Source of the DNA: a virus
Lineage: Duplodnaviria > Caudoviricetes
DNA length: 40,083 nt
Direction: 5' to 3' (one strand)
Virus record (IMG/VR): IMGVR_UViG_3300011438_000022
Span: 1 to 40,083 of that record
The notes beneath the pieces are model-generated. The model had not been told where the DNA came from. It was given only the letters and a program-made list of their open reading frames with translations, and did no database searches. Shown in pieces: positions 1-40,083 of this stretch. The position numbers and the translations under genes were made by a program. Numbering within the stretch: position 1 is the first letter of the stretch; every line of letters begins with the position of its first letter.

Positions 1-76
1 CCAACCATCTTTTATAAAGTAGTTGACCATTCATATAAACATAGAGTTCCTTTCCCTTTATTTCTTTTACTATCAT
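1..76 (-). CDS. 5' part of a small hypothetical protein running off the window edge (MIVKEIKGKELYVYMNGQLLYKRWL...)
   Basis: ATG at 76, 2 nt after the stop of the preceding ORF; frame open to position 1. Confidence 0.6.
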   Translation of the reverse strand, partial: MIVKEIKGKELYVYMNGQLLYKRWL

Positions 77-78
77 GA

Positions 79-240
79 TTAAAGAGCCTTAAGAATTAAT
101 AAAGATATGAGTGTGAGTGAAGATATAATTTGATAGACTATCCAGACACCATAATTATTGTTGCCGAGGCCATCAGAACAGGTCTCTAAATCTAAAAATA
201 AGGCTCCTATTGCTGGGAGCCAAACTAAGTACTTTTTCAT
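79..240 (-). CDS. 53-aa small membrane protein (MKKYLVWLPAIGALFL...VWIVYQIISSLTLISLLILKAL), not in the ORF track
   Basis: Translated by hand; fills the gap between ORFs and has two hydrophobic segments. Confidence 0.65.
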   Translation of the reverse strand: MKKYLVWLPAIGALFLDLETCSDGLGNNNYGVWIVYQIISSLTLISLLILKAL

Positions 241-251
241 ATAAATGTTTG

Positions 252-653
252 TTATTTAGTAGTTAAAAAGAGTTTAAGTCTTACCCACTCCTTGGTTTGC
301 TTAAGAGAAAAAGGACTTAACGGCTCTTTTAGTCTTGCTTGTTTTAATAGGCTTTTTGGCATTTTCTTGGCTTCCTTTTTTTGTCCTAATTCTACTATTT
401 TTCCTAATCTCTTATAAGTCTCAAATATAGCATTATGTGTGATCGACTCCTTCTTAAAATCGCCGACGATAACGATTTCAGAACTTGGAGCTATAACGTG
501 AACATACCTTCCATTTTCTCCAACCATGCAACTAGTTTGACCAATTTTTAACAAATTATATATTTGAACAGCCACTTCACGTGAAATTTCCCTGTCAAAC
601 ACTTCTTCTAGTTTTTGTCTTATGTTAGATGTGTTAAGTATCATTTGCTCCAC
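252..653 (-). CDS. Hypothetical phage protein
   Basis: ORF coupled to the end of the polymerase; the true start may be the second Met at 644. Confidence 0.7.
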   Translation of the reverse strand: MEQMILNTSNIRQKLEEVFDREISREVAVQIYNLLKIGQTSCMVGENGRYVHVIAPSSEIVIVGDFKKESITHNAIFETYKRLGKIVELGQKKEAKKMPKSLLKQARLKEPLSPFSLKQTKEWVRLKLFLTTK

Positions 654-2647
654 TCCTTTTTAATTTGTAAATCTGAACTTCCTTTTAACTCCTCCAAGAA
701 ATAAGTAATGCTTTCAGACATTATCTTAGGTATTTCTGGCGCAAGATACAAGTATTTATCATTTATGCAGAGTAAGTTTTGATCATAAATGGACATTACT
801 ATATATCCCAGGTCTTTCTCTTCGATCCGCAAATTCTTAGATGTTTCTATAAGCCACTTATCTAAGTTTATTAGAGAAATCTTAATGCAATCTGCTCCCG
901 AACCTTGAATTGGAAAATTAAGAATTTCGCCGTACACTTCGTCTAAGTTGTCAAAATATCTTCTTCTTCCTAATTTGTTAGCTACAATATAGCCCTCTTT
1001 TTGACAATCTTTATAGCGACCTCGTAAATATTTTGTTAAGACCGGAAGGGCAGCGTCTAACGCTTTTGAAATTTCTTCAGCTTTTACTCCCCTTTGGTCT
1101 GGTGGCCAGTGATTTACTAAGTACTCATTAAGTACGTTCATAACACGCATCTTACCGCCACCATAAAACTTGGCGAATAAACAACTTTTGTGATCGTCTC
1201 TGAGCTTTTTAAGATTATATTTAAAACCATCAATTTCAGTAATTGTTGATTCATTTTTTACTTCGAATTTTTTATTAAAGATTATTGAATAAGATATGGA
1301 ACTCAAATAAGAGTGCAAATCAAAACCTTCTTTGAAGGATTTCATAATTACTGGTTCTTTAGAGAAATCTCCAGCCAGTAGCACTTCTTGACCGGCTAAA
1401 TCACAATCAATAAAGGAGTAACCAGGATCTGGAATAAAAATTGATCTGATGTCCTTTCGTTTGGGAATATTAGCTAGGTTTAATCCTAGTTCTCCTTTAA
1501 TTACTTCACTAGAAGCTAACCTTCCAGTATCTGTCCAACATTGTGAATAAGAAGTTCTTATTCTACCTCTCTCAAGACATCCAAAGAGTTTCTCTCCATA
1601 AGTACCGAGGAGTTTTGAGTACTCTCTATATTCAAGTAAAATACCAACAAACTTGGCTAGTGGCGACTCAGGATGATTATTAACGTAGGTTTTTATACAA
1701 TTTTCTCCATAAGAAACCTTCCCAAAATCGTCGGTTGGCTTTGGGCATCCGATACGTGTGAATAAATCATTGATTTGCTTTGGAGAGTCGTAGTTAACAT
1801 TAAATACATTAAAATTTTCAACTATATACCCGTCTCCTCCAAATACATCAAGTTGTGTCCAGCTTTCTTTTTTTCTTGGATTATTGAATTTTCCTCCTTG
1901 AATTTGAGGATAATCTCTGGATAACGTCCTTATTTCTTTATCCAAAGATAATTGAAGCTCGCAAGACTTTTCTTTCCAAGCTTTAATGTTGTTTCTGTGC
2001 TTTTCTTTATTAATTAAACATCCGTTAAACTCAATTTTTACCAGGACTGGAGTAAGTTTGTTTTCAAGTTTAACAATGTTTTCAAGCTTTCGTTCTTTTA
2101 TCCATTTTTGTTGCTCTAAGTAAATATCATAGAGATTTTCAACATCCTCGGCAGCGTACTCGAGTTGTTCTTCTGTCAATTCTTCATCTCCACGCATTCC
2201 TATAAATGAAGACCTGAGAGCCTTTTTAGTGTCTTTAGTCTTCATATCTTTATTTAAATACCTTTTCGTAACCCCCACAAGAGAGTGAGGGCTAGAAAAG
2301 TCGGGAATACTTCCCACCATATTCTTACTGTCATGAAACCCATTGTCAATAATTTGACTGGCTAACATCGTGCAGTAAGTATTTCTAAGAAGTACACCAA
2401 AATTAGAATAAATTACCCCTATTTCAGCTTTAGAGTTATGTGTTATTACGAGGCAACCGGAAAGTTCTTCCAGTAAATGTTGGAACTTCTGTGGATAGTT
2501 CGCTGGTTGGAGCAGGTAAGTCTCCTTTTTTTGGTTCTCCACCGTAAGAAGAATAAGATTTGCGTTTAAGAGATCCAGGCTCGAGAACTCCGTGTCTATC
2601 ATTACTATCGGAGTCAGTTTCACTTGACTCGGACTCGATATTTCCAT
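641..2647 (-). CDS. polA: Family A DNA polymerase with N-terminal 3'-5' exonuclease domain
   Basis: ExoI IDTE, ExoIII YAAEDV, TDTGRLASS, NLANIP, motif A DCDLAGQE, motif B RxxxKxxxFxxxYGGG, NFPIQGSGAD, motif C variant IYDQ. Confidence 0.95.
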   Translation of the reverse strand: MEISSPSQVKLTPIVMIDTEFSSLDLLNANLILLTVENQKKETYLLQPANYPQKFQHLLEELSGCLVITHNSKAEIGVIYSNFGVLLRNTYCTMLASQIIDNGFHDSKNMVGSIPDFSSPHSLVGVTKRYLNKDMKTKDTKKALRSSFIGMRGDEELTEEQLEYAAEDVENLYDIYLEQQKWIKERKLENIVKLENKLTPVLVKIEFNGCLINKEKHRNNIKAWKEKSCELQLSLDKEIRTLSRDYPQIQGGKFNNPRKKESWTQLDVFGGDGYIVENFNVFNVNYDSPKQINDLFTRIGCPKPTDDFGKVSYGENCIKTYVNNHPESPLAKFVGILLEYREYSKLLGTYGEKLFGCLERGRIRTSYSQCWTDTGRLASSEVIKGELGLNLANIPKRKDIRSIFIPDPGYSFIDCDLAGQEVLLAGDFSKEPVIMKSFKEGFDLHSYLSSISYSIIFNKKFEVKNESTITEIDGFKYNLKKLRDDHKSCLFAKFYGGGKMRVMNVLNEYLVNHWPPDQRGVKAEEISKALDAALPVLTKYLRGRYKDCQKEGYIVANKLGRRRYFDNLDEVYGEILNFPIQGSGADCIKISLINLDKWLIETSKNLRIEEKDLGYIVMSIYDQNLLCINDKYLYLAPEIPKIMSESITYFLEELKGSSDLQIKKEWSK

Positions 2648-3128
2648 AGATGATTTCTAAGTTTTTACCATCGTATGTTATTTTACTTACTTCGCTAATA
2701 TGTGGCCATGGTTCTGGATACTCTATTTGCGCTAAAAAAGCTACAAAAGACATGTTATCTTTAACGCGGATAACATCAGCGCTGCATCGTAGAAAGTTTC
2801 GTATAGTTAGACTGTGCCCTTCTTCTATCGAGCTTTCTTTTAAAAGATCTTCTACAGAGTCAGAAACAGTAGTCCCTCTTCTAATTGGCTCTACATTTAG
2901 GGAAGGAAATTGTTTCTTTATAGTCTCATAAAGTCCTTTGCTTTTGTAATTCACTGCACCAGTTTCTCCAATATCTACAGTAGTTGCTAATGTATGAGGT
3001 ATTTGCCAAGCAAAGGACTCGAAAACAGATAATGATTCTTTTTGTTTAGGCTTTTCTATTTCCTCGGGTTGATCTAAATTTTTTTTTCTAGTAGGCCTTA
3101 TTTTTTTTGCTTTCATTTTAACCTTCAA
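2436..3128 (-). CDS. Hypothetical protein with a basic N-terminus; its C-terminal tail overlaps the polymerase start
   Basis: 230-aa ORF in operon position; 212-nt overlap with polA in another frame. Confidence 0.7.
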   Translation of the reverse strand: MKVKMKAKKIRPTRKKNLDQPEEIEKPKQKESLSVFESFAWQIPHTLATTVDIGETGAVNYKSKGLYETIKKQFPSLNVEPIRRGTTVSDSVEDLLKESSIEEGHSLTIRNFLRCSADVIRVKDNMSFVAFLAQIEYPEPWPHISEVSKITYDGKNLEIIYGNIESESSETDSDSNDRHGVLEPGSLKRKSYSSYGGEPKKGDLPAPTSELSTEVPTFTGRTFRLPRNNT

Positions 3129-3459
3129 TAATTAAGTTGCTTTCCACTTCAGGCTCGATTTCAAAGTTATTTTCAACATATGACTCTAAGAAGAATGGTA
3201 TGTCTTGCTCTGCTATTTTGAGTCTGTAGTACTGATCTAATTTTCTATATTGAACATCTACTTTTCCATTTTTAGTTTCCACAGGGAATTCTGTGTACCG
3301 CTCGGTAACGGAGTCTATCAATATAGAAAGGTCTTTAGATTCAGGATTATATATTCCATCAAGTATTTTACAGTTTTGTATAGGGAATACACCCCAAGTT
3401 TTAATTTTTCTTCCATCTGTTACATCAATTGTAACATGATATTTCATTAAAGGTTTCAT
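3118..3459 (-). CDS. Hypothetical protein of a type recalled from crAss-like/Bacteroidota phages
   Basis: TWxxxPxxxC...IYNPxxKxLxI pattern; directly preceded by a promoter motif. Confidence 0.75.
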   Translation of the reverse strand: MKPLMKYHVTIDVTDGRKIKTWGVFPIQNCKILDGIYNPESKDLSILIDSVTERYTEFPVETKNGKVDVQYRKLDQYYRLKIAEQDIPFFLESYVENNFEIEPEVESNLIIEG

Positions 3460-3495
3460 AGTACAAAGATAGGAAGAATTTTATAAAGAACCAAA
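3460..3495 (-). promoter_or_regulatory. Bacteroidota sigma-A-type promoter (-33 TTTG, -7 TATCTTTG), 4 nt upstream of ATG
   Basis: Minus strand reads TTTGG...TATCTTTG-TACT-ATG, matching the TTTG / TAnnTTTG consensus. Confidence 0.8.
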
Positions 3496-3501
3496 TTAAT
3501 C

Positions 3502-3822
3502 TTAATTTATCTCAGTGCATTTATCTGTGTAATTATAGCTTACATTATAGTAATGCAGGAGATCAGCGGCACTTTTTGAAGCTACTGTACATTCTGGAAT
3601 AGGTTTTCCCATGTAAGCACTTATCAACTCTACTGCACAATCATACATATCAAATGCAGGAAATCTTTCGCCATTTTCATCTTCTAGGTTTCTACCTATG
3701 TAAATTAATTCCACCTTAGATAGATCAGCAGTTGACAATAAAGCTTTTAGTTCTTCGAATGTTCTACAATGCGCCCATCCAGGCCTTTTTGGATTATTTT
3801 GTCCATCTATGTAGATTTTCAT
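3502..3822 (-). CDS. Degenerate cyclic-phosphate-processing receiver-domain-like protein
   Basis: MKIYIDG..P...W...RTFEE...LL...VELIYIGRNL...YDCAVEL follows the MKLYLDD..P..GW..vRT.EE...I..ISLDHDLG..GYD template, but the acidic and His residues are altered. Confidence 0.5.
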   Translation of the reverse strand: MKIYIDGQNNPKRPGWAHCRTFEELKALLSTADLSKVELIYIGRNLEDENGERFPAFDMYDCAVELISAYMGKPIPECTVASKSAADLLHYYNVSYNYTDKCTEIN

Positions 3823-3840
3823 AAATTTGAATTACATATT

Positions 3841-3865
3841 AAAAAAGGGGAGCTTTCGCCCCCCC
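3841..3865 (-). terminator. Rho-independent terminator
   Basis: GGGGGGC-GAAA-GCTCCCC followed by T6 on the minus strand. Confidence 0.85.
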
Positions 3866-3870
3866 ATTAC

Positions 3871-4047
3871 TTACACTAAATTGTAATTTTTAATAGTTGT
3901 TGACACTGTTTTCATGGTTCTAACCCATGTTTTAGCTCTGTTCAAACTTGTTTCATAATGTTCAAGATTTTTGCCATTGATCATTACTCGGCACCTAAAG
4001 GTTTTAGGCTTTAATCGTTCTACGTTTTTTAAAATTGTTTTTCTCAT
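3871..4047 (-). CDS. 58-aa basic protein, possibly AP2/integrase-arm-type DNA-binding (MRKTILKNVERLKPKTFRCRVMINGKNLEHYETSLNRAKTWV...), not in the ORF track
   Basis: ATG abuts the dUTPase stop, TAA lies just before the terminator; FRCRVMINGK followed by a helix resembles three-strand-plus-helix DNA-binding domains. Confidence 0.6.
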   Translation of the reverse strand: MRKTILKNVERLKPKTFRCRVMINGKNLEHYETSLNRAKTWVRTMKTVSTTIKNYNLV

Positions 4048-4488
4048 TTAATTAGTGCTTCCAAAACCATTCTCGCCTCGATCTGTGAGTGGAAGGTCCT
4101 GGATTATTTCTAGTTCTACAGTAGGTAATGGAAGTATTATTAATTGCGCTATTCTATCTCCTATTTCGTATTCATAATCCTCGTTTTCTAAAGCTCTATA
4201 CTCAAAATAAACTATTGGTTTAAATTTAAGTTTTATTTCTCCTATATAGTGAGAATCTATCACGGCGACCGAATTAGCTAAACACAAAGTTTTAGAAGAG
4301 ATTGAACTTCTTGGGAAAACAAATCCTGCATACCCCTCAGGGATAAACGCTGAAACTCCTGTTCCATAAACAATATTCCCTAAATCATCATAGTCTTTAC
4401 TGAGAGCTGTTAAATCGAATCCAGCGTCCTGACTATGAGCTTTACTAGGAATTTTTGCTCCTTCCGATAATTTTAATTTAACTTTCAA
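4048..4488 (-). CDS. dut: Trimeric dUTPase
   Basis: Motifs AGFDL, PRSS, VIDSHYIGE, GDRIAQL and RGENGFGST. Confidence 0.95.
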   Translation of the reverse strand: MKVKLKLSEGAKIPSKAHSQDAGFDLTALSKDYDDLGNIVYGTGVSAFIPEGYAGFVFPRSSISSKTLCLANSVAVIDSHYIGEIKLKFKPIVYFEYRALENEDYEYEIGDRIAQLIILPLPTVELEIIQDLPLTDRGENGFGSTN

Positions 4489-5071
4489 GTTCTGTTTCGT
4501 TTACTTTCGTATGTTTGAAATTATCGCTAATAAAGGTTTCTTTTTCGAGGTCTGGCGGATCCAGCAATTGTCCAATTCTTAATAGATCTCCTAAAGGGAT
4601 TTTCAATTCATCAGCAAATCTTTCATAAGTTGATAAAGTAGGCGCTAAGTATGCTTCTATTTTAGGATGAGGAGAGAACTTTCCATAATATTCTGTTCCC
4701 CAGTATAGATTAATAAAACCTTTGGTTTTAGTATGAAGGTCTGTATATTTACCTTTTAAGAAAACGTCAAAGTCTTCTTTAAAGTGGTCAAGATCAAATA
4801 CATATATTCTTAAATTATCTGTTTCATAATATTCATTAGAATCAAGACAAGAAGAGGTTAATATGTAATTTGTTTCGTAATGATTAAATTCACTAGAGTC
4901 TTCTTTGTCAAAAGGAACTATTAGTTTATAGTCAGCAGTAGTTATTCTCTTCTGCTTATCCATAATATAGGGTCCTTTTGGTTTAATATATTGGTCTTTC
5001 TTTAGCTCAATTAGCGGTAGCAAAAATAACTTTGATTTTTGAACATACCTAGAATCGGTTAATGTGGCCAT
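4478..5071 (-). CDS. Conserved hypothetical protein of crAss-like phage replication modules
   Basis: KSKLFLLPLI...FLKGKYT...PDLEKETF pattern recalled from such phages; operon position. Confidence 0.7.
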   Translation of the reverse strand: MATLTDSRYVQKSKLFLLPLIELKKDQYIKPKGPYIMDKQKRITTADYKLIVPFDKEDSSEFNHYETNYILTSSCLDSNEYYETDNLRIYVFDLDHFKEDFDVFLKGKYTDLHTKTKGFINLYWGTEYYGKFSPHPKIEAYLAPTLSTYERFADELKIPLGDLLRIGQLLDPPDLEKETFISDNFKHTKVNETELES

Positions 5072-6138
5072 GTTTCCACGAATGGGGGTCTATTAAATTT
5101 TCTTATTTTACTTAAAGTTTCTTGTATTAAAGATATATCAGTTACAAGTATCTTTTTGTAGTTTTCAAGATTTTGTTTAACAGTATTGAATTGTCCTTCG
5201 TAAGCGTTTTTTATCTCGTCTCTTGGAATTTTTCCTTCTCTAATAGCTAGATAATGCCCAGGAGCTTTTACTTTTAAATGTAACGTACTATCAATAAGGG
5301 CATCCCCTATTAGTTCTAGGATACGAAAGGCATGAAGCATTGATTTAGTTGCGTAGCCGTTAACTATTTTTGATTCTCCGTAAGTCTTTTTTAAGTTTTT
5401 ATATTTTAAGTACTTCTTTTTCTCAAAGATAATTACTCCTTCATTAACAAGAGACCACATTTTATCTGGATTTTTTATTCCATTTTCAACGAGTTCTCCA
5501 TCTTTATCAAACATTCCAGTGATAAAGTCATCACCATTATATTTAACAAGATAATTATAATCTCTGAAAAGAAGATAAACACCATAAGACAGGGGATAAA
5601 GACACATTCTATCTACTTCAAGTTCTTTTTTATGAGGTATTACCTCTCTTGTTAAACTTCCTCTTTCCATACAAGAGGAAAAAGCTTCTTTATTAGGAAG
5701 GCCCGCCTGATTATGAGGGTAATAAGTCATATAATCAACTGGACTTATTTTATCCTTAAACAAAGATCCAAGTCTAAGAGCTTTTGAATAAAATACAGAA
5801 GAGGTATTTAACCACTGCTCAAGAGTCTCTTTACTTAGTAGGTGAGATCTGATATGTTCAAACTTTTCAAAAAGATGACTCTTATATATAAAGTTAGGGA
5901 AATCGTTGAAAAGCAGTTCTGTGGCATGTAAATCTCCCCTTTCAAGCATCTTTCCATATTTTCCTACTTCAAAGTAAGATCCATCTTTTGTGCGAATAGT
6001 TGAGATAGGATTATCTATTAATTGATCAATAGGGGTTACAAAAACACCCATGTAGTCTCTATCAGACCCCTCTACATCTGTTCCGTAAGCCCTGGAACCA
6101 ACAAGTACTTTACATATGAGATTTTCTGGATCTTTCAT
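5059..6138 (-). CDS. Pol-beta superfamily nucleotidyltransferase (RlaP/Nuc-transf-like)
   Basis: VGSRAYGTDVEGSDRDYMGVF (GS...DxD) and C-terminal KSMLHAFRIL...LAIREGK helical region. Confidence 0.85.
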   Translation of the reverse strand: MKDPENLICKVLVGSRAYGTDVEGSDRDYMGVFVTPIDQLIDNPISTIRTKDGSYFEVGKYGKMLERGDLHATELLFNDFPNFIYKSHLFEKFEHIRSHLLSKETLEQWLNTSSVFYSKALRLGSLFKDKISPVDYMTYYPHNQAGLPNKEAFSSCMERGSLTREVIPHKKELEVDRMCLYPLSYGVYLLFRDYNYLVKYNGDDFITGMFDKDGELVENGIKNPDKMWSLVNEGVIIFEKKKYLKYKNLKKTYGESKIVNGYATKSMLHAFRILELIGDALIDSTLHLKVKAPGHYLAIREGKIPRDEIKNAYEGQFNTVKQNLENYKKILVTDISLIQETLSKIRKFNRPPFVETWPH

Positions 6139-7142
6139 AAAAGTATAATTTCATTTAAATATTCGTAAGGAAATCCATAGCGTTTCATCTTAATGTGATA
6201 GTATGCTTTATCTATGTCATCCTCTACTTTAGTAATTATTTTTGCTTTTGTTGCTGGAGAGAGAGAAAAAACCTTATATCTCCCACTGTCATCGACCACT
6301 AAAAACTCGAAATAAATTTTCCATCCTTTTGAAAAAGCCTCAAGAGCTTTTAAATAAACTCCAGCTTGTATATCAAGTTGGCGCTCTTCATAAAATGAAG
6401 AGAATTCAAGAACGTTCTCTACTTTTTTAATATCAGTGATAATAATCTCTTTGAGACTTATATCAATTTTAACATGGTCCATCATTCCTATTATAGCAAC
6501 TTTCGTTCTTTTTCCAGTAGCTCTGCTATTTAGAGGAATAATAGCTTTAAAAAGCATTTCATAATAATACTCTTTACCATCTTCCTCGTCCCATCTAAGA
6601 GTTTCGGAATTAACCAGATCTTCTAATAAGCACCCTTTTGATTCTTTTGGCTCAATATTCTGTAATTTAAGGCGTTTATTAAAAGATTTGTAATTTTTGT
6701 CGATTAGAGCGTTTATTCGATCGATCTGACCAGCATCAATCCCGAGTTTTCCTGCCATACAGAAGTCCATGTAAGCTTTATATTGCTTTGCTTTTTCTTT
6801 GATAGTCTCGAGAGATTCTGTATACTCGGATCTATTGTAGGCAGCCTGTTCATACTTTGCAATATCTTCTGAGACAATGTATTCATTCAAAATAAGATGA
6901 TAATTAATCATCTCCGCTAACTGTTGAATATACGTTCTCATCATTAAAGAGTGTGGAACCTTTGGTTTTTGGATATACTTATCCTGAACTACTGAAGGAC
7001 ATAGAAGTAAATCATGTAAAAGCATTCCATCAATTTGCCTAGGTCCTTCCTTTTGCCGAGGTTCTCCGTTTAGATAAATTCTTTCATACTCTAAAGGATC
7101 TTTCCTCAGCATTTTTATAGTTGAATAACTTAGTGTAACCAT
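6135..7142 (-). CDS. PD-(D/E)XK exonuclease (RecB/ExoVIII-like)
   Basis: LSYSTIK, GxLLHxLLL, GMMD...ITDIK and QAGVY motifs. Confidence 0.8.
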   Translation of the reverse strand: MVTLSYSTIKMLRKDPLEYERIYLNGEPRQKEGPRQIDGMLLHDLLLCPSVVQDKYIQKPKVPHSLMMRTYIQQLAEMINYHLILNEYIVSEDIAKYEQAAYNRSEYTESLETIKEKAKQYKAYMDFCMAGKLGIDAGQIDRINALIDKNYKSFNKRLKLQNIEPKESKGCLLEDLVNSETLRWDEEDGKEYYYEMLFKAIIPLNSRATGKRTKVAIIGMMDHVKIDISLKEIIITDIKKVENVLEFSSFYEERQLDIQAGVYLKALEAFSKGWKIYFEFLVVDDSGRYKVFSLSPATKAKIITKVEDDIDKAYYHIKMKRYGFPYEYLNEIILL

Positions 7143-7486
7143 TTTTTTAGTAATTGATAAAAGAAACTTTTATCCATGTATACATAATCACCAACTTCAT
7201 AAAACCTCGAACCCTTTTTCTCTTCTTTAATATGAAGCAAGATTAAAGGTTTATCCATTGGTTTTAAGATCTCTGAAATTTTAGGTGTGTTAATAGTTTT
7301 TTTAACTTGTATATGACAGGGCAGTATAATTAAACTCGTCGGAAGTTGCATTAAATCTACACCTTTATCATCTAGGTTTTTAGACTCGGCTCTTGTTGTT
7401 ACAACGCCATCAAATCCAAGATCTCTTAGTTCTTTAGCGATCCTTTGCTCGGCTCTTATACCAGCAGTTCTATTACGGTTCCCCAT
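7130..7486 (-). CDS. Holliday junction resolvase (Hjc-like PD-(D/E)XK)
   Basis: GxxxExxIAKELRxLGF, DDKGVDL and IQVK motifs. Confidence 0.8.
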   Translation of the reverse strand: MGNRNRTAGIRAEQRIAKELRDLGFDGVVTTRAESKNLDDKGVDLMQLPTSLIILPCHIQVKKTINTPKISEILKPMDKPLILLHIKEEKKGSRFYEVGDYVYMDKSFFYQLLKKWLH

Positions 7487-7522
7487 AATACAAATATACG
7501 AAAAATTTTATAAAATTCCCAG
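7487..7522 (-). promoter_or_regulatory. Bacteroidota-type promoter (-7 TATATTTG), 4 nt upstream of ATG
   Basis: Minus strand reads TATATTTG-TATT-ATG; the -33 element is weak (CTGGG). Confidence 0.7.
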
Positions 7523-7537
7523 TAATTGGGGATAAAC

Positions 7538-7972
7538 TTATAAGATTTTGTACATTTCTGATAATGTGTTGCCTGATCGCTTATTTTTAAATCCAAGGGC
7601 CTTCTTATATCCAAGCGCTTTTGCCAGTTCAACTGCTTTGCTGTCTGTTTTGTGTATGAACCCAATATATGTATATCCAAGACGCCGAGCTTCAATCTCA
7701 CAAGCTTTAATTAATGCTTTGTTCATGTAAGCGTTTTCACAAAGATCAAAGCTGTACATGTAAGATTTTCCACAGCATCCAAAAGATTCACAAAGATTTA
7801 CTGATGCTTGGCCTAAGTTAGTTCGAATCGCTATTGTATTGGGATTTGTGCTCATTCTTGATTGATCACCTATTTCACTAGCAAGTTGTATTTTGATAAA
7901 TTTAAACTCTTTCCTTTCTAAAAAATTCTTAATATCCCCTTCAGTTTTAGCTGATCTTATTTGCTTAGGCAT
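7538..7972 (-). CDS. GNAT-like (C)CG-family protein, paralog 1
   Basis: GCCG...ARRLGYTYI...LGY...FKNKRSGNTL, shared with 15242, 22019 and 36477. Confidence 0.65.
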   Translation of the reverse strand: MPKQIRSAKTEGDIKNFLERKEFKFIKIQLASEIGDQSRMSTNPNTIAIRTNLGQASVNLCESFGCCGKSYMYSFDLCENAYMNKALIKACEIEARRLGYTYIGFIHKTDSKAVELAKALGYKKALGFKNKRSGNTLSEMYKIL

Positions 7973-8783
7973 TCTCTAATACTTTAATATTGAACTCTTC
8001 AACGAGTTCATTTGCTATGTCAAGATTGTATGTATTAATAGCTTCTTGAATTTTTGCTTCATACGCAAGGTAATCAAGGCCTTCATTATAATCTTTAATG
8101 GCCTTAATTAGACCGTCCCAAAAGAAATTGAAAGTTTCTTTATCTTTAATCACGGAGTTAGAAAGAGAGCGGTACTCTACACCTGCAATCTCTCCATAAT
8201 CTTTAAACCTGAAACAACCCGCTTTACCATATAAATTCCTTCTTTCCTTATCTTCATCAATAAAAAGGAACGGAAGAGCAATGTTTACATCAAGCAGACG
8301 TACAAGTCTCATTACATTTGCTGGGGAAGCGCCAGGAAAACTTATGTGCACGTGATAACCACAGCATCTTTTGTTTGTTTCATTAGCATCAGGTTTTTCA
8401 TTTATTTCTCCTCCATTCCAAGCGGAGAAATCGGGATCACAACCAAAGCGTCTAGCCTCCTCGTCTTGAAGTTGATCATCCTTATATTCACCGTTAGGGC
8501 AGCATAGAACCTCTAAACCCGTAGGTAATCTTTCTTTAATTGCTTCAGTTACCAGCTGAATGTTTTCCCACATTTCTTCATTACTAAAAAGAAGAACAGG
8601 TGGAACATTTGCTTCAGCCAGGGCACCATCGTGTTGAATAGCATGTCCTACAGGAGAAACAGGTAAAGGACTTTCTTTTGTGCCATCAATAAAAGGAATG
8701 GCGGAAATAAAATTTTTTTCGTTATCAACAATGAAGAGCTCGAAATCGGCTCCAATTTTAACTTTATTGACATCAATTTTCAT
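7965..8783 (-). CDS. phiEco32-like COOH-NH2 ligase type 2
   Basis: IGADFELF, DGALAEANVPP, FGCDPDFSAWN, GYHVHI, RRNLYGKAGCFR and GVEYRSLSN. Confidence 0.92.
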   Translation of the reverse strand: MKIDVNKVKIGADFELFIVDNEKNFISAIPFIDGTKESPLPVSPVGHAIQHDGALAEANVPPVLLFSNEEMWENIQLVTEAIKERLPTGLEVLCCPNGEYKDDQLQDEEARRFGCDPDFSAWNGGEINEKPDANETNKRCCGYHVHISFPGASPANVMRLVRLLDVNIALPFLFIDEDKERRNLYGKAGCFRFKDYGEIAGVEYRSLSNSVIKDKETFNFFWDGLIKAIKDYNEGLDYLAYEAKIQEAINTYNLDIANELVEEFNIKVLENA

Positions 8784-9235
8784 AATAACTTATAAAGTAA
8801 CACAGTATTTAAATCAGTATCAATGAGGCGTAAAAATCCTTTGTTTATAAAAGATTCAACTGGTATATTTACGACAGCTGAAGGTTCAATCATCATAAAT
8901 TTAAATCCAAAGTAGGTTGCTAGTAAAGTTGAAATATCTATAATTTCATTAAGTTCAGAAGACTGTTTTATCTGTTTAAATTTAGAAACCCAGGCTACAG
9001 CTCTTTTACCTGGTAATTCGAGCAGTCTAAAAGCAAAAACATGCTTTTCTTTAGTTTCTATGGAAAAAAGTATATCAAGGGTTCCCGGAGAAAAGTCAGA
9101 AGGGTCTAGATTATCATAAAATTCAAAAAACTCAAATGCTCTATTATGAATTGAATCATAGCAAAGTATTTGAAGAACATTAAGTGAGAGTTTCCTCATT
9201 AGCTCCTGTAGTAGATTCTGTAATTGATTCTTCAT
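8780..9235 (-). CDS. Hypothetical protein, possibly a divergent GNAT-like paralog
   Basis: FRLLELPG...LATYFGFKFMMI...KGF...LLYKLL parallels the layout of the CCG family but lacks the Cys motif. Confidence 0.55.
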   Translation of the reverse strand: MKNQLQNLLQELMRKLSLNVLQILCYDSIHNRAFEFFEFYDNLDPSDFSPGTLDILFSIETKEKHVFAFRLLELPGKRAVAWVSKFKQIKQSSELNEIIDISTLLATYFGFKFMMIEPSAVVNIPVESFINKGFLRLIDTDLNTVLLYKLL

Positions 9236-9887
9236 TTAAGAGCTCGTCTATAAGGTGAATTGATAATTTATCGTAGATCTCTTCGGCATGGTATTGAAAT
9301 CCGAGGATTGGCCTGGTCTTATGTTTAAAACATTCAACAACATCGTAAGGACCAACAGCAATAGTTTCAAATTCACTAGATAAATCACTTGCTCGTGAAA
9401 TTCCCTGATGATGGAGCGAGTTTACCTTCAGTGCGTCCTCTTTATTATCAACCTTAAGTTCACGCATCAAACTGTGAAACTTAGGCGTGAAATGAAGTTG
9501 ATGAACTGATTGATCTCTGCTTTTATCACTATATGGGTGATAACAATTTTGAGTAAGAGATCCTCCAAAATAAACATTTAATTGCTGCATTCCAAGGCAA
9601 ATTCCAACAATCTTAATGCCAGATTCCACATACTGCGGTAAGTTATTAAGAAAGAAGTACTCTTTCATAACGTCTGGATTTGTGTTGAAATAAGAAGGCG
9701 TCTGTCCATAATGATGGGAAAGCAAATCCTGGCCTCCAGGAAGTATAAGAAGATCTCCTTCTATAATTCCCTTCATAGGAGCAAGAACTACAGGATCTCC
9801 CCATTGAGATATAAATTCCATATAGGCTCTTCCTACTCCAAAGGTTGTTTCTCCTAGTAATCCGCCAGGGATTAGTATTCTTTTCAT
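9180..9887 (-). CDS. Class I glutamine amidotransferase / peptidase C26 (PuuD-like gamma-glutamyl hydrolase)
   Basis: LPGGQD, GICLGMQ nucleophile elbow, VNSLHHQ and QYHAE triad. Confidence 0.92.
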   Translation of the reverse strand: MKRILIPGGLLGETTFGVGRAYMEFISQWGDPVVLAPMKGIIEGDLLILPGGQDLLSHHYGQTPSYFNTNPDVMKEYFFLNNLPQYVESGIKIVGICLGMQQLNVYFGGSLTQNCYHPYSDKSRDQSVHQLHFTPKFHSLMRELKVDNKEDALKVNSLHHQGISRASDLSSEFETIAVGPYDVVECFKHKTRPILGFQYHAEEIYDKLSIHLIDELLNEESITESTTGANEETLT

Positions 9888-10564
9888 AATTCTTTATTAA
9901 AAAAATTTAAAAATATTGTTTGCATCCACTTAACCGTCGGTTGATCTCCACTTCTACGAAACATCATTTCTGGGTGAAATTGTATAGCAAGTCCATTAGT
10001 GTCTTTGAATAGAACTACTTCTAACTCTTTAAAACTGGATGGAAGCCAAATAGGCTTCTCAAATCCATTTTCATACACAGAAGAAAGATTATTAGTAGAC
10101 CAGCCAAGAATTTTATACTTACTCTTTTCAAGGTTGTAAGGAAGCATCATTTGATGATGAATTGAATTTACAGTTAATTTCTGTTTATCAAATGTACTCA
10201 TGTAATGATTGCCACAATGATTACTCACGTCTTGAATTAATTTTCCCCCGGATAAAGCACAAATCAATTGTCCACCTCTGCAAACCCCGACTACATGTAT
10301 TTCTTTGCCTTCTTTTCTTAACTCTTGTACGTGTTCAAAGTCTTCTTTTTCCTTTTTGTCACGATTGCTTGGAGCATTTGTTCTTGGACCTACTTTTTCT
10401 CCGTAAAACCCTGGATCTATATCTTTGCCTCCTCCGAAAACTACAACATTTGCTTCATCGATGTTGTTGGTTAAAGTAAAGCCAAGAGGAACAATCCAGT
10501 TGGCTTCACTAGTATATCCGTAAGAACAATAAATTTTACCTAAGTAATTCTCTGATTTGGTCAT
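9884..10564 (-). CDS. Second class I glutamine amidotransferase / peptidase C26
   Basis: FGGGKDI, GVCRGGQ, VNSIHHQM and QFHPE. Confidence 0.92.
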   Translation of the reverse strand: MTKSENYLGKIYCSYGYTSEANWIVPLGFTLTNNIDEANVVVFGGGKDIDPGFYGEKVGPRTNAPSNRDKKEKEDFEHVQELRKEGKEIHVVGVCRGGQLICALSGGKLIQDVSNHCGNHYMSTFDKQKLTVNSIHHQMMLPYNLEKSKYKILGWSTNNLSSVYENGFEKPIWLPSSFKELEVVLFKDTNGLAIQFHPEMMFRRSGDQPTVKWMQTIFLNFFNKEL

Positions 10565-11309
10565 ATTTACCCTCCTTGTAAAGAACCATTAATTGACTTT
10601 TTTGTATATTAGTTTTAAACTTTCCAAATGCCAAGTTAAGACATGTTCCTTTTAGAGCTTCTTTAAACCTTCCAAGAGTTGTAAGCTCCTGAGGAAGAAA
10701 CCCGTATAAAAATCCTTTGCCTCCACTGTAAATCCATCCGTAATTAGCTATTTGAAAACATTCAAACCACGAAAACTCTGGAAACGCCTCTTTTATGTCG
10801 AGCATATCTAAGTAAATATTTTGATAATTGCCCGAAAATAGACATCTTATTAAACAAAAAGAAAAATAATTCTCTAATTTTGTTCTTTGATCACTATTTT
10901 TAATTAAAAAACAAACCCAGTCATTGCCTGTTATAATACAGCTTTCTGCATCTGGCTGTCCGTCTGCTACTGAGGCGCCTACATTGACAGCCATCTTAAA
11001 TTTAATGTCTTTAATATTATGTTCCTCAGTATTTACAGTTCCTAAATACTCTAAATTACCTTCAAAACTGTTAAAAATTTCTACTAATTCTTCAAGTCGT
11101 CCTTCTAAGTTCTCAGGCAACCACTCTTTAGGATATATAAGAGTTCTTTCAAATCCTGGTGCAGTTGTGCTATGCATGCTTCCACAACATCCTGACTTAT
11201 ATATGACAGAATTGATAGTGTCGACAATCTTACTTTTAGAACTTTTACTTGCAACTCCATTAATTCCAACAACATCTAGTCCATGTCGTCTGTATTCTCT
11301 AGATCTCAT
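10536..11309 (-). CDS. Hypothetical protein within the ligase cluster, containing an SGCCG motif
   Basis: ORF track 10536..11366; the ATG at 11309 overlapping the amidoligase stop is the more plausible start. Confidence 0.7.
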   Translation of the reverse strand: MRSREYRRHGLDVVGINGVASKSSKSKIVDTINSVIYKSGCCGSMHSTTAPGFERTLIYPKEWLPENLEGRLEELVEIFNSFEGNLEYLGTVNTEEHNIKDIKFKMAVNVGASVADGQPDAESCIITGNDWVCFLIKNSDQRTKLENYFSFCLIRCLFSGNYQNIYLDMLDIKEAFPEFSWFECFQIANYGWIYSGGKGFLYGFLPQELTTLGRFKEALKGTCLNLAFGKFKTNIQKSQLMVLYKEGKYDQIRELLR

Positions 11310-12936
11310 AAACCTCCTTTCCTTGAAACTTAAATTTACAATCGTTGTCAAACCAGGTCGTCTCAATTGATTTGTGGCTTGACTTAAATGATCCAGTGGA
11401 AGTACAGAAAAGGTTTTTTCTTAATTCAAAATAATCAATTAAATAGGTAGCTAATTTGGGCCTAAAACTTGCTTTTATAATACCGTTTAAAGAAATTTCA
11501 TCATGGAAACTCTTATCGAAATTTTCCGCGTATTTCAAAATTGCCGAACCAAGACACATGAACATTAACACCTTATTAAAGTTTGTTGTTGCTTCGCTTA
11601 TTCTAAACTCGATGGTCCTTGAATGAGCAAAAAACAAATTCAGTATGTTTGTCCACATGTAGCGACTACTTCTATTCCATTTATGGCCTTGAACAGCGTG
11701 TCTTGGAAGTTTTGTAGTAAAATTGTAGTTTCTGACTCTGTAGCAAATTTGAGATTGCTTTTTACCTTGTATTATTTCTGTGCGTGTTTCTCGAACAAAA
11801 GCTTCCTCGTATTTTTCTCCTAATGGATGCCCGTTATTTAACCAAGTATAGATTTTATTAAATTCACGGATTACTTTATTTTTAAACTCCTCGTCTGTTT
11901 TAGAGGATAAAATAGTAGTAACATCTATTTCTAAGTCTGGAAGCAGGCACGCATAAATCTTTCCGTTGTCCTGAATTGAATTCGTTCTAGAAAAAGGGAA
12001 GCATTTTCTTAAAGAATCTTGGATATTATACAGGATGTGCCAAAGAGATATCACATACAGTTTATCTCTTCTTACATCCCCGAAATGAACGTGGGTTGAA
12101 CACCGATTTGAAAGTCTACATCTTTTTGAAAGTTCTTCACACATTTTTTTTACAAAGTAAAGACCTTTTCCACCTTCCATTGGGATTCCTACGTATTCAA
12201 TTCCCTCTCCCAAAGAACCGTCTCTACATGGTCTAAAACCAAGTGCTTCTCTTACCCTTTTTGGACAATGTCCCTCTTGGACTTCAAACTCGAGTCCAAA
12301 TGTAAAAGGTATATTAGGAGCAAATTTCATTAGTTTTATAGGAACTTTTTCTTTGTTATTGTCATAGAGTTCCTCTAGGGTTTGACGATAATCTCTATCA
12401 TCATCAAGGGAATAAACATTTGTTCTTTCAGTAGAAGGGATGTTTGGAAGGTTCATCTTTATTAAATCATCTGTAGAGCAGTCTGTTATTTTGTAAAAAC
12501 AGCTGTCAAAGATCGATTCTTGATACCCGTAATCAATTGCAACCTTTTCGTTTATGGCGGTTGCTCGGTTCCATTTTTTCTCGCTGAATTTTGTATCTGA
12601 CAAGCTTTTTGAAAGTGGGTCATAAATACTCTTTTTAAAAAAGGTATCTTCTTTAAACCAAATAATAACCTCTTTACTTATCTCAGAGTAGTGTCCAAAG
12701 GACCCGTCTTCTACGAGTCCTTTGTGTCCTACAAAATCTTTAGCAAACACCCATATTTTCTTAGACCAGTCAAAAATAATCTTACCTGTTGTTGTACGAT
12801 ACCAAATTTTGTCAGACATTTCAACACAAGATGCTCCTTCTTCGAAGTATTCTGATTTTCCCATCTCGTTTTTAATTTTTCTAGCTTTATTTCTTGGTAT
12901 CAGCTTTCCTTGAAAATCTTTTACTAATTCTGGCAT
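11299..12936 (-). CDS. Amidoligase-2 family COOH-NH2 ligase with an N-terminal extension
   Basis: TFGLEFE, DGSL...IEYV, CSTHVHFG and TIEFR motifs. Confidence 0.88.
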   Translation of the reverse strand: MPELVKDFQGKLIPRNKARKIKNEMGKSEYFEEGASCVEMSDKIWYRTTTGKIIFDWSKKIWVFAKDFVGHKGLVEDGSFGHYSEISKEVIIWFKEDTFFKKSIYDPLSKSLSDTKFSEKKWNRATAINEKVAIDYGYQESIFDSCFYKITDCSTDDLIKMNLPNIPSTERTNVYSLDDDRDYRQTLEELYDNNKEKVPIKLMKFAPNIPFTFGLEFEVQEGHCPKRVREALGFRPCRDGSLGEGIEYVGIPMEGGKGLYFVKKMCEELSKRCRLSNRCSTHVHFGDVRRDKLYVISLWHILYNIQDSLRKCFPFSRTNSIQDNGKIYACLLPDLEIDVTTILSSKTDEEFKNKVIREFNKIYTWLNNGHPLGEKYEEAFVRETRTEIIQGKKQSQICYRVRNYNFTTKLPRHAVQGHKWNRSSRYMWTNILNLFFAHSRTIEFRISEATTNFNKVLMFMCLGSAILKYAENFDKSFHDEISLNGIIKASFRPKLATYLIDYFELRKNLFCTSTGSFKSSHKSIETTWFDNDCKFKFQGKEVYEI

Positions 12937-15245
12937 ACATCATCTAATTCTCGTGTAGTAATATTGTATTTTGAAAGTAGAATTTTTTTGTTCAAATTTT
13001 TCGATTTCTTAATAATATAATTAAGAGCTAATCGATAAATGTTTAACTTAGTTGTATCATCTGAGTGCACTATTTTAGCATTTTCTAAAGCAATAATACT
13101 TTTATAAAGATCTCCTACTATATCATGGAGATCTTTGTCTGCTCCCGCAAATGAATCTAAAAGCTTCAAATAAAAAGGTTCAACAGTTAAAAACTGATAA
13201 GAAAGCCTAATAGAAGTCTTTAAGGCAGAAAGTCCAGGAATGGTTCCTAGAGATTTGTTAGCGCTCCATTCTTTCATTGAGACTACTCCAATGTCATGAT
13301 AGAGATTGTTTATTCCTAGAAAAAGGTCTAATAGATATTTCTTTTCATCAGTTGGAACCCAACATGCTATAGCATCATCAAAGGATTGAAAACTACCAAA
13401 AAGAAACTGGTTTTTAAATTCTGCTGTTTGAAACCAGCACCCTTCTTCAGTAAAATGATCAGCAAGAAGCTCCTCTGTATCGACAGAATCATCATCGGTA
13501 GACTCATCATTGAAATCTTCTACAAGTTTAGGCTTAGATTTAGCTAAAATCTCCTGCCTGCAAGTGGTAGAGAGGGCCTCAGCAATTAATATGTTAAAGC
13601 TTTCATTGTCTCCAAGCTCATCTGACCATCCATAAGTTTCAGACCATCTTGATCTTTCAATAGATGCAAGATCTGTGTTAGGAACGTGCTTATATCTTTT
13701 AATTACCATTACCAAAGCATCCAAGAAATTATCGAAAGTGTTTCCAATTACTGTTATATTCTTTAGCTCTTTATAATCTTGAAAAAGCTCAAAGGGCATA
13801 TTATAAATGGATTCAGCAGACACCTTTCTATCTATTAAATATTTAACAGCTTCTGTGGTAGAAAGTTCTTTAGCATAATCATTTTCTGTTGCTTTTGAAC
13901 CGTAAGCGGTAAACATTAACAAGCCGGCTCTATTTATACCGAATTTTTTATTCGATAAAGGAGGTTGCCATTCGTATTTATCATTAAGGCCCATAGTTGG
14001 AACCAGGTCTTTATGCCAGAAAATGTCTGATCCCCCTGGAAAACTTTTACCTAAAACAGGATATTTAGAATGCTGTCCAATTTCTCCAAAAGTTAGATTC
14101 TTGAAAATATCCGGTCTGAATTTGTCTGAACGACAACATTTATTGTACAATTGTCCGTAATTCTCTTTATCTCTCATTATAACTCCCATGATCAGGTAGA
14201 TCTTTTCATAGTTATCTTTATCGTCTTTTTCGGTAAGAGTTTTTAATACGCGTCTACCATTTTTTTCAAGAAATAAATCACCAGTATGCAAATGACCATT
14301 AAAATAAAAAAGATGATTCTCCCAGTAATATCCGTCTTTACTTTTTGTATGGGACGTACTCTCCATATTGACGTCCGGCCTTGAATGTTCTCTGAAATTT
14401 CTAAAGTTTACGTTTGTCCTAATGAAAGGTTTTGAATATGGCTTTTTGTCAGTTAAATCCCACTTTTGAGTTATGTGTCCATTTGTGAATTTAAACAACA
14501 TTCCTGGTTCGAATTCTACAACAGTCTCTTCAGTAGCTCCAATGGCAACAAGAGCTTCTTTTACAGAAGAAATGTAAGTTTTATTAGGGGTCTCCATCCA
14601 ATAATAAAGCTCTCTTATTTTATCTCTGTGAACATAGAGAGTGTTTTTTGCGCTTATTGGATAAAATACAACAGTAGCAGAACCTTCGTATTCTTTGAGC
14701 ACCTCCATATTCTTGTCTTCCCAATTTTGAGTAAGAATTTTCCCAAGTTGAATTGAGTCGCTATATTGGTACGCGCTGTGCTCCAGATTATACTTATGAC
14801 ACAAGTCGCTAACGTTAGTTATTGTTCCATTATGAACTAAAAACAGGAACGGGCGTTTTGCATCTTCCGTTTTCTTAAACGAATGCGGATGAGCAAATTC
14901 TTTACTTTCTTTAGAGTACATTGCAGTTGCTTGTCTACAATGACCCAATACAGCAAAATTCTTTTTAGAAAGCACTTGAAAATTAAACATCTCTCCATTT
15001 TTTACCAGAAACTCTTTAGCATCAATAGTTTCTTTGAGAATCTCATCCTCTATACACATTCCAGTTGCATGATCTCCCCTTGCCATATTGTATAATGCAA
15101 GAATTCTCATTTTCCATCCGTCTGCGGGTTCTGTACCACAATAGCACCAAAGACCGCAAAAGAGGGTGTTAAATTTCTTTCCTCTCTTTAACATTATGTA
15201 ACAGTATAAACTGTTTATAAAAAGTAATATTATTAGTAAGTTCAC
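12924..15245 (-). CDS. Class II (Ntn) glutamine amidotransferase with a leader peptide and a long C-terminal region of unknown function
   Basis: CGLW at residue 30, RGDHATG, GHCRQAT, AHPH, HNGTITN and SDS motifs. Confidence 0.88.
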   Translation of the reverse strand: MNLLIILLFINSLYCYIMLKRGKKFNTLFCGLWCYCGTEPADGWKMRILALYNMARGDHATGMCIEDEILKETIDAKEFLVKNGEMFNFQVLSKKNFAVLGHCRQATAMYSKESKEFAHPHSFKKTEDAKRPFLFLVHNGTITNVSDLCHKYNLEHSAYQYSDSIQLGKILTQNWEDKNMEVLKEYEGSATVVFYPISAKNTLYVHRDKIRELYYWMETPNKTYISSVKEALVAIGATEETVVEFEPGMLFKFTNGHITQKWDLTDKKPYSKPFIRTNVNFRNFREHSRPDVNMESTSHTKSKDGYYWENHLFYFNGHLHTGDLFLEKNGRRVLKTLTEKDDKDNYEKIYLIMGVIMRDKENYGQLYNKCCRSDKFRPDIFKNLTFGEIGQHSKYPVLGKSFPGGSDIFWHKDLVPTMGLNDKYEWQPPLSNKKFGINRAGLLMFTAYGSKATENDYAKELSTTEAVKYLIDRKVSAESIYNMPFELFQDYKELKNITVIGNTFDNFLDALVMVIKRYKHVPNTDLASIERSRWSETYGWSDELGDNESFNILIAEALSTTCRQEILAKSKPKLVEDFNDESTDDDSVDTEELLADHFTEEGCWFQTAEFKNQFLFGSFQSFDDAIACWVPTDEKKYLLDLFLGINNLYHDIGVVSMKEWSANKSLGTIPGLSALKTSIRLSYQFLTVEPFYLKLLDSFAGADKDLHDIVGDLYKSIIALENAKIVHSDDTTKLNIYRLALNYIIKKSKNLNKKILLSKYNITTRELDDVCQN

Positions 15246-15733
15246 AGTGTAAAATTTAATTGTTTATAATAAAGAGTAATGTCGTTAGAGGTTCTTCTGT
15301 TATTGAGTGTCATGTAAGAATTATACCCCCGGACTCTAATAAAGTCTCTTGTAGACCTAAGACTGATAAAAATAACAGAGTATCCTAAAAGGTAGAGGAA
15401 GTCCTCCAACCATTCAAAAACATTATCTGTAGCCTCCCATGAACTCATGTAAATGGTAACTGCGCCACAAAGACCTCCTACTTGCGCGTAATAAAATACA
15501 TCATTAGATACGTTGCTATGAATTACATGCAATTCAAATCTAACTTTAGAACCCCAATCTTTTACTAAAACGGAAAGTCTATGAGACAAATCTATATTAC
15601 TTTCAAGCGATCCGTCTCTTGCAATCATCTTCGCAGTAATATTTTTATGTTTTTCTCTAAATGCTTCTTCTACTTTTTCGTTTATAAAAGTATGCGTCTG
15701 AAAAGTTCTATTGTCTGGTTTTAAATTTATCAT
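15242..15733 (-). CDS. GNAT-like (C)CG-family protein, paralog 2
   Basis: GGLCG...LYLLGYSVIF...RGY...LNNRRTSNDITLYYKQL. Confidence 0.65.
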   Translation of the reverse strand: MINLKPDNRTFQTHTFINEKVEEAFREKHKNITAKMIARDGSLESNIDLSHRLSVLVKDWGSKVRFELHVIHSNVSNDVFYYAQVGGLCGAVTIYMSSWEATDNVFEWLEDFLYLLGYSVIFISLRSTRDFIRVRGYNSYMTLNNRRTSNDITLYYKQLNFTL

Positions 15734-16568
15734 ATTTTTGTGCTAGAATTTTAGGTAATTCTTTTTTATAAACTTCTGCGGTAATTTTTCCAAGAGATGG
15801 GGCGCTATTAATTTCTATGATATAAAAGTCAGGATCTTTTCTCGTTTTACTTTCTTTATCGACAGTAGATTGAACCCTGAGATCAACAGCTCCAATATCT
15901 AGTCCTACAGCATTTAGAGCCTTTTTACACTCCTCAACTATCTTGTCCCAATTAACCGGTTTATCAAAAACATTACTTTCAGTTTCTCTAAATCCAATAA
16001 AATTACCATGTTGATTCAAACTTGGCTGATACTCACAAATCCATGCGCAAGTTTCATCGTTTCGTACCCATCTCTTATTTTTAGGAGTGTCGTTTTTAAG
16101 TAATTTTCTTAAACAGTAAATTGGGCCATGATTTGTTATATGAACACGATACTCTCTTGCTCCAGAAAAAAATTGTTCTACAATGTAGTTTTCAAGACTT
16201 TTAGATTTGATAAAAGACTCGAAGTCCGCAGGAGAATCGATCTTGTAATTTCCTCGTCCTCTTGAGCCAAAGATGTTTTTAATAACTATTGGAAAATCTA
16301 GATTAATTTTTCCATTAGTAAGCCCCTTTCCACTGATCTTAAGACCAGATAGTCTGCACCAAGGCAAGTGTTTGACACTTCCTTTATCAAAAGCAGTCTT
16401 CATTTTTAACTTAGAAGAAGAATTTTGAATTGCTTCTATAGAGTTTATCTCTTTTGAATGAGGTGTTTGATTAGTAGATCCGTGGCGATAAACAGCTGAA
16501 AACGGTATGATTATCGTTTTTCTTAAAGCTTTACAGCTTGGATGTCTTGACCTTATTGCTAGTTTCAT
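15708..16568 (-). CDS. ATP-grasp ligase (RimK/YheCD-like)
   Basis: FPIVIK..FGSRGRG, EQFF...EYRVH, GLDIGAVD and IEINSAPSL. Confidence 0.9.
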   Translation of the reverse strand: MKLAIRSRHPSCKALRKTIIIPFSAVYRHGSTNQTPHSKEINSIEAIQNSSSKLKMKTAFDKGSVKHLPWCRLSGLKISGKGLTNGKINLDFPIVIKNIFGSRGRGNYKIDSPADFESFIKSKSLENYIVEQFFSGAREYRVHITNHGPIYCLRKLLKNDTPKNKRWVRNDETCAWICEYQPSLNQHGNFIGFRETESNVFDKPVNWDKIVEECKKALNAVGLDIGAVDLRVQSTVDKESKTRKDPDFYIIEINSAPSLGKITAEVYKKELPKILAQKYDKFKTRQ

Positions 16569-16971
16569 ACATGAATTTTAAGGTGTCTGTTCTGGGATAT
16601 TTAGTTTCTGATTCTTTAATACTAGTTGTAATAATTGCTTCAGAAGGCAAGTTAACCCCAGCATAACCCTTAAAAGCCAGTAGAAATTCATCATTAATAA
16701 CTACAGATATAATTAAAAAATGTATTGTTTTTTTAATATATTCAAGAACTTCTTCAGTTACTCTGTAAACATTACCTATGACTTTTCCCCCCGTCACTTC
16801 ACAAAGAGTATAACTACTATTGGGAGAACTACGTATTACTGAGAGGCCTTCTAATTCAACCCCTTTTCTTTCATACTTAATACTTCCTGGAAAAAGTCGA
16901 TACAGGAGACGTCTATAATAACCTTTATACGGAATCATCCCGCAATCGAAAAGTTTAATCCACTTTTTCAT
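16531..16971 (-). CDS. Divergent gamma-glutamylcyclotransferase (AIG2-like)
   Basis: LFDCGMI in place of vFvYGtL, plus VIGNVYRVTEEVLEYI; occupies the GGCT position of phiEco32-type clusters. Confidence 0.5.
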   Translation of the reverse strand: MKKWIKLFDCGMIPYKGYYRRLLYRLFPGSIKYERKGVELEGLSVIRSSPNSSYTLCEVTGGKVIGNVYRVTEEVLEYIKKTIHFLIISVVINDEFLLAFKGYAGVNLPSEAIITTSIKESETKYPRTDTLKFMYETSNKVKTSKL

Positions 16972-17977
16972 TTATTTTTTCATTTATTTTTCTAACAAGT
17001 TGATGTTTAGGATACACATGATCTCGGTTTTGTTTGTAAAACTCAGCAAAATCTTTTGCTTCAGAGAAGTATAAAAAGTCTAAGTTATATATTTGTTTAT
17101 AAAGTAGCATTGCTTTTACTCCTGTAGAATCATTATCAAACACTGTAAAAAGATTTGGATACAGCTCTTTTAAATAGTTTATGTCACTAAAGTTAATTAA
17201 GACTCTTTCGCTAATAGGAGCTACAACTTCTACCTCAATTCCAGTGCCTTTAATAGAGAGCATGTCTTTCATAGAGGAGCAAATGAGGCATGTTTTATTT
17301 TTTATTCCTAATTGTTCTCTTCCTAGTAATTCACTTTCAATTGTAATGTGCTTAAGATCTGTATAATATGGATTATAAATCTTCAGAATTTTATGCATAT
17401 CGGAGAAAAAACCATAAGAATGTCTTATACGCATTTTGGAATGCATTTTTATTATCCCGTTTTCTTTTAGTTTTTTTCCAAGTTGAAACCACTCCAAGGG
17501 ATAGACATTATAATTTTCAAGAAGTTTTTTAGTTATCCCATAAGCGCCCCAATAATCAAGATCATATTGTTCCCATTTAGCTATACGAAAATCCGCGAAT
17601 AGATTTGATTCAATATAATCTGACTCTATTTCATCTTCTGAATACTCGCCGTGTACGATTGTCCAAGTTGAATACGCCTTTTTAACTATTTGAACAGCTT
17701 GATTCCAAGGTATTTCTTCTCCAAGATTATGTTCTAAAATGGCTTTAACAAGGCTAACTCCAGTTGAACCGCTTTTTCCTGAAGAAAAGTCTTTCCATCT
17801 ATATTTACCATCTTTCAAATAAACAAACATAGAGGGGGTGCTTTCAGTGTTAAAAGAACTAAAGACCCTTATTCTTCGTCCATCAAGAGGTTCTTTGAGG
17901 TTTAAGTAATATTTATATATCCATCCAGCGGGCACTTCAGGTACATCGACAGGTATGTCTTTGATTTTTATAACCAT
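16955..17977 (-). CDS. DNA primase (crAss-like, Toprim)
   Basis: N-terminal SSFNTESTPS...WKDFSSG domain, ICSSMKD and FDNDSTG...AKDFAE. Confidence 0.85.
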   Translation of the reverse strand: MVIKIKDIPVDVPEVPAGWIYKYYLNLKEPLDGRRIRVFSSFNTESTPSMFVYLKDGKYRWKDFSSGKSGSTGVSLVKAILEHNLGEEIPWNQAVQIVKKAYSTWTIVHGEYSEDEIESDYIESNLFADFRIAKWEQYDLDYWGAYGITKKLLENYNVYPLEWFQLGKKLKENGIIKMHSKMRIRHSYGFFSDMHKILKIYNPYYTDLKHITIESELLGREQLGIKNKTCLICSSMKDMLSIKGTGIEVEVVAPISERVLINFSDINYLKELYPNLFTVFDNDSTGVKAMLLYKQIYNLDFLYFSEAKDFAEFYKQNRDHVYPKHQLVRKINEKINEKVD

Positions 17978-17982
17978 AAGTA

Positions 17983-18015
17983 AAATTAAAAAGGGAGCAC
18001 TTTCGTACTCCCTTT
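17983..18015 (-). terminator. Rho-independent terminator
   Basis: AAAGGGAGTAC-GAAA-GTGCTCCCTTT followed by a T-rich tract on the minus strand. Confidence 0.85.
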
Positions 18016-18016
18016 A

Positions 18017-18538
18017 TTATATAGCAAGTATGCTATTTGTGTAATTTTCATGTTTTTCTCGAGTATCCAGAAGTATTCCATCCACAGTTCTATACATTTT
18101 GTTGTAAGAATCATACTTAAGATATCTATGAAGTCTGTAATGATCCGCTACTTTAAGCTCGATTACTTCTAAGAAATGAGCCTCGTTATAAGACCAATGA
18201 TGTAGGTTAAACCCTTCTTTTCTTTTTAAGTGACACGCGGCTTTAGCGGCTTCATATCTTTCTGGATGCTTCGATAGCCACTTGTTTATGGCCTCCTTTC
18301 TACTTCTTGATGGTGGTTTTTTATATCTATAGTTTAACCTATAGTATTTATTCCGCCCTCGAGCTCTTTCCTTTTGAATAAACGATGGATCGGTTCTGTT
18401 TTCTCTTTCTTTAAATTTTTGATAGGCCTTCTTGCATTCTTTACAAATGTTCAAATGACCATCAAGCATTTCTTTATGCTTATAGAATTCATCAAGAGAT
18501 TTCGAAATTCCACATTTTCTACATATCTTTGCATTCAT
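18017..18538 (-). CDS. Free-standing HNH-type (homing) endonuclease with an N-terminal Zn finger
   Basis: CRKC...EFY...CKEC zinc finger and HHWSYN...H..LH; start placed at the ATG after the promoter. Confidence 0.75.
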   Translation of the reverse strand: MNAKICRKCGISKSLDEFYKHKEMLDGHLNICKECKKAYQKFKERENRTDPSFIQKERARGRNKYYRLNYRYKKPPSRSRKEAINKWLSKHPERYEAAKAACHLKRKEGFNLHHWSYNEAHFLEVIELKVADHYRLHRYLKYDSYNKMYRTVDGILLDTREKHENYTNSILAI

Positions 18539-18575
18539 ACTACAAAGATACAACATTTATTTTAAAATAGCGAAT
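18539..18575 (-). promoter_or_regulatory. Bacteroidota-type promoter (-7 TATCTTTG), 4 nt upstream of ATG
   Basis: Minus strand reads TTCG...TATCTTTG-TAGT-ATG. Confidence 0.78.
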
Positions 18576-18588
18576 TTATTTTGCCATT

Positions 18589-19236
18589 CTAAAAAGGAAG
18601 ATCACTAATAGGCTCACTCTGAGTATCTGCTTTTGGCAGCCTTTTAAAGTGGGCTGGATTTGATTCATCGTATTTTGGCAGTTTACTTTCGCCTTCTGGA
18701 GACTCCACAGATCTGCGATTTGGAAACTTCAATTTCAACCCTACTCCACTTTTGTCGAGCTTTGGATATTGCTCTCCAGATACAAAATATCTGGCGGTTC
18801 TTCCTACAATATAGGGTTTAACAACTTCAAGAACTTCTGAAAGACCGTTGAATTCTGTTTCTCCGTGAGTTACCATGAATTCATCTAAGGTTCCTACAGA
18901 TGTCATTATAGTTTTAAGAAAAGAAACAAATTCTTCTTGCTGGTCGTCGTTCTTTAAATAGAAACCACCATTACCAGCAACTTTACCTATCTGACCACCG
19001 GCCTGAGCATCTTCATGGGCTTCCCAACCTTCATCAGTAACAGGTTCTGTTTCCATCATAAATACAGGTCTGACATTTCCTGTGTTACGACTTTCTTCAA
19101 GAGTTATATTTCGCAGTATTAAGTTTTGTACTCCTGGTCGAATAAACTTTCCTTTCTTAAATTCCAATCTTTGTTCTGGTACCTTTCTAAAATTAAACAT
19201 ATCCTTACTTTTTAGTCCAATCCCCTGATTTGACAA
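18589..19236 (-). CDS. Single-stranded DNA-binding protein (phage type)
   Basis: Acidic C-terminal tail ending DLPF; located beside the Sak4-like ATPase and primase. Confidence 0.7.
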   Translation of the reverse strand: MSNQGIGLKSKDMFNFRKVPEQRLEFKKGKFIRPGVQNLILRNITLEESRNTGNVRPVFMMETEPVTDEGWEAHEDAQAGGQIGKVAGNGGFYLKNDDQQEEFVSFLKTIMTSVGTLDEFMVTHGETEFNGLSEVLEVVKPYIVGRTARYFVSGEQYPKLDKSGVGLKLKFPNRRSVESPEGESKLPKYDESNPAHFKRLPKADTQSEPISDLPF

Positions 19237-19543
19237 GGGGGTAGTTCGAAACGTTGCGGTTCATTTCGTAGATGGGGAGGCCGTCTACTTCAGTTTTAAT
19301 ATAACCTGCTCCGACCTCCATTGAATCTATAAATAATGCCGCCTTTTCACTTACTTCGAGTATATCACACTTTATCGTTCCTTCGCCTTTTTTAATGGCT
19401 GGATAAAATCCCAAATTATGCATTTGAAAGCCATCGACTTCTTTTTCTCCGACTTTTCGTATTGAGGCTTTTCCGTAGGCGTCTTTAATTCTATCGAAAT
19501 TATACTCGCCTTCACGAAGACTGCCATAAACAAGTATTTTCAT
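19205..19543 (-). CDS. Gamma-glutamylcyclotransferase (GGACT/AIG2-like)
   Basis: ILVYGSLREGEYN, LGFYPAI and IDSME...GY. Confidence 0.9.
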   Translation of the reverse strand: MKILVYGSLREGEYNFDRIKDAYGKASIRKVGEKEVDGFQMHNLGFYPAIKKGEGTIKCDILEVSEKAALFIDSMEVGAGYIKTEVDGLPIYEMNRNVSNYPLVKSGDWTKK

Positions 19544-20293
19544 TTAAGTAAATATTTTATCCCAATGATAAATAAATTTTCCGTCTGTATATTCTGCTAC
19601 CACTATCTCTTGGTCTCTTAGATGTTCTGGGCGTGCGCCACAAATCAAATCATCTGGAGAAGTTTTAAAAGAAAGAATTGTTTTATTTTCTTTTCTCTTT
19701 AACATCCCAATTGCGTCCATATCTGCACAAGTGGTAACACGGAGCTTTCCTGTTAGTTCTATATCTTTTACTTCTATTTCTTCTGAAGAGCCCTCTTTAC
19801 TTATTAGGTTTCTCTTCAAGTGAGCCACTAAAATTAAATGTGGCGTAAGAATAGAAAAAAATGTATAGATTCTGTCAAAAGCTTCCCACATATAGGGGTA
19901 GCCGGCTCCTTTTGGTAGTTGCTTTAGTTTATTGGCATCCCCATCAAAGTTTCTTCCAACTAAAGACTCTTTGTAGTTCCTTACGGCTAACTCCCAAGAG
20001 AATTCTTCTAGTTTTGAGACTGTGTCGATACTAATAAAATCGTAGATTGGTTTTCCTTCTTTCTCATTTTGTTGCTTTATTGCTTTTCCTACATCTATAA
20101 GCTCATCTAGGTTATTAGCCTGGATTTTAATAGCATCTAAAAAGCCACTACCCCTATCGAGATCTAAAATTAGTCCGTTCGGTAGTCCAGCTATTAGTGT
20201 GGTTTTGCCTCTTTTAGGATCAGCATAAATAAGCAGTTTTCTAGGGTTTTTAGTTTCTGATTTAACTACTTTTCTAGGCAGTGTTATTGTCAC
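19544..20293 (-). CDS. AAA_24 / Sak4-like P-loop ATPase (ssDNA annealing)
   Basis: LLIYADPKRGKTT, LDLDRGS, IDTVS, GAGY and LILVAH. Confidence 0.85.
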   Translation of the reverse strand: MTITLPRKVVKSETKNPRKLLIYADPKRGKTTLIAGLPNGLILDLDRGSGFLDAIKIQANNLDELIDVGKAIKQQNEKEGKPIYDFISIDTVSKLEEFSWELAVRNYKESLVGRNFDGDANKLKQLPKGAGYPYMWEAFDRIYTFFSILTPHLILVAHLKRNLISKEGSSEEIEVKDIELTGKLRVTTCADMDAIGMLKRKENKTILSFKTSPDDLICGARPEHLRDQEIVVAEYTDGKFIYHWDKIFT

Positions 20294-21438
20294 AAAAAAT
20301 TAAATTTCTTTTGTGTATTTCTATCTAGTATACCTACTTTACCTGTCAGGTATTTTTCATAGAGTAACTCGTTTTCTGATTTTACTCCTTGTTTTAGTAT
20401 AGAAAATTCTGAGGCTTTAGGCAATTCTTCAAAGTAATTGACCATGCCATCGAAGTATAGGGGGATAGTTAAATCAGGCTCCCCCTCCCTGTTTTTAAGA
20501 ACCGATAGAAACCTACACTTATCTTCAAACTTTTTAGTATGATAGCCACGATAATAACCTACTTCGTACCTGAACGGAGAGAACATTCCAAGTACAATAT
20601 CATAATCTCGCCCCAGTGTCCTGTTATCTCCGAGAAGGGCTAGTTGAGGTTCAACTTTTGAGACTATATTGTCGCCTTTTAGTGTAAATTGTTCAACCGA
20701 ACCCTCCGTGGATTGTTGGTGAACATTTACTATTGAGACGCGATATTTGTTTCTATAGTAGACATTATTCGATGAAAACATACTTAAACTCTGATGAAGT
20801 GTATGTCCTGGTTCTGAATGAATAAGGCTGATGTGATCTGTTATAAACAACAGATATTTATTGGGATCGTTTTCTACATATCCATCTGGAATTCTCTCAC
20901 TGACTCCGTTTACTTCAACTATTTTATGAGCAATATATCCATTTTCTTTTACTTTTTTCTCCATTACACGAGCAATCTGAGAAGGTGTTAATGGTTCATC
21001 ATAAAAAGTGACTAGGTCTTCTAATTTTTCAAAATAATCACGGCACTCTTTCACCTTTTCTACAATTTCATCTGAAATTCTGGATGAACCGATGGATTGT
21101 AAAATATTAGGTGATATTCTAATGCCATATTTCTCGAATAGACGCTTGCATATTCCTTTTCTTATTTTAGACTCTTTAGAGATTTCAAAAGAGAAATAAG
21201 TTATATCTAACTTAATATCTGAATTTTTTATGAAATCAAGAGCGTGATAAAGAAAGATATGATCTGTCAGTTGAGTCTTAGCCGACCCTGGAGATCCTGT
21301 TATAGCATAATACTGGCTTTTTTGAATTCCTGGAACATAAGTAGAAAAACGAGGGAATAATTCGTCGAATGGAATACAGTTAAATTTTTTTTCTCGATTG
21401 GCTTCTATACCTGTTACGACCCTATCAAATATCTTCAT
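20290..21438 (-). CDS. DnaB-like replicative helicase
   Basis: Walker A GSPGSAKT, FSFE, ITDHISL, HQQ, D.VLGMFSP and LKNREG. Confidence 0.88.
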   Translation of the reverse strand: MKIFDRVVTGIEANREKKFNCIPFDELFPRFSTYVPGIQKSQYYAITGSPGSAKTQLTDHIFLYHALDFIKNSDIKLDITYFSFEISKESKIRKGICKRLFEKYGIRISPNILQSIGSSRISDEIVEKVKECRDYFEKLEDLVTFYDEPLTPSQIARVMEKKVKENGYIAHKIVEVNGVSERIPDGYVENDPNKYLLFITDHISLIHSEPGHTLHQSLSMFSSNNVYYRNKYRVSIVNVHQQSTEGSVEQFTLKGDNIVSKVEPQLALLGDNRTLGRDYDIVLGMFSPFRYEVGYYRGYHTKKFEDKCRFLSVLKNREGEPDLTIPLYFDGMVNYFEELPKASEFSILKQGVKSENELLYEKYLTGKVGILDRNTQKKFNFL

Positions 21439-21995
21439 TAAATTGTCCTGGAAAAGGATTGATGTTTTTTACCATTTTCTACTATTTCACATTCTAGTGC
21501 AAGTGTAGATTCTTCATCATCTTTTAAAATGAAGTTATGTACAGGTTTCATATATGCAAAGTTTCCCGCTCTACATCTGTCAACATAACTTGCGGTAGCT
21601 TCGAATATTATATCCCAATCATAAGTATAAAGTCTAAGGAAGGCCTTTAGACGATCTTTCACCAGTTTCATACTGGCAGATCTCCCGTAACGCCCATTAG
21701 GCAGTAGTAAAGGAAACAGTTGACTAAGCCTCGCTGCTTGATGAGTTAAAGCTTTTTCTTCTGTTTCCCGATCCTTATGATAAAAAGGATCCAGTGGATC
21801 TTTATCCTCTAGAATATTACATTTACTTGTTAAATCACCATGTTCGCTTAAAAATCCTTTTGCTTTTAAGCTTTTTCTCTCTATGGCCGGATTAAAGTTA
21901 AGATTTTTATTTATGCCATTCATCAGGCAGTATAGTAAAATATACTGATTTGGCGTTAGTTCTGATGCTAATATTTTGTCTAATAGTTGTTTCAC
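21438..21995 (-). CDS. Conserved phage replication-associated protein upstream of the helicase
   Basis: N-terminal HTH-like LTPNQY..L segment and IIFEATASYV...YMK..HNFI; GTG start. Confidence 0.65.
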   Translation of the reverse strand: MKQLLDKILASELTPNQYILLYCLMNGINKNLNFNPAIERKSLKAKGFLSEHGDLTSKCNILEDKDPLDPFYHKDRETEEKALTHQAARLSQLFPLLLPNGRYGRSASMKLVKDRLKAFLRLYTYDWDIIFEATASYVDRCRAGNFAYMKPVHNFILKDDEESTLALECEIVENGKKHQSFSRTI

Positions 21996-22018
21996 TTATT
22001 GGGTTGATACAGCTATAT

Positions 22019-22582
22019 TTAGATATTTTTAGGTATTTTTTTAACTGATATATTAAGTTTGTTTCCTGTTCTTCGGTTTATAAAAGAGAAAATATCCTTT
22101 TGTACTTTATTGTCAAAAGCCGGATTAACTACGAACCGTACATTCCAATCATTGTTCTTAAGGACCTTACGTTGAGCTTCATTTCCATCACAATCTGTGC
22201 AAAGCAAAAGGGAATAACCTAGTAAGGAGGCAACATCTTGACGAAGAGCATTTAGACAGGTAGCGATACCCATTCTTTGATAGCTCTTCGCAACATTAGA
22301 AGCAGTGCTTACACAAATTCCACAACAATGAGGCATTTGATAAAGCTCAAACGTAGAAACAAGATCATCTTTAAACTTTACTACATAAGAGCCTACTTGC
22401 CAGTTCTTTATGTCTTCTTTTTCTATGTCAATGATTTCTCCGATTTGAGTAAGTTCATTACTACCACGTGACCAGAAAGTAATATCGTTTGGATGAAACT
22501 TATCTATTTTTTTTCCTTTACATATGAGCGTACCAATTAAAAGAGAGTATTTTTCCAATAAATTTCTAGTTGTTAAAGCCAT
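22019..22582 (-). CDS. GNAT-like (C)CG-family protein, paralog 3, with an acyl-CoA-binding motif
   Basis: MPHCCG...V...YQRMGIA (Q/RxxGxA)...LLGYSLLLCT...N..Q.K.L....W...FINRRTGNKL; start placed at MALTT (22582). Confidence 0.75.
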   Translation of the reverse strand: MALTTRNLLEKYSLLIGTLICKGKKIDKFHPNDITFWSRGSNELTQIGEIIDIEKEDIKNWQVGSYVVKFKDDLVSTFELYQMPHCCGICVSTASNVAKSYQRMGIATCLNALRQDVASLLGYSLLLCTDCDGNEAQRKVLKNNDWNVRFVVNPAFDNKVQKDIFSFINRRTGNKLNISVKKIPKNI

Positions 22583-22587
22583 AAAAA

Positions 22588-22622
22588 TTTGGTAATTTGA
22601 ATTAAAAGTTGTATATTTAAGT
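22588..22622 (+). promoter_or_regulatory. Plus-strand promoter variant (TTTGG...GTATATTT-AAGT-ATG)
   Basis: Similar to the element at 23390-23424; divergent from the 22582 gene. Confidence 0.5.
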
Positions 22623-22689
22623 ATGATTACTATGAGTTGCGGCAAGGGCCGCGGGTGTAACTACGAAGGAGAGCCCGAACTAAGATTTT

Positions 22690-22953
22690 ATGAAAAAACC
22701 AATTCCCGACAACGATTCGAAATTTCTGGAAAAAGTGTTCAAAGAAGTGAGAAAAATCGATCCAAATGTCCTTATCGAGATTACTCAATATCTGTTTTCC
22801 ATAAGAGTTGAACTTCAGTCTTCCGAAGAGTTTAGAGGGAAAATCTTTAATAAGCTTCATTATATTCATAGACTTTTTGGCTTGACTTTTACTCCTTCTC
22901 AGTTTATTAAAAAAGATAAAAACATAATTTCTTTTGAATTAACCTCTTCTTAA
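22690..22953 (+). CDS. Hypothetical protein on the opposite strand
   Basis: 87-aa ORF filling a gap between minus-strand genes, with an upstream promoter-like motif. Confidence 0.65.
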   Translation: MKKPIPDNDSKFLEKVFKEVRKIDPNVLIEITQYLFSIRVELQSSEEFRGKIFNKLHYIHRLFGLTFTPSQFIKKDKNIISFELTSS

Positions 22954-23219
22954 AAAGGAGGGCTAGATACGTCAAGCACATAGTAAAAGGTGTGTCTACT
23001 TATCTTCTCTCCTTCCACCCAATCCTTATCTTCTGTAAGATCGTAACCTTTAAGCATGGCTTCTTCTTTTAGAAAAACGAACCCCTCTGCGTTAAGTTCA
23101 GCGGCTTCTCCAAAAGTTATACAAATCTTGTCTCCAATAACTCTAAGAGTAATTTTAGCATTAAACTTCCCTTTTAATCGGTTTTCTAACTCCTGTGCGT
23201 CTTTATCGATTTGTGTCAT
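22950..23219 (-). CDS. Hypothetical protein
   Basis: ORF coupled to 23203..23385. Confidence 0.65.
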   Translation of the reverse strand: MTQIDKDAQELENRLKGKFNAKITLRVIGDKICITFGEAAELNAEGFVFLKEEAMLKGYDLTEDKDWVEGEKISRHTFYYVLDVSSPPF

Positions 23220-23385
23220 CTTGTAAAAGTTTTTTTCCTTCTTCAGTTAGCTGATACTTGTGATCCCCAATATAAATAATTAGTTTCTTTTTTTGAAGTT
23301 CTTGTTTAACTGAAAAAGGCCCTATCTTTGTATTGGGGTTTTCATGCAAAGTCCTTAATATACGTTTTTGTATAGGATTTAACAT
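23203..23385 (-). CDS. Small winged-helix-like DNA-binding protein
   Basis: LNPIQKRILRTL...L.KKKLI......YQLTEEGKKLL is a typical wHTH C-terminal signature. Confidence 0.65.
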   Translation of the reverse strand: MLNPIQKRILRTLHENPNTKIGPFSVKQELQKKKLIIYIGDHKYQLTEEGKKLLQDDTNR

Positions 23386-23389
23386 ATTA

Positions 23390-23424
23390 TTTGGTTTTTT
23401 GAGATAAAAGTGTTATATTGTAGT
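23390..23424 (+). promoter_or_regulatory. Plus-strand promoter variant (TTTGG...TTATATTG-TAGT-ATG)
   Basis: Same TAGT-ATG end and -33 TTTG as the minus-strand promoters. Confidence 0.55.
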
Positions 23425-23676
23425 ATGAAAGTATTTACAATACCAAATGAGCTTGTTTTTAGCCCTTGTAAAGTAGATGGTCTTTTCTGGAGCGGTTTTC
23501 ATGATATTATTTCTTATTTAGGTAATTTAGAAGAACTGCTCGCTATAAAAAATGAAGACCCGGAAAAGTATAAACTTATAATAGAACCTCTTTTACTATT
23601 TGTAAAAACGACAGAAGAAGAATTACACTCTAAAGGGTATTTAAAAGAAATTGAAATTAACCAGGGTCCTGCTTGA
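23425..23676 (+). CDS. Hypothetical protein on the opposite strand (MKVFTIPNEL...)
   Basis: Fills a gap free of minus-strand ORFs; ATG directly follows the promoter motif. Confidence 0.7.
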   Translation: MKVFTIPNELVFSPCKVDGLFWSGFHDIISYLGNLEELLAIKNEDPEKYKLIIEPLLLFVKTTEEELHSKGYLKEIEINQGPA

Positions 23677-23707
23677 ATTTTGAAACAAAATTCATCGATG
23701 AACGATC

Positions 23708-24085
23708 TTAAGATTGTTCAAGAAGAATAAAACTAAAGTTTTGACTTGATAGTCTTGCTACTTCATCCAAGTAATGTGAAAATTCTTCAATACTGAGGTC
23801 TGAAGTTGAAAGACAATCTAAAATAGTTTCTCCTTTAATTTGAACTTCATGACAAAGCAATTCTTGTTTGAAATAGTTGTGAAGTTCTCTCTTTGAGTAT
23901 CCAGAGAAAAGCGATAGTTGTCCTAACCAAAGCCAATAAAGATTATTCATTTTTAAATTTCGAATATCTTTAGACCGTGTAACTTTAATTTCAAATGCTT
24001 CCCCCTCTTCCAAACAGTCAAAAAACTCCTTATAGTTTTCAGCTATTTTAGGCTTCCCATCTTCAATTTTACCATAGAATTTCAC
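23708..24085 (-). CDS. NinB/Orf-like recombination protein
   Basis: RNLKMNNLYW...ELHNYFK...STSDLSIEEFSHYLDEV pattern. Confidence 0.75.
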   Translation of the reverse strand: MKFYGKIEDGKPKIAENYKEFFDCLEEGEAFEIKVTRSKDIRNLKMNNLYWLWLGQLSLFSGYSKRELHNYFKQELLCHEVQIKGETILDCLSTSDLSIEEFSHYLDEVARLSSQNFSFILLEQS

Positions 24086-24652
24086 TTAGGTTTCTTTTAG
24101 TTTAGATTTTAATTCAGATATTAGTTCTATTATAGCTCCTCTGGTAGGTTTTGCTACTAGTCTAGCTATTTCTTGTAACTGGCTGGTAATTCCTGGAATT
24201 TCATGTTCTAAAACTTCTTTAAAGATTTGGGGATCAGTTTCGTGTTTGCTATTACAGGCATTACATTGTACCCGGCAATTATCAAGAGACCATCTTAAAG
24301 CAAGTTCAGATCTTGAAATAAAATGCCCACATTGAGCTTCATTGTAAACTAAAGGGCGATCGCAAGTATAGCACCAAAGAGCTCCATCAGCTTCAGTGTA
24401 AATCTTTCTTATTAGTTTAGAAAAGAGCCTATCTGCCTCTTTAATATACTCTGGAAGCGGCTTAACTACTTTTTTTAAGATCTCTTTTTTCTTTGCCCTT
24501 GTTGCTTTATTTTTTTTGTAGTTTTTAGTAAACATTTTTTCTTTTTTATAACAATCAAGGCATTGAGGACCGTTGCCACGTACGTTCCTAAATATGGATT
24601 TACTAAACCCACAATAAGCACATGGTTTAAGTTTAATTTTAATCCTTCCCAA
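24086..24652 (-). CDS. NinG/Rap-like endonuclease
   Basis: ADRLFSKLIR, CYTC, QCGHFISR, LRW..DNCRVQC..CN; extra N-terminal CxxC...CxxC; GTG/TTG-type starts in this pair. Confidence 0.85.
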   Translation of the reverse strand: MGRIKIKLKPCAYCGFSKSIFRNVRGNGPQCLDCYKKEKMFTKNYKKNKATRAKKKEILKKVVKPLPEYIKEADRLFSKLIRKIYTEADGALWCYTCDRPLVYNEAQCGHFISRSELALRWSLDNCRVQCNACNSKHETDPQIFKEVLEHEIPGITSQLQEIARLVAKPTRGAIIELISELKSKLKET

Positions 24653-24875
24653 GCTCTTTCTTTATTTCTTTGACTCGAACTTCAGGCAAATCCTCTGGAA
24701 CTTCAGGCAACTCCCATATTTTGGGATCACGCATTTTCTCAATTTTTGGGTCGAATGGATTATCTATTTCATACCCATCGTCTCTTAGCATAAGTTCTTG
24801 CATGAAGTTTTCATCCATGGACTCTTCAAAACTAACGAAAACCACTTTTCCAGACTGTAAAGATACTGCTACCAT
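24639..24875 (-). CDS. Small acidic hypothetical protein
   Basis: ORF directly downstream of a promoter. Confidence 0.7.
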   Translation of the reverse strand: MVAVSLQSGKVVFVSFEESMDENFMQELMLRDDGYEIDNPFDPKIEKMRDPKIWELPEVPEDLPEVRVKEIKKELGKD

Positions 24876-24910
24876 AATACAAAGATAAGCAAAATTTTTT
24901 AATTTTCCAA
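24876..24910 (-). promoter_or_regulatory. Bacteroidota-type promoter (-33 TTGG, -7 TATCTTTG), 4 nt upstream of ATG
   Basis: Minus strand reads TTGG...TATCTTTG-TATT-ATG. Confidence 0.8.
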
Positions 24911-24911
24911 C

Positions 24912-25112
24912 TTATTCTTGATGAGTTCCTATAGCATTTATTGCATTTCTTAGTTTATGTCCTAGTGCGCGTATTTTAAAGTATCTTTGGTATTTGTGTC
25001 GATCAAATCCTACATTATCTGGATTTTGTTCAGGTGTTAAGTCTCGGTACTGTCTTCCCACTTGCTCGAGTTGATCGTTGTACCTTCTCTTCTGCTGACG
25101 GTTCGTTCTCAT
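24912..25112 (-). CDS. Small basic hypothetical protein
   Basis: 66-aa ORF overlapping the end of the upstream gene. Confidence 0.55.
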   Translation of the reverse strand: MRTNRQQKRRYNDQLEQVGRQYRDLTPEQNPDNVGFDRHKYQRYFKIRALGHKLRNAINAIGTHQE

Positions 25113-25596
25113 ATTCTTTCCAGCCTATTTCCTTTAAGTAATCCATATCCATAATGGTGATTACAGGACTCGGCTTTTTACAATCTTCAATATCTTTTTG
25201 TATAGTTCCTAGGTAGATCATTGGATAATCCTTTTTGTAGATACGGCGAAATAAAATCCCGTTACTTCCGTGTTTTACAAGAATTTGTGCAGGTTCTGTA
25301 AATGTAATTCCATGTATTCCGCTCCTTGAATTAGGAAATTCTCCAGCACTATTATAAGAGTAAAGATAACCAAATCTTTGACTACATATGTCTCCTTGGA
25401 CAACATTACTACATATAAAAGTAGAGCCGTCACACACTGAAATAATCCCTGGATGTGGACCAGATTCGCCAAAAAAGAACATTATGGCTAAGCCGTGGTC
25501 CGAATGTTTAATAAGTCTCATATTTTTAGTTTTAAAAGCAACAGGCTTCGCCTCGATCATATTGCGCTTGAATAGTCGGACCGTAATAGATTTCAT
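25030..25596 (-). CDS. Hypothetical protein
   Basis: 188-aa ORF. Confidence 0.65.
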   Translation of the reverse strand: MKSITVRLFKRNMIEAKPVAFKTKNMRLIKHSDHGLAIMFFFGESGPHPGIISVCDGSTFICSNVVQGDICSQRFGYLYSYNSAGEFPNSRSGIHGITFTEPAQILVKHGSNGILFRRIYKKDYPMIYLGTIQKDIEDCKKPSPVITIMDMDYLKEIGWKEYENEPSAEEKVQRSTRASGKTVPRLNT

Positions 25597-25795
25597 ATCT
25601 AGTTAATTGTCGATAAAAAAACATTAACCCAAAATGACAAAAATGTCTATAAATTTTGAGGTTTTCATTATGCTCCAGCACAGTTCCTATGTTTTCTGAG
25701 TGTAATTTTCTCAAAATACTTGGAGTCATGAAGTCTTCAAGAGTGACATTTAGTCCTGTTTTTAATTTATATTCTTCCCATTTAAGTTTGTGCAT
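25532..25795 (-). CDS. Hypothetical protein
   Basis: 87-aa ORF, coupled to its neighbours. Confidence 0.55.
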   Translation of the reverse strand: MHKLKWEEYKLKTGLNVTLEDFMTPSILRKLHSENIGTVLEHNENLKIYRHFCHFGLMFFYRQLTRYEIYYGPTIQAQYDRGEACCF

Positions 25796-26018
25796 CTGTT
25801 TTTGGTTTTAAATAAATTAGGCAAGTTTTGCTATTCATGTTGAACCGTTTTACACGAACGTTTAGTAGATTTTCAATCATTTTAACTGGAGTTAGATAGT
25901 CTAATTGCACCATAACTTGATTCATTTTACCTTTTTGCTTTTCTTTAATAACGTAATCTATTGTGCTTTCAAGATCTTTATTACGGTATATTTCTGAAAC
26001 AAATTCACTAGTAGTCAT
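25782..26018 (-). CDS. Hypothetical protein (start placed at MTTSEF)
   Basis: The ORF-track start at 26051 falls inside an RNA structure; the ATG at 26018 has the A-rich context typical of this genome. Confidence 0.6.
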   Translation of the reverse strand: MTTSEFVSEIYRNKDLESTIDYVIKEKQKGKMNQVMVQLDYLTPVKMIENLLNVRVKRFNMNSKTCLIYLKPKTDAQT

Positions 26019-26030
26019 AATTTTAAAGAA

Positions 26031-26148
26031 AGGGATGCGGGCCTTGAACATTAGAAAAGGGCTAATTTCAAGTTCTGGCGAACAGTACTACGGAACACGC
26101 CAGACGCCAAGTTTAGTAAGCCGTAGTTTCGTTGTACCCGCAATCCCT
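26031..26148 (-). ncRNA. Candidate structured RNA of about 118 nt with an H-type pseudoknot, family not recognised
   Basis: Closing stem 26031-26041/26137-26148, hairpin 26043-26072, and crossing 7-bp helices 26074-26080/26098-26104 and 26087-26093/26121-26127; strand inferred from the flanking genes. Confidence 0.65.
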
Positions 26149-26176
26149 ATAGTTTTTAGTAAAGTACAAGAATTAA

Positions 26177-26548
26177 TTAAGTCCTATGATCGGACTTGGC
26201 CTTAAAAGAGATTTTCCCTTTTGGACCCCGGTGATGAGGTACTACAGGCGCACTGCCTTTGACCTTATGCCGTTTGTCCTCTAAAGAATCTCTAATAGGG
26301 TTTACAGCCCTAGAGTCCTCCTTTCGTTCTCTATTTACCTCAAAACTATCGTAATATGGCTCTCCGTCTTTTTCTAGTATAAATCCCTTTAATTTAGAGC
26401 CAAAAAGATCATTAGATATCATTTTAGCTTTCGCTGTCGGAGTTATAATGATTTTTTTTCCTCTATCGTATTTTAGTTCATTAGTAAAAAAAGTACTATA
26501 GAGGTTTATAACTCTAGTTTGATTATCCGAATGAATAGTTAGTTTCAT
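26177..26548 (-). CDS. Hypothetical protein with a basic C-terminus
   Basis: ORF track 26177..26587; the ATG at 26548 is the likelier start. Confidence 0.6.
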   Translation of the reverse strand: MKLTIHSDNQTRVINLYSTFFTNELKYDRGKKIIITPTAKAKMISNDLFGSKLKGFILEKDGEPYYDSFEVNRERKEDSRAVNPIRDSLEDKRHKVKGSAPVVPHHRGPKGKISFKAKSDHRT

Positions 26549-26599
26549 TTTTATTTTTTGAATTTTATAAATCCTGCCTGAGAGCAATCAAAAAACTAT

Positions 26600-27001
26600 T
26601 CATAGTACATGAAAGCTGGGAGATTGAGGCAGCATTTCTCGGACAATACCTTTTCCTGCAAGTTTCCTTAAAAGATCGATTTCTTTGGCAGATCTAAGAA
26701 AGTCCTTAACAAGCTCTCGCGCTTTATCAACGAAGAGCTTTCTAATTTCGCTCCTAAACTTCTTTTGATTTTCCGGAGTACTTAAATCAGCCTCAGGAAC
26801 TGGAATTATAAGTTGAGGGTGTTCCTGTAGGCGACCTGACGCAACGGCTCTCCCAACTTTTCTAATAAAATGATCTCGATGATTTGTTTTTGCAATACCG
26901 AAAACCATTTTATTGTTATCAACCAGACAGGCAACTGTCATTCGTTTTCCTTTAGCGCAAGGATCATCCTTGGCTTTGGAATGATAATACAAGATTTCCA
27001 T
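26600..27001 (-). CDS. Small phage protein with a TVA...GIA.....D.F.RK.GR.VA.GR motif
   Basis: Motif recalled from small phage nucleotide-binding families; directly follows the NAMPT-like gene. Confidence 0.65.
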   Translation of the reverse strand: MEILYYHSKAKDDPCAKGKRMTVACLVDNNKMVFGIAKTNHRDHFIRKVGRAVASGRLQEHPQLIIPVPEADLSTPENQKKFRSEIRKLFVDKARELVKDFLRSAKEIDLLRKLAGKGIVREMLPQSPSFHVL

Positions 27002-27005
27002 ATAT

Positions 27006-28679
27006 TTATTTGTTTAAATTTGACTTTATTTCGTCTAAAGTCCAGTCTTTTAGTAATTTTCCGTCTCTGAAGATTTCTTTGAGTTCGCCTTTCTCTTGAT
27101 CTTCCCAGCTTACTTCTTCTAAAACTTCATAGTGATCGTGATAAAATCTATTACTCATAGGTTCGACTTGACCTATACTAACAACTCTTAATAGTCCCTT
27201 TGAGCTTTTTTTTGTTCCATCGTCTGTTACAGGATCCTTGAAAATATTTATCTCTTTTCCATTAACTACCACATAGGTTGCTTTCATTGCCAGTCCACAA
27301 GTATCACGAGTGATGTGTTGATAAGTAAAAGAACCAATCCCAAAAATACATTGAGAGACAAAACCTTTATCATGTAGTCTTTTACAGATATTTTCAGCTA
27401 CTTTAAGACTAATTGAATCACCATAGATTGCTCCAATATGTGAATCAAGTAGTTTAAACCCTTTATTAGTATTAGTACCTCCAAATAAATCCCAGAGACA
27501 CTCTATTACTCCTTTAAGCTCAGCTTTACTCACTTCACCTCTTTTATTTAAAGCGTCTTTGCGATAACCATCACCACCATAAAGAAAATAACGACCGTTC
27601 CATTCAAGTACTTCTGGACTCTCTCCATTATACTTGTTCCAATAAGGATTACTATACCAATTATCAAAGGCGCGGCATGACCAATCTTCTGTTGCGTCAG
27701 GATCACTGCACGTAAGATGCATTATTTTATCTGAATTCCAACCACAAATAATATCTGCCGGATCTCCAGAATCCGGCCTAATTACTAGTTTTCCGTCTCG
27801 TCCAAGGATTTCATCCTTAAGTGCTGGTAAAATGCGTTCTAAGACGTCCCAGAGGCTCCAGGTATCGCTCACTACCGAAAGGAAGCCACTTGGATATACT
27901 TCGGTAATAAGTCTTCTAAAGGTCTCCAATTCGTTCTCAGAGCCACCAGCGCACATAACTGAATGTTCAGTAGCTGGAATTGATCCTCCAATAAATCCAG
28001 TTGCATTGTAATATTTTTGAAGAAATGGAATAGCTGGTATTGTATCGGTTCCTGAAAAGGATAAAAGATGCCCCGCTCCACTCAGACAAGCCGATTCAAA
28101 TGAGCTCATTCCTCTGAATGAAAAATCATGCCCTTGAAAAGGGACTACTGCTCTCGGAAATCCCGTCTTTTCTCCCCATTTATCAAATATTCTACGATAT
28201 TCTTTAGCTATAGTGGCAGAGGTGGAGGCTTGCCAAATACAAGCACTAAGTATTGTCTCAAGGAAATTTGTAACCCAATAAAACTCTGGCTTCGTGTTAT
28301 AAATTGTGAGACATGGAACTCTCATATCAACTTGAGACCCTTCTGGTAGTGCTTTAATTACGATAGGTATATATCCTAAATCGTGCAAAGACAAAATATG
28401 ATCATAGGTTGGTAAGTCTGATCCAAGGGATGTTTTTATGAGTTCTTTGTACTCGGCAAGTATCTCTTCTCTTGATCTTGAAAAGAAGTTCCTATTAAAA
28501 TAATCAATTAGATATTCTTTAATAAAGTACTGAGGTCCAAAAAGCACCATCTTATCTACTCCTTCAATTCTTGATTTTCTCGGCGTGAGATTAGAGTAGA
28601 CAAATGTTGTTCCTTTTGGATACTGGAAAGGATGGCCGACTTTGTAAAAGTCACATAAAAAGAGAGGGTTGATGTCCAT
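27006..28679 (-). CDS. Nicotinamide phosphoribosyltransferase-like protein (probable Namat of NARP1)
   Basis: CDFYKVGHPFQYP, HDFSFRG, GTDT, PATEHSVM, SVVSDTW, VIRPDSGDP, IYGDSI and KDPVTDDGTKKS. Confidence 0.93.
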   Translation of the reverse strand: MDINPLFLCDFYKVGHPFQYPKGTTFVYSNLTPRKSRIEGVDKMVLFGPQYFIKEYLIDYFNRNFFSRSREEILAEYKELIKTSLGSDLPTYDHILSLHDLGYIPIVIKALPEGSQVDMRVPCLTIYNTKPEFYWVTNFLETILSACIWQASTSATIAKEYRRIFDKWGEKTGFPRAVVPFQGHDFSFRGMSSFESACLSGAGHLLSFSGTDTIPAIPFLQKYYNATGFIGGSIPATEHSVMCAGGSENELETFRRLITEVYPSGFLSVVSDTWSLWDVLERILPALKDEILGRDGKLVIRPDSGDPADIICGWNSDKIMHLTCSDPDATEDWSCRAFDNWYSNPYWNKYNGESPEVLEWNGRYFLYGGDGYRKDALNKRGEVSKAELKGVIECLWDLFGGTNTNKGFKLLDSHIGAIYGDSISLKVAENICKRLHDKGFVSQCIFGIGSFTYQHITRDTCGLAMKATYVVVNGKEINIFKDPVTDDGTKKSSKGLLRVVSIGQVEPMSNRFYHDHYEVLEEVSWEDQEKGELKEIFRDGKLLKDWTLDEIKSNLNK

Positions 28680-29079
28680 TTTTTAATTTTTTGTATTTTA
28701 AGTATAAATCTAGAGCTTCTTCCAAAATATCTAAAGCTTCTAGTAAACCTGCTCTATCGTCAAGATAAATATTAGCATAGACTTTTCCATTATTACCATA
28801 AGGAAGTGGTATAGGGTTGAAGTTAATGCCATCAACATCTATCCCCTTTTCATGACATATAGCCACCATTTCAGGGTATCTGGAAGTTCCTGCGGCGGTG
28901 TTAATTATTAAACAACAACCAGCTTTTTGACACTCTTTTAAGAGTTTAATTACTCTTCCAGAGTAATCAGGCACTATTCCCTTATGCGGAACTAGAGTAT
29001 CATCAAAATCAACAGCTATTATTATTCTTTCGTGTTCACACCATTCATTGTAGAGTCTTTCGATGTAGGGATTGGTCAT
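28651..29079 (-). CDS. Capless HAD-superfamily phosphatase
   Basis: Motif I IAVDFDDTL, motif II INT and motifs III/IV KVYANIYLDDRA. Confidence 0.85.
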   Translation of the reverse strand: MTNPYIERLYNEWCEHERIIIAVDFDDTLVPHKGIVPDYSGRVIKLLKECQKAGCCLIINTAAGTSRYPEMVAICHEKGIDVDGINFNPIPLPYGNNGKVYANIYLDDRAGLLEALDILEEALDLYLKYKKLKNGHQPSLFM

Positions 29080-29936
29080 ATTATGTCATAAATTTTTAAA
29101 AAGTCTTTTGGTAATATACATAAGCCTAATGCCAAATCCCAGTCCTCGTTTCGACTATTAGTAACAAAAATCTTTTCAAATCTTTCACTGAGGGAAAGAA
29201 ATAAATTACTAAATATTCCATGAGAGATCGCTAAATAATGCTCCCCTCTATAGCCGTTCCTTTTAAGTTCGTCTGAAAGTGCAGTAAAAGTTCTTCCTCC
29301 TACACAGATGTCATCAATTATTAAAATATCTTGTAAGCTTTTTTTCTTGGCTTTTGGAACAGTTAAAGTTAATTCACCTGTTTGATGATTTCTAGATTTA
29401 CTAGCTGTTATTATATCTCCTCTGAACTGAAGATCATTGATCAGTTTAAAGATTTTCTTATAAGCACCTGCATCCGGACTAACTATTGTCCAATCATGCA
29501 TGTCTTTTCCTTCTCTTGGAGTGTTTAACACTGACCGAATGAACTCTAAATTTGATTGTACGTAGACATTTTTTAATAAAGCTGGAGTGACATCTGAGTG
29601 TGGATCAAAAATAATGTACTCATCTACATTTAAGGAATTTAAGATCTTACAAATGGTCTTAAGAGAAAAACACTCGCCTATTCCAAAATCTCTATCCGCT
29701 TGAGAGTAGGGAAAATAAGGAATTCTTACTTTTACCTGCCTATGTTTAAAGTCTTTATGAAGCGTATCTACAACTATGCAAAGTAGAATTATATCGTCAG
29801 AGTTGTTTAATCGCGTTACTACTTCAAAAGAGGTGGCACAAGTAGGGTCTAACTTAAAATTCCACTCACCTCCAGGAAACCTGGTTATTTTATAATCCAT
29901 AAATTCCCCAATGCCGTTGGTTAAATCTATTTTCAT
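29076..29936 (-). CDS. Ribose-phosphate pyrophosphokinase-like protein (probable Adps of NARP1)
   Basis: FPGGE, PYFPYSQADR, DPHS, VSPDAGAYKK and PRPP loop IIDDICVGGRTF; start placed at the ATG at 29936. Confidence 0.92.
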   Translation of the reverse strand: MKIDLTNGIGEFMDYKITRFPGGEWNFKLDPTCATSFEVVTRLNNSDDIILLCIVVDTLHKDFKHRQVKVRIPYFPYSQADRDFGIGECFSLKTICKILNSLNVDEYIIFDPHSDVTPALLKNVYVQSNLEFIRSVLNTPREGKDMHDWTIVSPDAGAYKKIFKLINDLQFRGDIITASKSRNHQTGELTLTVPKAKKKSLQDILIIDDICVGGRTFTALSDELKRNGYRGEHYLAISHGIFSNLFLSLSERFEKIFVTNSRNEDWDLALGLCILPKDFLKIYDII

Positions 29937-29941
29937 AATGT

Positions 29942-30121
29942 TCAAATTTTATGTTTACGCCAAAGATCTTGCAGAAATCCAACTAGTAATGCGGTTAGGC
30001 ATAATGGCCAGAGACCCCACCAGACAAGTGGAAGCATCCAGTCGCCGTCTGTATCTATTTTTCTTACAGATCCGTTTATGACAGTATAAACTAGACCGAT
30101 TAGTATGTATATTAGTAACAT
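29942..30121 (-). CDS. 59-aa two-TM membrane protein (MLLIYILIGLVYTVING...WMLPLVWWGLWPLCLTALLVGFL...), not in the ORF track
   Basis: Translated by hand; lies between the terminator and the PRS-like gene and has a Y..IG / WP membrane-hairpin pattern. Confidence 0.75.
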   Translation of the reverse strand: MLLIYILIGLVYTVINGSVRKIDTDGDWMLPLVWWGLWPLCLTALLVGFLQDLWRKHKI

Positions 30122-30140
30122 AATATTTTAATTTTAGTTT

Positions 30141-30181
30141 AAAAAAAGACGGAGATTCACCATGCTGGGCTAGTCTCCGTC
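30141..30181 (-). terminator. Terminator-like hairpin with a large loop
   Basis: GACGGAGA-(18 nt)-TCTCCGTC followed by T7. Confidence 0.75.
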
Positions 30182-30600
30182 GAATTTTTGTTTCTTCCTC
30201 AAAACAGTTTTAACGACTTCTGATTACTAACTTTCGCTATTAATCAGCCAGTATGCTTTTTTTGGCTACTTGAATCCCATTTCTTCTTAGATTTGGCCAC
30301 TTTCAAGTAGTTTAGAAACATAAATGATGGTCTTATGCTTTTGTGCTTGCTGTGCGCGAAGCTGCTGCCGAGGCCTCATTCGGGGCCGCAATCTTTCTTA
30401 GAACATACGAATTATACTACCTTCGGACAATTGTCCTCGCCGACTCGGTCACTTATGAGTATATGACGGGCGATGCTCCCGCAACGCATTAGCTTTCACA
30501 CTTCTGCGACAAAACTTGTGGTCTTGTTGACTTTACTACTATCCCATATGAGGTCCCATAAAGTGGGATTTCAACCCACGATGTTCTAAGTTCATTGCAA
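30141..30600 (-). ncRNA. Candidate large structured ncRNA or leader of about 460 nt, family not recognised
   Basis: Largest ORF-poor gap in the window, GC-enriched, with a 10+7 bp long-range stem, two T-arm-like hairpins, a GAAA-capped hairpin and a 3' terminator. Confidence 0.65.
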
Positions 30601-30601
30601 G

Positions 30602-30817
30602 TTATTTTTTAAGAAGACTTTCTAAATCATCTTTCTTTTTCTGCAAATTTTTTACAGTATTCTCCATTTTAGTGAGAAGGAGTTTAAAATCTTCTATAGA
30701 GCTTTCATCAAATTCTCCGTTCGAGTACTTCGCCCAGTCTAAGTGACCGGTTAAAACACTCAAAAGAGAAAGTTGGTCTTTAATTGAATTAAGTTCAAAA
30801 ACTGAAGGTATTATCAA
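30602..30817 (-). CDS. Small hypothetical protein with a coiled-coil C-terminus
   Basis: TTG start overlapping the AAA ATPase stop. Confidence 0.55.
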   Translation of the reverse strand: MIIPSVFELNSIKDQLSLLSVLTGHLDWAKYSNGEFDESSIEDFKLLLTKMENTVKNLQKKKDDLESLLKK

Positions 30818-31692
30818 GATTCTTGAGTGATTTGAGTTTTATATGATTCAGTAGCTTTTTCGAGCGCATCTTTGAGTGGAATACTGTATGCTATCATATC
30901 TAAGAGTATATGTTTTGCATAATCTATAGGAAGATTAGATTTATGAACTTCATGAATTATTTCTCCCACTTCAAGATTATCTTTGACACGTTTTAACTGC
31001 CCCTCAGTCAGACCTTTTAATTCGTGAAGTATAAATCCTTCTATTACACTTCTGTCTAATTGGTCGAATTCTTCAATAATTGAAATTCTTGACGGCCTGT
31101 TTCTTAAAGAGACAGGAATCTTGTTAATATAGTTTGTCGTGGTCATAAAGCAAACATTTTCAATTTGTCTAAACCCGTCCAAAATACTCCCTAAGAGAGA
31201 TGCATTGCTGGCATATCCGACAAATTCATGTATTTCTTCAAATATTACAACAACCGGAGTTGTTTTTTCTTTTCCTCGAGCTGCCTTGATAAGGTGATGA
31301 ATTAAGCCCAAATCACTGTGATCCTGAATATAAATGCAAATAGCTCCATGCAGTTTAACAAGAGCCTTACAAACGTATTTTATAAAAGAAGACTTGCCTG
31401 TTCCAGGTCTTCCATAAAAAAGGCATCCTAAAAGATGGTTAAACCCTAAGGAAGAATAAAGCTCTATAGTATCTTTTTCAAAAAATTTCATAATCTTGGC
31501 TTCAATCCCTTTATACTTTCCTTCGAAAGGTATTAACTTCCCTGTTGGCTTGTATGTCCTAAAATATGAGCTTTTAGACATTCCGTCTGAGTGAACGCCT
31601 ATTTCGTAAAAGCCTGGAGGCAAATCTACTACTGTTTCCTCTCCGTCAAACACAGGAGAAGGGTAAAAATTATTATTATATTTTTTAAACAT
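30814..31692 (-). CDS. AAA+ ATPase (single domain)
   Basis: Walker A GRPGTGKS, Walker B VIFEE, LDG, sensor TTN and NRPSR arginine finger. Confidence 0.9.
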   Translation of the reverse strand: MFKKYNNNFYPSPVFDGEETVVDLPPGFYEIGVHSDGMSKSSYFRTYKPTGKLIPFEGKYKGIEAKIMKFFEKDTIELYSSLGFNHLLGCLFYGRPGTGKSSFIKYVCKALVKLHGAICIYIQDHSDLGLIHHLIKAARGKEKTTPVVVIFEEIHEFVGYASNASLLGSILDGFRQIENVCFMTTTNYINKIPVSLRNRPSRISIIEEFDQLDRSVIEGFILHELKGLTEGQLKRVKDNLEVGEIIHEVHKSNLPIDYAKHILLDMIAYSIPLKDALEKATESYKTQITQES

Positions 31693-31693
31693 G

Positions 31694-32311
31694 TTATTTT
31701 TTTTGAAGTACGTAATACTGTTCTGTTTTAATTTTGGTAAACGTTTTTCTTACGAAGTTATTAGCTTCAGCCATTTTCTTGAGTCCTGGAGTAGCACAGT
31801 TTTTTGAGTCCTTTCTAAAATACTCTGTCGATGACATGTGACACGCAGGAGATACAAAATAAGCTCCGGATTTCATAGCTTTAAGTATTTTTATTTCCAG
31901 AGATAGTTCAAGTTTAAAATCGTGAATGGGGCAATACATATAAATAATATCGTATTTCATGTAGGCATTGAAGTCGAATGCATCAATATATTGCGTATCC
32001 GTCGTTAAGGAAAAATGCTCAAGATTTTGGTCATACTCTATTCCAACACCTTTTAATCCAGCTGAATTAGCTAAATGTACTATATTACCTATTCCTGCTC
32101 CTACATCTAAGAAATTTTCTGCTCCCTTGTTTTTTAATTTTACCAGGAGTTTAAACAAAGAAACATAATCGTAGAAAGGAACAAACTCATAATAACTATT
32201 ATTTTTCCTTAGTTTTTTCCCTTCTAAAAGCTTAATTCTTTCTCTTGCCCGTCTTAATTGTTGAACAAGTTGACCATATCCTTCTAATAATTTAATTGTT
32301 GTTTGGTCCAT
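31694..32311 (-). CDS. Class I SAM-dependent methyltransferase
   Basis: FLDVGAGIG, GIE, DAF and YDIIYMYCP; start placed at MDQTT. Confidence 0.8.
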   Translation of the reverse strand: MDQTTIKLLEGYGQLVQQLRRARERIKLLEGKKLRKNNSYYEFVPFYDYVSLFKLLVKLKNKGAENFLDVGAGIGNIVHLANSAGLKGVGIEYDQNLEHFSLTTDTQYIDAFDFNAYMKYDIIYMYCPIHDFKLELSLEIKILKAMKSGAYFVSPACHMSSTEYFRKDSKNCATPGLKKMAEANNFVRKTFTKIKTEQYYVLQKK

Positions 32312-32312
32312 A

Positions 32313-33101
32313 TTATAAAGATTTAAAAGTTCTTTCAATTTGTTTCACAAAATTTATAAAGTCAGGATCGAATCTTATATCTTTCCTCCAAGCTAACCCT
32401 TGCTTAGCAAGGTTAGTTTCATACTTTATAACTGCTCCTGGAATCTTATTGCCTTCTGAATCTTTATCATACCCTAAAATCCATGCTTTATCACTAAGAG
32501 CAAGGGAGGGTTCTAAAATATGCGACGAAATAATAACTGTGTTAAATTCATCTAACTTGGCTACTTTATTTATTACATCGCAGAGCTTATCGATTGCTTT
32601 GAGATCCAGTCCACTAAACGGTTCATCGAACAAAATAAAATGTTCCGAACAGAGTAATTGTTGTACGATTGCTGCTCTTTGACGTTGACCGCCGCTCAAT
32701 TGAGCTGGGTATTTTGATTTATGTTCAAAAAGATTAAATTCATTTAAGTAAAATTCAATCTTGGGTGTGTCTGAAGACACTAGCTTTAAATTCGAGATTA
32801 AGGTTCTATGTTGAAATAAAGGATATTTCTGGTCTACAAGCCCCACTAAGCCAGCTTTCACTGGTTTTTGCCCGGGACCAAGAAGTATTTTACCAGAGGT
32901 TGGTTGCACGAGACCTGCAATCATTTTCATGAGTTGTGTTTTTCCTACTCCAGATTCTCCTATGAGTGTAACTACTTGACCTGTAGTTTCTTCTCTTAAA
33001 ATATCTTTTATTTCGAAACTGATATCCCTTAATATCAAATTACTACCAAAACTTAAACTCACTGAGTCTAAAGTTAGTAGAGTTTGTCCTAGTTGGTACA
33101 T
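32313..33101 (-). CDS. ABC transporter ATP-binding subunit (TauB/SsuB-like)
   Basis: Walker A GESGVGKT, Q-loop, LSGGQ signature, Walker B ILFDEPF and H-loop SSH. Confidence 0.95.
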   Translation of the reverse strand: MYQLGQTLLTLDSVSLSFGSNLILRDISFEIKDILREETTGQVVTLIGESGVGKTQLMKMIAGLVQPTSGKILLGPGQKPVKAGLVGLVDQKYPLFQHRTLISNLKLVSSDTPKIEFYLNEFNLFEHKSKYPAQLSGGQRQRAAIVQQLLCSEHFILFDEPFSGLDLKAIDKLCDVINKVAKLDEFNTVIISSHILEPSLALSDKAWILGYDKDSEGNKIPGAVIKYETNLAKQGLAWRKDIRFDPDFINFVKQIERTFKSL

Positions 33102-33337
33102 TATAGTTGATCAAGGTCTTTTAATGGTTCTCCTGACATTGAAACAAGAGCTTTAATTAGTTGATCCCTTTTTTTTATAGCTATTGCTTCTGATTCAAAC
33201 CACAACTCCATAGTCTGACCATTTTTGAGTCGAATTGAAAGATAAGATTGAATAGGATTTAATTTATAGGTAAAGATTTTACTTATAGTACAAATTTGTT
33301 TTACATCTATAACGTTTTCACTAATGATTACTATCAT
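33101..33337 (-). CDS. Small beta-rich hypothetical protein (MIVIISENVIDVKQI...)
   Basis: ORF track 33101..33409; the ATG at 33337 is the likelier start. Confidence 0.6.
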   Translation of the reverse strand: MIVIISENVIDVKQICTISKIFTYKLNPIQSYLSIRLKNGQTMELWFESEAIAIKKRDQLIKALVSMSGEPLKDLDQL

Positions 33338-33548
33338 GGCTGGCGTATTTATTAGGTGAAAAAAAGACTCCTTTTGATAATCCTGGAAGTGTGTACACAT
33401 GAAACTCAAATAGTCTCATGCACTGGCCACATTGAAATAAAAGTGTCGTGTTATCGTCTGTAAGAGATCTGGAGCCGGTAGCATTACAAGCTGGGCATTT
33501 ATCAACCAAATCTTCAGTTGCAAATATTTGGGGTTTAACTATATTCAT
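33321..33548 (-). CDS. Zn-ribbon protein
   Basis: CPAC...CGQC. Confidence 0.65.
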   Translation of the reverse strand: MNIVKPQIFATEDLVDKCPACNATGSRSLTDDNTTLLFQCGQCMRLFEFHVYTLPGLSKGVFFSPNKYASHDSNH

Positions 33549-33559
33549 AAGTTTAAAAT

Positions 33560-33766
33560 TTAATCATTTCTTGTTTTTATTGCTGCTACAATAAGAAAGA
33601 TTGTTGCAAACATACTTGCGTAGAAACAGGTCATCCAGCAATCATGTGTTGGAAGTTTCTGACAAAACAATATTAGTCCAATCAATGCAGAAATCAAGAC
33701 GATTGATAAGGAAACAAGAAATATTGCAAGTAGGAAAAACATGAAAAGTTCTTTAAAAGTTTTCAT
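33560..33766 (-). CDS. Small two-TM membrane protein
   Basis: Two long hydrophobic runs; ATGA overlap with the permease stop. Confidence 0.7.
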   Translation of the reverse strand: MKTFKELFMFFLLAIFLVSLSIVLISALIGLILFCQKLPTHDCWMTCFYASMFATIFLIVAAIKTRND

Positions 33767-34536
33767 TTTTTAACGTTTAAAACGGTGTACGGAAATAGGA
33801 AATACTTTAATTTTGTAAGAAATACGTCAAGTAAAATACCAGTCAAGAGAATATATATCTGAACTGCATAAACATATTCAAATTTAAACCATTTATTTAA
33901 ATCTGATAGAATTACTCCTATTCCTCCTTGAGACTTACAAAGATTTTCAACTGTCGCAAGCATCATCCAGGCAATAGCAAAATTTTGTCTTATTGATTCA
34001 AAGACTTTATCCAATTTCCCCACTATAATTACTTCCCAAAGTGTTTTCCATTGATTTAGTTGTAATGTTCTTGCGTAGTTAATCTCATCTTGAGTAGTAC
34101 TGGTTACTACTGAGTAAATGGAATCTACTAGAAATGCACTAATTCCAAATGTCAGAAGCATTACTTTCTGTTCGTCCACATTTGAACTTAGTTTCATGAA
34201 TAAAAATGAAATTCCTACTGTCGGAAGAAATCTGAACTTAGTTAAATAATAAGAAAAGGATTTAAAGAGTGGAATTGTTGCTATATAAGCTATAAACATT
34301 GAAATAATAGCAGCTATACCTATTCCTTTAAAACAAAGACCTATTGAGATTATAAAATGTCTTACCAGATCTTTGGTAGATATTAAATCATAAGCGGCTT
34401 CCGCAATTTCTCTTGGGCGCGGGAGAAGTGTTGAGTTAGCTAAAGACCAAAAGAGTATAATAGTTACTAAAGTTCCGATATTAACAATTGTTCGATCTCT
34501 CGAAGACAAATGTTCGTTTGGTGTAAGTAATTTCAT
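33763..34536 (-). CDS. ABC transporter permease (TauC/SsuC-like)
   Basis: About 6 TM segments, LLPRP, EAA-like DEINYARTL and AIAWMMLATVE...GGIG. Confidence 0.9.
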   Translation of the reverse strand: MKLLTPNEHLSSRDRTIVNIGTLVTIILFWSLANSTLLPRPREIAEAAYDLISTKDLVRHFIISIGLCFKGIGIAAIISMFIAYIATIPLFKSFSYYLTKFRFLPTVGISFLFMKLSSNVDEQKVMLLTFGISAFLVDSIYSVVTSTTQDEINYARTLQLNQWKTLWEVIIVGKLDKVFESIRQNFAIAWMMLATVENLCKSQGGIGVILSDLNKWFKFEYVYAVQIYILLTGILLDVFLTKLKYFLFPYTVLNVKK

Positions 34537-34568
34537 AATTTACTTTCTTGAATTTTACTCTAAAATAC

Positions 34569-34641
34569 AGAGAGGGGGAAGATTCGAACTTCCGACCCCT
34601 TCATTAATAGTCAAGTGCTCTATACACTGAGCTACCCTCTC
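34569..34641 (-). tRNA. Aberrant tRNA or tRNA-like element, anticodon AUU (nominally Asn)
   Basis: 73-nt cloverleaf: GAGAGGG/CCCTCTC acceptor, GCTC/GAGC D stem, CTATTAA anticodon loop, GGAAG-TTCGAAT-CTTCC T arm; no GG in the D loop, G:G mismatch in the anticodon stem, no encoded CCA. Confidence 0.8.
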
Positions 34642-34656
34642 TGTTTGAACTTAAAG

Positions 34657-36456
34657 TTATTTTCTACCGAGTTTTATTTCCACTCTTCTATTCTTTTGTC
34701 GACCGTCGCTGGTTGAATTATCAGCTATAGGTACGCCCGCGCCGTAGCCTTTAGATCTGATTCGATCTGGGTTCTCGCTATCTGTTTTAGATAAAATGTA
34801 GTGTCTAACTGCATCAGCCCTTGCTTTTGAAAGAGTTATGTTAGCACTTGGATTTCCTGTATTATCGGTGTGTCCTGCTACTTCTACAAGCAAATTATCT
34901 GCGACAGTTATTTGATTTGCTACGTTATCTAAAATTACAAAAGAACTTGGTCGAATGTTCGCTGAACCTGTTTCAAACTCAATCGAATAAGATCTGTCAC
35001 CAACTACCTCCTTAATCTGATCATTAGAAGCGAATTGTGGCTTAGAAGCTGTCCCCATTAAGGACTTATTTCTAAGGTAAACAGCTTTAAAATAAGACCA
35101 ATCAGTCACTTCGTCATAACTAGGAAACTCTTTTAACAGCTCAGGGTAAGATTCTTTACAAATGTTTCCAAATGTATTATATACAGTTTTATATTTATCT
35201 GAACCACTTATTCCTATGTAAGCTGCTACATCAGCTAAATTAAAAACTCTTGAGCCTCCTATTTTAACAGTGTTTCCATCTTCATCGTCGAAATCATATC
35301 CAATATAGGCCTTAGAATAGTCTTCTTCAGTCATATTGTTGTCTGCGTAAACTAGTTGTGAGACTTTACAAGCTATTTGAAGAGCCTCATTATGACTTTT
35401 TACCTGATCTCCTCCTTTACCGATTGCTTCTATTAGATTTTCGACAAGTTTACGATTGTCTTGAGCCCATTTCTTAATGAATATAATAGCGTTACCCATT
35501 TGAGATCCATAATCAGCTGTGGAAGCGGCAGTAACAAGTCCACCCTTTTCCTTAACAGCAACGAGATCGCCTGGGAACCAAGTAGCCACTCCAGTGCATG
35601 ATATTGTAGTATCTTTATCTGTAAGTTTACCGTTCCTAACTATTTTTAAAGTAACCTTTTGACCTGATACATAAAACTTGGCTGCTTCCATATAATCATC
35701 ATTAGGTGCTGACACAAAATTAACCTTTTTAGGATCATAAGTCCCATTATCATAATTAATATCCCACCCATTTTGTTGACATTTCATGACTGCAATGTTC
35801 CAATCACCATCTCTAATTACGGTACAAGTTAAACTTCCCCTTGCATCTTTCACGTATTTTGGCTTTAGAAGCCATTTATCTTCTCCAAAAGACGCCCCTC
35901 CAAAAGTTAGTATCTGTGCTACATATTCGTCTCCGAAGTCTTTCTTGAGCCTTGTATTGAGTCCTGCAAGGTAATTTGGACATCCGTCGCCCATCCAACC
36001 TATAAAATGACAACCTTTAGAGGGATTAGCTTCTCCTGAATGTAGAGCTTCTGCGAACCCGTATAAGTCTTCAGCTTGCTTAGCACAAGAATTTTGTACA
36101 TCTAATCTGACGTTTAAGTTTAATTCTTGAGCCAGCGACCCAACTGAGGTCTGTTTTCCCCCTATAGCGTACATTATTCCCATTTGAGCATTCCATCCCA
36201 TTAATTCTCCTCGAATCTCGGGCCCCTCCATGGAAGCTTGAGTATTAAATTCTGGAATATTTCTGAAAGGTGCGTTTGCATTTTTATCGTATGCTAGTGG
36301 AGGTAATCCTGTAGCTTTAGTAGTTACAACTACTATTTTGGCTTTTTTTGGAAAAAACGTATTATAAGCGAGCCTGCCTCCAAGGAACGAACCTGCTATT
36401 ATAACTAAGACGAGAAATTGTCCTCCCCTTGTCATTTCTTTACCGAGTAGTTTCAT
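34657..36456 (-). CDS. Membrane-anchored substrate-binding protein fused to an OmpA-like peptidoglycan-binding domain
   Basis: N-terminal TM; C-terminal FETGSA...GHTDNTG...N..LSKARA..V...GYG...P...N....GR..NRRVEI; central domain assigned from the ABC context and the SFGEDK motif. Confidence 0.88.
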   Translation of the reverse strand: MKLLGKEMTRGGQFLVLVIIAGSFLGGRLAYNTFFPKKAKIVVVTTKATGLPPLAYDKNANAPFRNIPEFNTQASMEGPEIRGELMGWNAQMGIMYAIGGKQTSVGSLAQELNLNVRLDVQNSCAKQAEDLYGFAEALHSGEANPSKGCHFIGWMGDGCPNYLAGLNTRLKKDFGDEYVAQILTFGGASFGEDKWLLKPKYVKDARGSLTCTVIRDGDWNIAVMKCQQNGWDINYDNGTYDPKKVNFVSAPNDDYMEAAKFYVSGQKVTLKIVRNGKLTDKDTTISCTGVATWFPGDLVAVKEKGGLVTAASTADYGSQMGNAIIFIKKWAQDNRKLVENLIEAIGKGGDQVKSHNEALQIACKVSQLVYADNNMTEEDYSKAYIGYDFDDEDGNTVKIGGSRVFNLADVAAYIGISGSDKYKTVYNTFGNICKESYPELLKEFPSYDEVTDWSYFKAVYLRNKSLMGTASKPQFASNDQIKEVVGDRSYSIEFETGSANIRPSSFVILDNVANQITVADNLLVEVAGHTDNTGNPSANITLSKARADAVRHYILSKTDSENPDRIRSKGYGAGVPIADNSTSDGRQKNRRVEIKLGRK

Positions 36457-36476
36457 AATTTTTGTTTTAAAAGTTA

Positions 36477-36857
36477 TTATTCCTCAATTCTATTAGCTAA
36501 TTCTTCTTGATACCATTTTCTGAAAGCATCATGGTCTAAATGAATTAGCCATACTTTAATAGTGTTGCCGGTTTTTGGATTCACGTCTGAATTTGTCTGA
36601 AATAAATTACCACACACTTTCACTTTTTCTATTTCTGCTGCAAGTAGTTCGCCTCTTGAGGCGCTTTCTTCTTTTACAACATCAGAAAAAAGTACAAAAG
36701 CTGCTGGTCTTGGATTAGCTTTATGATAGAGATGATTGGCCAACGAAAAGAGCGTTCTGCTAGCCGACTTTCTAGGTAAGTGGTGCATCTCAACGACTCC
36801 ACAAGACACATAAGATTTGTTAAATTGTGCTTGTTCTGAATTAATAAATTCTCCCAT
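36477..36857 (-). CDS. GNAT-like (C)CG-family protein, paralog 4 (divergent)
   Basis: VSCGVVEM...FVLFSD...VNPKTGNTIKVW. Confidence 0.55.
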   Translation of the reverse strand: MGEFINSEQAQFNKSYVSCGVVEMHHLPRKSASRTLFSLANHLYHKANPRPAAFVLFSDVVKEESASRGELLAAEIEKVKVCGNLFQTNSDVNPKTGNTIKVWLIHLDHDAFRKWYQEELANRIEE

Positions 36858-36874
36858 TGTATTTAAGTTTTAAA

Positions 36875-36930
36875 GTAAAAAGGGGGCTAAAAGTTCACAA
36901 CCGGGCTTGAATCCCAGACTCCGCCCCCTT
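36875..36930 (-). terminator. Terminator-like extended hairpin with an internal stem-loop
   Basis: AAGGGGGC...GCCCCCTT followed by TTT, enclosing CTGGG-ATTCAAG-CCCGG. Confidence 0.6.
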
Positions 36931-37014
36931 GAATTAAGTGGTACGAGTTAAAAACGAGCCATCCTTGAACTTTATTCTAAAGTTCTGCGTAGAAGTTTGT
37001 TTCAAATTTCAAGT

Positions 37015-37092
37015 TTAGTTAAAAAGGTTCTCGATTTTATTTTTAATGAAGTAGACTATGACACCGCCTACTATAAATCCAAAAATAAACAT
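37015..37092 (-). CDS. 25-aa single-TM peptide (MFIFGFIVGGVIVYFIKNKIENLFN), not in the ORF track
   Basis: ATG with an A-rich leader 11 nt after the upstream stop; hydrophobic GxxxG helix followed by basic residues. Confidence 0.55.
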   Translation of the reverse strand: MFIFGFIVGGVIVYFIKNKIENLFN

Positions 37093-37103
37093 GTTTTTAA
37101 TTT

Positions 37104-38057
37104 TTAGTCTAATAATCCTGTTTTCTTTTTGATGGGTTGATAAGAGAGGGTTTCACTTGGAAGCTTGTTAAAAACTGAATAATCTGCTGGAAGCAAAAGT
37201 TTTTCATCCTTAAGATTATTAAGTGCTGCAAGACCTTCTTCAGTCCTAAGATTTTTTTCAGTGTTAATTCCTTTCATCATGTCTTTAGACTTATTTTCAA
37301 AGTCTTCAATATAGGCCATCTTCTGGCTTACATTTTCTTCGAGGGCCTTAAGAGATTCTTCATAAAGTCTTTCTGCTTCAGAAGCTTCAGCAAACGATGA
37401 GGCTTGTTTTAATGCTTTTACCATTTCTCTTAAATTAACATATTCTTCTTCCTTTCTTTCGATTTCATGTCCTAGGCCGTCAATTGAATAGCCCCAGTTT
37501 TCGCTTAGCTCATTTAAAAACTTATCATTTTCTTCAAGCTTAGCGTAAATGGGACGATAAAGATCAAGCGATTGCTTATCTCCTTGAAGATAGGTTCCAT
37601 ATAGAGCTGCTTGTTTTTGATCTCCAGCTTTAAGGGCTGCTTGGCCCAATCGCCTATTCTTTTCTACTTCTCCAGTCAATTGTTCCATTTTTCTGCCAAG
37701 CTTGATTTTTTTCCCTTCAAGCGCTACTTTTACTGTATCTAAATTTCTTTTCTTTTTTTGAAGGTATTCTAAATATCCTTTCATGATAGACAGAGGATCC
37801 ATTTTCACGAACACGCTTACAATTCCACGGCAGATTCTTTTATATTGCATCCACAAGAAAGTCTGATTTGAAATTATGAAAAGAGTTAGAAAGGCTAATG
37901 GTACTCCTAATCCAACAAGCCAATAGACGTTTTTCATCAAATCTATTAGAGTAGGAGCGATATAGTTCACAAGCTTTATTCCTCCCCAAATAAGTCCTGC
38001 GAAGATGGCAATTCTAACGAATTTCTCACCTCCTGTAGTTTTATTCATTTGTATCAT
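37104..38057 (-). CDS. Membrane-anchored coiled-coil protein, PspA/IM30/ESCRT-III-like
   Basis: Two N-terminal TMs, then DPLSIM...long heptad helices with an ALKAGDQKQAA hairpin resembling PspA ALxxGxEdLA. Confidence 0.65.
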   Translation of the reverse strand: MIQMNKTTGGEKFVRIAIFAGLIWGGIKLVNYIAPTLIDLMKNVYWLVGLGVPLAFLTLFIISNQTFLWMQYKRICRGIVSVFVKMDPLSIMKGYLEYLQKKKRNLDTVKVALEGKKIKLGRKMEQLTGEVEKNRRLGQAALKAGDQKQAALYGTYLQGDKQSLDLYRPIYAKLEENDKFLNELSENWGYSIDGLGHEIERKEEEYVNLREMVKALKQASSFAEASEAERLYEESLKALEENVSQKMAYIEDFENKSKDMMKGINTEKNLRTEEGLAALNNLKDEKLLLPADYSVFNKLPSETLSYQPIKKKTGLLD

Positions 38058-38673
38058 TTAAGTAAGTTTGAATTTTTTTAATTCGACTGTTTATGCTTTC
38101 ACAAGCTTTAGTAAACTCCTGTTCAAGTGCAGCACCTCTATAAGAGATTTTAAATGAATTTGTCGTCGCGTTTGCCTGGATTTCTGCAATTTTAGCGTTG
38201 TTTTCTCCGATTTTTCTTGCTAGTGTTTCATTTTCTTTAGCTAAAGTTTTAACCTCGGCAAGAGGAATTTCGACAAGATTTTTTTTACTCTTTGCAATGT
38301 CTTCATCTTCAGCCTTCTTTTTTTCCTCAATATTCTCAAGGTAAAACCTGGCTGAGTTAATAAGTTGACTCATACTTATTCCTTGAGCTTTAAAAGAGTT
38401 AAAAGAAGTAATGAATTTTTGTTGCTCCTCAACTGGGAGGGAAGAATTAAGCTGAAGTATTTTACAAAACTCCAGATAATCTGGGCCCGATTGGTTATAC
38501 TCCTCCATTACTTTTTCGAAGAAGCCGGTCAAAGAACTATCAGGAGCAACTGATTGTTCAAGCTTGAATTTTGTTTCAAAATTCATCAATGAAGAATCTT
38601 TTGATTCTTCAAGTATTGGTTTAGTTTTAGGAGCAGCTTTTGGAGGCTCCTTATCCTTAAAAAAAAGTCCCAT
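38041..38673 (-). CDS. Helical/coiled-coil partner protein
   Basis: MGLFF start, GPDYLEF motif and C-terminal coiled coil; coupled to the PspA-like gene. Confidence 0.7.
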   Translation of the reverse strand: MGLFFKDKEPPKAAPKTKPILEESKDSSLMNFETKFKLEQSVAPDSSLTGFFEKVMEEYNQSGPDYLEFCKILQLNSSLPVEEQQKFITSFNSFKAQGISMSQLINSARFYLENIEEKKKAEDEDIAKSKKNLVEIPLAEVKTLAKENETLARKIGENNAKIAEIQANATTNSFKISYRGAALEQEFTKACESINSRIKKIQTYLNDTNE

Positions 38674-38695
38674 AATTTTTTCTATTTTTTGTTAG

Positions 38696-39274
38696 TTAAT
38701 CATCATCATCCCCATAATAACTTTCCTCCTCTTCCTCATCATATTCATACTCCTCGTCCTCATATGCAAACTCTCCATCATCTTCCTCTTTCTTTACCGT
38801 TTTCTTTCTTTTAGGTGTTTTTTTCTTCCCTTCCTTGAATTTTGTATCAAAATTCTTACTTGAACGTTCAAGAATGGAGCTCTTTATTTCACTTAAATCC
38901 ATTTCTGCTAAGGCTTCGGTAATCTCTTTTTCTGTTTTAGAGAGACTGGCGGGGTCATAAACATTTCGATGTGTATCATAACAATATTCACCACCGCTTA
39001 AAATTCCTCTGATTTTCAGCCTATTTACTATTTTAGAAGCTTCCCTTAAAGTAATAGAAGGGTGGTAAGTTTTTAATAGTAAATAAAAGTCTTCTTTTGT
39101 TCGTCTTTTGTTGGACTGGCATTGAATGTGTCCTTTTTCATCATAAGTTTGAAATCTTCTGATAAAGAAGTTATGAATTAAATGTGAAAGGTTTCTTATT
39201 TTAGCATTTGTGAGGGCAAACCTTAAAGGAGTAAATCCTTCTAATCTTGCTTGTATTTGTTCAAAAGTAGGCAT
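38696..39274 (-). CDS. Hypothetical protein with a Lys-rich patch and a highly acidic tail
   Basis: KKKTPKRKKTVKK followed by EEDDGEFAYEDEEYEYDEEEESYYGDDDD. Confidence 0.7.
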   Translation of the reverse strand: MPTFEQIQARLEGFTPLRFALTNAKIRNLSHLIHNFFIRRFQTYDEKGHIQCQSNKRRTKEDFYLLLKTYHPSITLREASKIVNRLKIRGILSGGEYCYDTHRNVYDPASLSKTEKEITEALAEMDLSEIKSSILERSSKNFDTKFKEGKKKTPKRKKTVKKEEDDGEFAYEDEEYEYDEEEEESYYGDDDD

Positions 39275-39331
39275 ATTAAAATAATTTAAAAAATCTGAGG
39301 ACTTTATGAATAAAGAAGTTCCATTTTTTGT

Positions 39332-39823
39332 TTAGAGTTCCCATTTGTGTATGATTATGATTGCTTTAGGAGTATTTGATCCGTCTTCGATGAACTCTAA
39401 GGTCCAGTTTTGAGTATTTAACCATCGCCTGAATTCTACTTGATTACCAAAAATTCCATTAGTCCAATATGGAATAGTAAAAGAAATTATCTTGCCACCT
39501 GGTTTTAACCATCCAAGCATTCTGGTAATAAACCCACAATCTACATTGTTAGCAGTGGGAGGAATAGCAATTACATAGTCATACTCAGGTATGGGTTCTT
39601 GAGTAATGAAATTCCTCCCTTTAACTATAAATCCGTGATACATTAAATACTGGGAATTTTGAGCATTAAGTTCAAAGCAATCTACTTCAACTCCATAATC
39701 TCTCAGGAGCGCTCCAAGAGCGCCATTTCCCGCACAGGGATCAAGTATTTTTATATCTTCCTTTTGATGATTTTCATCTTTAGAAAGATCTACGTGCGCG
39801 AGAAGGCGGTTTATTAAGTCCAT
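39332..39823 (-). CDS. N6-adenine methyltransferase-like protein with an altered catalytic motif
   Basis: ILDPCAGNGAL SAM motif, YDYVIAIPPT in place of NPPF/Y, and LKPGG; start placed at MDLIN (ORF track gives 39886). Confidence 0.75.
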   Translation of the reverse strand: MDLINRLLAHVDLSKDENHQKEDIKILDPCAGNGALGALLRDYGVEVDCFELNAQNSQYLMYHGFIVKGRNFITQEPIPEYDYVIAIPPTANNVDCGFITRMLGWLKPGGKIISFTIPYWTNGIFGNQVEFRRWLNTQNWTLEFIEDGSNTPKAIIIIHKWEL

Positions 39824-40040
39824 TTTCTCTGGATTTTTTTGTACGTCTGAGCTTTGCTTGCTCTTCAGGAATAATTTTTTTTGCAAGATTTTCTAACTCC
39901 TTTTTTATTTGTGCTAATTTCTCTGGAGAGTAGGGAAAGCCCCCTTTGTAGGCTGCTCCTATTTTCAGACGATACTCAAGTCTTTGAGCAGCCGTTATTC
40001 TACGATTGTTAACCCTTGTGGGGTTGTTTTTCATTTTCAT
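39780..40040 (-). CDS. Small basic hypothetical protein
   Basis: 86-aa Lys/Arg-rich ORF. Confidence 0.6.
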   Translation of the reverse strand: MKMKNNPTRVNNRRITAAQRLEYRLKIGAAYKGGFPYSPEKLAQIKKELENLAKKIIPEEQAKLRRTKKSRENGLNKPPSRARRSF

Positions 40041-40083
40041 ACTTTTGATTTGCGAGGACTTTTAGAGTTTCGTAGTTTAAAGC

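Follow-up and report, generated by a model that had tools for sequence, protein, structure and literature searches.

Gene sets that join ESCRT-III-like membrane proteins to a complete ABC transporter are already in print, both as a bacterial operon and as PspA plus ABC genes in huge phages. The bacterial operon reads PspA > SIG+PBPb+OmpA > permease > ABC ATPase > SIG+TM+Snf7 > tandem AAA+ (OGG56892.1), and its linkage was interpreted as membrane remodelling together with solute transport (Ravi et al., 2024, PMC11237479). For huge phages, main-text passages of Yuan & Chen (bioRxiv 10.64898/2026.10.24.761521) describe 15 PspA genes with a complete ABC system (binding protein, ATPase and permease) next to them, a linkage that these passages interpret as mitigation of membrane stress and as membrane remodelling plus solute transport. 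We found no functional test of the gene set in the literature. The window analyzed here, a stretch of 40,083 nt from a freshwater-sediment phage (IMG/VR record IMGVR_UViG_3300011438_000022), carries a set like that of the bacterial operon, uniting a PBPb+OmpA protein, a permease, an ABC ATPase and a protein with a TM anchor and a predicted ESCRT-III-like fold. Since the type was already described in both reports, the surprise is low; the contig is also a fragment of an uncultured phage and, therefore, a poor starting point for experiments.

The set in the window is real and comprises five intact genes, all on the minus strand and transcribed in the order 38041–38673, 37104–38057, 34657–36456, 33763–34536 and 32313–33101; ORF coordinates and strand agree with the order given in an earlier note on this sequence. 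Their products are ORF1, an unnamed soluble coiled-coil protein of 210 aa whose gene consistently lies upstream of the PspA-like one; a protein of 317 aa anchored by two TM helices and with a predicted PspA/Vipp1 (ESCRT-III) fold; an NMT1/SsuA-like binding protein of 599 aa fused to an OmpA-type wall-binding domain; a TauC/SsuC/NtrB-like permease of a type I ABC importer; and an ABC ATPase. The cassette is interrupted by elements that lie outside the module, also on the minus strand. One is a phage ORF, 36477–36857 (126 aa), for which no fetched locus except the window's own record (L013) has a homolog. Three small ORFs (33101–33766) code for a two-TM protein of 68 aa (33560–33766), a Zn ribbon of 75 aa (33321–33548) and an unknown protein of 102 aa (33101–33409), and among loci L001–L025 their homologs appear only in the window's own record. 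A tRNA-Asn gene with anticodon ATT (34568–34642) was found by ARAGORN and Rfam (58.1 bits, one non-standard pair in the anticodon stem), and none of the 11 loci scanned has a tRNA at this position. The interleaving described in the earlier note is thus correct for the small ORFs and the tRNA, but not for its "CG-family paralog", where the likeness is at motif level only: four window ORFs, including 36477–36857, have a CG + N[KRP][RK][TS]xN motif in common, and this ORF was not recovered by a profile built from the other three.

All five genes occur in identical order in 37 of the 49 viral loci compared, three pairs of which are near-duplicates, in agreement with the previous proposal that phages encode a whole ABC transporter linked to a PspA-like protein with a TM anchor. 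The TM-PspA-like gene is present in 43/49 loci and ORF1 in 37/49, with five further distinct loci having upstream a diverged ORF1-like gene that was recognized by eye. The same gene order is found in GenBank phage records of 462 and 735 kb, and the carriers are many unrelated large phages spanning 27–64 % GC. A terminase match (one Pfam family) was obtained in 13 of 46 cassette-bearing records. The Walker A and LSGG motifs (each in 40/43 relatives) and the OmpA motif (39/44) are mostly retained. Insertions between the four coding partners were seen in 25 of 43 loci and have not dispersed them, which suggests that the set is maintained as a whole; its core is exactly five genes, no further neighboring family recurring in more than 5 of 44 loci. 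Coupling of the transporter to the PspA-like protein is, however, not obligatory, because ORF1 and the TM protein occur in Ralstonia phage RsoM2USA with no copy of this transporter in their vicinity, and in three viral loci (L045, L057 and L078) that contain the transporter no TM-PspA-like gene was detected, although L057 cannot be counted as a true absence because its record starts only ~200 bases upstream.

The earlier note had named chimeric or cellular sequence in this region as a finding that would refute its proposal, and had suggested a search for virion genes and a phylogeny as checks. A host operon misjoined to, or recently captured by, a phage contig would fit with the failure to detect any virion gene among the 55 window ORFs scanned against PHROGs, the record being a 40-kb piece with the replication arm, and with the occurrence of related receptor-permease-ATPase trios in bacterial MAGs. 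Nevertheless, the contig contains a single-strand phage replication module (PolA, DnaB, primase, Sak4, NinB, NinG, RusA and phiEco32-like ligases), and synteny through to NinG/NinB is shared with an independent viral contig. GC is even. The assembly looks sound, with flat read depth (7.0–8.7) over 26–40 kb in a possible source run, pieces from a second run that span PRS-AAA-MTase-ATPase, and no listed joint inside 29–40 kb. Additionally, the binding protein falls in a clade of only viral and metagenome records (12 rows, support 99), including terminase-bearing records of 482 and 362 kb. A cellular or chimeric origin is, in our view, very improbable. The long phage residence proposed earlier is instead supported by this clade, by the number of viral loci with all five genes and by the codon use of the cassette, which is like that of the phage's replication genes (RSCU r = 0.96).

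The three transporter components likely constitute a complete nutrient importer of the NitT/TauT-class type I, as judged from their families. The ATPase (ABC_tran, E 1.1e-23) has intact Walker A, LSGGQ signature, Walker B/D-loop and H-switch, read from the translation. The permease matches BPD_transp_1 above cut-off (E 4.2e-9), and its best NCBIfam models are SaoP, TauC, NtrB and SsuC, each below its own cut-off. The binding protein has a hydrophobic segment at residues 12–30 and an OmpA domain at residues 494–590 (E 2.5e-18), with residues D531 and R546 of the motif GHTD...LSxxRA invariant in 13/13; this Asp/Arg pair presumably takes part in binding diaminopimelate. The TauA/NMT1-like fold anticipated for the receptor is supported by a TM score of 0.75–0.76 to NMT1+OmpA clusters of the Atlas, with predicted models on both sides, and Pfam NMT1 or NMT1_2 gave weak matches in 2 of 13 relatives. 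The receptor domain has no sequence match in PDB, so that no ligand can be named; judging by the families of permease and receptor, the most plausible solute would be one of the nitrate/sulfonate/pyrimidine class.

The protein encoded by 37104–38057 contains two hydrophobic segments (residues 16–34 and 44–62), and the top 12 Foldseek rows for its model were all Vipp1 (best E 9.5e-4, alignments of ~220 columns). VIA gave Z scores of 12.1 against Vipp1 and 11.8 against PspA (4whe, 120 residues aligned at 2.1 Å), tied with unrelated coils and under the caution line of ~13 for helical proteins. Helix 65–85 matches the N-terminus of Vipp1 (model 65–220 on chain 2–157) and precedes a hairpin of helices 88–143 and 147–223 with high pLDDT, a feature that is not specific on its own; residues 226–263 and 284–317, after the hairpin, are mostly under pLDDT 50. 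Neither of the Pfam families PspA_IM30 and Snf7 reached its curated cut-off with the window's protein. PspA_IM30 was matched by 22 of 142 relatives (E ≤ 0.01, best 7.3e-8), being the commonest family by far. The profile of these 142 sequences did not recover Vipp1/PspA chains in PDB by sequence, and its best matches there were CENP-Q (E 0.003) and CHMP1B (E 0.007). These results suggest, with moderate confidence, a PspA/Vipp1-like fold, with two TM helices, an H0-like helix (65–85), a hairpin (88–223) and two to three short helices.

The claim that ORF1 (38041–38673) and this protein form a PspA/ESCRT-III-like pair is upheld only for the latter, by Foldseek, VIA and the Pfam matches of its relatives. 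ORF1 had no significant match in Pfam, PHROG or NCBIfam, nor any Foldseek match at E ≤ 0.001, and its look-alikes in the Atlas are unnamed clusters. Its model (pLDDT 79.7) has a disordered N-terminus, a small three-helix domain (helices 51–58, 66–75 and 83–96) and a C-terminal helical hairpin (101–150 and 155–206). The small helices thus precede the hairpin, which ends four residues before the stop, and the hinge and helices 4–5 that should follow it are absent from the model. VIA aligned ORF1 with PspA 4whe at Z 8.7 (127 aligned, 3.5 Å), on a par with numerous unrelated hairpins, of which the best had Z 8.8, and profile-profile comparison with the family of 37104–38057 gave 29.5 % probability. 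ORF1 probably belongs to a separate family and is unsupported as a second ESCRT-III-like partner.

Our preferred reading, to which we assign a probability of about 0.5, is that of a conserved module of large phages that combines an importer, which would take up a small polar solute at the expense of ATP, with a predicted PspA/Vipp1-like scaffold, by which the host envelope would stay fed and sealed while infection proceeds. The importer would be built in the inner membrane of the infected cell, its receptor being anchored twice, by the N-terminal helix in the membrane and by the OmpA domain on peptidoglycan, and passing the solute to the permease and ATPase. The PspA-like protein would polymerize on the cytoplasmic face, with ORF1 as a soluble adaptor or regulator. 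If this is true, large phages take an active part in the upkeep of the host's inner membrane and in its supply with solutes, using an ESCRT-III-like scaffold and an importer of their own.

A quite improbable alternative, put forward in the earlier note, is that the adjacent NARP1 genes are supplied by the transporter with nicotinamide or some related precursor of the NAD/pyrimidine type. A NARP1-type pair is indeed contained among PRS-like, HAD-like and NAMPT-like genes (27006–29945, minus strand, Pfam), and a single-domain AAA+ ATPase of 292 aa (30814–31692, minus strand, Pfam AAA E 3e-13) lies two genes downstream of the cassette, as noted before. Both are incidental neighbors outside the module: a homolog of the AAA+ gene occurs in 4 of 49 viral loci, contrary to a role in the module, and the cassette flanks contain NAMPT in 3/49 and PRS in 2/49, both together in one. 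NARP1 makes NAD+ anew from ADP-ribose and nicotinamide that are already in the cell, so that no import is required, and NARP1 plus NARP2 occur in 5.4 % of sequenced phages (Osterman et al.). Against this figure, a baseline that is not size-matched, NAMPT was found in 9 of 19 near-complete cassette records (13/46 of all cassette-bearing ones); PF04095 was matched in 3/3 GenBank jumbo records, and two further records have NAMPT within about 10–16 kb of the cassette. These frequencies, together with the predicted NMT1-like receptor fold, favor NARP1 feeding, but a NAMPT match is absent from 10 of the 19 near-complete records, and the closest relative (L004, a 23-kb fragment with a receptor 73 % identical) retains the transporter, with PRS, NAMPT and AAA all missing from the interval that the same neighboring genes enclose. 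Moreover, this explanation would leave the PspA-like gene unaccounted for.

Alternatively, the ABC unit might be a trans-envelope sensor or motor that replaces the AAA+ partner of the bacterial operons: the wall-tethered receptor would sense ligand or peptidoglycan state, and the PspA-like scaffold would assemble under the control of ATP turnover. Plain importers seldom need a receptor tethered both by a membrane helix and by an OmpA domain, the scaffold gene accompanies the transporter far more often than does the AAA+ gene, and the tandem AAA+ of the bacterial operons is missing from the phage version. However, both the permease and the ATPase are of the usual kind for type I importers, closest to taurine/sulfonate/nitrate families and not of FtsEX/MacB-type, and nothing in the analysis shows contact between ABC parts and scaffold, so that we regard this possibility as unlikely. 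Somewhat less likely is a module for counter-defense or superinfection exclusion, which would guard the cell from membrane-depolarizing abortive defenses or block DNA entry by a second phage. PspA, a membrane-repair protein, limits proton leak, and the wide distribution of the module among unrelated large phages would suit such a function; yet related operons are ordinary bacterial envelope-stress loci, no anti-defense family is recurrent among neighbors in 44 loci, and neither job requires an importer. A bolder proposal, doubtful and a little less probable again, is that the wall-tethered receptor and ABC ATPase, substituting for a Vps4-type AAA+, power or trigger the membrane-anchored ESCRT-III-like polymer, with ORF1 as adaptor, so that the host inner membrane is resealed or reshaped and depolarizing defenses are defeated or competing phages excluded; large phages would then have a trans-envelope machine of their own making.

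Compared with NitT/TauT importers (TauABC, SsuABC, NrtABCD and NMT1/THI5-like receptors), the phage transporter is alike in its permease and ATPase families and in the predicted receptor fold, and differs in the fusion of the receptor to a peptidoglycan-binding domain and in NCBIfam scores that are all below cut-off. The model of the protein encoded by 37104–38057 resembles PspA/Vipp1 in placing a long hairpin behind an H0-like helix and, mostly at low pLDDT, short helices after it, as well as in its top Foldseek and VIA rows, whereas the protein has two TM helices before the fold, an identity of 9–18 % and a score below the Pfam cut-off. It is likened to the TM-Snf7 protein of the bacterial operon by description only (TM anchor plus ESCRT-III-like fold). 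The OmpA fusion, the TM anchor on PspA and ORF1 are not mentioned in main-text passages of Yuan & Chen on the huge-phage loci. Unlike the operon of Ravi et al., the window set is phage-borne, has the TM protein before the transporter and is led by ORF1; it lacks a soluble PspA (no PspA_IM30 match in the window proteins scanned) and the tandem of inactive and active AAA+. To both described types, the window copy adds a core delimited to five genes, with the AAA+ and NARP1 neighbors lying outside it.

The module consists of five intact minus-strand genes, transcribed in the order ORF1 (38041–38673), a coiled-coil gene with two transmembrane helices designated 37104 (37104–38057), an OmpA-domain binding protein (34657–36456; hereafter the receptor), a permease (33763–34536) and an ABC ATPase (32313–33101). 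This order, first described in an earlier note, was borne out by ORF calls and domain matches, and the interleaving described there corresponds to four small ORFs and a tRNA-Asn(ATT) situated between module genes. The ATPase translation retains the Walker A, LSGGQ, Walker B/D-loop and H-switch motifs, and the best NCBIfam matches of the permease are SaoP, TauC, NtrB and SsuC, each under cut-off. In the OmpA domain, D531 and R546, residues with a role in wall binding, are conserved in 13/13 aligned sequences. The fold of the receptor is predicted: it superposes on Atlas clusters named NMT1+OmpA (TM 0.75–0.76), weak NMT1-type Pfam matches occur in two of 13 relatives, and a profile search with the receptor domain against the PDB returned no sequence match.

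The tRNA-Asn (34568–34642, minus strand, ATT anticodon) has one non-standard anticodon-stem pair and its CCA is not encoded. An A at the wobble position is rare among Asn tRNAs; the replication genes of the phage favour AAT over AAC (123 vs 75). Across the window, four small unannotated minus-strand ORFs (36477–36857, 22019–22645, 15242–15733 and 7538–7972) have in common a CG motif and a C-terminal N[KRP][RK][TS]xN motif. They are possibly a diverged paralogous family, as judged from these motifs, and a profile from three of them fails to recover the fourth (36477–36857). Inside ORF 22019–22645, a form skipping 45 bases at 22097–22143 was seen in two runs, with loose ends on both sides, and is a strain variant or a small repeat.

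ORF1 and 37104 had been proposed as a PspA/ESCRT-III-like pair. The predicted fold of 37104 (mean pLDDT 70.5) comprises two transmembrane helices, a helix (residues 65–85), a hairpin (88–223) and low-confidence trailing helices, and is moderately PspA-like. In a Foldseek search Vipp1 filled all top 12 rows (best E 9.5e-4), and VIA-align ranked first Vipp1 (Z 12.1, 156 aligned, 4.5 Å) and PspA (Z 11.8, 120 aligned, 2.1 Å), these scores being tied with those of unrelated coils. Among relatives of 37104 the Pfam family matched most often is PspA_IM30 (22/142 at E ≤ 0.01), with no match to it in the 37104 of the window itself. The family spans 805 clusters at E ≤ 1e-10, and its deep profile found no PspA or Vipp1 chain in the PDB by sequence, retrieving CENP-Q and CHMP1B at E 0.003–0.007. 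The confident model of ORF1 starts with a small helical domain and ends in a hairpin with nothing beyond it; in VIA its score against PspA (Z 8.7) is equalled by generic hairpins, and its profile reaches an unconvincing 29.5 % against the 37104 family. A PspA-like nature of ORF1 is therefore not supported, and what stands of the proposed pair is one PspA-like protein plus one constant partner. Other searches with ORF1 returned only itself by sequence, generic coils at most by profile against the PDB, and neither PspA nor Vipp1 among the Foldseek matches listed.

The module is real and conserved. A receptor profile gathered 49 viral loci, including three near-duplicate pairs and some loci cut by contig ends, of which 47 contain the permease, 46 the ATPase, 43 the TM-PspA-like gene and 37 ORF1 as detected by profile. 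The complete set occurs in identical order in 37/49, a diverged ORF1-like gene is visible by eye in five further distinct loci, and this gene order recurs in GenBank phage records of 462 and 735 kb. In 25 of 43 loci the transporter genes are separated by insertions of >250 bases, so interleaving like that in the window is a common trait of the module. A quick tree built from 53 receptor rows, excluding duplicates and fragments, places the window receptor among viral and metagenome records in a clade of 12 rows (support 99), separate from the three MAG proteins; two members of this clade contain a terminase, and a match to one terminase Pfam family was found in 13 of 46 cassette-bearing records. 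Codon use of the cassette matches that of the phage replication genes (RSCU r = 0.96), which fits long phage residence but also a host of similar composition. Together, the fixed order in viral loci, the clade and the codon match support the earlier proposal of long residence in phages.

Several loci depart from this arrangement. In the cultured Ralstonia phage RsoM2USA (L006:7263–10140), ORF1 and the TM-PspA-like gene adjoin a different receptor: next come genes for an anchor-like protein (122 aa) and a receptor of 300 aa, TAXI-like by eye, and no ABC genes were detected in the locus; this phage offers the two-gene core for study in culture. A 374-kb phage record (L038:9830–11179) encodes a 449-aa receptor without the OmpA motif, and ORF1 as two short ORFs. 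In L079 and L080:10001–10459 the receptor is reduced to a 158-aa fragment, with no other module genes detected in the flanks. In a Myxococcales MAG (L003:11255–11939, minus strand), an ORF1-like gene, called by eye and giving no profile match, is opposite in strand to the transporter trio and faces it. The TM-PspA-like profile had no match in 301 genomes of Myxococcota (the phylum of G050), the three MAGs from which loci L001–L003 come, or plasmids, and matched 4/5 viral controls, which had helped build it. There may be a cellular reservoir elsewhere, for instance in Bacteroidota, the label of most Atlas look-alikes of the unnamed ORF1 family.

That the cassette is cellular or chimeric sequence is very improbable. 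Nearly all long ORFs of the 40,083-base virus record, which the window spans in full, are on the minus strand, GC is even (31–38 %), and the window contains a phage replication arm with PolA, DnaB, primase, Sak4, NinB, NinG, RusA, dUTPase and a phiEco32-like ligase cluster. This cluster (7965–16568, minus strand) encodes a COOH-NH2 ligase, two class I glutamine amidotransferases, an amidoligase, a class II amidotransferase and an ATP-grasp protein, with a gamma-glutamyl cyclotransferase further off (19205–19543, minus strand). A scan of 55 window ORFs against PHROGs found no virion genes, and a search with the PolA returned no close relative among viruses through which virion genes might have been tied to the contig. 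The metagenome runs containing the window are from freshwater sediment. A chimera is unlikely because depth is flat (7.0–8.7) over 26–40 kb in a possible source run, a second run spans PRS-AAA-MTase-ATPase, and no assembly joints are listed between 29 and 40 kb; coverage was patchy in the small-share runs X3 and X5. No RNA runs containing 31000–39000 are listed, which has no bearing on expression, and a promoter scan was at chance level (25 found vs 29.2 expected).

The importer had also been proposed to feed the adjacent NARP1-type genes, PRS-like and NAMPT-like with a HAD-like gene in the middle (27006–29945, minus strand). Of 19 near-complete cassette-bearing records, 9 encode NAMPT at some position, and PF04095 is found in all three GenBank jumbo records. 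This leans above the 5.4 % of sequenced phages that Osterman et al. (10.1101/2024.02.11.579819) report for NARP1 plus NARP2, a baseline that is not size-matched, so that enrichment is not established. However, the flanks of the 49 viral loci contain NAMPT in only three, PRS in two and an AAA+ homologue in four, and no other neighbour family recurs in >5/44 loci, antisense shadows aside. The closest relative, L004 (receptor 73 % identical), follows the window from the ATPase through methyltransferase, a 71-aa ORF and HAD to NinG/NinB, and lacks AAA, PRS and NAMPT at the syntenic stretch; of the NARP1-type stretch it retains the HAD-like gene only. Import of an NAD precursor by the transporter is accordingly improbable.

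We favour, at about even odds, a module that would keep the envelope sealed and supplied through a long infection, as predicted from sequence and models. The receptor would be anchored by its N-terminal helix and pinned to peptidoglycan by the OmpA domain; the solute that it hands on to the permease and ATPase would be small and polar, of the nitrate/sulfonate/pyrimidine class. A location along the inner membrane, on its cytoplasmic face, is likely for the two-TM PspA-like protein, whose hairpin is flanked there by basic residues, and ORF1 would probably be its adaptor or regulator. The ABC unit could instead act as sensor or motor for the PspA-like scaffold, which we consider doubtful, and a role in counter-defence or superinfection exclusion seems somewhat less probable still.

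Modules of this type are already in print, for bacteria and for huge phages, in the portions of the sources consulted; the literature searched yielded no experimental test. The bacterial operons of Ravi et al. (2024, PMC11237479) combine PspA, TM-anchored Snf7, AAA+, ABC ATPase, permease and a PBPb+OmpA protein, and Yuan and Chen (bioRxiv 10.64898/2026.10.24.761521) report 15 huge-phage PspA genes adjoining complete ABC systems. For NAD, background is found in Osterman et al. and in PMC13573597, whose Flavobacterium jumbophage 'host-interface island' comprises, as described in the part consulted, different genes. Compared with the bacterial example in the consulted part of Ravi et al., the phage form has ORF1 and a two-TM PspA-like gene, without soluble PspA and without AAA+.
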